Shown piece by piece: positions 1-64,000 of a stretch of 64,000 nt of DNA. The position numbers were made by a program, and so were the translations under genes. The notes beneath the pieces were generated by a model. It did not search any database and was not told where the DNA came from. It saw only the letters and a program-made list of their open reading frames with translations. Within the stretch, counting starts at the first letter, position 1; every line of letters begins with the position of its first letter. Source of the DNA: Nageia nagi (lineage: Eukaryota; Plantae; Pinophyta); contig JBITNC010000001.1 in NCBI GenBank assembly GCA_050084985.1, positions 157,170,001 through 157,234,000 on the forward strand. The letters run 5' to 3'.

Positions 1-2549
1 TGGTCAATCAAAAAGGCAAGAAGCCCTTCCAGCAGAAAGGCAAAGGCAAAAAATTCTCTTAGTCCAATGACAAGAAGAAGAAGAGTTGTTTGATTTGTGG
101 CATGAAAGAGCATGAATTGCCGGATTGTTGGTACAATTCTTTTGCTCAAAGCTCTTCAAGCAATAAGAATCAAACTCAGAAACGGTCAAATCCTAGGAAT
201 CATGGGGAGTGGAAAGAAAGAAGACCACCTCCACAAAGACACCAACAACGAAATGTTGCTAATAATGCTAAAGAAGCGATTGAAGAATTTGACAATCTAG
301 CTCTTGTTCATCAAGAGAAATCCTCAATTTCATCCACTTCATATGTTGATTCTAGTGCTTCCAAGCACATGATTGGCTGAAAGGATTGGTTTGTTTCTTT
401 GGATAAAAAATCATATCCTAGTCAAGTACATTTGGGTGATGACACACCCCATGACATTGAAGGCAAGGGCGATGTTCAAGTTTGTTATGGAAAGAACTAA
501 TATCAAATCAAGGAGGTCTTACATGTGTCAAGGCTCATAAAGAACCTCTTGTCTGTTAGTCAGACATTGGACAATAATCTAAAGGTGGAGTTTGATATTG
601 TGCATGGAGAGAAGGTCTGCTTCATCTGAGACAAATCAAGAGATTGTCGAATTGTAGCCAAAGCACAAGGAGTTGGGAAGATGTTTCTGCTTGATGTTGT
701 AGCTTCCAACAATCAAGCTCTCAATGTTCGCGGTGCAGATGTCACCACTCTTTGGCACCGATGATTTGAACATATGAATCCAAATTACCTAATCACTCTG
801 CAAAAGAGGAACGTGGTCTCCCATCTCTTGCTTCTCCTACTAATGTTTGATCTACTTGCATCGTAGGGAAACAACACATACTTGCATTTGAGGCTAGCAA
901 ACATCATGCTACAAGACCGCTTGATGTGATTCACACCAATTTGTGTGGACCCATGAATGCTAGTCACGTTGGATCCAAATACTTCCTCCTGTTTGTTGAT
1001 GGTTACTACAAAAAAATGTGGATGTACATGTTGAAAATGAAGGATGAAACCTTTCAATATTTCAAAGAGTTCAAAGCTCATGTGGAGAATCCATTGGTTG
1101 TCATATCCATGATCTCCACTCAGATCGAGGGGGACAATACCTATCAAATGAGTTTTTTGCATTCCTAAAGTAGCATGGAATTCGGCAACAGTTGACCACA
1201 CCCTACACACCACAACAAAATAGAGCATTCATCCAATATCAACGCATGCATGCAATGATCATCGACAACACAATAAATGAGACAGAAACCCACTAATGTA
1301 TTTATTCAATAGAGAAAATTACATCAACCAAATGGCAATCGTGGCCTCTTCAAGACGGCTGGATATACACAATCACTCACAAATGCAACTTGAAACAATG
1401 GGACAGATTCACTACCACATCCCTCGACTCCTCCCCACCGAAAGGGCTCTCCTCGAACATTGGAAATCCAACTGAATGGTAGGAATGGAACCCTCGAATA
1501 CCATCGGATAGGTTAGATGCTCCACCTAACCGTAGATGAAAGGGATCCCTCAGCCCAGTCACCCTCTAGACGCTTCGTCTAGGAAGAATACTCAACACTG
1601 CCAAGTCCAGATAAGTCATGTAGACACAGAGTAGTAATAATAATTCCATGTCGTCCAAATGAGCTCCCATCAAGTATTTATAAGCTCTTGTGAAGTAGTC
1701 CACCTCAAAGTCATCATAAGCCCATCTATTCCAACGTTGGGCATCTGGAGGGGCCCAGTAACTTAACGCACCGCTAAAGTGCCCATATATGCCAAAATGG
1801 GGTCCCAATCATCCTCAAATGCCAACATGGGGCTCCTAGAAGCCCAATAAGCCAATGTTGAGGTGTGGGGCCCTCCCAAAGATGGCGCAAGCATGACGAT
1901 AGCTATTCCTCACCTTGGAACACTAAAACTCGTTGGGATTCCCACAACTCGAGATCTCCAACTCACATAACTCTGACACGACTACTTAGGAGAGATATGT
2001 CCTGCCAGGGGCTCACAAATGGGGTCCACATGACCAAATATGTCTCTTATCCTAAGTTACAAGTATAAACATGACTAAGTAAAAGGGATATATTTAAGAT
2101 ATCTTCTTTGACAAATACAAATAGTTACTATAGTACAAAAAGGGGTATCACAAAGCCTCCCTCCTAGGATTGCTTGTCCCCAAACAATAATGGATGACTG
2201 CAGCATATTGTCTTCCATGAATCCATTGATGATGATATCCCGTCATCACCAAACTAAGGCTCATCATTTAGTAAGTAGGCAACACTGGAACTCTGCAATG
2301 ATGATGGTGTATCAGTAACCACTGAAACAAGAGTGAGAAGAAACCAATGAAGCTCATGCTCCCTGTGTGTACCAAATCTCCAATCCACACCAATTCAGCT
2401 CCCCTAGCTGAAACCAACATGCATCGAAGCTCCCTCACTCCCAACGTCATGCCCCAAACTGCTCCCTGGGTCATTAGCACCCAAACTCCTCCTAGGTGCA
2501 TGGAAAAGTGGATGAGCCTTCCCAAGCTCTTGTCCTCATGCCAATCATC

Positions 2550-3045
2550 CATCCAACTCAACGTGGGGCATGCAAGTGTACCCCTGCTCCGTATGGTGAG
2601 TCCTTTATCCTCCAGGACCAACATGGGATGCCCCCCATCCAGATAGCTCCTTACAACCAACCAAGCCTCCCTGCACCTCAACGTGGCATGGCTAGCTTCC
2701 CAGTAGCCCAACGTGGTATGTTTGGCCTCCCCATAGCCCAATGTGGGATATTCATCATCATGAGACCTCCCAATAACAATTCTGGCCTCCTTGATCCTAA
2801 ACGTGGGGCTCCAATCCTCCTGGATACCCAACGTGGCAAGCCAATCCATCCAGATACTCCATGTGGTATGACAAGCCTCCTGAATGCTCAACGTGGGATG
2901 TTGATCACCTTGGCAGCTCAACGTAGCAAGGAATTCCTCCCAGATGCTCAATGTGGGGTGGCTACTCATGAAACTCAACGTAGGTGGGCAACCTCCAATG
3001 TGCCCAATGTGGGGTGACAACTTTCCCAGATGCCCAACATGCATC
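2550..3045. repeat. Degenerate 30-bp tandem array with CAACGTGG core
   Basis: Core recurs at ~2679, 2709, 2739, 2799, 2829, 2859, 2889, 2919 and 2949. Minus-strand translation has a 10-aa period (HPTLSIWEEF/HPTLSIQEAC/HTTLGYWEAS). Confidence 0.85.
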
Positions 3046-4699
3046 CAACAAACTCGTCCTCAAAAGTGTGCACAACAATCCTCATTGCTCCCAAAGCATC
3101 ATACAAACACATGATAACAACCTCATCAATCCTTAAACCATCATCAAGGCATAGAACAACAATGCATCCATTAGTAGTATCCAAAACATTATCAATCGTA
3201 GTCCACAATCCCTGAAATACAACCCTTTTCTTCAACATCAAATTTGACATCATGCTGCCCTCAAGAAATGGCATGAATACAGCACCAAAATCTGTAGGAT
3301 ATGCAACCCGTGAAGTCTCCAATGATGTGTTAACAACAGCCCCTACTTCAGCCTCTGAAATAGTAACAACAAACCCTATGTATTGTTCATCAGTCTCAAT
3401 CTTCGTGAGAATGGCAGTCCAAAATGCAACCATCATGATGTCAAACGCAGTCCCCAAACAAGTGGCAAATTTGGCCTCACATTCAGCTCAATCAAACACA
3501 GTCATCAATGCATGCAACAATACACCCTTTAACAGTAACCAATCTGTTATTGACTTCTATCCCTGCTGTCCTTAAGATTGCTGTCAAAACAGCCAAGAAC
3601 GCTGCCCAAGATGCTAACAACCATGGTGACAACTCAACCCCAATTGTCTTCCATCTTCCCCTATCAAATGTTGTCCTTGACATGTACCATTTCAACTCAA
3701 GGAAAGTTGTAATCAGGTCTGAATTTGTCTCTTCCAAATCAACCCATGACAAGCACAAAGGTGAGGATGAATCCTCCTAGTAATACATGAGTTACCCTCA
3801 TACATTGTTACCTTTTGGGACAGCAAGGCAGCTTCGGAAACGACATGATTCCTTACCCCAAACAATGATGGATATTCAGGAACATAATGACAACAGGAAT
3901 CAACAAATGTAACCCTCTTATTCTTGATACGTTGGCTGTGAGTGAATGTGTTATAAGAAAGCATGATGCTCCTCTCATGCTCTAATCTTTCAAGTGAGGC
4001 TATGGACTCTTGCACACATACAAACAACCAAAGTGAGCTAAAACAAGTGAGGCCATTGCCCCATGTCATGAACCAAGGATCCAAATAGCTCCAAGGACCT
4101 TCAAATCCTCTATCATAGGCTGAAACTATTTTGCCTTCCTTCTCTAAGGCTGATTGCGAAGCCTTCCTGCTATCTCCTTCATTCCCCAAGAACACCCCCA
4201 ACCTTCTAAATTGCCCATTGTGTGCTAACACACCCAAATCCCATGGAGCTAAAAGTCTATTGCCATTCACACGAAAAATTGGTTTCTCCCACTCATCACA
4301 ACTTGAAACCAGAGCCATGAGACTAGTATTTGCATATTCACAAGCAACATTCATATCTACATCAAGCCTCTTGTGCCTTGCTATATTCTCAACAAATAGA
4401 GATGATTGTATTATGAAGGAAATATCTTGTAGCTCTACTTGACATACCTCATGTGGGGATACAATGACTTTTGATTTTCCAATATCTGAAATATCATTCC
4501 CTTCTTTGCAATCTTTATATTCTTCCATGTTGGGTTCATGCTCTTCATCTTTCTCATTATTATCTCCCAAAACCAAATCTGAAACTACATGGTTCTTTCC
4601 TCTTTCTTCCCAATATTGATACTTACAACAACACCTTGTAAGATTTCTGAATTACTGTTATGAAAATCAGAAACACTATCATACCTTTTTGGGGTCTCC

Positions 4700-4890
4700 T
4701 GATCACCTCTGGCCAGATGTGGGTGCTCATCCTCATTCCTGGTTGGATGTGGGGTGTCTAGGCTATCCCTGGCCAAACATGGGGCCTCCTCCTCATCCCT
4801 GGCCCAACGTGGCTGCTCTCTAGCCTCCCTAGCCAAACATGGGTGCTCCCTCTCATCTCTGGTTCGTCACGAGTGCTCTCCTTCATCTGG
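4700..4890. repeat. Second degenerate 30-bp tandem array in the same element
   Basis: Units start at 4711, 4741, 4771, 4801, 4831 and 4861 (GGCCAAACATGGG...CATCCCT). Minus-strand 10-aa period ARDEEEAPCL/ARDSLDTPHP/TRNEDEHPHL. Confidence 0.85.
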
Positions 4891-7800
4891 AACATGATGG
4901 GTTGCCAGTCGATCACCTCTAGCATGTCTTAGTGGCAAATGGTGAGATTCTGGCTCCTCAGAATCTCTCCAATGTCTGGACATCTTCCGGTGCATAGAAG
5001 ATATGACTCTGGTTATATTGTTAATGGCCGAAATGAGCTCGTCAAACTTTCATTCGGAAGTGAATTCCCAAACCGAAGTAGAGCTCCTCCTCCTGGCATT
5101 CTTCTGCCTGTATCTATGCATCTCTCCTTCACCGCCAAAAACCCTAGCTTCTGACTGCATGTTAATCCACGGTCATCTCTAATCCTCTTGAACGGCTACC
5201 TCCCAGATTTGTTGCTCCTCCAAGTGGACACCATAGTTTGCAAATCCTAGCTCAAACCCTGATATTAAATTTTTCTAATTAGCTAGGATGATAGATCAAG
5301 TCCTATACCTGGAAACAACCTTCAAATCTGCATATATGTCCTCCAAAACCTAGACCACCTAGTCTAAGAATTCAAATTTTCCAAAAAAATTGTCGTTTGA
5401 CCCCGAAACTGGCCTTTTAAATGCAGGACCTCCCGATCTACTGGTTCAAATTGCTACTAGTTAGATCTTAATCTCACAGGCTGGCCAAATCCAGGCTCTG
5501 ATACCATTTGTAGTGTTCCAAATGAACACTTGCGATAAACACACCTTCCCTCAATCCAATTACCAATCCTCACACAATAACAATACAAATAGAGCATTCA
5601 TCCAATATCAATGCATGCATGCAATGATCATCCACAACACAATAAATGAGACAGAAACCCACAATGATGTATTTATTCAATAGAAGCAATTACATCAGCC
5701 AAATGGCAATCATGGCCTCTTCAAGACGCTTAGATATACACAATCACTCACAAATGCAACTCGGAACAATGGGACAAATTCACTCCCTCATACCTCGACT
5801 CCTCTCCACCAAAGGGGCTCTCCTTGAACACTGGAAATCCAACTGAATGGTAGGAATGAAACCCTCGGATACCACCAGATGGGTTAGATGCTCCACCTAA
5901 CCGTAGATGAAAGGGATCCCTCAACCCAATCACCCTCTAGACGCTTCGTCTTGGAAGAATACTCAACACCACCAAGTCCAGATAAGTCCTGTAGACATAG
6001 AGAAGTAGTAATAATAATTCCATGTCGTCCAAATGAGCTCCCATCAAGTATTTATAAGCCCCCGTGAAGTAGTCCACCTCGAAGTCATCATAAGCCCATC
6101 TATTCCAACGTTGGGCATCTAGAGGGGCCCAATAACTTAACGCACCGCTAAAGTGCCCATAAATGCCAACGCAATGATATAAGGCCCAGTAATGCCAATG
6201 TGGTGTCCCAGTCATACTCAAATGCCAACGTGGGGTTCCTGGAAGCCCAATAAGCCAATGGTGAGGTGTGGGGCCCTCCCAAAGATGGCGCAAGCATGAC
6301 GATAGCTATTGCTCAACTTGGAACACTAAAACTCGTTGGGATTCCCACAACTTGAGATCTCCAACTCACATAACTCTGACAAAACTACTTAGGAGAGAGA
6401 CGTCCCGCCAAGGGCTCACAAATGGGGTCTGCATGACCCAATATGTCTCTTATCCTAAGTTGCAAGTACAAACATGACTAAGTAAAAGGGATATCTTTAA
6501 GATATTTGCTTTGACAAATACAAATAGTTACTATAGTACAAAAAGGGGTATCACACACATGGAAGTTAGTAGAACTTCCAACTAGGAAGAAGGTCATTGG
6601 TTGCAAATGGGTGTTCAAAACAAAGTACAAAGTTGATGGGACACTCAATAAGAACAAGGCCCGACTTGTTGCCAAAGGATATGCACAAGAGGAAGGTATC
6701 AACTATGAGGAGACATTTCCTTCCACATCCAAGATGAAGTCCATCATAATTGATTTTGCAATGGTTGCACAATTTGGTTGGAAAGTCCATCAGTTGGATG
6801 TGAAGAGCGCCTTCCTCAATGGAGACTTAGAGGAAGAAGTCTACATGCAGCAACTTGAAGAGTTTGTGATTGATCTAGGTAAAGGAAAAGTGTGTAGATT
6901 GATCAAGTCTTTGTATGGCTTGAAACATGCTCCAAGAGCGTGCTATACCAAAATTAATGAGCACTTATTACAACATAGCTTCAATAGGAGTCATATGATC
7001 CTAACCTCTACCTTTGACAACATGTGGGGGAGATTGTCATTGTTGTAGTATATATCGATGATCTAGTTATCACAGGCAACACTAAGGTGTTGATCACATC
7101 TTGCAAAGATGACCTCAAAAGATCATTTGACATGATTGACCTTGTTTTACTTCACTATTGCCTTGGATTGGAAGTGGTAGATGCAAGACCGGATATTTGT
7201 TTCACAGATGAAGTACACCAAGAGTTTGTTGGAGAAATTTAGGATGATAGATTGCCAATCGATGTCCATGCCAATTGGAACTGGTTTACATTTATCACGC
7301 CATGATTGTTCTCCGTCAATAATGGAACTCTCTACCATCAACTGATAGGAGGGTTAATTTACCTTGCATACACCAAGCTGGATATTTGCTATGTCCTTAG
7401 CTATTTTCACAATTTATGCATGAACTAAAGAAGGCCCACAAGACTGTGGCAAAGCATGTTTGAGATACATTCATGGCACTGACAGTTATGACATAGAGTA
7501 CAATTAAAACTATAAGTTCATCTTGACTAAATACATAGATACAGATTATGGAGGATCCTTAGATGATAGAAGATTGACGACATGATGTGTTCTTTCTTGG
7601 ACTTGGACTGATTTTATGGGGTAGTAAGAAGCAGAGCATCACATCAAAATCCACCACAAAGTCGACATATCATGTTGCAATTGATATTGTTTGTGAAGCA
7701 ATATGGTTACGTCACATTTGACAAACATTGGAATTCCACATAACAACCTACAGTTTTGCATTGTGACAATCAAAGTGTATTGAAGATGGTTTGCAATCAT

Positions 7801-8573
7801 GGTTTCTACAAATGCACCAAACACATTGAGATACAGCTGCATTTCATCTGTGACCATGTTTCATTGCACTACATTCAGCTCCGTTACATTTCCATAAAAG
7901 AGCAAACTGCAAATGTCTTCACCAAATCTCTTGACAGTGAAAAATTTGATTACTTTCGTAGCTTCCTAATGTATTATGGGGGAGAATGTTAAAATAATAC
8001 ATTAGATAGATAACCAGTATTTTAGGTATCTAGATAAATTAAATAAATATAATGTTAAATTATTAACATTACTAATGTGTTATTTAATAATTAGGGTTTT
8101 TAGGGTGAAACCGTTACTCTATAGGAATGTAACTTCCGAATACACTTGTACTTTAAACTCATCTCTTCTCAATAATGAATTCATTAGGGTTGTTCTCTCA
8201 AATCTGATAATTGGCAGTGATTGTTAAATTTTTCCATTGAATTAATAGCAAGTAATGATGCTTCTACTTCCAACCTCGGAGCAATGCAAAATAACAACCA
8301 TATTGGATCAACATTGACAACTAACAAGCATGATGATGACCTTCAATAATGTCAATGGCTTACTAAATCAGAAACCATGGTTCTTAATTCCTTTTATTAT
8401 GTTCTGCTTTTCTTTTTGAATTAATTTATATTTGATTGGCTGGCTTATATGGCATGTGCTCCATCGGCATCAGACATTCTGTTGATGTTGGTGGATTTTT
8501 TACTGCAATTATTAATACTGCAACATCAATAATTTGGCTTATGATTATTAAAAAACAATAATTTTTCTTATGA

Positions 8574-8828
8574 GCCCTGAGTGAGAGCTTAGTTGGCAAA
8601 CGATCCTGGGTGATGCCCAAGAGGTCTCTTTTCAAACTCCACTGGGGTCATTGGATGTTGATGCAGAGTTGTCGTGGACCCCACTAGATTTCGCTGGAGG
8701 CGGCAATATTCTCATGTACCGTTGGAGGTGGTTCTCATGTACCAACGGAGGTGGTCTAAACTGCAAAAGGTCTCATGTTGGCTGGCTAACCTTGCTGTGA
8801 CTAGGTGATATTTACCAATAAAAAAAAA
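8574..8828 (+). mobile_element. tRNA-derived SINE
   Basis: A-box-like GAGCTTAGTTGG (8585-8596), B-box-like TTCAAACTCC (~8631-8640), A-tail, and a ~23-bp TSD AAAAACAATAATTTTT(CT/AC)TATGA at 8551-8573 and 8824-8846. Confidence 0.8.
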
Positions 8829-8929
8829 CAATAATTTTTACTATGATTATTTAAAAAACTATCATATAATAAAATTATATTTTGTTAAATGGCATGTAAG
8901 AACACCAAACAGTATGTTAATTTACATAC

Positions 8930-9042
8930 CTTCCAATATTAGGCGCCCATGAAATGGCATGTACTTGCTCTCCTTCTTCACCTGGTGCTGTAAACTCTGC
9001 AATTGGATGCCAACGCTGATGGACCTCCAGAAACTGCCAGAC
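8930..9042 (-). CDS. SEH1: SEH1 exon 6 (113 nt); remaining exons lie left of the window
   Basis: Acceptor CTTACAG. VWQFLEVHQRWHPIAEFTAPGEEGEQVHAISWAPNIG(R) carries the WAPNIGR motif. Donor AAG|GTATGT, phase 2. Confidence 0.95.
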
Positions 9043-9549
9043 CTGTAAGTGTTTAACAAATTATTTTTGGGTTTAAAGCAAAGGCCACATTTTTTTGAAT
9101 CCACTTTCCAAAACTGCAGCTATGATTTATATGTTTCTTTCATGACAGTATTACACTAAAGTCTATACTAACATACCTTGTTCACCATCTTGAATCATTC
9201 TAGACTTAAGCACAATAATATACAAGAAGTGGTAGTGGTAACAATAACTTCTAATCCAATGAAATCAAATATATAGATTCTATATCAAACATTCATTGTA
9301 CTTTTAGCAATTATATAAGGTGTCTAAAACAAATATTTTAGTTTGTAAAATACTAGACATTCATTCTCTTCATACACAAATAAAAACTATTCTAGCTTTG
9401 AACTATATGTTGATATATCATCCTAGCAACAAAAAATGGCTTGTCTGGAGTCTGGACAATGTACTAACATTATAGTTAAAACTTAAAACAGATACCTCTT
9501 CAACTGCTCAATACAATCCTTTAAATCCCTTTGTCTGTAGATCTCTAAG

Positions 9550-12340
9550 AAAATGTGAGATTTTTGCAAACCACATCAGAGTTTTAAACAGGATAGAAGC
9601 ATGAAATTAATAGGAATACAAGATTGAATCGAACAACAATTGCAGAAATGAATCATACCTTCAAATATATGTTTTATTACTAACTCACTTTCATACATAC
9701 AAGGGGGCTTTATTATATACAAGTAGGAATCACAAAATGATGGCTTTTATCTCCTAAAAGTCTAAGGATTCAACTCTAAGCTTTTCATATTCTTCAATTT
9801 TGCACATTATTTTTCCACGTTTACATATGGATCTGTCAATGGTTGTTCCAATCTGAGAATTCTATCTTGAAGAGTAGCACTCTCATTCCCAGAACCAACA
9901 ATTTTGTCTTCCAAATTGTTCCACCATTCTTGTCATCAGCATCATATTTCCAACATTCTCTCCCTTGATACTGAGTGCGATATGCGCAACTTGTCTTTGA
10001 AATACATGAACTAATTCTTTGTAAACACTTGGATGGAAAAGTCAACGCATTGATTCCTCATCTGCAATACAACATAATCTCATGGCTTTGAACCATGTCT
10101 TGAATATAAATTAATAATGATACCTCAGCTCTATGGATTGTAATGTTGAATGAAAAAATGGCTTTTTGGCCATTTGAATTACACTTGTTTTAACAAGGTA
10201 TTGTTACCTCTCATTTTGCTCTCAATTCCTCAAGCATTCCTCTCAACAAAACTGCTTGTGTGCATGCTGATGTGACTAAAATATACTCCAGCTGATGACA
10301 ATGCTATTGAATTTTGCTTCTTGGAAACATTACCCAATGAAATATGTTAGGAATTAGATTTTCTATAATCAATGGAGCCACCCCAATCTAAATCACTATA
10401 TCCAAGAAACGCAACCTTATCAGCTACGACATAATGGATGCAAAAAAGTTATGACATACCCCATGTTTCTCTTGGCTGTTCTCATGCAATTTTGTGAAGC
10501 TTCACTTATGAATCTTGAAAGTTGAAACATAAAAAACATGAAAGTTGAAACATAAGAAACAGCAAATGCAATTTATAAGGTATTGGGTCTCCCAAGAACA
10601 TCAGACTGTCAACTATGCTTCTAAATCCATTTGCATCAATCTTCAAGCTCCAATTAATTTTGTAGAAATTTTCATTATGTGCAAGTGGAGTTGGAACTTT
10701 TTTAACATTTTTGTATATTGAAACTCATAAACACATCATGTGCATGCTTTGATTGGCAAATGAAAATACAATCATTGGACAAAGAGAACTCTGTAAGTCT
10801 AAAGTTCTTCAGGTGTGACCCAATGAATTGTCTTGGCAAGTAAGCGGTTCAACATTTAGGCCATTGTGTTTAATGCTTCCATCCAAGAACATTGTTCAAG
10901 ATTCAGAGTCTTCAACATGCATCTTGCCATCTCAACACTGGAATGGTTTCTCCTTTCAACAATTCTATTTTGTTAATTGCTTCCATACTACTTGAATAGT
11001 TTTGTGAACTCATGAACTCTGATGAAGGGGCATACTCCAAAATGAACATGCTGCTCTTCTCTCAAGCTCAAATAATCAGCTCTTACTTCTGAATTCTATG
11101 TCTAATAAAACAAAATTTCTACCCTTTCTGCAAAGCAAAATCTCAGCCCTTATGAAGTTGTTTAGGGTTTGATGAACTTGTAACAATTTTTTTATGAACA
11201 ACATGTACAACAAATTTTCAAAGCTACAAATGGGGTTCTTCATTTCATGAGAACAATATGGCCCCCTCTAATGCCATAGGCTGAATCATCCCTTAGCAAA
11301 AATTGACCTTCCTTCTAGATCTTATCCAACTGCGAGAACCACTCATCTTTTACAATCTTGTGATTTGTCCTTCATGTGTCAATATACCATGTCCTAAACT
11401 TTACAAGTATTTTCTCTAAAGTGGGTAAGAACATACTTTTGCATCTCTATTCTTTACCAACATAGCATTGTTACTTCTTGAATCATCTATGAATCATCTA
11501 TGATGTGATTTCTTTTATGATTGATTCCAACTAAGCCCCAACTCTTGAGCCTTCCTTTTGAACTAGCAATTGTTAGTTTCGTAATCTATCATCATATACT
11601 CATCAACCTTTATCTTTCTATATACTCTAACAAGATGAAGCCAATCACTTTTTCAAAATCCAATGACTAGTTAGAGGATAAAAATACTATGCATGATGGC
11701 ATCACCAAATCAACCATGAGAATTTTTTGACCTGATTCCAACAATTAGGATTTTAACTTCTTCTCAGGAAGTCTTCCAGTGTTTTTCCTTCATGTATTTT
11801 GAGGATATAGCATTGATTTATAGCTTGGATGACTTTGCACAATTGTTAACTTCAAAAACGATAACAATTTCTCCATGCAACTGATCCATTGGCAATATCC
11901 CAAGTGTACAAATTGAATTGGGAATGGGCAAAATTATCATGATCAACGTTTTATCATTCTTCTTGCCAAACTCCACCTAAGCTTTGATTTTCTGCCATTA
12001 GATTTGCCAGCTTCATAGCAGCTGCAAGCATCACTTCTTTGCCATTGATGATGCCCTGCAATTCCTCAAATAAAGAATTGTGCACATTTTGGTCTTCCAA
12101 ACAGTATATTTTTTACTTTCAATAGTTGCAGAATCGTCAAAAACACTTTGAGAATGATTGCCATTTCCAATTATCAGAAAACATAATGGACTAGTGAACT
12201 GATTCTTGTATTTTTCAATCATTCCAATGACCATCCAAGTAAAACTCTCAGACACATAATGACTCTGTAATTGGTAAAAGCAGTTTGCAGTTGCACTATA
12301 GGGTAGACCATTCAGAATCAAAAATTGATTTTAGAAAACA
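9550..12340 (-). mobile_element. Highly degraded Copia remnant
   Basis: Minus-strand RNase H remnants (SKKQNSIALSS...TSACTQAV, ~10240-10330) and the end motif LSIKGENVGN with PPT 9956-9967 and LTR start at 9955, like the Copia end at 49981-50010. Outer boundaries approximate. Confidence 0.7.
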
Positions 12341-12906
12341 AAAAACTGTTCTTTATAATGAATCAAAGAAAAATGCTGTTGTTTCACCAGCAAAATTGTC
12401 AATTTAGCACTTTTGCGGATGCTATTGTTTCAGATGATGGTTTTACTTAGAGTTACACATTTAAACATTAAGCTGAATGCACCAATGCATGTGGGACAAA
12501 GACTTACAGGAAACTTAAAAACAAAGTACAGCAGTCAGTATTCAAAGAAAAAGAACTAATGAACTGCAAACAAATATTTTTATCTACATTGATGTTTGTG
12601 TGTGCCTCAAGATAAAAGACTCCTGAGGAGAGCCTACAACTACATCTGTTGCACATAGATGCTACAATATTTTGCATATATATTGTGGTTAACTACAGAC
12701 TAAACAGAGATGATTTTTACTTTTACATAAAGCAATGCCAAACTAAGAATTGCATTACTTCATACAGCTCCAAACATGAGTGTGTCTCTATGCATACAAA
12801 ATTGCAAAAAAACCAGTAGCAAGATAAAAAGCATAAGAGCGAATTATAGAATAATGTAATTGCTTAAAAGAAAATGAATGCATGTTAAATCACCACATCC
12901 ACTCAC

Positions 12907-13062
12907 CTTTGCAACATTAAAATGTGGTAGATTGGAGTTGAATCCTAGAATAAATGTTGGTTGTTGAATGGCATTTGTATAGGGCTTCCATGCAATGGAT
13001 GCTGTCAAGCATGAACATTTACCAAATCTCTCAACTGTATTACTTACATTTTGAAATTCAGC
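12907..13062 (-). CDS. SEH1: SEH1 exon 5 (156 nt)
   Basis: Acceptor TGGCAG. AEFQNVSNTVERFGKCSCLTASIAWKPYTNAIQQPTFILGFNSNLPHFNVAK. Donor AAG|GTGAGT. Confidence 0.95.
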
Positions 13063-13988
13063 CTGCCATAAAAATTTCCAAACTGAACTAAGATGACAAT
13101 AATCATTAATTAAAACTCAATGTTAGACATTTTCATTTTACAATGTTATTATGCCTAAGAATTTTGAAGTCATCTATAACATGTTTATGAATTAAGAAGA
13201 CTATAACATGTTCATAATCTGATAATGGCAAGTTGTTAGCAACCAGGAAAACAATGAATAGCATAATTGTGCTCACCAAAAGTACAATGAATCAAAATCA
13301 AGTGATATATTTGTTCAATAATGGACCACAGGTTATAGTCATCTTGTGAGATACCATTTTGCATTCTCTCAAATTATTCTTAATACTTTTTAGTACATTT
13401 CAACCCATGCTCATGTTATCTTACATAGTTCATCGAAATGTTCTTGCTGAGTGTTTTTTCCCCTCAAACTTTATTGGAAAATGGCAAAACTCTCACTCAC
13501 TCTCACAAGATATGTGAAGAAACAGGAGCCCACTTGATACAAAATTATATCCTAATACACAGATATTGACCTTATGACTTAACTTGCTTGTAATAAAGGA
13601 AATGTAAAACAGTACCTCGCTAGTATAGTAAGTCTACGAAAGTACAATATCAAGCTGTCAACAACTTTTATTTGCAGGAATCAAAAAGCCTTTTAACCCT
13701 TGACATATAGTTTATAATAATTGAAAATTTATTCTAAGGGTTCACTGAGTGGGTAGCCCTGCAATAGAAACTTGTTACTTCTAGTGAAAAAGGGACCTTG
13801 CACATGATTTAATAGTCAATGACACTTAATGAACCCATCAAAGAACTTACAAGCATGAAAGAGGCAAAAAAAAGGATGGTGTCCAAACTCGAGCTAAATA
13901 TATCCAACACCAATAAAAAATAAGTCATGAGTAGCAAAACTTATTGTAAATTATAAAATGGTTGTTGACTCATGTAGTTGGTTTCAAC

Positions 13989-14841
13989 CATAATTATAAG
14001 GATCGGTTCTTTCGGGTCGAACAGAAAACAAAAAAAGTTTAAAATTTTGAAAAAGGTTCAATTCGATTCAGAAATATACACAAAATATAAAACTCCTTTT
14101 TTAAATTGGGTTCGAAATTTTAAATTTGAAAACATTATCTTAGAATATTAAATTTTAAATTAAAAATATTAATATTAAAATTAAAAATATTTAAATTTTG
14201 AATTAAAATATTTAAATTTAAAAGTATTAAATAACTAAATTAGAATTTTAAATATAAAAACATTTCCATGTATTGTATTTGGAATAAAACCCCGATGCCT
14301 TGTCTAATAAGACAATATTTCCATGTACGCGCAAGAAAAACAACGTCTTTGTGCAGAAGATCAGACCACGAACAGCAGAATGAGAGGGTGTCGAGGAGTC
14401 ATGGACTGCAGTCAAGGAGGAAGGGAAAGACTACAGTAAAACAGAGATATGTGCACCTCCACCACGGAATGCAGAGAGCATACATGAACTCCACTACGCC
14501 TCAAGCCTGGGTGGAAGTCACCGTGTGAAGGGAGGTCTGCAGGTCTTAAGCTACACAATCCTGAACTGAATACACGCAAGGTTGAAATGAGCCACCGAAA
14601 GAAGAAAAGGAGGTAGATCTGGACGCTACACAAAATCAATTGCAAAGAATTACGAACAACAGGAAAAAACACAACGGAGAGTGCCCATGAGCACACGGTG
14701 TTAACTTTAATATTATATAATATTTTTCTGTACAACTTTTCCTGCCAGTCATGGCCGAACCGAACCTGTTTGCTTCAGTTTTTTCAATATGTTCGAGATA
14801 GGAAAAACCTGGGGCAAGTTCGGATGAACCTGGTAACTATG
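13989..14841. mobile_element. Non-autonomous hAT-type element (MITE)
   Basis: Imperfect TIRs CATAATTATAAGG / CCTGGTAACTATG. Perfect 8-bp TSD GTTTCAAC at 13981-13988 and 14842-14849. Subterminal GGTTCG/CGAACC motifs. Confidence 0.85.
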
Positions 14842-16006
14842 GTTTCAACCATAGTATTGAGACTTTTCGAGTCTTTAAAAAAGTCTTCAATTCCCAAGAC
14901 AAGTCAGGGCTTGAGCGCACAAATGTTTAAACTCAATGAGCATGACTGTAGGGATTTAAAATTACATTTTAACTACTTAATGATGTTATTGGGTGACTAC
15001 TTGATTTATGTGAAAATAGCAATTTGAATTGTTCTAGTCTAACTTGAGTGAAATCATGCAATTGAGTGTTATCTTATATGTACATTGTTTTACATAGGTC
15101 CACTTAGATGAACCCAAAATTAGATTTTTCCATGACTCCAGTCTATATAAGGCACTCCAATGTGCTCATTTTCATATGAAGCAATTATCAGAAGTTTATA
15201 TGGACATATCATGCTTTATCATGTCAAATGAGGCTTTATCATTAATGACTATCATGTGCCTTTTCTCCATCTATGCCTTTTGACACTTGTTATGACCCAA
15301 GGGGTCCGACAAGAGCTTGATGTCTTACTTTAAGAAGATTCCAAGCACATAATTAATATAATTTAGGAGTAATGTTGTAGTTAGGAGGATTTTTCATTAG
15401 TTGCAATTGTATTTAAACATCAATGTAACAAAGCTATGGGTATTTATGGGTCCCTAAGATCAATGTGAGCCCCAATGTGGGACGTCACCCTCCTTGGATA
15501 GTTAGGGGGTCATTTAATGATGTCATAATTGATTGTTAAGATCCCATGGCATGATTGTGCACATCCAAATGGCCAACGCATGATTTCCTTGTGCCACTCC
15601 ACTTGCATGGATTCCTAGGCAACATCTAGGCCACCTAGTGAGACGTCTAGCTATTTAGGAGCTTGGCGCATCATTTGGAGATAACTTATTGATTATTCTT
15701 GACATTGTCACTTCAGGGATTGCCACAGATTCATCTCTTAGCCTCTTGTGGACGAAAACTTGCAAGAGAAGGGTTTAGTGGGATGAAAACCTCACTAGAT
15801 CTGACTAAGGATGAAAACCCTTAGTCTTTGGTTGCATCACTTCTATCCTTGTGGAGTACCAAGAGTTGGGAAGAGCCATTTGGTAGAGCGTCCAGCTTGT
15901 CTAAGGGAGTATGCTTTGGTTATTCATTTCCAGATCCGAGTTTGAGACCCTAGCTCCAGACATCAACCTCCAGAAATGTAGTTGGTATTGTTGTATGCTA
16001 GATCTG

Positions 16007-19000
16007 TGTGATGATCCAAAATGGACCTCAACTCAAAAACACTCAATTTCAACCAACAAACCCTGATGTTGGGTCTAGGGCATCAAACAAAAGCCAAGAC
16101 ACCCTCAAATATGCAACATTAGGGTTAGGGCATCAATATTATACATTCACAACACCAAGATCCCAACATCTAACTATAACATGCAATATTCAATCAACAA
16201 TACATCATAATGCCAACGCATGATAAGTACAAGCATAAACAACAATAATGATCCAACGCAAGCACAAGATGAGTCAACGCAACAAAAGCATGCCATTCAA
16301 TTGCCCTTGGCAGTGTACAAATGATATGAAGCAGTGCAATACAATACCAAGCCCTAGGGGGCAGTCGTTGGGCTCTCTGGAGCCACCTACGGCACAACAA
16401 TGAATATCCTCGATCACTAGAACAACAACGGAACCATGGGACAATAATGCTCCCTCAGAACCCGAATCCTCTCCACTGAAGGAGTCCTCTGATTTTGGTA
16501 TAACCAACTGAATGGTAGAAGTCGTACCTCGGAATGCCACTGGATGGGTAAGGCATTGCACCAATACCATAGATAGATAGGATCCCTCCACTTGAATGCC
16601 TTCTAGATGTTGCGTCTAGGAATGTTGCTCACCACCGCTAAGTCTTGAAGTCTTATGGACGGTATAAGAGAATACTAATCAAGCATGTTCAGTAATGAGG
16701 CTCCAATGTCTATTTATACATTAGCTCTGTCAAGATCTCACCTAGGAGTCATCACCTAGCCCATCTTATCCAACGTTGGCCTCCTGGGGACCCGAAATAC
16801 CCAACATAGGTGTCTAAATGTTAAACATGCCAACGTGGGGTCCAGGGGTGCATTAAGTGCCAACGAGTGAGCTAAGGGTTGCCATGCATGCCCACATGGG
16901 TGAGAGAGGGCAAATGTGGGGTCTAGGAGTCATGCTGGCCAACGTGGGGGTATGGGAGCCTCTCCAAGCCTAGCACAAGCATGCAAGTGGTTGTCCAATA
17001 CCTCAATACAAAAATACACCTTCGCATTCCCACAATCATTATCGGGATCTCCAAACATGACAAATACTCCTAATCTAATATTAGGAGGGAGACATCCCAC
17101 TTGGGGCTCACAATGGGGTCCATTGACCCATTAAGTCTCCTATCCTAAGTTACAATCATAAAGAGCAATACATAAGGAAAGTATATTACAAGTAGATCCT
17201 TTCGGACCCTACAACTAATGACTTGTGGACAAAGGGGACGTCACAAAGCCTCCCCTCTCAAGATTGCTTGCCCTTAAGCAATACAATGCTGGATGTGCAA
17301 GTATATCAACTCCTTCCCACGTTGAGTCCTCATCTGGCAAGTCCTTCCATTTAATCAGATACTCTTGAATCTGTCTGGATCTCAACTTCTTGAACCTGGT
17401 CTCAAGCACTCTTTTCGGAATTAGAATCAATCGCCCCTCATCATCAAGTGGAGGTAGGGCAATGGATGAGACGTCCTGCTGTCCCATGGCCTTCTTCACG
17501 AGTGAGACATGGAAGGTATTATGGATCTTACTCTCCTGGGGCAACTCCAACTCGTAAGCAATATCTCCCACCCTGCACAGGACCTTGTATAGGCCAAAAA
17601 ACCTAGGATGTAGCTTCTCTTCTTCACACTTCTTGAGTGATGATTATCGACATGGCTGTAATCACACGTACACCATGTCTCCTACTTCGAAGCTCCTCTC
17701 CATTTTGTTCTAATCATAGAACTTTTGCTGATTCTGAGCCATCTACAAGTTCTCTTTCAGCACTCTCATGATGTCCTGATACTCTTGCAAGAAATCGTTA
17801 GCCTTGAGTGCTCTTCCTTCATCAATAATCAAGTCTATAAAGTTAGGAGGATCATAACCATACAAAGCTCAAAAAGGAGACATCTTAATGGACATGTGAT
17901 AAGTAGAATTATAACAATACTCCCCAACGTGGAGCCACTTGACCCATGACTGTTGTTGTCCCATCACAGAATGCCTTAGATATCCCTCCACCCATTTGTT
18001 GACGATTTATGTCTTTCCATTTGTCTGTGGGTGGTAACTAGTGCTACGAGTGAGATCCATCCCACTCAATCGGAACAATTCCTACCAAACCAAACTCATA
18101 AATTTGTTGTCCCGATCACTCACAATCCTCCTAGGCAACCCATGCAACCTAAAGATCTCTTTGAAGAACAAGTCAGCTATCATTGCAGCCGTGTAAGTAA
18201 CAGTAATGGCAAAGAAATGGGCAAACGTGATGAGTATATCCACTACCACGAAGATGTTATCTTTGCCTTGAGCCTTAGGAAGGCCAGTGATGAAGTCCAT
18301 GGAGATATCCTCCCACTTTCGTTGAGGAATAGGCAATGGTTAGAGTAGCCCTCCAAGCTTCACATGCTCCTCCTTGTTCTCCTGACATTTGTACACTCCT
18401 AGACATGCTTTAGAACATCTTGCTTCAGCCCTTTCCAAGTGAACCTTTTTCTAACAACTTGATAGGTCTTTGTGATGCCCGGATGTCCTACTAGAGTGGT
18501 ATTGTGAAGTGCATGTCATACCTTCTTCCTAACCACGGATTTCGGGGTTAAGAAGATCTTGTTCCTCTTCAAGATCAATCCCTCCTTGACCACATATCTC
18601 TTGTTCTTCACCGCTCCACTACGGATACCGGAGGCAAACTCATCTTGCGTGTACTCAGCCATAACTATCTTCTAACAATCAGTAGTGATAGAAGAGAGAG
18701 AATAGAAAGAGGGATTCCTAGACAAGGCATATGCCACAGAATTCTTCCCTTTGATATACTGAATCTCAAAATCAAATGACTATAGCTTACTCACACATCG
18801 TTGTTGTTTCTCAATCAAGTATGTCTGGCTGAGGAAGTCCTTCAAGCTGTTGTGATCACTCTGGATGATAAATGGCCCATAAACAAAATACTATTTGAAC
18901 CTCGCTAATGCATGCATAATGGCCAACATCTCTTTGTCATAGACACTGAAATTCTACTGTACGCTAAACAGCTTCTGGCTCTCAAAACCAATCGGCTGCC

Positions 19001-21930
19001 CATTCTGCATCAATACTGCCCCAATGCCCATCTTTGAGGCATAACACTCCACAGTGATGGAGATTGAGAAATCTAGTATAGCCAAACAGGGACAGGTGCA
19101 CATGACTCTCTTGAGCCTCTCAAAGGCTTCTTGTGTCTCATCACTCCAAACGAATGCATCCTTCTTGGTTAGCTAGGTGAGAGAAACCACGAATGAATCT
19201 CCAATAGTTGTTACACAACCCTAAGAACGCTCTCAACTACGTGAGGGATGTGGGAGCTGCCATTCTGGATGGCTACAATCTTCCATTGATCAAACCTAAT
19301 TCCCTCACGACTGATAATGTGTCCGGGATACAGGATATCAATCATGCCAAACTCACACTTGGACTATTTGGCATAAAACTTCTGCTTCTAGAGTATCCTC
19401 AAAACGTGGTCTAGGTGGCAGAGGTATTCCTCCCATTTTCTGTTGTAGACCAAAATGTCATCAAAGAAGACCAATAAAAACTTCCACAACTGCTCCTTGA
19501 AAACCTAGTTCATGGCTAACTGAAATGTGGCTGGCACATTGGTCAATCCAAACTACATCACCAAGAATTTGAAATGACAATAGTGGCATTGAAAAGTTGT
19601 CTTATGGGCATCCTCCTCTTTCATCCTAATTTGATGATATCCGAATCTCAAATCAATTTTAGAAAAGTACTTGGCCCAATGCAACTCATCAATGAGGTCG
19701 TCCACCCTAGGAATTGGATACCTGTTCTTGATGGTTTTCTTTTTGAGCAATATGTAGTCTATGCACATCCTCATCGTCCGTATGCACATCCTCATCGTCC
19801 CATCCTTCTTGACCAACACCACTAAAGAAGCAAATGGACTAGAGCTGGGCCGAATGAATCCCATATCTAGTAACTCCGTGATAGTTTTCTCTATCTCATC
19901 CTCGTACACTTTTGGATGCCTTTAAGGAGTGACCATAACCAGCTTAGCTCCCGATTCCAACTCCACTATGTGCTCAAACCCTCTAGATGGCGGCAAGCCC
20001 TTAGGTATGTCACCAAAAACGTTCGGATACAGATCCAGGATGCATTGGATCTCAGGTGATTGCTCCTTGGCCTCCCCAGTGTGCCACATGGGACCTCCCT
20101 TGGCCATGGTGAAGATGCAACCCCATTCTACATCTCTTTTCCGAACTATGGCGTTCATCTTCCTGTCCGATATCACCTAAGTGACGGCCTCTAATCTGCC
20201 ACTAGTAGCATTGGATCAGAGCGTCAACTTCCTTTTTGCTTCCTTCTTCTGATCCAAGGATGTGTCCTCTCTAACTCCCTCAAATCCAAACGTTGGTGTT
20301 TAGACTGGCTCTACCCCTCCAACATTGGTTTTCTACCATGCTACCACTCCCTATCCCAACAGGTCCTTATACAACTAAAAGGTGACGTCTCTCTAGAACT
20401 CTTTGCTAGTTCCTCAGTAGATCTAAAGCAAGATCTCAATTTTTGGTGGTGTCTTATGCGGAGTCACAGATCTGGGCTCCCATGTTTGCCCCTTCTTCTT
20501 GCTCATCTTCTCCACGTGTTGCTCTCCTAAGAACCATACAAGCCTCTCCCTTTCCTCCGAAGGGACTTTATCGTCTTTGAGCCTCTAAAGATGTTGGCGG
20601 AAGACTACCTGGCCGTATTCAAACTTCCTCACTCTAGATGTAGATCTGGCTTCCATCCCCTTAGGTGGCAAGATTTTCAGCTTTGATACCACTTGTGATG
20701 ATCCAAAATGGACCTCAACTCAAAAACACTCAATTTCAACCAACAAACCCTGATGTCAGGTCTAAGGCATCAAACACAAGCCAAGACACCCTCAAATATG
20801 CAACATTAGGGTTAGGGCATCAATATCATACATTCACAACACCAAGATCCCAACATCTAACTATAACATGCAATATTCAATCAACAATACATCATAATGC
20901 CAACGCATGATAAGTACAAGCATAAACAACAATAATGATCCAACGCAAGCACAAGATGAGTCAATGCAACAAAAGCATGACATTCAATTGCCCTTGGTAG
21001 TATACAAATGAGATGAAGTAGTGCAATACAATACCAAGCCCTAGGTGGCAGTCGTTGGCCTCTCTGGAGCCACCTACGGCACAACAATGAATATCCTCGA
21101 TCACTAGAACAACAACGGAACCATGGGGCAGTAATGCTCCTCAGAACCCGAATCCTCTCCACTGAAGGAGTCCTTTGATTTTGGATAACCAACTGAATGG
21201 TAGAAGTCGTACCTCGGAATGCCACTTGATGGGTAAGGCATTGTGCCAATACCGTAGATAGACAGGATCCCTCAACCTGAATGCCTTCTAGATGTTGCGT
21301 CTAGGAATGTTGCTCACCACCACTAAGTCTAGAAGTCTTGTGGACAGTATAAGAGAATACTAATCAAGCATGTTCAGTAATGAGGCTCCAGTGTCTATTT
21401 ATACATTAGCTCTGTCATGGTCTCACCTAGGAGTCATCACCTAGCTCATCTTATCCAACGTTGGCCTCCTAGGGAGCCGGAATACCCAACATGGGTGTCT
21501 AAATGTTAAACATGCCAACGTGGGGTCCAGGGGTGCACTAAGTGCCAACGAGTGAGCTAAGGGTTGCCATGCATGCCCACATGGGTGAGAGAGGGCAAAT
21601 GTGGGGTCTAGGAGTCATGCTGGCCAACGTGGGGGTATGGGAGCCTCTCCAAGCCTAGCACAAGCATGCAAGTGGTTGTCCAATACCTCAATACAAAAAT
21701 ACACCTTCGCATTCCCACAATCATTATCGGGATCTCCAAACATGACAAATACTCCTAATCTAATATTAGGAGGGAGACATCCCACTTGGGGCTCACAATG
21801 GGGTCCATGGACCCATTAAGTCTCCTATCCTAAGTTATAATCATAAAGAGCAATACATAAGGAAAGTATATTACAAATAGATCCTTTCGAACCCCACAAC
21901 TAATGACTTGTGGACAAGAGGGACATCACA
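16007..21930 (-). mobile_element. Ty3/Gypsy chromovirus, internally deleted (most of gag/protease missing) and pseudogenised
   Basis: LTRs 16007-17245 and 20694-21930. Perfect TSD ATCTG. PBS ~20680-20691, PPT 17246-17259. RT (PSSSPFAS...YFSKIDLR, 19553-19909), RNase H, integrase ([10 protein letters not shown]...IVSDRD, 18082-18336), chromodomain (EYLIKWKDLPDEDSTWE). Confidence 0.96.
19760..19800. repeat. 21-bp in-frame tandem duplication in the chromovirus RT
   Basis: TATGCACATCCTCATCGTCC(G) x2, giving TMRMCIRTMRMCID. Confidence 0.9.
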
Positions 21931-23259
21931 ATCTGGCCCTCCAAGGCAGACGTCTTGCCTATTTTGGCTCCTTGTATTGTACTTGCTCTTTTGATGATAT
22001 AATTGAGGCATTGACCTTTGGATCTCATATTTTGCTTGTGCATGGGATATTTTGAGCAATTTATTTGTGTTTGGCATTATTTCTTGTCTTGGCGTAGTTC
22101 GTTGGGTTTTTGGCACTATAATTCTGGCATAAAATAATAAAGGTGCATCACAATGATTATCTAAAATCTTCCAACATCTTAATAGCTAAATCATCAAGAT
22201 AAGTCATCCGCTCCTTTTCTCCTTGACTCGGCAATTGTCATATTTATGGGTCATATGCAACCCTAAATCACTAAAAGAAGCTAAAGCACGCCTTCCAAAA
22301 ACTACACAACCTAGAACAATGGACTATGCCAAATGTACAACATAAAACCAAATGTTCTAGGATGTCACCCCAAAACACCCAACATTTTAGCACCAATGTC
22401 CCAAAATGCAAGCATTATGGTGCAAAAACCCAATGACTTGTGAGATTGTCCTTGATCACTCTAGAATGGTCATGCATCACTTCTAATACCATCCAAAATA
22501 AAAATTATCATTTTGATAATCATCTTCAAAATCATCCAGATATAAGTCTTCTTTGTATCTCCTCTTGTAAATTAGCATAATCCTCATTACCAAATCCTAT
22601 CTATATTCTGCATACTGATAATCTATTTCACAAATTTTGAGCATTTATTTTAATACATGTTCTTTTATTTGTGTATACAACGATTTCTAGACAAGGCAAA
22701 TCTATTTCAATCCAAAAGTGAATAAAAACAAAAGGAAAGACAAAATATATAAATAAAATTCTGCATCATTTGTTTATTTTCTAGTTAGTAGTTACTCACT
22801 TTCTCTCATCATTATTTTTTGACAATAAATATATAGTGTTTATATTTTCAAAATTTATTAATCTACATAATGTTTTCGTTTTTTGCGATTTTTTCACAAG
22901 TCTTAACTCTCAACACCATGGGTTTCAACACCTACAATAAATTTCAAAATCTTGATAAAAATAATTAACTATCTATTAATCACTTTGACATTACATTATG
23001 CCTTCTTAATATTCTATAGAATCTATACAAATGAAGGAATTAACATGCAAGAAGCGTCATCTTCTCCAAATTGAAATTCAGAACTAGACTACTCTGCTCC
23101 AACTCATACCACTCATTCCCGCCCTAGGATTAAGTTTAATAAATAGAATGTGAATAAAATAGTTGAAAATAACCTAGATACCATACACCTTAGTGGATGA
23201 ATCATTTCTATCCAATTTACTTAGCATCTTGCTTCCCAAGACTCTTAGTTACAACCTTA

Positions 23260-24125
23260 GTAGTCAAGTTCACCACATATTTTGGGAAAAATTCAAAAAA
23301 CGTCAAACCTCAACAGTGAACGATTAAATTCGGATAAATTCGGCTTTGAACGAAGCCCTCCGTTACAGTAACTCAATCCTGGAGAGCTTCCTCATTCCAG
23401 CTTTGGACGAAAACCTCCTGATTCCTAGATGTGCCTAGATGTGCTAAGTGTTGGGGCTGGACGTCTTGCTGCATACTTTTCAAAAACCCTCTGGTACATC
23501 TCTCTCGATCATTCCGTCGAAAACACCACAAGCATTGACTAGGCTACCGCACTTGACAAACATTTGGAGAAGGGTATTGTGCAAATATACATCCTTTGTA
23601 AATTTGGGCCGATTTCAGTTGAGAATGATATCGTGGATGTGCTTGCCCTAGTGTACACCGCTTTCTTTTGAATGCAGCAATGAACATTTAAAATCCTAAC
23701 TTTTTAAAATTTAACATTTAAAATTCTTTCACGTTTAAAATGCGGAGAGAAAACCCTATTTTGACATTTAAAAGCCTTTAAATTTAAAGGTGTTATGGTT
23801 TTAAATTTAGATGTTCTAGGCTAATTAGATTACAATTTGAATTTTAATGTTTTATTAGATTTAATTTTAATGTTTTGATTATATTTAATTTTAATATTTT
23901 TACAATGATTTTTATTAGATTTAATTTAACGTTTTCTTATATTTTAATTATATTTAATTTTAATGTTTTTAATATTTAATTTTAATATTTTTAATATTTT
24001 AATTACATTATATCATATATGTATCTTTTTAACATATCGAATTTTATTTCAAATTTTTTAAATATGTCAAATTTCTTTTGAATTTCAAGAATGTTCAATT
24101 CAAATAGGAACTCGAACTTGACTAC
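23260..24125. mobile_element. PIF/Harbinger (Tourist-like) MITE
   Basis: Perfect 12-bp TIRs GTAGTCAAGTTC / GAACTTGACTAC. TSD TTA at 23257-23259 and 24126-24128. AT-rich internal repeats. Confidence 0.85.
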
Positions 24126-24239
24126 TTAGGTTAGGATCAATCACCTAATATTGGAAGCAAAAGTTTTATGCAAAGGAAGATGCACTCAATGGATGGGAAG
24201 CATCTCAATCAAGAGCACCTGCTATGAATCAGAAAATAT

Positions 24240-25570
24240 CTGTCAATTAACTAAGAATAGAATATTCAGTTTACTAGATCCTGTCTAGATGGCATATAGG
24301 AAATGATAGGTGTCGATAATAATCAAGACTGAACCCATATTTTTATGCTTCAGTTAATTTCTAGATTAGCTAGGTTACAGTCAGTTAATTCAATTAAGAA
24401 GACTCGAGAATATTAAGTCTATACTTCTAAATATTCTAGTGTAGTATTCTCTTTCAGCAATTACGAGGAGCTGCAGTTCCAGAAGAAATTATTTGAGAAA
24501 GCAACTACTTCCTCAAGATCTTACTGTGCATAAGATTTTGACTTTTTAAGTGTTCTTAATTTTTCTCCAGTACTTTGATTTTGTTATAACAACACCTTTC
24601 TTTAGCATTTGCTTGTGGAAACAATCCTGGGACTTTTGAAAACCATTCATTTGGTATCAGAGAAAGGCTACTCCACAGACAAAGATTTTATAAAGATGTC
24701 CTCTTCAACAAGTATTCATATTCAAGTTCTAGTCATTGATAACAACACTACAATTGTTGGTGTATGTGGATGAAGGCAGTTCGTTCATGTCGGCAGATTG
24801 TAATGAATGGCTTCACATAATTGCGGAAAGTTTTTGCCATGACTCAGCACAACCAAAACATATATGAATTGCAACATAAAAGGGATGCTCTTGCAGCATA
24901 TCACATACAACAGGATTGCAGCCAAGTATTTTTTCAAGATTACAGGCTGCAGCCTGCAAGAATGCAGAAGAAGCATGGGAACTGCTCCAATACACCTATA
25001 AAGCTCAGACAAAGTCAAGCTTTTGCATCTCCAAAATCTGCACATAACATCACGATAATAAATAGTGAAAATATTTATGAGTTATCCACTTACATTCAAA
25101 ATTTGTTAATCTGTTAAAAAGCCATGGAAAAGAAGGACCGATCATAAACTGTCTGAGAAGATTCTGAGATCCTTGGTAAGGAAGTGGGAAAAGGTTGTTA
25201 TCACCGTCAAAGAATCAAAGGATGTCAATTCTGAAGGTTCAAGAACAATTCTGTTTGCTACTATCACATAAGAGTCGTAGGAAGAGATCTAAGAATCTAG
25301 TGAACAAACTTTCCCGATAATACTAATGTAGCCACACCTTCGTCATCAAAAACTCAAAACAGAGAGGATAAATTTTCTGCTAGTGCAAGAGGTCATGGCA
25401 CATCTCAAGGAAAACGTTGAGGAAGTAAAGGTAGAGGCCAAAGCCAAGACGGTTATCAGAATTACAGTCAAAATCAAGAGAAGAACATGCACAGACACTA
25501 TTACAAGAGGTATGGCCACGATAAGAGTGAATGTAACACTATAAATATGAGCTTCACTGAAAAGAGCTAG
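24240..25570 (+). mobile_element. Truncated Copia remnant (LTR, PBS, gag)
   Basis: PBS TGGTATCAGAG at 24652. Gag remnants EKILRSL..KW.KVVITVKESKD, an RG-rich stretch and a degenerate zinc knuckle. Boundaries approximate. Confidence 0.7.
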
Positions 25571-25957
25571 TCAGATTCAAAATGAAACCGGTTCCTCTAA
25601 TAATTATTGTCATGGATGTGTTCTGAATGCAAGGAGATCAATACATAGTAATGATTACAATTATTCCCATAGTTTTGGCTGTCGGAGAACCATGCTTTAA
25701 AATTTGCATTGAATTAAAATGCTATATATCCAAATATTTTAGCAAATCTTAATATATCATTATTAACTACCATGATAGAAGTGTTTGCAGTTTAGCCAAA
25801 ATGCTATCTTTGCATGCGAAAACAATGAGAACATTGACACCGAGAGCCCCTAAAATGACCTCAAAAATGGAAGAAAAACAAAAACTGCAGTTACCATCAT
25901 ATGATGACTCTTTAGGTGTACCATTGTATTACTAACAACAGGGATCACATGCATTAC

Positions 25958-26035
25958 CTGTAGCCTCCATCGTCTAAGCTCCAATGAATCAAGTGATTCA
26001 TAAATTTTTAAATGGCCATCAGCATATGCAGCAAC
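25958..26035 (-). CDS. SEH1: SEH1 exon 4 (78 nt)
   Basis: Acceptor CCTGCAG. VAAYADGHLKIYESLDSLELRRWRLQ. Donor CAG|GTAATG. Confidence 0.95.
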
Positions 26036-27445
26036 CTGCAGGACATGAATGTCAAAAGTGGATGAAAACCTTCTTTTACAGCACCTCATCATACAGAATG
26101 TGATGAACACTAGTTCTTCCCAAGTATGAGATGGAACCAAAGTGCACAGGGAATAATCCTTTTCAAAAGTATGAACGACATATGGTCACAAAGGACAAAT
26201 TTGGTTGGAGACCATACATTGGGACAATCTTTTCAAACAATACCATTATTCAAAATTGATTTCCAAAATACATCTACCAATGCTGATAAATAGGCAAATT
26301 TTATAAACACTTTGGAAAAGAAACAGTATCATGCACTTTTATCATATGAAAGATGAATTCAAATGAAGCTGTTGAATTAAAGAGAACACATGCTAATAAG
26401 CAATGGCAACATCCACAACTGACCAAAAGCACCCTACAGATGTGTGAATAAGATACTAAATGACATATTCTTTAAAAATATACAAGGCATCTCTTGTTGC
26501 AGCCCTGAACTAGGCACCCTCTTTTTAAATAGATAGATATACATGAAACAACTTGTTAAAACTTATTGCTTGCAAATGACATTAATACCAGAAGTCAAGT
26601 TCTATAGTGTAAATAAATTCGTAGAATTTTGTTAGAGAGAGAATTTGAAGGGAACAAAAACATCCAACAAATCAGAAGAGGATGTTGTTATTAAGTGGAA
26701 TAACAGAAATGGTGCATTGCAACAGATGCAAATTTTAGCAGGAGTGACATCAGATAAAGTACCCAACTCATGCTAAATATGAAGTTCAACCATCAAAAGC
26801 TGTAAACATGAACTAAGCAAAATCAGAAACAAAATCACAGAAGAATTATAAGACTGGCATATATGGTAATGTTCTTCATCAAATAAACATAAAAGTGAAG
26901 GCAAAACATATCAATTATGTGATTCTGTCAACATAAAGTTATTGATGGTGTAGAAGGTTGTTTGTAACTCATGAAGTAAAAAGAACAGGTCCTTGGAGCT
27001 TTTCATAAGGAGCAGAAAGCTCTCTCCCACAGCCAAGCTCCCAAATTCCAGTTGTCAGAAAGCAATATCTAACATGACAAGCAAGAAGGGAGGAATAAGT
27101 AGAAAGTGAGCAACATTATCATTAAAACTGATACTTAACAACAATAACACGATCAAAAAAGACCAAAATTGGTCATAGGACTATCGTAGATCTACATCCA
27201 GATGATCTTAAGAAATTCAGATATATAAAGACATGTCCAACTCATCAAAAAGGTAAACTAGTAGTGTAGCGTATGCATAATGTGGTCACATACATCTTGG
27301 GCATTTTTCATCATCACCAAAACAATTTCCCCCAAGTTAAAGTATGTGACCCCCCAAACGTGAATGCTTAATTCAGAAATTTTGAAATTGCGTTTTTAGA
27401 ATTTTAGTAAAAAATTTGGATGTTCAAATACGTTTATACTCTTAC

Positions 27446-27546
27446 CAATTTCAAGCCTGTGATGCAGTTACCAAACTGAATATCCAACACAGGTACTATG
27501 GCCTCTTGAAAATGATTACACAGCCTCCAGTTGCATGATTCAGTGT
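27446..27546 (-). CDS. SEH1: SEH1 exon 3 (101 nt)
   Basis: Acceptor TTCACAG. (D)TESCNWRLCNHFQEAIVPVLDIQFGNCITGLKL. Donor TTG|GTAAGA. Phase 1 in, phase 0 out. Confidence 0.93.
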
Positions 27547-28408
27547 CTGTGAATTCAACTACACATCAGACGCCTTTCCCAACTTCTTACTCTAGACCTC
27601 AAATAAGTTAAATGTCATAACAGATTAAGCGTGAGTAATATATTTATAAATAGAAAATCATTTAGCACAAAATTAAAAAAGTCCTTGTAGTTGTTGGATA
27701 AGTATAGAATATATTATTACAGAAAAATACTTTCCCGGTTGTTTCCTGTGTTCTCTCTTAAGAGTTCCATTTATCTAATTCAATCACCTGTGAACATCAA
27801 TAAAATTTCTCACGTTCTTTCTAAAATTCCAAGCCACATAAAATTTATATCTAGACATCACTAGAACAGTGATGTTATCCCAAAAACATAAAATGTTTAT
27901 ATCAAACTCTCCTACCCGAGTACCAATCTCCAGTACGAGTACCTCTTCAAAATACATATAGGATCTAGAAGGAAGATTGGTCCAAAACAAAAAGAAGAAA
28001 CTAGTTAATAAGCTATTGTGGCAGAAATGAAATGAAATTATATTTTTTGGGTTGTGAAAATCAGTGTCAACAGTAATGCATATCAAACTTTTAACAACAA
28101 TTTCTGCACATATGTTGTGAAGAGCAATTTATCAGTATGTTGAGAGCATATAGATCATTCGAATAAAGTAGTAGGAACCTTGACCAAAACCATAAGCAGC
28201 AAAATAGGTTTCGCACCTACTGGTAGACGGACCACTCTAGATCAACTAAAATTTGTAAGGGGGAAAAATAGCAATCTTATCATTGACAAATCTGCCTATT
28301 CATGGATCTTTAAGTCGAAGCAGACAAGAATTCAAAATAGATAACTTCCAGCAAATGGTTTGGTCAGCAACATTCATGATTCCAAAAAGCATTGCTGCAA
28401 ATTTGATG

Positions 28409-28488
28409 TTGAAACCAGAAAAGCTTCATATTGCTACAATTTTGAAACCAGAAAAGCTTCATATTGCTACAATTTTGAAACCAGAAAA
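28409..28488. repeat. 33-bp tandem repeat (2.4 copies)
   Basis: TTGAAACCAGAAAAGCTTCATATTGCTACAATT x2 plus a partial copy. Confidence 0.9.
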
Positions 28489-28689
28489 GAACACAAATAT
28501 CAATTATCTTGTATCCATAGCTTCATTCAGAAATCTCATGGTAAGTAATATGTAAGGCTAGTATGAGCACCTAATTAGCTTATAAACCTAGAATTTATGA
28601 TAATATGAAATCTAACTATAAAGAAGGATGGTGTCAATAAATAATAAGAAAAGGTAAAAATAATATGTAGTCGCAAGCTAGCCACCATG

Positions 28690-29160
28690 CCTTACTGGGT
28701 TATGAACTACTCTTGAGGGAACAATGGAACTTTAATTAATTCCTGCTTTCTAAGCCAGAAGCAAAATTTAGCATGGAAGGGGTCCTTGGTAACCATCCTG
28801 GGGAATCCACATTCAACCTGCAGCAAATTGTTCAGCCAATGCACCACAAGCTTCAAATGTAACTCTAGCACCTTCGTAAGGGATAACAAGCTAGTAATTG
28901 CTTATTTGGAACTGAGTACATCACCCTGAAACATAGCTCCTAACAAGGGTTCAGCAAAACTGTCAAATCTAGATTTAGAGTTGTGCTGCTTCTGTAGTGA
29001 AATACAGAATTCAATGGCACATCAACAAGACCTATGCAGTTAGGGAGAGGTCCAAAAGGCCCATTACCGATGATTACAATTGGTAAAAAACCCAAGTCCC
29101 ATAAGCAGGCATCATTTAACCTAGCTTTACGAAGGACTTTCAGTTTCCTCAAACAATATT
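28690..29160 (-). mobile_element. Possible ancient LINE RT fragment
   Basis: Weak QGD.LS-like motif at ~8910 bp into the 20-kb block (28910-28928). Otherwise highly degraded. Confidence 0.25.
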
Positions 29161-29549
29161 AATGATAAATGCAAAGGAAACATACTGAACCAGGTGTGTA
29201 AGCAATAACAACCACCTATGGAGTAGATTCTACATTTGCATTTACAAGCATTGGCTTAAGGGCAATTAGATGCACAATCCCACATGCGCAGTCAATTATG
29301 AGGACTTGCCCTGCCAATTCCTTGTTGTATAGGCTATCTCTCAAACTGTTAGACATGCATATGATATCATTATACATATATTTAATGGCAGTGAATTAGG
29401 CATAGCAGCATTTAAAACAAGCCATTTGAAGGTTAATGACCCAATTTCCCCCTATAGCTACTCATTCTGCCTTCTTATGTTGTTCGTGCAACAAATCAGG
29501 ATTAGTTTGTATATAATAAACCCTATCTTCTGTGACATATTCATCAATC

Positions 29550-29880
29550 TACATCATGATGAATGAATTCTGACTGGAAATTGAGGATAGGCAGAACAAC
29601 CATTACAAGTGACATTAGGCAAAATATTGAAACCCAGGTTTTGAATCTAAATGAAGTTATCCTTTGTAAATGATCTTTGACTAGAGCACTTGATATTCCA
29701 ATGCCCCACATATTATGAGATTCGGGGGAAATTACACTGCTTGTGTAAGGGATTTGGGGGATCCTTATCCACTTTTTTCCGCTATCTCAACTAGATATGC
29801 TTTGCTCTTTTCCTCTGAGGGATTACTATCTTCATACATAGAGGTCTACTACGGCAACCTAACAAAGAGATCCCTCACAC
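29550..29880 (+). mobile_element. LINE ORF2 C-terminal fragment
   Basis: EHLIFQCPTYYEIRGKLHCL resembles the Cys/His C-terminal motif of non-LTR retrotransposon ORF2. Confidence 0.55.
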
Positions 29881-30958
29881 CACCAGGTTGATCAGCTCCT
29901 TTTCCAACCCATCCTGGACATTGAAGGCACCAATTTCCCCTAGACAACACCACTCAACAAGCTAGTGGGCACAAGTCGGTGCAGCAATGCCTACCTTCAC
30001 ACAATGCCTATCATTTCCACCACCTCGAACATGTGATATTATCATATTACTAGACATGTTCTCTCGATGTTGTCAAATACTCACTAGCCTCTCTTTTGAT
30101 GATAGACTCTAGTTTTTGTAGCTTCATCTTGTCAATCTCTATGTTCTCAAACCCTAGCGCTTTTTCTTTCTAACTAGATGTACTTTTGAGTCCTATTGAC
30201 CTATTTTTGGTCATCTTTAGACATTAATATATTTTCTATTTCTGCTCCAAATACAAGAGGACAAACTGGACTAATTTCTAAAGGAGAGGTAACTTTTACG
30301 GTTTACCTATACAAGGGATAAACCAATTAAAGTTTAAGGAATGAAACATGGAAGGATAAACCAACTAGAGGATTTAAGCACAGATATTTATTTATCAATT
30401 TCTTGCTCATCATCATTTCGTTAATTACAGATTAGCTAGAAAAGAGGACTCTTCACCAATGGAGTACTCAGCAACATGCTTGTCACTTTCAACATAAGTG
30501 TTATATATCTTCTTTTTCCAAACATACTCAAATTATTTCATGTATCTTCTTCTCTTCCTCTACAAGTTGCAATTTAGTTCCAAACTTGTTTGTCCTTCCT
30601 TGGGACCTTTGACTAAATGGATGTCCTCGTTTTTTGAGGGATTGGTTTAGGTGGTAGCACATGAATATTCAAGTGTTTCAACTCCACCAAGCGTAGTACA
30701 TTCCCTTGTAACTTTGCACTTGCTATATCTAAAACATTAAATCATAAGGCCAAACCATGAAAACATAGATTAAATCCTTGACAAGACCAACCAAGCCAAA
30801 CCACCATCTTAGGGAGTAAGGTATTCATCAAACTATAGACCTCTACTCGGTAATATCTTTAAGGAATTAGCCAAATGGATAAATCATCTGTTTAAGATTA
30901 CCCTTCAAACAGAGGTCAACCTCCCTTTTGGACATCTTTATCATTGTTTGTCACTTTC

Positions 30959-33334
30959 TGTAACGTTCCCTTTTGAGCACAATTGATTTATTTTGGAACC
31001 TAAAGGTTCCTTTCCTTGTAAATAATTTTTATTATTTATTTTTATGCATTTTAGTTGCTAGGGATAGAAATTGTAATGGTCCATTGTACCCCATTGTGAG
31101 CCACAAGAGGGACGTTTTGCTCCCAAGCATAGGTTAGCATATTTTAATGATATTCTATGCACTTGGAGATCCCAAGAATGATTGTGGGAATCCCAAAGGC
31201 CTTGTATGGACATGAAAATTAGATCTAGGCACATGTATGACTCCTAGAAAATGAACGCATGGCATGAGAGGACTTCAAGGACCCCAACGTTGGGCTTGGG
31301 GGACATTGTAGCATAGTCGGAACTCAACACCACACCTTGGGGAGACTATGAACCCCACGCAAGAGCATTTATGGCATATTTTGGGCATTTGAGGGCCTCT
31401 AGGAGGCTAACATTGGATTAGGGAGGCATTGATGACTTTGAGATGAGATCTAGATCCATATTTGACCTATATAAGGTGTTGGAGCATCATTGCATAGATA
31501 TGTTAGATTGGATTATCTCTCTTTTTGAAAAGTTACTAAAGCCTTAGCGCAACGTCAAGCAATCTTGCCCTAGGTATAGCATCTAGGAGGGTTAGCAAGC
31601 TGAGGGATCTTGCTAATCTACATCTAAGGTGTAGCATCTTAGTCCAGTTGATGGTATTACAAGGACGCACTTCTACCTTTAGTGGTTTCCAGGAGTGGGA
31701 GTTTTGTAGCAAAGCATCCACGCTTGAGGGAGTATGGCTGTCCCAACCATTATTTCAGCATTGCAGATTGAAAATTGAGTCCCAATAACAACATTGTCCA
31801 TCATTGATCACATTTTGTAACATCCCTTCTTGTACCATACAAAATAATGTAATAACCAATAGGGAACATTTTAATAATATCCCTTGGGTATTTATTTTGT
31901 AGTTTGTTTTATAGTTATTTTGTATTAACTTGGGACAAGAATTAATTGGTCCGTCGACCCCATTGTGAACCCCTGGCAAGACGTATCCCTCCAAAGTGTA
32001 GATTAGGAAATAATAATGTACTTGGAGATCCCGAACTTCATTGTGGGCATCCCAAGGTCTCATGTTTATTAATTAGCCAGGATAATGGATTGTATGCTTG
32101 CGCCAGCTATGGGGAGCTTCCTAGACCCCACATTGGCAAACCCAAACTCCTAGGCCCCCATGCATGACTCCCAAACCCACATGGCCATGCATGGCACGCT
32201 TAGAACCTGCATTGGCATTTATGGCACCCAGGAATCCCACGTTGGCATGCCTGACACCTAGGCACCCACTTTGGGCATCTCGGGCCCTCTGGAGGCTAAC
32301 GTTGGGGCCTTAGAGGCTAGTGATGATTCTGAGGTGGAATCCAGGTCCTGGTGAGAGTATAAAGAGACATGGAGGTTCATTTGCCCGATAGCTTGATTAC
32401 TATTACTTTACTCTTACATATCGTCTGGTGGACAAAGACCTTAGCAGAGCGCTAAGTGAATTCCTTAGGTGAAGCACCTAAGAGGTTTACCAAGGGGAGG
32501 GAACTTGGTAGTTTACAGCAATTGGTGGAGCACCATTGCCCATCTGGTGGATCCGAGGTGGAATCTCTACCACGCGAGTGGTTATCCAAATCTGAAGAGG
32601 GCCCCTTTGGTGGGGAGGAGTCAGATTGTGAGGAGGCACTGTTGTCCCTAGGTTCATCTGCAATTATCAGGAGTCATTCGGCACGATTCAGCTCCCAAGA
32701 GGCTGACGTCAGGCCCTTTGGGCATATTTTGCATTGTACATCATTGATTATCATAATATAAGCCATGGGCTCATTTGGATCTCAACGTTGTGTCTGTGTT
32801 ACCTATTTTGTGCATGCGTTGAGCATTGCTATGTTGTGTTGTGTTGTGTTTGTGACCCATCATTGGCTTGTGGGGTGTGTACATGCTTGTGGAAGCCCAA
32901 CATTGGCAATCTAGGGTTTGATTTGTTAATTGTGGATGCCCTAGTTGATTGGTTTTGAAAGTAATTGTTCACATTTGTTAAGGATCTCATTTGGGATATT
33001 ACTCATCTACATGTGTGCTTTCCCTAGTTGGCTCCTTGGAGGCCAACGTTGAGCCCTTTGGGCAGATTTGAGGCCTATGTTTGCTCTTCATTGATTAATT
33101 CAGCCATAAGCACATTGGATCTCCTCATACTTGTCTCATTTTGACATTTATTTGCATTCATCTTGCCCTATGTAGCATGATGTCATGTTTGTGAGTATGA
33201 ATGCATAAGAATTGGGTACCCTAAGTGTGATGTTGAGGTTGTAGCATGAGCATTGGATTATTACATATTTTATTTGGCATTTATTTGAGATCATTTACTT
33301 AATTTCTACTTTGGAGAATTTTTGGAATATTTCA
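30959..33334 (+). mobile_element. Chromovirus-family solo LTR (~1.18 kb net) with a nested solo LTR
   Basis: Termini TGTAACGTTCC / GGAATATTTCA. Perfect TSD CTTTC. Close reverse-complement similarity to 36952-38121. Confidence 0.88.
31816..33003 (+). mobile_element. Chromovirus-family solo LTR nested in the previous one
   Basis: Termini TGTAACATCCC / GGGATATTACT (terminal A mutated). TSD CATTT/CATCT. Motifs shared with the 16007 and 5509 LTRs in reverse complement. Confidence 0.8.
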
Positions 33335-34928
33335 CTTTCCTCCATCTTCAACATTTAGTATCCACTATACCAATAATTGCTTTAATTTTTTCAATAATAT
33401 GTTCAAGTGGTAACCATTCTTTAGGTGATTTCAACGCCCACACTAAGACATATCGAGTGATTATTCATAACCTTGTCAAGGATGAGTTGTATCTCTTAAC
33501 AATGGAGGTAGGTTACTCAAAGAATTTGCAGATGAGAAGAACACAATTACAACTTATGGGAAGCATCCAATAGATTTGTGTCAATCTAGTGGCCCTGTAT
33601 TCCTCAATGGAAGTCCACACTTTCTAATTTGCATGTTCACTTGCTTTTCAAATTGGTGGAGGAAGCTAGTGGGGCTAATTATGTTCTTGAAAACAAGCCT
33701 CTGATTCTTTATATTAGGAACTTTCATGTATCTTACCAACTTCCCCTTGCTAACCATGAACTTTCACATTTCTCCTCAATGCTCCTCACTTTGTCTCCCT
33801 TTCAACACCATTCTCTACCTCCTACCTTCAAAGCGGTAATTCATTTTGATTTGTCATACACTAACAATTTTACTACCCATCTTTATCAACTTACCATTGA
33901 CTTCAATTTTTTCTCTCACAACAATGATAGCTAAATGCATCTTTATATCTCATACAATTGAGGTTCATGCCCTATGAATCATTGGTAAGATGATAAGTCT
34001 AAACGAATACATTCAAGACTAATTTTGTTTTAATCTGAGTGCTTGCTTGCATGCCTTCCACTGGTAGTTATTGTCAATATGAAGTTATGAACATAGTGGA
34101 AGAAGTGATTTTCTTGCCTCGACATAGAATGAGCTTCTTAGCGACTCAACTCCTAAGAACTTTTTGTGCAACCTCCTTCTTAAAATCATCTCCTCTATCC
34201 TAAATCCCTAATCCTGGGTCTCCCATACAAATCCCTGTTATTACTTCCTAGATCAGCCTATTATCCATGTCTCCTTTCCTCCTGCATTTAGTTATTTCTT
34301 CTCCAAGACATCAAGGTAGCAACCATGACTAAGAACCAATAAGACAAATGATTGTTAGGAATTTCAAGTGATTCGTCTCAAGGACACAATGATTCACTTG
34401 TTTATCCCATTATGCATTTATTAATAATGTTGTCTAAGTTGACTTCCCTTCATCTTGGTTGCAACAAGTTACTCACCCAATCCACAAATCTATGGACAAC
34501 TCAAATCTAGATAACAATAAAACTATCATGAGAGGAACACTTTTGCTAAGCTCTACACAATGGTCTTTGACATTAAGCTTTTTTATGGTTTCAATGAAGA
34601 GACTCAAAGCGAGAGAAGAAGCAAGATTTGGGAATAACTATCAAATCAATTACCATGTTTGCACACTTTGAGCTATAAGTGAGGATTTGTGGTTGCAATC
34701 TTCTAAGACCTTTTGTTGTTTTGTGGTCTTTAGCAAGGCCTTGATACAATTCTCAAGCACCTATTATTCTAATAATTGCAAGGCATTTCCATGTTTGCAC
34801 TTTTAACCATTGTTATCATTATGATGTTAGTTATTAGGTGTCTTCAAAATATCTCTAAGGTTTCAAACAAAAAATTACTAGTTAAGTTAAACAAGGATTC
34901 CCTCTTTCTTATACACTACTTGCAATAT

Positions 34929-35664
34929 TATACTTGTAAGAATCTGAATCAGATTGGAATCTTTTGGCTAGAGGATTCGGATTAATCGAGAATCGGATTA
35001 GAAAAGGAAAATAAGAAAAACCAAGGAATTTTCACAATTTGGCATTGAAACAAATCATGTTTAGCTATCTCTCAACATTACATATCAAATAAGACAACAT
35101 ATTATATCAAATAACACATTACACAAGTGAAAATATAATGCAGCATTGGAAATTGTAGAGTTTTCAGTTTTGTATTACAAATCGAATATCCAAGGACCAA
35201 AACACATCAAAGATTTCCAAGTTGACAAAACAAAATCTGAACCAAAATATTTATCTAGATTCTGACGTCCATATTGTCCTTGTTTCCCCTTGACCAATCT
35301 CTCTTTTGTTACTCAAGCCCTGGTTCTTCTTCAGGTTCTTCTACTTCTTGGAAATATGATGGATCCCCTACTTGTTGGAATCTCAATGAAATCGTGGAAA
35401 TGATGTTTCTCCTAACTCCTCTCAACTTTTGCTTGCAAGAAAAAGTGAAAAAAGACTTAGATTTTACCTTTTTATCCTCCCAACTGCCACCCAAACGCAG
35501 AATCCGATTTTTGGCTGATTTTTGCATCAAGAATCCCGATGTTTAGCTCATTTTTACACTGATTTTTGGCAAAAAATTGCCACATCAGCAAAATTTAGAA
35601 TATCGAAGTCAGTTTTTAGAAAAAAATTGATTGCCTAGACGATCCTGATTTTTTGCCAATTATG
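34929..35664. mobile_element. Degraded non-autonomous DNA element (hAT-like) inside the LINE RT
   Basis: GAATCGG/CCGATT subterminal motifs in opposite orientation at the two ends. Right end CCAATTATG. TSD not resolved. Confidence 0.5.
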
Positions 35665-36951
35665 TCAATTAAGTGCTCTAACTATGTGCAATATACATTG
35701 ATGAGGTTGAAGACTTCACTCAACAACATGTCATGCAAGGGACAGTTGTTTAAGACACTATGATCTCTTTCTTGATGCTATAGTCCTTGCATCACACCCT
35801 GAGGACTTACAATGACAGTTGAAAGCCCTTAATCACTTTTTTGAACTTGGAAGCTTGCAATTAACCTAAGAAATAATAGGGTTGCAATGTTCAATACCTA
35901 AGCCTGCTTTGCGCTCGCAACTTTATGTGCTTACAATGTCATTAGGACTGCAGTCCTTCATGGTTCCAACTTCCAAGGTTGAAGGCTCGAATTTAAGGCA
36001 TAAAAACAGGGCATATATTTAGCAAGTCAAGGCTCCCTTGTAACATATGAACTATTTTAAAAGTTTTGTTGTATAGTTCTTGTTTATATGTAGTTCACTA
36101 TTCAACTCTTTCATCTTCAGATTATCTTCAAGATCATCTCTTATCTCCACAAACTCAGGTCCATGGATAACTATGCAATGAATAGGAAGAGATGCATGTT
36201 TATTTCTTTTGCTTAGCTGAGTGTGTTGTATCTACAAGAATCAATAAGAATAATTACTTCATCGAAAGGTTATTCAATCAAGCACTTCAGCCTGCACATG
36301 AAAGGTGGATTGGTAAAGTAGGTAATTTCTATTCAAATCTAAACACCTCTCCCGCAGTTTACTTGTTCTCCATTACCTGTGCAAGCTCTACTATTTACAT
36401 GGAGTTTAGTACCCTTCTCCAAACTTTAATAAGGGGTTTACCAAGAAAAAAATAAAGTACTTATAGGGCAAGCCAATATTCTATGGACCACCATCAAACT
36501 CTACATTGGCTCTTTCATGGTTACCAATAGGAATGTCGATAATGACACTTTTTTTACACTTGATTTGTATGCAAACTATAACCTTCTTCATTGTCTTTTC
36601 CCTCCTTTTGACTTTGTCAACAATAATTTTTGGAAAGCATCCTTCTTGCATGGCATTGCTTCTTTTAATACAACTTTTATATATACTAAGTGGTCTAGGT
36701 CTTACCTTCTTAACCGCCTCTCTTATTTGGTTTTATTGTTTACTTCAAATAATTTATTTTTCATCAAATTTGTTTTCAATCTTATCCAAACTGACTCACT
36801 ACTCTCAATGGACGGCTGATCCATCCTCTTGGTTATATAAGTCTACACCTGCCACTTGGGTTGAGGATGTTCCTCAAATAGTTTCAAGTTTGTTCACATC
36901 AATTGAGGATTGAGACAAATCACCACCTAGTGTGAGACTTACGAGTTTGTT

Positions 36952-38121
36952 TGTAATATCCCCAAAATAATCTTAAGTGCAAATTAGCCAAATAATTATC
37001 AACTAATATCAAAATACACCCTTAAGCATGCCACGTCTGAACTAGGGCATCAAATACATGCAAAAACAAGCCAGGAATGCCAACGATCCACCTTATAAGC
37101 AAGAATAACACTCAAATGCCCAATGTCATGCACAATGAGACAAGATTGCACCAAACACACAATTATGAGACAATAATGAGATCCAAGTATGCCACGACTT
37201 CAATTAGCAAGATAGTGATGAGTATAATATCGAACTAGCCCAAGCGGGCTCAACGTTGGCCTCCAAGGAGCCAACTAGGGCATACGAAATGCAAATATGA
37301 TCACTGCTGGAACAAATGGATGGGACAGCTACACTCCCTCAAGATCTAAATCCGCTCCACTAAAGGAGCCCTCTCCAAATCCTAGAAACCAACTAAATGG
37401 TAGGACTGCAACCTCGGAATACCACCAATTGGACTAAGATGTTGCACCTTAGCCGTAGATTAGCAAGATCCCTCAACCTGCTAACCCTCCTAGATGCTGC
37501 ACCTAGGGTAAGATTGCTTGATGCTACGCCAAGGCTTGTGTCCTCTGGACAAAAGAAACGATAATATAAAAATCAACATATCCATGCAATGATGCTCCAA
37601 CGCCTAATATAGCTTAAGTCTGGATCTAGATTATCACCTCGAAATCATCAATGCCTCCCTAATCCAACATTAGCCTCCTAGAGGCCCTCTAATGCCTCAA
37701 ACATGTCATAAATGCTCATGCGTGGGGTTCAAAGCCTCCCAAGGTGTGACATGGGTCTTCAAGGGCGATGGGATGTCTCCAAGTCCAATGTTGGGGTCCT
37801 AGAAGTCCCCCCATGTCATGCATTGGGTTTCTAGGAGTCATACATGTGCCTAGATCCTATTTTCGTGTCCATACAAGGCCTTGGGATTCCCAAAATCAAT
37901 TCTTGGGATCTCCAAGTACATAAAATAACATTAAAATACGTTTGCCTATGCTTGGGAGGAAGACATCCCTCTTGGGGCTCATAGTGGGATCACAGTGGGA
38001 TCTAATGAACCATTATTATTTCTATCCAAAGTCCTAACGACAAATATATAAATAAATATTTACAAAGAGGGAATCTTGAGGATTCCACAATTAATTATCT
38101 TTTACAAGAGAGAATGTTACA
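36952..38121 (-). mobile_element. Chromovirus-family solo LTR (1170 bp)
   Basis: Termini TGTAATATCCC / GAGAATGTTACA. Perfect TSD TTGTT. No adjacent PBS or PPT. Confidence 0.92.
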
Positions 38122-39059
38122 TTGTTGTCTGTGTTCACTTGAGATGGAGTCTAAGGAGCACTTCATCTTTTGATGTTTTGTTTATTATTGGATACGAGAT
38201 TGATACCTTGCATGACTCTAGGGACCTTTTGAGGCCTCAACAAATCTCGTCCTACTTCTCTTCCAACAATGCCACTGCAAATTTGACCACGAGGGTCGAC
38301 GAGCCCTCACCAAACCACACAGATGTGAGCGTCCCCACGCTCCACACTAGTGAGGCCAGAGGGTTCGATTTCTAAACACCCTAGAGCTTGATATATCCTA
38401 TTGTATCTTCATCCTTTAGGGTTTCAGCCTCCTCATTGTATTCACCTTGGTTGTAGTTGTTTATTTTCCCTGTTTGTTTTTAAGGCAGCCCCTTTGAGGG
38501 CCCTAATCGCTTTTATACCATGCTTGTATTTTCTAGTTCCATTAACTACTTTTAATCACCAAAAAATATTAATATATTTTCTTTCTTTCTTATGAATATA
38601 GATATCAGGATAGGGTGGTACTGAAGTGGATAATATGCCCAAACTATAATGATTTTTCCTTGATAATCTTCGTGATACTCATTACTTGAGTTTTGGATTC
38701 AGGCCTCACTGGATACTTCTTGTACAAGAATCACAGTTGTTAGAGCTACTTCCCATAAACAAGTAATGATTAAACCATATGCTTAGTTCAACATATTGCA
38801 CATTACACGTAGAAAAATGTCTTATTTATATGACATAACATTTGAAATTGACTTAATTATTGATTCTTCTATGCACAATGTATTATCACAAAACAGAGAT
38901 ATAAACTAGGAATAGAAAGCTACTTTATCAAAGCAGTTATTTCAAATGTCTTGTTATTCTGCCAATCACAAAGGACTAGAATGATTCCATATTCTGCGTT
39001 AACTTAGCTTGTATCTGTAAGAAACATGCAAACTAAAAACATTGGAATATAAATCATAC

Positions 39060-39171
39060 CTTCCTTAACCTCTTCCCACAAGGATATAGTTCCATCCATG
39101 CAACAAGCAGCAATGACATCTCCGTACTCTGGAGGAGCCCAAACTACCTTAATAATGCTCCCATTATGAGC
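39060..39171 (-). CDS. SEH1: SEH1 exon 2 (112 nt)
   Basis: Acceptor TTTGCAG. AHNGSIIKVVWAPPEYGDVIAACCMDGTISLWEEVKE carries the SEH1 W..PEYG and DG...WEE motifs. Donor AAG|GTATGA, phase 1. Confidence 0.95.
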
Positions 39172-42100
39172 CTGCAAAGTATTACATTTTGCGAGTCAAA
39201 TAACATTAATACAAAATCAAGCACTCTTAGCTCAATGAAGAGATTTAAAGTCACCAGACTCACCAAATGGTAGGAAACCAGCTAGCATTTTTCAAACTGA
39301 GAAATTAATCAAATTGAGCCCAGACATTGTCATTGAAAAAAATTGTAAACAAAAGTTAAAAATAATGTATAAAGTACATGAAATTATATGAAAAACCTTT
39401 GTTATAAAACTCTACAAACCTTGGTGACTTATTTTAGAGTTACTCCATAACAAAAATATGCATGATAAAGCCTTGGATACTTCTTCACTTGACACTCTTA
39501 CTTCATTTTAACTCGAACATCTACACGAATAAAAAGGACCCCTTCAAATAATTTGGAAATCTTCAAATCATAGAGGTACCTAGAATTAAAAGATTCTATT
39601 GTCCAAACTTAAGTGTGACACAACAGTTCCCTAAATCAAATCTAACATGTAGCCCCAATTCAATTTTCTATACAGAAAATGTTCTATTTTTCTTTAATCT
39701 TAAGATTGAATGAGGATATAAATGGGAAAATGAAAAAGAATACATAAGTTTACATTCATAACACTAACAAAACACCTCTTACACGGAGGAGGGCACAAAA
39801 TACTTATCTACAAGAATAACGACAGGTAATGGGAAACACCTTCATATCATATAAAATATACCTTGTCTACATATACTTTGTCTACATATGTTATTGACCT
39901 TATCCGCTTATTAATCAATAAGAAGGAATGAAAAAAAAAAAAAAAAGAATTTAGTAGTGTTCAATGAGGTCTCATGATACAGAAGGCGTAGTAATGGATG
40001 AGTCTGTTGGATTAACAACATTATGCACACATACATGACCAAGCACAATCAAAACTCAACTAAGCCCAGCTTAATACACATTACTACTTAGGTTAATTAG
40101 TAAATTATATATTTACATTTATATAAAACAAAATCTGTAGAAATTATCCTCTGCACTCACATGGGACTACTATAAAATGTGATATTGACATAGATATTGT
40201 AACTATAGACTTTTATAACTGTTTATTTTTCAATTCAAGCTGTTTATAGCTCTTCTAACTAGTGTAATAGCATCAAGCATGTCCATAATGACACACTCCA
40301 TTATTGCAACTTACCTTCCTAGTCTGTGCAAATGTGTAAACGTTGAGATTGCAAATCACTACTTGTTAGATTGCCTCAGTTGTGCTTTCTTGCAGTTTAT
40401 GTTTAAGCTGCCTTTTTATACAAAGTTATTGGTTAGTGTTCGAAATTGACCTCGGTTGACTTGCAAATATGACTTCATCAACAATTTTTGGCCAGATCTG
40501 ATGAAACTGGTCCCCCTGATGAAATGCAAGCACGTTTCAGGTGAAACGCAGACCCTCTAATGAAACACAAGCGTGTTTCAATTTCCACGTGAGTAATTCT
40601 GGAATGTATGAACCCTGGGCATATGAGCTAAAACATTGGCGTGTTCCTGGAGTGTTCTGATGAAATGCTGGTGCGTTTTATCAGTTTTGTCTTTTTTTTC
40701 TTAGGCGTTACAATTTGGTTGGTTTTGTAACTGTAGGTCTTGGACTCCTCATTTAGATCGATTCTTCTTCATCCGGATTGTACATAGACTGTAGTTTCAT
40801 TCTAGTTTGGGTTGATTTCCAACTTGGTTGTACTGGTGTGTAGCATTTTGATGTTGAAGACTGAATATTGATAACTCCATTATTCTCCATTGCTATCTCT
40901 TGTTCATTGTGTATTTGCTTCATTGTGGATGATGTTTGTTTATAAGTTTCGGCTATAAATTTCATTGTGGTATCAGAGCTTGGTTTGATTGAAGGATTTG
41001 AATAAATTTGTGATCTTTGTAGCAATTTATCAAATTCTTATTTGATATTGTTGTCTTGTTGCTTGAGCTATAATGGCCAACAACACAAACTCCCTTCCTA
41101 TTTCAGAGTTTCATGGAGCAGACTATAAATATTGGAGAATCAAAATGAAGATTTTGTTGATGGGCAAAGGAATGTGGGATATTGTTGAGGATGGTTACAT
41201 TGAACCAAGTGATTGGAGCACTCTTCAAGTTGCTAATAGGACAGCAAGGAAGGAGACACAAAAGAGGAATTGTCTAGCTCTCTATCATCTTGAATCTGCA
41301 CTTGAGAAGAGCATTTTCCCAAGGATTGTTGGTTGTACAACAGCTGCACAAGCATGGAATGCTTTGAAAGATGGATATCAAGGAAGTGACCAGGTCAAAC
41401 AAGTTAAATTGCAAACTTTTAGAAGAGAGTTTAAGAATTTGAAGATGCAAGAAAGTGAAGGTGTTGGAGATTACTGTGTAAGAGTGAAGGTTGTTGTCAA
41501 CAAAATGGCAACTCTTAGAGAAGTGTTGGAAAAGGAAGTTGTGATCAAGAAGAAGTTAAGAACACTTACCCCCAAATGGAACCATGTTGCTATCATTATT
41601 GAAGAAAGCAAAAATTATCCACTCTTGAATTTGATCAATTGATTGGCTTTCTCATGTCTCATGAGAAGAGGTTGAAAGAACCTACTGTTGGAAGTGTTGA
41701 GGAGAAAGCATTTTCTTCCAAAGACACTAAAGCAAGTTCTAGTGGACAAGAAATGCAAATAGCCAAGGGAGAGGTCAGAATTCTTCTCAACGAAGAGGTA
41801 GAGGTGGTTCAGCTGCAAGAGGAAGAGGTAGAGGCAGAATTGATAAGAAGAATATGCAATGTTACCATTGCAATATATATGGGCATTTTGAGATAGAGCG
41901 TAGACTCAAGGTTGCAAATGAAGGGAGGACAGCCAACTATGGTGAAGAGGAGACTGTTGGTGATCAGAGTTTGTTCTTATCATACAATAAGTTTGTTAAG
42001 AATCTTCGAGAGACATGAATACTTGATACGGGATATTCCAATCATGCTATCGGTAAGGGAGAGATGTTTTCCTTAGATCATTCCTACAAATCTAGTGTCA

Positions 42101-43680
42101 AGTTTGGTGATGATAAAACCTTGAAGGTATCAGCCAAAGGAGTGATGGAAGTGAACACAAGAGAAGGGAAGAAGAAGGTTCATGATATCTACTATACTCC
42201 AAATTTGAAACACAATTTGTTGAGTGTAGGCCAGATTAGAGAGAAAAACTACAAGCTAGTTTTTGAAGATAGAAAATGTGTCATTAATTACAAGAACCAT
42301 GGGAACAAAGTTGTTACAACTATTCCTATATCAAGCAATAGGTGGTTTCTTTTGATATTTGGAGGACAAGGTGGCAATCTTGCAAACGTGGTTGTTGAAA
42401 AAAAGAATTGGTTGTAGCTTCTCAGATTTGGGCACATGAATTTTTCAGGTTTGAATTTGCTTACATCTCATGAGATGGTGTATGGCTTGCCAAAGGTGGA
42501 GGATCAAAAGACTGTTTGTGAAGGGTGTCTCTTGGGAAAGCAAACTAGACAGAATTTTCCTAAAGGGAAAGCATGGAGGGCTTCGTATCCTCTTCAATCG
42601 ATCCATTCTGATATTTGTGGGCCTATGCAAACTCAAAGTTTGGGTAAGAACTCCTATTTTCTTACCTTTATTTATGATTGTTCAAGGATGTGTTGGGTGT
42701 TTTTTTCTAAAACACAAGGAGGAAGCATTTAATTGTTTCAAGGATTTTAAAAATCATGTTGAAAATCAGAGTGGAAGAAGCATAAAGTATTTGAGACTGA
42801 CCGTGGTGGAGAGTTTTGCTCCAATGAGTTTCTTGCATTTTGCAAAGAAAGTGGCATTAAAAGGCAAATCATTGTTGCCTATACTCCACAACAAAATGGA
42901 GCAGCTGAAAGAAAAAATAGGACTGTTGTTGAAATGGCAAGGAGAATGTTGCAAACCAAGAAATTGAGCAATATTTACTGGGCTGATCAGTCCGGACAGC
43001 AATGTATATCTTGAATAGGAATCTTACTAGTAGCTTGGAAAAGATGACTCCCTATGAAGATTGGTATGAAAAGAAGCCCAATGTTAACCATTTCAAAGTT
43101 TTTGGTTACTTGGCTTATGCTCATGTGGCTAATGAACATAGGAGGAAGCTTGATCCTAAGAGATGAAGCATGTATTTTCATAGGCCATGGTGAGAACACT
43201 AAGACCTATAGGCTGTACAATCCAAAAACTCACAAAGTTGTGGTGTCTAGAGACGTGATTTTTGATGAAGGGGGAGTGTATGATCATCAAAAACAGTATG
43301 TAGATGATGGTGGCCATGGTGGAAGCTCTTCAAATGTACAGTCTATTGACGCCTCAACACACACCCCCTCCTTCTTTTTTTTGCAAAAGGATAAGGGGAA
43401 CCTCAGCTTCAAACAACATTTTTTTTAGCAAGAATGGAAGAAAGTTGTTCAAAATAGCCCAAAGTGCAACTTTAAAATCAAATGAGAAGCTTACTTAAGA
43501 AAAACAAGCATTTTCCAGGAAATTCATGTATAGGAACAAGTATGAAATCCGAAAATGGTGAAGTTCAAGGTTGGTCGTATGTCGAAGGAAAGATATATTT
43601 ACATGGAATAGCACAGCCACCTTCTCAAGCAAGTTTCAGCATTCAAAAGGTTGTTAAGTCCTCAAATTCTCCATTTTAAG

Positions 43681-44958
43681 GGTGTTCGCATGATTTCCAA
43701 CAATTGCAAAGTCATCTTCCTCTAACCATGAAACCACCTCTCTTAAGCAACCAGGAAGCATAAAATCGGGTTAAGTAATGGAAATTCTCTTCCAAGGGCA
43801 TTCGCACAATTCAAGTTAGTTGCAAAGTCATCTTTTTGTGGCCTCCCAACCACCATTACTAGCACGTTGCATTTGCCTTGATCACATTCGGCCTTCATTT
43901 GAACCAAATGGACGAGGGCACTTGGCAAGGAAGTCAGTATATAAAGGAAGGCCGCCTAGTTCACTTATAACATTCATATTGCAGCTTCAAAGGTGTTTGC
44001 ATGGTTCTTGAAAGTAACATTTTCATCTTCCTAAAACTATGCGACCACCATCCTTTCAAGTTCCAAGTTCAAGAATCGACTAAATGTTGGGAAAAAGGCT
44101 CATTAAGGCGTTCGCATGGTTTCAAACAGTAGCATTTCCATCCTTTTCCAAGCATGCGACACCCTTTTAGACATTAAACATGCATTGAATCGGCTTGTCT
44201 CGAAGTCATTCGGCCTCCACTCGAACCACTATAATGTGGACACCTGTCAAGGTGAAAACTATAAAAGCAAGTCTTGTTCCTTACTTCCAAGTCAACTTTT
44301 GCCTCTGAAGTGGTTGCACAATCCTAAATAGTCACCTTTGCATCTTGTTGAAGGCATGCGACCACCCCCTTTCTACATTCAAACACCATTCATAGTGATC
44401 ACATGGTTTCACAGAGTTGCGTTTGCATCCCTTTCAAGACAAGCAACCACCATCATTCCTGCATCTTGGGGCTAAGTCTAGCATGTTGATCATCCATTCT
44501 TAGTGGTCGCATGGTTCCATTTAGTTACCTTTGCATCTTTCAAGGAAGGCCCAACCACCTTTTTGCATCTCCAAAACAACTAAGTATGTTCGCATGGTTT
44601 TGAATAGTTAAAGTTTCATCTTCTGGAAAGCATGTGACCACCTTTGTCATGCATTATAAACGACACTTGTCGAAGCACTTGCCTTTCCTCCTTGAAATAT
44701 TGCCATCTGGCAATCCTGAGCAACTATAAAAGAGAAAGAAGGGTGACTTAGTCCAAGTTAGTGTTTCATAGTGTTGGTCGCACGATTTCAAGAAGTTACA
44801 CTCCCATCATTCCAAAACCGTGCAACCACCTCCTTATTACATTATTGTTTGCATTTCATGATCCATTGCATTGTTTGTTTTGCATCAACTCATTCCACAA
44901 CATGGTCGCATGGTTCCTAGGAGATAGACATCCATCATTGTGAATGCATGCGACCACC
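43681..44958. repeat. Array of ten 58-bp palindromic modules (12-bp arm, 34-bp interior, 12-bp arm)
   Basis: Starts at 43681, 43797, 43992, 44107, 44309, 44394, 44502, 44585, 44773 and 44901. Approximate consensus GGTG(G/T)TCGCATG-N9-AGT-N8-CATC-N10-CATGCGACCACC. Confidence 0.92.
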
Positions 44959-45266
44959 CCTTTTTGCATTTAAATCGTTTTAGTAAGCGTCCATTTCTGT
45001 CCTAAAAGTGGGCCCATGCACTTCCTTACCGTTTTTGTGGTTACCTCATACATTTAAAATTTGAATTCATTTGCATTCAAAAGAGAAACCACCTGTCAAC
45101 CACCTTGTCATCATTCATGCATTAAAATTAGGTTATAGACAATGTTGCATGTAGAAAGAAGTTGGTCACCTTACTTTCATATACAAGCATACAAGTTTGT
45201 CAGGCATTGCACCCCCTTCTCTGTCAGAGTCAGTCGCTACTAATTCATTTTGCTTGCAAGTTAAAG

Positions 45267-47210
45267 ATGGTAAAGATCAATTCTAAGCTAGGCAAATCCA
45301 GAGATAGAATTTGCGAAAAAGAATCCTGAAGATCCCTTGAAGCAAGCCAAATTCAAGAATAACTTTACCACTATCCGGGATACCAACTGGTCTCACACCG
45401 ACCCAATCCAAACATTACAAGCTATTGGGGAATTAGACAAATTCCAAATCTCTAAAGAAATAGTGTGTACTTCTGGATTGGCGACTGCCACATTAATTCC
45501 TTTTGCCGTTCCTTTTCCATACTTCTGCTACAAAGTGGGTAGGCATGCCAACTTCAAGAATCGAGCCCTCTATGACACTAATGGAAATCAAATCTTAGAT
45601 TTCTCTCCTTCGGGGATTGAGGAAGCCTTTAAGTGGAGCAATGAAGGGGTCATTTATACGGAGAGAGATTCTTTAGAATATTATGAGAAGTCTCCACAAG
45701 CTGCAAGTCTTATCAGAGAAACAAGTTGTTAAATGCAAAGAGGCAACACTTCTACCCCACGGTATCTATGATCATTAGCATGTTGTCTAGAATCACTGGC
45801 AAAGAAGATGACTTTAAGTTCCGAAAAGAGTTCACTGGATTCATTGCCATGATTGGAAACTGGTAGAGAATAAGGTGGAGTAGAGTAATAAGTGACTCCC
45901 TCTTGTTCCAACTAGCTCACATTGGTTCTTCAAGAAAGTTTTGTATGAATTCCTACCTAGTTTTCCATCTCCTCCATGCCAAAAATAGGAAGTCAACCCA
46001 TACAGAAGTTGAGATCTTGAATAATCCAGAGAAGCTTGTATGGAGAGCTTACCCCAAGTGGTGGCTAGAGTCAAGATGGAACTACTATGCCATGAGGAAC
46101 GATGGATGGGAGTTCCAAATTTATAAAGAAATCAAGGGGAGGCAAATGGTGAAAAGAATCTCCGATTCAGCCGTTGAGGCCATTCGGGGGCATGCTGACT
46201 ACTTTCTAAAAGACCTTGCACATACTTAAATCCGGGTCTATGGCTCTAAAGTTAGCCCTTACGTCTTGCCCTAGTATGCCAGCAATCACTTCATCCTCAT
46301 GGAATTTTGCAAGCAACTATTGTTTTTGTATGAAAATGTATGGAAAAAGAAAAATGCTACAACTAATATCCCTATTTCAATCAAGGATTACACTTGCTCA
46401 ACCTAGCAAAAGGCTAAGGAGATGGGCAAAGAATTATCTTACTACCACTTTAGTGAGGAGGAGGCAACCTCCCACTATGACCTTGAAGGGAGAATCCAGT
46501 GCTTTTACAAACGAGCATTTAGGAATCCTATGATCTATGGGCATCGACCTCTTGGGAACAAGGAAAGATACAGAAACAAGAGGGAGGAGAAGCAGATCCA
46601 AGAGGTTCATCAAATCCTGATAGCTGAAGGACGAATTGATAGGAGAATCCAGAACCTGAATGATCCTCGGACCGTCTCCACTGACAGATCGACCTCCTTT
46701 TCAAGAATAAGAAGACACCAAGGAAGGACAGAAGAGCACGACACTCTGGGTGTGGCCAGGCCTGGAATCCACACCGTAGTTAGGGAGATTGCCAAAGACG
46801 TTGCCATCATAAAGGAAACAAGTTATCCAAATTTCCCTCTCCAACAGCTTGAAGATGTTATCCCAAAGGATGTTCCTATGGTGCCTATCATGCCTATTCA
46901 GGCTGAGAATCCTCTAGTCCTCCCTGACCTATTAATACCTGCAAAGGAACATGCACCAGACATGTTTCCAGAGCCTATTGAGGCCGAAATTCAAGAAAAT
47001 GCTCCCACCACAAACCAACCCGAGGATCCTAACTCCTCAAGCTCGTCTTCTGATTTTGAAACATCCTTTGAATCATCTAGTTCACATGAATCAAGTTTGA
47101 GAGAAGAAGACATTGAAAAAGAGACCGAAGAAGAGCATAAAGATGGTGAAGATTCTCACACTAACTCACATGAAACTCAAATCATAGATATCGAAGGAGA
47201 TTCTGACATT
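45267..47210 (+). pseudogene. Frameshifted ~640-codon non-Gag/Pol ORF inside the giant LTR-like unit
   Basis: Consecutive same-strand ORF pieces 45337-45732, 45903-46229 and 46422 onward, bridged by alternate-frame IISMLSRITGKEDD...IRWSRVISDSL and IRVYGSKVSPYVLP. Ends in a Pro-, Ser- and Glu-rich tail. Start and end approximate. Confidence 0.7.
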
Positions 47211-50200
47211 TGGCGATGTTGTTTGGCCGCAATTTTGTTTTTGACAGTAGTTTACACATTTTACGATATAGTAATAGGGTTGCGTGGTTGTTTTAGGGCA
47301 ACATCTCATTTAATGAGGTTGTCAGTAGCATGCTATAAGTACATTTCACTGGGTCATTATAAGAAGGAGGAGATGGTTATGCAGTTAGAGATACACATAT
47401 AGTTAAATGCATAGAGATTGTGTAATTGCTTTTGCGAGCTGAATGTCAATTTTCTAAGGAGCATTTTTTGAAGCACAACTTTTGAAGTTTAAGTTTCCAT
47501 TTGCATGTATGTATGATCCATCTTTTTGGGGAAACTTTGTTATCAATGAAAGTCTGATTGTTTATTTCATGGGATTGTAATTATGTTAATGACATGACAT
47601 GCATGTTGTTGCATTGTTTATACATTTATGAGCATTTCCTTTGAAAGTTCGGCACTTTAGGGAAAGATTGTTGAATATCTTTCTTAAATGGATGAATGAT
47701 CGTTCCTGCAATCTGCATACAGTTGTATTATTTTGGAACTACTCTGCTTTTATGATATTTGATTGGCTTTATCTGCCGGAAATGGGAAACTAATCTATAC
47801 ACCCATTCACATTCACCTTACCATACCAATTATCGCCTTGTGCTCTTGCTTGGGAAAGATCCGAACCCAGTCGCTTCCTTCCTTGCTTGATGATCCCAGT
47901 AGAAATTTCCTAATAAATCCAAAAGCAAAGCCCCAAACCCTATGCAACAGTAAACAATCATTACTTATTTCACAATCAACTGCTGAGTTCACTTCGTTCT
48001 TGCATGTCTCTACACCTTGAATACCATTGTCTTTTGCTTTGAGTACTATCATGAGAATTGCAGAAAATTGTGAAGGAATACCAATAGGTCCGTAATTACT
48101 TTGTGAGTTAACTACCCCGAGCACATTCTTACCTGAGCCACTTCCTCGACAAAAGAGCACCTTTAATAGGTAGGGAAAATCCGTTTAAGGTCACAAGGAA
48201 CCCTTTAGAGTTCCAAAGCCGTATAAACCTTGGGGTTAAAGTCCTTTCAAGTGGAGGTAAGTAATGCTACCTCACTCTTCCTGGTGTTGTTTCTCACAAG
48301 GGGAAACAAACTCACGTCAACACAATCCAATGTGCAGCCCAACCTTCAAATTGTGCCACCAAGTCCACCAATCAGCTCTTCAAACAGTCCAACTTCAAGC
48401 ACTACTAGTCCCTCTTCAAGTGACAATTCACCAAACAATATTTTGTTTGATGTGATGAAGACCAAGAGAGGTAAAAAGACACTACAAATTCATCCACCTA
48501 CTCAAGTTTTGGTCAATAATTTCCATAGAAAACTCACAAGAAGTCGAGCTCAAGAAATGGACCAAGTTGTTCAAAGGCCAAGAAGATGCACATGTATGGT
48601 GATAAAGATGAAGGTGAGCCAAAAGGTGATGTTGTGAATTATGCCTTGATGACTGTTTCTGATTATGAAACTTTTTGTTATGAAGAATCTTGTACTAACC
48701 GTGTTTGGATGCAACAATGACGGAAGCATTGAGAGACACAAGGCTAGGCTTGTGGCTAAAGGATTCACACAAAAGTATGGAATTGATTATGAAGAGAATT
48801 ATGCACCGGTAGCAAGGCAAGAAACAGTGAGGATGGTTCTTCCTTTTGCTGCCCAAAAACGTTGGAATGTACATCACATGGATGTAAAAAGTGCATTTTT
48901 GAATGGCTACTTGGATGAGGAGGTTTATATACAACAACCTCAAATTTTTGAGATCAAAGGAGAGAAGATCATGTGTATAAACTAAAGAACGCTTTGTATG
49001 GCCTTAAACAAGCACCAAGAGCTTGGTACACAAGAATTGACAGATGACGTCTTGTTTGTATGTTGATGATTTGATTTATATGGTTAGTAGGTCGAAGTTG
49101 AACGACAATTTTAAGGTTGCCATGATGAGTGAGTTTGAAATGAAGGATTTAGAATTGATGTAATATTTTCTTGGCATGGAGGAGCACCAAAGTAAAGACC
49201 AAATCTTCATTTGTCAAACCAAGTATGCAAAAGATATGTTGAAGAAGTATGGAATGGACAATTACAAACCAGTCCCTACTCCCATTACTCATGGTGAGTT
49301 TTTGTGCAAAGATGATGGGGCTACAAAAATGAATGTAACTAAGTATAGGAGCATTGTTGGGAGCCTAATGTTTCTCACAAACACCAAACGCGATATTGCA
49401 CATGATGTCTCTTTGGTTTCTAGATACATGAGTAAGTCTTTTATCTTGCATTTGAGAGCTACAAAACGAATTATTAGATATGTAAGTGGTACCATTGATT
49501 TTGGCATTCATTATTCTCATATTAAGAAGATGAAATTGGTTGGTTTTAGTGACTCGGATTGGGGTAGCAACTTGGATGATAGAAAGTCTACCTTAGGTAA
49601 CTGTTTTTCACTTGGTTCAGGGCTTATCACTTCGAACTTCAAGAAGCAAGGATCAATAGCACTCTCCCAGAGGCTGAACACATTGCACTCACTTCAGCAG
49701 CCTTGTAGCTTTGAAAAGCTTTGGAGGAGATTGGTGAGAAACAAGATGGACCTGCTTTACTTTTTTATGACAACATGAATGCCATTCAGTTGGCACAAAA
49801 CCCAATCCACCATAGCCGATCTAAACACTTTGATTTGAAGTATCATTTCATTCGTGAAATGGTGGAGAAGAAACATATTGAGCTAAGGTATTGTAGCACT
49901 CATGATCAATTGGTGGATATTTTCACAAAAGGGGTTGCTAAAGCTCAGTTTTTGAAGCTGAGAAACTCACTTGTAAGCCCTCTCAGCATCAAGGGGAAGA
50001 ATGTTGGAAATTGACCTCAGTTAACTTGTAAATTTGACCTCATCAACAATTTATGGCCAAATCTAATGAAATGTGGTCCCCCTAATGAAACGTAGGCGCA
50101 CTCAAGTGAAACACAGATGCTCTGATGAAACGCAAGCTTATTTCAATTTCTACATAAGCAATTCCAGAATGTATGAGCCCTGGTCATATGAGCTAAAACA

Positions 50201-51228
50201 TTGGCGTAAACCTGGGGTGTTTTGATGGAATGTTGGCGTGTTTTATCATTTTTGTCCTTTTTGTCTTAGGCGTTACAATTTTGCTTGGTTTTGTAACTCT
50301 AGGTCTTAGACTTCTCAATTCATATTCTTGATCAATTCTTCTTCATCCGGATTATACATAGACTATAGTTTCATTCTAGTTTGGGTTGATTTCCAACTTG
50401 GTTGTACTGGTGTGTGGCATTTTGATATTGAAGACTGAATATTGAGAACTCCATTATTCTCCACTGCTATATCTCGTTTATTGTGTATTTGCTTCATTGT
50501 GGATGATGTTTGTTTATAAGTTTTGGCTATAAACTTCAGTTAGGATCATCTTCAGCTTGAAACATCCCAAACTTAATACGTGAAACAACTACGTTTTATT
50601 CTCACACTGGGTACGCTTGCAAAATGTTGGTCTTATGGATCCTTTATAATCAAATACAGCTCACTTATTTCCTCCATCAGTTTCATTGTGTGAGCCTAAC
50701 ATTTTGTATCTCTGCATATTGAACTTGTTGGAGCATATTACAAAGAAAATTGATAAGGTGATTTGCCAAAAAAACATTTTTCGCTCACAAACTAGTACTC
50801 CTCATCAACTGACAAGTAAAAAAATATTAAAAAGAATACATAAGTTGTCTACAACCCTACATATCGCAAGTTCTAACAGTTGTGCCAAAAACTGCAAGAC
50901 TTGTATCTCATATGTTTCATGTTAATGACAATTAAATCAGGCATAAAACCAGTTGAAACATGCTATGTGAAGGATTTAACTCCTGCTCAGATTACCCCTT
51001 TGGCTACTTATGATACCCATATTTTGGTCGGAAAGGGTCCTCATGCATCTGATCAGGCTTAGGCTGGACATAAGAAATCTTATCCTCCGCAAAATATTCA
51101 TCAGTCTACATAAGTGATGAGTGAATTATGGGCCATTGGGTAGAGATGGAAGGGTGAAACTAGAAACATCAGTAGCGTTATCAACCAAAATGCATTCCTA
51201 GCTTTGGGACCTAATCCAAGTTGTCTTC

Positions 51229-51324
51229 TTTTCTCTGTATAGGTAATTAATGTTAGGTTATGGTTGTACTTGCTAATTTTCTCTGTATAGGTAATTAATG
51301 TTAGGTTATGGTTGTACTTGCTAA
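51229..51324. repeat. Perfect 48-bp tandem duplication
   Basis: TTTTCTCTGTATAGGTAATTAATGTTAGGTTATGGTTGTACTTGCTAA x2. Confidence 0.95.
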
Positions 51325-51719
51325 CCCATTAAGGTTGCTTAAAAACCTAATATAACATTATCAAGTAAATTATTTAATATTTGATATATAATGAGCCATA
51401 AAATTGTAAATGGCTGACCAAAATTGTATTTGGTACTAGGATCAACTTTTATTAATATGAGTTATCCGGTCATTTATTTTATTGTCAATTCATTTCCATA
51501 AAGCCCAATATATCTTTGTGTTAATCTTCCTCCTCTTACTTCACATTTCTTATTTTGAATTTGTTTTTTTGTAATTTTGGTGTAGTCTTTAAAGGTCCTT
51601 CAGTTTTGGGCTCCTCTCATTTCTCTCACATGCTATCAGAGCTATTAATCCAAGGCTGGCCGTTGATATTCCAGAGAAAACAAGTTGCAAGTGCAGCATC
51701 AGAGTGTGCGGGAACAGCC

Positions 51720-54700
51720 ATAGTTAGGTCCGGTTCAAAGCAAGGAATGTACAATAACTTTTGGATCTGAAAAGCAAGTCCAAAATCCTCATTATAGCAT
51801 TTTTTCTCCACTAGGGTATAAATTTGCAGGTCCATACTCTCTGCCTTCTGCTTAGAAACACAACTTTTGTTTTTAGCTAGTGTTTTTTTCAAATAAAAAA
51901 GGCATTTTTTACCATTTTTGGGCCCCGTTAAAACGCCAAAAAATGCAGGCGATTTAAAATGAAAATTATGTGTTATTTTCATAGCATTTAACCAGCAAAA
52001 ATACACATTTTTTTGCGCAAAAACGGCAGCAGATGGGCAGAATGGTTAAATAGAAAAAATGAAGTTTTTTGGCTCATTTCTTTGTGAAGCTTGGGAGAAG
52101 GAGAAGGGAGAGTGGAGCTGTGAGCAGTGTTCTTGTAAGTTGATTTTGTGATTTGAAGAGGTTGGAGGCTAAACTTGTCCACCATGATCATTTGTCCACC
52201 ATAGCAGAAGATTATTGGGGTTGCATTTCAGATTGTCTTTCATTTCATCCATTCTACAGTCTAGAAATCAAGATGCCTAACAAGTTGGATCCTTTTTGGA
52301 GGTATGTAACAGCATTGGAGGGCAGGGCAGGGAAGAGACAATGTAAAATTTGTAGGAGGAGTTATCTCTAAAGGGATTATGAGATTCAAAGCCCATATTT
52401 CTCAACAAACAAGGAGAGATGTGGAAATTTTCTTAGGTACAAGAGCAAGCCTTGCCCTAGAGGCAACCAAAGCCCTTGAAGCTACAACAGAGAAAATGCT
52501 TAAAATGGCTACCATTCAAGCTGAGTTGAGGATCCATGCTTCAAAATTTCAAATTCCCAATGTTGTGAGTTCTAGTGCTGGAAGTGGAAGTCAACAATCT
52601 TCTCAACATATTGGAGTCTCTTCCTACTTTGGGCCACAGACAACACCTAGAGCCCAACCATCTATTACCAGTTTGCTAAGAAAGAATGAGAAGAAAAAGG
52701 CAAACTTGGTCCTGCTTATGAAGAATTGCAGGGGCCTCTTGTGTAGGATCTCAAGCAAGAGAGCCTCGAGAGGTATATTAAATTTTAATTATTATATTTT
52801 TCAAAATATTTTTTTACTTGTAGTGTTTAGTAACATTTTTGTAGATTTGTATTTTAATTTTTAGTTGCTTTTTTATTTTGCTTTTTTCATATTGTCTAAA
52901 ATCTGAGTCTTGGAAGTTAGTCTGACGGATGGACAAATATCAAGGGTACAACCCTAATTAATTTCCTAGTGTATTGTCCACAAGGCATAATATTCAAGAA
53001 ATTCATTAATGCATCCCCACATACAAAGAATACAAATAGGTTATGTGACCTATTAGACTAGTTTGTGCAGGAGGTGGAGCACATTGTCCAGGTGGTCACA
53101 AACAATATTGCTAACTATGTTGTAGCCGAGAAGTTACTCATGGAGATGTACCGCACCACTTTTTGGACTCCATGCCCTACCAATTGCATTGATCTTATTT
53201 TGGAAGACATGAACAAAATTGGATTGGATGGGAGAGCTGGTTGACCAAGCAAGGTCAATCATCAAGTTCATTTATATTAAAACATCCATTCTTAGCATTC
53301 TAAGGCGATTCACTACGAATAGGGAATTGTTGCACGCAAGAGTCACAAGGTTTACCTCAAACTTCATCTCCCTTCAGTCAATTCAAAGGTGCATGCATGA
53401 GCTTCAAGCAATGTTTGTTTCTAAAGAGTGGTATGATTCCCCCATTAGCAAGAAGCCAAAGGGCCAAGCGGTGGCTCCTTTGATAGGCAAGTTGGAATTT
53501 TGGAAGGTGATCAAAGATATTTGTTCGGTGACTGCACCACTTGTTGTCATTCTTTGCTTAGTTGATGAGGATAGGCCTGCTATGGGCTACTTGTATGAGG
53601 CCATTGATAGGGCCAAGGAAGCCATCAAGACTTGGTATGAGGAGCACCTTGAGGATGATGATGAGTTTGATAATAAGTACAACATCTTTTGGAGCATCAT
53701 TGATCAACGTTGGGACAACATGCTCCATCGCCCTATTCATGTAACAAGTGCCTTGTTGAATCTTAGCTTATTATTTGCACCAGGCTCCACATACATGAGT
53801 GATCCTAAGGTTTCAAGAGGGGTAACAACATGCATATGCAGTATGGTGAGTGATTCTGCCATATGTACGCAAATCCTTAAGGACATTGAGAAGAACATAA
53901 TCACTTGGCTTCTTTGGTTTTGGTGTTGCTAAAGAAAAACATGGGGAGCTCTCTCCAGGTGAGAGGAAACTTCTAAGTTCAAAGTTCAAAATAAATAATA
54001 AATATTTCAAATTGTTCATTTTGTTGTTTTTTTATACATTTAAGCTCTTACCAATTTTATTTTTTTCTATTTTGATTTGTATTTTAGATTTGTGGCAGAA
54101 GTGTTTTGGGAGTGATACACCCAACTTGCAAACATTATCCATACCCTTCCTCAATCAAACATGAAACACTTCAAGACACGAGCACAATTGAAATGCCTTT
54201 AAAAAAATTCACTTCAAGAAGCACAACAGGTTAGCAATTTGATTCATTTCAATTTTGATTCTTTTCAACTTTCAAGAATCAATGGATACTTCTTAGTTCT
54301 TGCAATTATGTTTCAATTTGCAATTTATATGACGAAATTTGTTTAATGTATTAGGCTGTCAAAGCAACGCTTAAATGATATTGTGTACATCTACGTCAAC
54401 CTGCAATTGTATGTGAAGCAATTGCACAAGAAGGATGAAATGGAAGCCATTGACTTGTCTTCCAATGACCCCACATTTAGTGCTGCACCTCCATGCAACA
54501 TAGTAGATGAGGAGTTTTGAGCTGTAATGTCCCCAATTTGAGAATGCCATTCATGTATGACACTCTCATGCTTCACTTACTCAACATGGAGTGGGACATC
54601 CCCCTTGGACAATAATTAAGTGTGCCTTGGTGTATTTTGTAGTATTCAGGAGTGATTTGGTATTTAGGAGTATTTTAAAATAATGAATAAGGCATTTTAG

Positions 54701-56260
54701 TGATTCGTGGGGCCCAAGGAAATGTTAGAAGACTTAAAGTGGGTCATCCAACTAGGAGGAGAAGGAATGCTCCATTCAATGCATTTTTATTTGTCCATTT
54801 GACCACTTGGAGTGAGACGTCCCTCTTCTAAGGATGTGTAGGCATAATTTATTGTATTTATACATGATTTATGTAATTAAGAATCATTTTGTAATTGTTC
54901 TTGGGCATGATATCATTAGTGGGTATCTATAGTTGAAATATTTGTGATTCTGAGATCCAATTGTGAGCCCAATATAGGACAGCCAGTTTTGTATGATTCC
55001 AAGTTGCGATCTAGATCCCAAAATAGGAAGTCTAGCTATTTGGGAGGTATCTTTGTCTATTATCATCTTCTATCTTTTGAGTAAGTGACTTGTCACTTCT
55101 CTAACCTTCCTATGGACGAAAACCTGTAGAAAGCAAACTTCTTGAGAACAAAAACCCTCTAGGAGTAAAGGATCAAGGACAAAAACCCTTGTGTTCTCAA
55201 GAGTGGATCCATCCAAAGTTCACTTGGTGTTTCAGTGTTCCAAATCCGACAATTGGAGGTCCTTCAATGGTGTGTCCAACCTGCGGGATTGTGGAAGTCC
55301 CGTTTTGAGTTTAGATCAAGGGGCTTAGAGGCCCTAGCAATGTGACATCTAGCCAAATTTGCATTCTTGGAGATTGTTTGAGCTAGATTTGGTCTCCTAA
55401 GCCAAACGCCTAGCCCATTGGGCCATCTTTGTTGAGTTTTGAGCTTTGTATTTGATTTGTGAGTGCAATATATTTCAGATCTGATTTTTCTGTCCCAAAT
55501 AAAAATTGTTTTGTACGGAATTTGCTATTTTTTAGTAAATTAGTAATTTGGGACATTGCATGGGCTACATGGCTTGAGTTGGAGTACAAGATGGATACAC
55601 ACATGGAGGAAGAGGATCAAGATATGCATTTGGAGTTGGAGGATCCATTGCCTACTGTGGACTTTGGTGTTGTACTCGCTGCACCTATTGAGGATGATTC
55701 TCCGCACTCCCAAAGGCAACGCCAAACAAGATTGGCCCCTCATAGCAAAGCACCCTTGACCTAGCCTAGTCCTACTAGTAGAGCACATGGTGGTTGACTT
55801 ATTAATAAAAAGGTTAGAGGCTCAGACCGTTGATGTCCTAACATTAGAGTTTTTGTACTTGTTGGAACTTGGCACTTGGCAATATGAGTAGGCATATAAC
55901 ATGCATTTTGTAGATTACTTTTTATTTCATATATTTGTGTATATCGATGTTATGATTTAATAATATGAATAATGATTCACCATCATTTTTTTAAAATTTA
56001 TGTCATAAATGTATTGTTAGATGATATGGCCCATACAAAAATATTTTATGGCAATTAGATAAGCGTATTCTATGGAAAAATATATAAAAAATTGCAAGTT
56101 TTTTTTAATGCACCATGTTTTTTTCCCGTTTTAAATGTACCACATTTTTCATGTTTTTTCTGTTTTTTTTTTTTCCATTCTTGCCCTTTTTAAAAATTTG
56201 CCCCAAATCCATTTTCTTGCCATACCCATTTTTCTGAACGTTGAATCTAACAACATGCCA
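51720..56260 (+). mobile_element. Degenerate hAT DNA transposon with an intron-containing transposase pseudogene
   Basis: BED finger (DPFWRYV...QCKICRR...RFKAHI) from 52273, catalytic SDGWTN at ~52921, TRFTSNF, PAMGYLYEAIDRAKEAI, IIDQRW...HRPIH, and C-terminal dimerisation exons at ~54089-54229 and from 54356 (RLNDIVYIYVNL). Termini and TSD unresolved. Confidence 0.88.
54523..55560. mobile_element. Solo LTR (1038 bp) inserted in the last hAT transposase exon
   Basis: Termini TGTAATGTCCC / GGGACATTGCA. TSD TGAGC/TGGGC. Removing it restores DEEFWATWLE. Confidence 0.88.
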
Positions 56261-56399
56261 AATCCTACCAAGCATAAAAATACAACCTACTATACTAACA
56301 GTATGCCCCAGCTCAATGACATCAACTACTAATTTAACAACTTTTTTACCATTGGAATGGAAGAAGTTAGAATAACTCCAAGGCAAAAGGCATTGTATT

Positions 56400-59300
56400 C
56401 GATTTGAGATAAGAATAAAAGTATAAATACATCACAAAGTGACTTTACATATTCACCTCCATAGGTGACATTTGGATTACACATGGACTCTTCATATGCC
56501 CTTCCTTATTACTCCTAATATTCAACTAAACTCCTATAGCCGAATTTACTAAATATAGTACATACTATTACTATATTATAAATACCATAATCCCTAAGGA
56601 TTAGGTGTCTAACATGGAAATTTGAAAATTCAAAATACTAGAGAAATTTGCCCTCCAAAGCCTGATTTTGTACTCATTATTGAAGGCCCATTCTTGCAAA
56701 CTACGAGTCAAATTTTCATTTCAGAAAAAATGTTGGATCCTTGTTTTTCTAAGAATCTAGATCTTGAAGACCGAGGTCTTGTCAGAAAATTATAGCCCAT
56801 TCTATTATGAATCAAGTATGAAACATTTCTCTTTAATTTGACATTAATTCTTTTTCATTTTTTCAGAATTTTCTTTTCTACTATTCTCTCACCATGGACA
56901 CATATAAAGTTTGTATAATCTTGATGGCACCAGTTATGTCTAATGGCAATTCGAGATGAAGTTACTTATGGGAATCTACAAATGGACCAAGTACATCTTC
57001 AAAGACAAGATAGAAGTTGCGACCTTAGCAAATAGTAAATTTGAGGATAAGGAGACTATTGTTGTCATTCTCAAATATACCCTATCCAAGGACTTGGCCT
57101 GCATTGTCAATTATTTGAAAGATCCATGGTCAATTTCAAACAAGTTGGAATATATAGTTCAGAACGTGGGAAATGAACAAATTTGTGCCCTATGCAAGCA
57201 ATTCCTCTTGCTTTACCTTCAAGCCTTCCCTAACATCATAGCCTTCTTTTACAAGATTGATGGAATCCAATGTAAAATTGAGTTTTCTGTAGAGGAATGT
57301 ACCAAGGATGGTGATACAAAAGTCCTCTAATGCCTTGCATTGATAATGAGAGCTTCTAAATAGGTTGTGAAATACAAATATAGAGTTCAACAAATACTCC
57401 TAAAGATACATATCATGGATGAGCAATAGTGTACAAAAACAAAACTACTCTAAAACTAGAAACAAAAAGTACAAAGATATAAACTTCAATAATTAGATGT
57501 TGAGCTAATTGATCACATTCTTCTTATTTGACTAGAAAATATAACATTTTTGTTGACCATTTAAAGGGATGTATTTGTCTAAATCTTGTAAAACTATCGA
57601 TTGTTGCCAACTTACATGATCTTTTGATCACATACGATGCCTTAAAAGGAAATTGTCACTTGACAAGGGCAAGCTCTTGTCTCCACAGTTGAAAGACAAG
57701 CGCAAGAAGAAAGGAAAGGACAACAGAGGAAAATCAAAATCAATGTGAAAATCAGCAATATCATGTAAAAAAGTGATGACAAGAAAAATAAAAGCAAGAA
57801 ACAATGCATATATAGCAGCAAGAGTGGTTATTAGGATCACAATTACTTCAAGAGGTTGGCTGATTTGAAGAAAGAAGTCCAAGAACTTAAAAAGTCTTTT
57901 TATGGAGTCAAGACTAAAGAACATGACCACGTACACTTCATCGGCCCAATGTTGAAGATAGGTGTTTGCTTGTTGATGCTTTTAATGCTAGCTTCTCTTC
58001 CACAAAGTAAATGGTACATAGATTCAAGAGTTTCACATCCTATGACTAATGAGATGATGAAGTTATCCAAGCTGCCAATGCTATGTGTTTGCCCATTAAG
58101 GGATTAGAGATATAAGCTATAAAGGAGGATGTTTGTTTTGTCTTGAATATAAACGTCAATTTACTTATCAACTCATCTCAAGGAAGATGTCGAATTTGTG
58201 AACAACAAAGCCTTCGTCAAGGATGTCCAAGATAAATTCAAGATATTTACAAAAGGTGCCATTGAGAACGTTTCAAGTCTCTTCAAGTTTAAATGATACA
58301 CTAATGATCCGAAGGAGGAGTAAGTTTCTATGGTTGCTTCCATTGATGAGAGAAGCAAGCAATATTGCATAGGGCATCTAAATTTTTGATCACTTCCCTT
58401 CATGTGCAAAGAAGATATAGTGGATTGTTTACCTTCTCTTAAACCTCCAAGTGGTGTTTGCAAGGGATGTGCTCTTGGAGAGTATCATAAGGAATCATTT
58501 GAGAAAGGGAAGGCTCATCATTCTACGAAGTTTTTGGAGCTTATACACTATGATTTGTGTGGTCCCATGGCCACAACTTTGATTGGTAGGTCAAGGTATG
58601 TACTCATTTTTACTAATGGTCTTTCAAGGAGGCTATTGGTATATTTCTTTAAATATAAAATTGAGGTTTTGGACCACTTCATAGACTTCAAGACCTTGGT
58701 TGAAAACCAAAGTAGCAAGCCCATCAAGATCAAGACAGAAAATGGAGGAAAGTACGTAAACCATGAGTTTGAAGCACTTGGTCATGAAGATGGAATTCTA
58801 AACCAATTGATCATTCCTTATACCCCTCAACAAAATAGGGTAGAGTAAAGAAATAAAAGAGTGTTTACAAAGATGGCTAGATGCATGCTACATGTGAGAA
58901 ATATTAACCTAAAGTTATGGGCAAAAGCAATGCAATGTGCCTCTTACATCGCCAATCATTGTCCTACAAGAGTTGTCAAGGGAATTACTCCAGAAGACAA
59001 GTGAAGTGGAAGAAGCCATTTGTGAGGTGCATGGACCCATATTCCCAAGGAGAAGATGACCAAGCTCGAACCTAAGAATCAAAATGCATCTTTGTTAATT
59101 ATGCAAAGGAGGATGACACATACTACCTCTATGATCCATCTATTAGGGATTTTATTCTTAGAAGAAACTTTCATTTTGATAAGGTATTGAAGCCAAATGC
59201 CCCCTCTACACATATGAAGCTTTTTGAAAATGAAAGGACTCGTTTTTATGTTCCTAGTTGCTAGGGTGAAGATCACATTGCAAATCAAGGTGGAGATCAT

Positions 59301-60215
59301 ATTTTAAATCAAATTGAAAATGACAATGCAGAGTATAATTTTCCAATGGTTGATGATCCATCTCATGAGTATGAAGTTGAGCTTGAGGAGTTTTCTGCAC
59401 CACAATAGGTTAGGAGGCATCTTGAGGAAGTCCCTCCAAAATTCAACATCTTACAGAACTTGAAGAAGAGACTCGTGGACAAAATCAGACTTAGTTTTGC
59501 ATTAATGGGGAAGGTCATGAAATGTAGGGATTCCACAACATATCAACAAGATCAAGGTACACTTTAATGGGAATTAGCCACTAAGGATGAATATAATGCT
59601 TTGATGAAGAACAAAACTTGGGATATAGTCCCAAAACCCAATGGTAAGAACATTGTGGGATGCAAGTGGGTCTCCAAAACCAAATTCAATTATAATGGGT
59701 GTGTAAAGAAACAAAAAGCTTGTTTAATGGCTAAGTGACTCTCAAGGGGTTGTCTATCATGAGACATTTGATCCTATGGAGTGTATAGACTCTATACAAC
59801 TTGCCCTTCCAAATGGACATCAAAAGTGTTTTCCTCAATGGGGATTTGCAAGAATATATCTATATGAACAAACCTAAATGTTTTGAGATGAAAGGACCCA
59901 TTAAATATGTGCACAAGTTGAGGGAGTCTGTATATAGCCTTAAGCAAGCACCTCAAGCTTGGTATGAGAAAATTGATGCCTTCATTATCAACACAAAATC
60001 TAAAAAGTGCTTAGAAGAATAATGTGTACATACAAAGGCAAGGTTATCAAGTGATAATGCTTGTACTTTATGTAGATGATTGATTATTATTAGGGTTCTT
60101 CATTACAAATCAAGGCAATGAAAAAGAGGTTGAGAAAGAGTTTTAAAATGATGGCTCTTCGTCTTGCACACAATTTTATTGGTTTGAAAGTTTGGCAAAT
60201 GGATCATAGAAATCA
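56400..60215 (+). mobile_element. Degraded, 3'-truncated Copia
   Basis: Probable LTR end TCTAACA at 56614, gag from ~56894, integrase (CKGCALG...HYDLCGPM...PYTPQQN, 58402-58848), RT (GCKWV, QMDIKSVFLNG, LKQAPQAWY, LYVDD). Confidence 0.85.
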
Positions 60216-61239
60216 ACATCCAAGAAATCATCTCTTAGACATGTCTTGATTGATTTCTTGGACTTGATTTTCTCTATGTTTTTGTTTCTTTTTGTTGCTC
60301 TTCTATTCAAATTCTTCAAAGAACAAGAAAGTAAAGACCTCAATGCTTGAATTGTCAATGCAACAACCTATTACCTGACAATATTGCATCCTCAAAGCAG
60401 ACATCATGGTGACGAATAGTGTATCCTCTTGGATTTACTACCCTATCATCAGAATGTTTGACTATTCCATCAAAGTTTGAACTAGGTGGTTTGTTGCTGA
60501 CAACTTGAGTCTTTTGAATGGCATTTGTCTCCCTTGTTGTTTCATAATGAAGATGAGACATTACAGTTGTACATGCACAGAGCAACTAATGTCCCAACAA
60601 AGTGTCATAACTTCCGATTTCTTCTCTTTAGATTACTAGCAAGCCCAAGGACCATTCCAAAACTAGGAAGCAATTCTAAACCTGAATTCTAGTGTCCAAA
60701 GTATGGGCTTGTTCAATATGTTGTATGCGTTTCCACATAGAACCTCCAAACCCTTGTTTCTAATCATTAATTGAGAGGTATTATTCTTGTCAATCATAAA
60801 GTGAGATGTATTACGATAATCTAGATGTGTGTTTTAACAATTTTATCTACCATAACATTTACTTGATAGCTTCTTTGGCAAGGTTGTCACATCCAAATCA
60901 TAAAAGTTGTAGTTGGCAATGACATAGCATGGGTGAAAAGAAATAGCATTATGCATAAGTTAGTTACGAAAAAATTACTAGAAAAAATATAAGAAATCAA
61001 ATATATGTTTGAAGTTCAATCATTTAATTGCTTAAAATAAGTCAACATGTTAACAACCGAATCAAAATCACATTTTTTTGCTCCACTCACAAATGATTTG
61101 CAAGTCAAATTAAAAACTCGTATGTTTGACCAGGTCTATTGTCATTATTCCCAAGTCATAGAATGTATGAAATTGATAGTTAAGAAAAAAGTCCACCAAA
61201 CTCCTTGGTATTACATCCTTCTTTCGAGCTTCCTCAGTT

Positions 61240-61680
61240 GAGGGAGCCCATAAGAGATGGAGAGATGACCCTCCTCATTCCACATGTTGCACCAAATGGC
61301 GCCTATAGGACACCTAGGCTCCTTGAGGACTCATCACTTCTTGTCCTTCTTCATCTCTAGCAACATCGCCATAAACAAAACCCACAGTGACCAAGGAGCT
61401 CTCTATTGGCCACACAATCGAGAACACCCACATACTCTGCCCTAGCTAGGCCTAGCGCAGTCCCTTCTTGATTGATCTATGCTATGTTATATTTCTTTTT
61501 TAGGGTTTTAACCCTTTTATTGTATAGCTTTAATTAGGTTTATTTTATTTTATTTTGGCTTTAGAGTGGACCTTTTAGAGGCCTTGCTTACTATGTTCAC
61601 ACTTTTGTACATTATAATCTCGTAATCTCATTGACCGCTTTTGGTCACATATGGAAAATAATATATTTTCTTTCTTTCTA
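61240..61680 (+). mobile_element. 5'-truncated LINE 3'-end fragment related to 38300-38592
   Basis: Shares TTTAGGGTTT, a CCYTTT(T)RGRGGCC-like motif and the terminal TAATATATTTTCTTTCTTTCT with the LINE end in intron 2. Confidence 0.6.
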
Positions 61681-62625
61681 AGGCAAAGAGTTCAAAAACT
61701 TGGCATAAGGACTCATGTTGCATTGGTCATGCCTTGCTTGAATCATGTTACATTGCATGTACCATAACTATGTAAAATTGCTGTCAGGTTTTTATATCTG
61801 TTTTTTGTCTGGACCATAATGATCACATACCTTCTTGTTATTCTCCACTTAATGTGGAAATTTATTTGCATGTTTTGCTCAATTAGACTTCTTTATTTTT
61901 AAATTCAAAAAACTTGAAGCCAAACTTCGTAAATTAGGCTATAATATAGCATAAATGCATAAATAGTAATCCCTCACATCAGTCATCAAGCAGTTGCGTC
62001 CTATCATCACCTTACTTTCTATTATTGCATCTTAATTATAATTCACATAAATATTTTAATCTCTTTTCTCTTTATTAGTTTTAGAATGACTTGCTTATGA
62101 CTTATCATTCATATAAATGTTTCAATCGTTATATGAAAGCCATTTAGTGAAATGCTCTTGGTTCAGTCAATAAGGTATCTAACACTAGCCAAAAGACTCA
62201 GAATCAACCAAATTATACGCAACAAACGCACTGCAAAAATCATTCAGCTACATGTATCATTCCTCAGATTCAAAAATAAACGAAATTTCAGACAAGAAAA
62301 TATACAAGCATGCACTCTACTTACCTTATACAACTCCTAACATTTATCATCTATTTTGACTGCAAAAACTATCATTATTGTTCATACACCTCCTCTTCAA
62401 ATTTTATTCAACTATGCAAATCAGACTTTTCCTTGACAGCATTTCCAAGCACAACTTTTACATTCTTTCTATAACTAGGTCAGACAAATTATTCGTATGA
62501 GAAAAATCATGAACTGTATAATGCTAACTAAAAGAACACTTTCGAGAGCAAAGGGAGTGGATCTCTTCAGGTTATCTGCAAATATTCGAAATTTATGAGA
62601 TTTGAGAAGAGGCCGACCTACATAC

Positions 62626-62796
62626 CTTCCATTTGAAAGTGCAAGTGAAATTTGAATGGACATTTTCATGGGAGTCGAAGATGTGGACAGAGCCATCGCG
62701 CGAGCCCGCCGCCATTCTGCTGCCACTGCGATTCCATGCATTGCAGTGGACGCCCTCCTCCATTGATACGATTGTCTTTCCCGCGGATTTCGCCAT
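62626..62796 (-). CDS. SEH1: SEH1 nucleoporin (WD40) exon 1, 57 codons
   Basis: ATG at 62796-62794. MAKSAGKTIVSMEEGVHCNAWNRSGSRMAAGSRDGSVHIFD...TCTFKWK resembles the plant SEH1 N-terminus (SWN.SG.RLAAGS..G). Donor AAG|GTATGT, phase 0. Confidence 0.93.
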
Positions 62797-63500
62797 GGTT
62801 TGGAACAGATGTATGTTTCTTCTGAGATTGAGAATGCAGATAACATATCAATTTCAACATAAATTTAGTTAGTGATGAATAGGTAGTTTTAATGATTTTG
62901 TGGATATCATTATAATATTTCTGAGATTGTTATAATATTTTTATGATTTCATCAACTTTATATAGTCATTAGACATTTTATAGCATTTAAAATATTTTAT
63001 AATTTTTTATTAATAAATTTTCATTTCAATTGTGAAGATTTGATAATTTATCGAAGATTATATATGTGAAAGTAAATTTTATAAAAAAAGAATTGTAGAA
63101 TTTAGGTTTTCATATTTAATCTTTTTAGTGTAAGATTAAAGATATAGATCAAAAAGGATATGAGAATTAATCAAGAATAAAAATTTAAAATCAACGTCAA
63201 TTTAAACAAATTACTAAATAAATGTCATATCTTTAATTATTGATCTTTTACTTTATTCATCATTATATGGCATATATTATTCATTAATTGAGCATTTAAT
63301 ACTTAATTGATTTGTAAATGGTTCAAGCATGGATAAGATTCAACTCGAAGCTAAAAGTATAGGTAAATATTTCTATTCTTCCAAAAATCTTTTTTCTTGT
63401 TATTTTTACTTGCTAGGATGATATAGATATGGTATTTGGAGGGACACCATGGTTTATAAACAACTCGAGTCTTTATATGTGAAAATGATCCCCATGCTTT
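62797..63500 (-). promoter_or_regulatory. Probable SEH1 5' UTR and AT-rich proximal promoter
   Basis: Lies immediately upstream of the SEH1 ATG. Very AT-rich with no recognisable TE. TSS not determinable. Confidence 0.4.
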
Positions 63501-63879
63501 GACTCGAATATGAATGAGGTAGACAAAATACCTCTTTGGGTAAGATTATACTAGTTACCACTACAATTTTTAAGAGAGAAATTTATGAAAAAATTTGAGA
63601 ATAACTTAGAAGAGTTCCTCATGGTTGATTCAAACAGTTAAAAAAAAGCCATCAGGAATTTTAGAGACTACAATTATTTTGTTGTGAAAATTAATTATTT
63701 TGGTTGTAATTCATCAGGATCTCCAAAGACTATGGGAGACGATTGAGAAGAAGGATGAGTACATTCTATAGTTGCAAGAGACTATGATTGCATCTATTGA
63801 GAAGTCTAGGAGTAGATCTAGGGGTCATAGTGTAGATTAGCATTCCCACCTTGGTGGGAAATGATGTATTATGTACCAT

Positions 63880-63882
<3 letters not shown>

Positions 63883-63936
<54 letters not shown>
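63883..63936. repeat. (TA)27 microsatellite
   Basis: Read directly. It follows the palindrome CATTCCCACC-TT-GGTGGGAAATG at 63841-63863. Confidence 0.97.
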
Positions 63937-63939
<3 letters not shown>

Positions 63940-64000
63940 CTTGTTCTCTTTTGTCCACTACAAAATTTCTTATTATTGTATGCATATGATTTTTTTTCGT

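Follow-up and report, generated by a model that had tools for sequence, protein, structure and literature searches.

The window, the 64-kb stretch of DNA analysed here, holds a Ty1/copia LTR retrotransposon into which a second mobile element has inserted, and this second element carries an array of 58-bp modules with inverted ends upstream of a gene of its own. The host retrotransposon is bounded by LTRs in direct repeat (40537-40964 and 50102-50538) and gives domain matches to Retrotran_gag_2, Pol_BBD, SH3_retrovirus and RVT_2. The nested element lies between the integrase and the reverse transcriptase of its host and is flanked by an 8-bp direct repeat, which occurs in matching codon phase on both sides; excising the insert restores the copia pol reading frame. 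The principal features are:

40537..50538, + strand: host Ty1/copia LTR retrotransposon
43354..43361, no strand: left copy of the target-site duplication (TSD), TCAACACA; right copy at 48317-48324
43362..48316, + strand: nested mobile element of 4955 bp, with the array in its 5' part and its own gene
45267..47402, + strand: the element's own gene, ATG at 45267, ~700 aa when intact; a pseudogene in this copy

Between 43362 and 48316 there are no LTRs or terminal inverted repeats (TIRs), domain searches find no transposase encoded by the element, and no other copy turned up when the element was compared by blastn with the remainder of the window. Carrier identities of the hAT, CACTA or Helitron type were rejected, since TIRs, CACTA ends and 5'-TC...CTRR-3' termini are all absent. 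Among the hallmarks of target-primed reverse transcription, the 8-bp TSD is present and a clear poly(A) or simple-repeat tail is not; no partner LINE was found.

The module array

A re-reading of the sequence bears out what an earlier, sequence-only reading of this DNA had described: ten 58-bp modules (starts 43681-44901) with a 34-bp interior in all ten, CATC at interior positions 21-24 and A at interior position 10 in every module, AGT at positions 10-12 in 8 of 10, and linkers of 58, 137, 57, 144, 27, 50, 25, 130 and 70 bp. MAFFT aligns the ten modules without gaps and in one register. The modules, with a degenerate eleventh and the remnants that follow, are:

43570..43621, + strand: module 0, the degenerate eleventh; left arm GTTGGTCGTATG, right end CACAGCCACC, right half 6 bp shorter
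43681..43738, + strand: module 1, 48.1 bits
43797..43854, + strand: module 2, 40.4 bits; poor palindrome (4/12)
43992..44049, + strand: module 3, 51.9 bits
44107..44164, + strand: module 4, placed by alignment and sequence-model score
44309..44366, + strand: module 5, placed by alignment and sequence-model score
44394..44451, + strand: module 6, missing from at least one related copy (joint 44366>44501)
44502..44559, + strand: module 7, poor palindrome (6/12)
44585..44642, + strand: module 8, placed by alignment and sequence-model score
44773..44830, + strand: module 9, CACG/CGTG arms
44901..44958, + strand: module 10, placed by alignment and sequence-model score
45087..45176, + strand: module remnants between array and gene; AACCACC twice, CATCATTCATGCA, and a lone left-arm-like AGTTGGTCACC followed by CTTACTT

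With up to two mismatches allowed, the 12-mer arm has 20 matches in the window against 1.64 expected, so the array is not a product of chance, and 16 of these 20 fall in 43570-44958. Remnants included, the modules are confined to 43570-45176, with none elsewhere in the window. Scored with a sequence model of the module, the ten give 40-52 bits on the + strand and never exceed 21 bits on the - strand; all ten are thus co-oriented, and together with the decayed module they point towards the element's own gene. In density and orientation the arrangement resembles VANC-type target arrays, with 10-11 modules in 1.4 kb, all on the + strand and in the non-coding DNA of one transposable element (TE). 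Module 0 stays in register as far as the CAT(G) block and then lacks 6 bp in its right half, so that module length is not strictly constant; position T43578 within it reads C in other family copies, which gives CGCATG. MITE or foldback insertions were rejected as an identity for the modules, which have a single orientation and no TSD-like duplications flanking any of the ten.

Linker length runs from 25 to 144 bp overall and spans 25-70 bp among the short ones. The three long linkers share homology, but their alignment needs many gaps and they are ~30% different outside the TATA and ACTTA motifs that they share:

43855..43991, + strand: long linker and promoter-like cassette 1; TATATAAA at 43938, ACTTA 24 bp on, module 54 bp after the TATA
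44165..44308, + strand: long linker and promoter-like cassette 2; TATAAAAG at 44260, CTTACTT at 44280, module 49 bp after the TATA
44643..44772, + strand: long linker and promoter-like cassette 3; TATAAAAG at 44725, GACTTA at 44745, module 48 bp after the TATA

The array can therefore be described as three homologous cassettes, each running from a TATA through an ACTTA-type motif (20-24 bp after the TATA) to two to four modules, the first of which begins 48-54 bp after the TATA. Cassette length, taken as the spacing of the first module after each cassette, is 311-470 bp.

The element's own gene

The gene starts 309 bp downstream of the last module. In this copy the frame is shifted twice, by 32-nt deletions near 45304 and 45719, and interrupted by four in-frame stops; other family copies have 32 extra letters at both deletion sites, and the N-terminal homologue P0003 begins MAKINSKLG. 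Representative relatives number 41 at E <=0.001, 18 at E <=1e-10 and 2 at E <=1e-30, and more fragments tile the protein. For the close relatives P0003 and P0056, the longest Logan contig is 5290 bp in both cases.

Searches for a known identity of the protein returned little. Across 23 family members at E <=5, no Pfam family was matched consistently and neither DUF1985 nor PMD was found; the family profile has no match by sequence in the PDB, the ESM Atlas gave no usable match for the gene family, and the viral and prokaryotic genome collections gave none. AlphaFold models of P0042 and P0009, built from family alignments, are of low confidence (pLDDT 53.8 and 64.5), and Foldseek against the PDB with VIA-align placed nothing above noise for these low-confidence models, the best hit (Z 4.7) being a C-terminal helix pair. 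A single-protein metagenome scan recovered one independent locus (L001, the same as L002), whose protein is about 40% identical. A sequence-model scan found none of the 58-bp modules there; L001 has instead a different repeated motif, TGTTGCACC, three times immediately upstream of the gene start.

Other copies of the element

In four public runs, labelled as three organisms, contigs span the entire 43362-48316 interval at 80-99% likeness, and the family is abundant in all four, with many contigs 90-99% alike. The modules within the array are only 50-72% identical to one another; their divergence is therefore older than the recent amplification and has been carried by active elements. Joints in the contigs of other copies (43675>43992, which is cassette-sized, 44366>44501 and 44610>44947) record the gain or loss of whole modules or whole cassettes, so that, as in LINE-type monomers, tandem units with promoter features vary in number among copies. 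The best-supported small indels of the array, among those listed, lie in linkers (43791, 44743) and none lies inside a module. Taken together, the contig sequences indicate that module length tends to be conserved across family copies. In all four runs the copies diverge after about 48275-48277, where the conserved 3' core may end.

Constraint on the modules

The matrix of pairwise identities between modules is uniform and star-like, for which reason odd and even sub-families arising from cassette duplication were rejected. The interior had been called mostly divergent, a description that does not hold up: mean pairwise identity is 56% there, and the arms reach 68% and 74%. No variation is seen in thirteen columns, among them T6, C9, A10, T14, A22, C33-A34-T35-C36, A53, C54, C57 and C58; a uniform-rate star model predicts ~4.9 such columns (P about 0.001). 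Columns conserved in at least 9 of the same ten modules show no excess (21 vs 18.4, P = 0.28). The claim that the modules have no indels is true of the ten, which run gapless over 580 bp, but fails for the eleventh with its 6-bp deletion; moreover, discovery by gapless matching is biased against copies with indels. Constancy of length was judged from the fixed lengths and the gapless MAFFT alignment, a gap-permissive aligner being uninformative for the modules. The proposal of selection on geometry is thus modestly supported, the gapless modules and the 13 invariant columns speaking for it and the deletion in module 0 and the lack of a wider column excess against it. The distances from module to module give no robust sign of helical phasing (best uncorrected Rayleigh p 0.03).

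The arms are inverted, as had been noted, but complementarity within a module reaches only 4-10 of 12 positions. Likewise, the CACG/CGTG of module 9 is present, whereas its reading as a change that preserves pairing is unlikely, since the arms show a pattern of CpG decay instead. CACA in modules 2 and 5 and TG/CA variants at the two arm CpGs fit decay from ...TCGCACG / CGTGCGA..., which would make the state of module 9 ancestral and not compensatory; on these sequence grounds, its arms have probably retained the ancestral form. CpG observed/expected is 0.52 in the modules and 0.47 in the linkers.

Roles of the modules

On balance, we favour the view that the array is an upstream control region, amplified in tandem and belonging to a mobile element that is high-copy and non-autonomous and has one gene of its own. 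Each 58-bp module would be a putative composite site in double-stranded DNA for a sequence-specific protein or complex, with putative contacts at T-GCA (6-10), TT (14-15), AGT (22-24), CATC (33-36) and ACCACC (53-58); contacts at such fixed blocks would account for a constant internal register beside linkers that are free to vary. The repeated TATA cassettes may serve as alternative promoters, in which case a copy could keep a working promoter/enhancer set despite module loss by unequal recombination or truncation. The candidate binder would be a factor supplied by the host or the protein that the element itself encodes. Points against this account are the modest evidence of constraint, the bias of gapless matching, the ATGs within the modules and the lack of modules at L001. 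A challenge to any functional account is that the array might be a neutral relic, an old tandem duplication in the non-coding leader of a TE that has since decayed, its fixed length and blocks arising from ascertainment and uneven mutation. The low and uniform identities without sub-structure, arm variation that is mostly of the CpG-transition type, near-invariant columns that are not in excess, the evidence from module 0 that indels do occur and the similar CpG ratios of modules and linkers all fit such a history. We nevertheless regard it as unlikely: it does not account for the excess of invariant columns, for 580 bp of modules free of indels while every linker class changes length, or for TATA and ACTTA motifs kept at matching positions in three otherwise dissimilar cassettes, and the diverged modules have passed through a recent large amplification and have not decayed in place. 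If the array is a control region, a more specific version of this reading, which we hold only tentatively and think rather improbable, is that the modules are the putative cognate sites of the protein encoded downstream. By binding the array, that protein would keep the family active, perhaps by counteracting DNA methylation or silencing by Polycomb, and the whole would be a gymnosperm element in which a so far undescribed protein family is paired with some ten palindrome-ended 58-bp operator modules of fixed register, acting in anti-silencing or self-activation. In its favour, array and gene travel in one TSD-flanked unit; the gene family is conserved, is carried by TEs and shows neither an enzymatic nor any other known domain; dense one-way motifs in non-coding DNA with gain and loss of repeats are features reported for VANC21 targets (PMC5735166); VANC-DUF1985-like PMD-C proteins likewise associate with short motifs, including a palindromic one (bioRxiv 10.1101/2024.09.27.615353); and the distant relative L001 has its own repeated motif upstream of the start. 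Against it stand the lack of a consistent match of the family to DUF1985, PMD or any other Pfam entry, a profile that matches nothing in the PDB by sequence, two poor AlphaFold models with no fold match above noise, and a composite module far larger than the 9-bp VANC21 motif.

Two further readings explain the inverted arms differently. The sequence-only reading had offered a multipart protein-binding site or a structured RNA hairpin, and of these the former is the better backed, by the mobile-element context, the position upstream of a gene and the three TATA cassettes. As an RNA, a transcribed module would fold into a 12-16-bp stem with a 26-34-nt loop and act as a small-RNA precursor or leader element. 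Several single modules do fold better than shuffled sequences (z = -4.2 for module 3 on the + strand, z = -5.1 and z = -3.7 for modules 9 and 10 on the - strand), and TATA boxes lie upstream of modules; good folding is, however, a trivial outcome of an inverted DNA repeat. The covariation that would have marked a conserved stem is missing: the 12 arm pairs are 70.8% paired against 70.7% when the 3' arms are shuffled, 291 of 500 shuffles among the ten modules pair at least as well, the covariation score is 0.070 vs 0.079, and CpG state accounts for the one double change. The two arms of a module thus vary separately about a DNA consensus, which, with the polarity and common orientation of the modules, leaves the hairpin unsupported. 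Modules 1, 2 and 7 scarcely pair, Rfam gives no match at the gathering threshold or at E <=1, and none of the listed runs that hold the stretch is recorded as RNA. T runs within several interiors speak against Pol III products, and Pol III small-RNA genes, which the TATA boxes had brought into consideration, were rejected on this ground and for want of a USE-like element upstream, with four or more T following only 3 of the 10 modules. We accordingly consider a structured RNA highly improbable. A similarly slim chance attaches to the modules being subterminal sites for a transposase or other mobilising enzyme in the style of En/Spm or Ac. Module 0 lies about 210 bp from the element's left end and the 12-bp motif occurs in both orientations, as TnpA sites do, but the motif is missing from the right end and the 3' part of the element, there are neither terminal inverted repeats nor an encoded transposase, and the array runs 1.6 kb inward and includes the TATA cassettes.

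Comparison with known systems

The control region that we favour has partial counterparts in several mobile elements. In the mouse L1 5' UTR, tandem promoter "monomers" vary in number among copies, and the present array likewise consists of repeated 5'-end units with promoter features and variable number. The element here, however, encodes no reverse transcriptase and has a TSD but no poly(A) tail, and its cassettes (311-470 bp) combine TATA boxes with palindromic modules. Plant LTRs carry enhancer repeats in U3, such as the BII boxes of Tnt1 and the 13-bp MYB sites of Tto1; these resemble the array as short repeated units, here putatively protein-binding, upstream of a TATA box in a plant mobile element, but the array lies outside an LTR, its units are far longer and have palindromic ends, and the arms match no AC/MYB consensus. 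The subterminal repeats of En/Spm (CACTA) elements, bound by TnpA, are like the modules in being built on a 12-bp motif that lies in both orientations in a cluster close to an end of the element. The present element differs in having no such motif at its other end, in lacking CACTA termini and a 3-bp TSD, and in keeping its inverted pairs exactly 34 bp apart.

Similar in layout is VANC21, whose target arrays of the motif YAGTATTAY in Arabidopsis VANDAL21 are oriented, TE-borne and evolve by gain and loss of tandem repeats (Hosaka et al. 2017, PMC5735166). In both systems a dense, oriented motif array occupies non-coding DNA of a TE that also encodes a non-enzymatic protein, and the arrays of both are built up and reshaped as copies gain or lose tandem repeats. 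The differences are that the module here is 58 bp long, with inverted ends and fixed internal blocks, and not a 9-bp motif; that the element is not a MULE and has no transposase or TIRs; and that the protein has no detectable DUF1985/PMD signature. The PMD-C proteins MAIL1/MAIN and MAIL2 have been linked to the promoter motifs M1M and palindromic M2M (bioRxiv 10.1101/2024.09.27.615353). The resemblance is to a promoter-proximal motif, palindromic in one form, connected with a TE-derived family that shields expression from silencing; in that case the motifs are short, single and in host genes, and no PMD homology was detected in the protein here.

Significance and further observations

The giant genomes of gymnosperms are built of transposons, and what keeps them active or silences them is little understood. 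An abundant element without enzymes, in which one conserved, unnamed gene stands behind strictly formatted modules and repeated promoters, is a candidate unit of cis/trans control. To our knowledge, sequence-specific self-recognition by TEs has so far been described mainly for VANC; if the protein binds its own array, this would extend past the MULEs of Arabidopsis, with long, programmable-looking binding sites gained as well. If a host factor binds instead, the modules would mark a promoter architecture that the genome has copied many times, which would be relevant to annotating regulatory DNA spread by transposons.

Summed contig depth is highest over the last 800 bp of the element, as might be expected of a 3' end shared with a partner LINE. 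Several ATGs lie inside the modules and would be upstream start codons in the leader of the gene, if transcription begins at the TATA cassettes.

Architecture of the module array

The ten 58-bp modules at 43681-44958 are real and non-random: a repeat search recovers nine of them as one in-register 58-nt family, and the tenth, at 43797, lies in the same frame. Much of what the sequence-only reading described is borne out, as the MAFFT alignment of the ten modules is gap-free, the interior is 34 bp long in 10/10, CATC (columns 33-36) and A22 never vary, 8/10 modules have AGT and the linker lengths agree with those reported earlier. The 12-mer GGTGGTCGCATG occurs 20 times in the window at ≤2 mismatches (1.64 expected), with 16 of these matches within 43570-44958, and a sequence-only model trained on these ten modules detects no further module elsewhere in the 64 kb. 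Scores under the sequence model are 40-52 bits on the + strand vs ≤21 bits on the - strand, which makes the modules polar, and all ten share one orientation. The 12-bp inverted arms claimed earlier are present, but their complementarity inside a module is only 4-10/12. Alignability extends beyond the arms over the whole module (mean pairwise identity 0.68 for the left arm, 0.74 for the right and 0.56 for the interior between them), and the module alignment shows a weak extension of the palindrome to ~16 bp (GTTT/AAAn).

Features of the array and its host
40537-50538: Ty1/copia host, with direct repeats (LTRs) at 40537-40964 and 50102-50538
43570-43621: module 0, a decayed eleventh module; register kept up to the CAT block, right half 6 bp shorter
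43938, 44260, 44725: TATA boxes, one per long linker
Downstream of the array, to ~45176: arm-like remnants

Homology unites the three long linkers, of 137, 144 and 130 bp; the short linkers (25-70 bp) show no alignment to one another. Because each long linker carries its TATA box, an ACTTA-type motif 20-24 bp downstream and the start of the next module 48-54 bp past the TATA, the array is a higher-order repeat made of promoter-like cassettes, with two to four modules behind each. On a smaller scale, the sub-motif T(C/T)GCAT(G/C) or TTTCATC occurs three times per module (array 43684-44910): at positions 6-12, in direct orientation at positions 30-36, and inverted at positions 47-53. Several linkers contain repeats of TTTGCAT(C) as well, and the 58-bp module may have been assembled from a smaller repeated site.

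The carrier element and its gene

The copia host retains gag, Pol beta-barrel, integrase SH3-like and RVT_2 domains by Pfam. An insert of 4955 bp foreign to copia separates the end of its integrase (~43360) from the Ser/Pro-rich linker ahead of its reverse transcriptase (from ~48325). It is flanked by TCAACACA, an 8-mer starting at 43354 and again at 48317 in identical codon phase, and in silico deletion of the insert with one TCAACACA copy restores the pol frame. The array occupies the first 1.6 kb of this insert, in which no LTRs, terminal inverted repeats or clear poly(A) tail were found. The host is decayed, is split by the insertion and carries more frameshifts near 48600, and its LTRs are roughly 430 bp long and 83-94% identical.

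The gene of the element starts at an ATG at 45267, 309 bp past module 10, and its reading frame can be traced through 45267-47402 across two frameshifts and four stops. Contigs from other copies hold 32 extra letters at 45304 and 45719, the frame-break sites of the window copy; since gaps and frame breaks coincide, this copy is dead via two deletions, both of which shift the frame. The equal 32-nt size of both gaps might be an effect of k=31 contig assembly. For the N-terminal 146 residues, a search of 1.84 billion representative proteins finds 41 relatives (E ≤0.001), of which 18 reach E ≤1e-10 and 2 reach E ≤1e-30; a few long matches are spurious repetitive proteins, and the databases represent only fragments of the family. 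Additional fragments tile a conserved core of ~500 residues with the motifs DTxWxHxDP, IPFxVPFxxLC, GNxIMDFSxxGIExAF, LITLLSRVTGQEND, IRWSxVISD, FYMNSYLVYLLLH, YPKWW and WEYxIYK(D/E)IKG. In sequence pattern, the two segments GNxIMDFSxxGIExAF and LITLLSRVTGQEND...IRWSxVISD may resemble PMD-type proteins. No family member has a consistent Pfam match or a DUF1985 or PMD signal, and the PDB yields no match to the family by sequence or by profile. Two AlphaFold models of family proteins have mean pLDDT of 53.8 and 64.5, and with these low-pLDDT models Foldseek and VIA-align return nothing above noise. The gene family is real, conserved and TE-borne.

Copies in other DNA

Four public runs, whose labels name three organisms, contain parts of the stretch; none of these runs is on record as RNA. 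Short contigs at ≥80% likeness, thousands in number, span the full 4955 bp, and for many the likeness is 90-99%, far closer than that of the modules to one another (50-72%). The divergence of the modules therefore predates the recent amplification, the active elements having carried ten already-different modules. Joints at 43674/5>43992 (three runs), 44366>44501 and 44610>44947 mark copies from which entire modules or a cassette are missing. Among the small indels listed for the array region, the best supported lie within linkers (43791, 44743) or upstream (43650) and none in modules, an indication only that small indels spare the modules.

In all four runs, summed contig depth peaks over the final 800 bp of the element (47512-48316), which could be a 3' module common to a more abundant partner element. 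Copies diverge sharply beyond 48275-48277, right after a small hairpin (GAGGTA...TACCTC).

What the modules may be

With somewhat more belief than doubt, we read the array as the promoter/enhancer region of a mobile element, amplified in tandem and made up of putative composite double-stranded DNA binding modules. The less likely readings differ in how they fare. The structured RNA hairpin raised earlier is highly improbable: some modules do fold better than their shuffles, as expected for any inverted repeat, but modules 1, 2 and 7 barely pair, the arm helix is 70.8% paired vs 70.7% when 3' arms are re-dealt among modules, one pair in the ten modules has a double change, the covariation score is lower than the shuffled mean, and Rfam gives no matches. 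In their behaviour the arms resemble two separately conserved copies of one DNA motif rather than the paired strands of an RNA stem. The CACG/CGTG of module 9 does preserve pairing, yet it is likely the ancestral state rather than a compensatory pair, because CpG variation in the arms is mostly of the transition type; CpG observed/expected is alike in modules and linkers. That the modules are transposition sites we consider just as improbable as the hairpin.

Neutral decay as the source of the pattern is unlikely, though well ahead of those two. A star-tree model, with uniform rates set to reproduce the 62% identity seen, predicts ~4.9 invariant columns, and 13 are observed (P ~0.001); the same model gives no excess of columns conserved in ≥9/10 modules. 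The fixed geometry proposed earlier holds in that module length is constant while all linker classes vary, but module 0 shows that deletions are possible, and start-to-start distances have no robust 10-11-bp phasing.

Comparison with VANC21 and an outside relative

TE-borne arrays of regulatory or binding motifs are known already, and the present case is a variant attached to an undescribed gene family. VANC21, the anti-silencing protein of Arabidopsis VANDAL21, is an accessory protein that binds a short motif found in dense one-orientation arrays within non-coding parts of the transposon that encodes the protein, and these arrays evolve via tandem repeat gain and loss (PMC5735166). The Nageia modules are alike in forming a dense one-orientation array, in lying within non-coding DNA of their own element and in showing tandem repeat gain and loss. 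By this likeness the protein of the element is a candidate reader of the modules, a possible but doubtful role.

One JGI metagenome contig (L001 = L002) encodes a relative ~40% identical to the protein pieces of the window and has no modules. Instead, TGTTGCACC occurs three times, in direct orientation, <200 bp upstream of the ATG of the relative at 7703.

Copies of TGTTGCACC on the outside contig
L001 7414, 7469, 7603 (= L002 528, 583, 717)

This fits upstream motifs that change along with the protein, although one outside locus is insufficient to carry the claim. The core of TGTTGCACC is similar to the GGTG(G/T)TTGCAC variants of the arms in the window. Further upstream of the related gene, a long inverted duplication (5669-5971 / 6871-7254, blocks 76-94% complementary) points to rearrangement at this site or to a nested foldback insertion, and ~3.3 kb upstream an array of CCACGTTGG-containing units (4003-4460) has its units at multiples of 30 bp (spacings 150, 60, 90, then more copies).

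Other repeats in the window

Direct repeats at 16007-16793 / 20694-21478 (94-98% identical, ~4.7 kb apart) and 1218-2064 / 5587-6467 (90-97% identical, ~4.4 kb apart) probably represent the paired LTRs of two further short retroelements. At 31090-31680 / 37396-37988 lies a large inverted repeat whose ~600-bp arms, 5.7-6.5 kb apart, fall into three blocks of 83-88% complementarity; it could be an element with long TIRs or a pair of LTR copies in opposite orientation.
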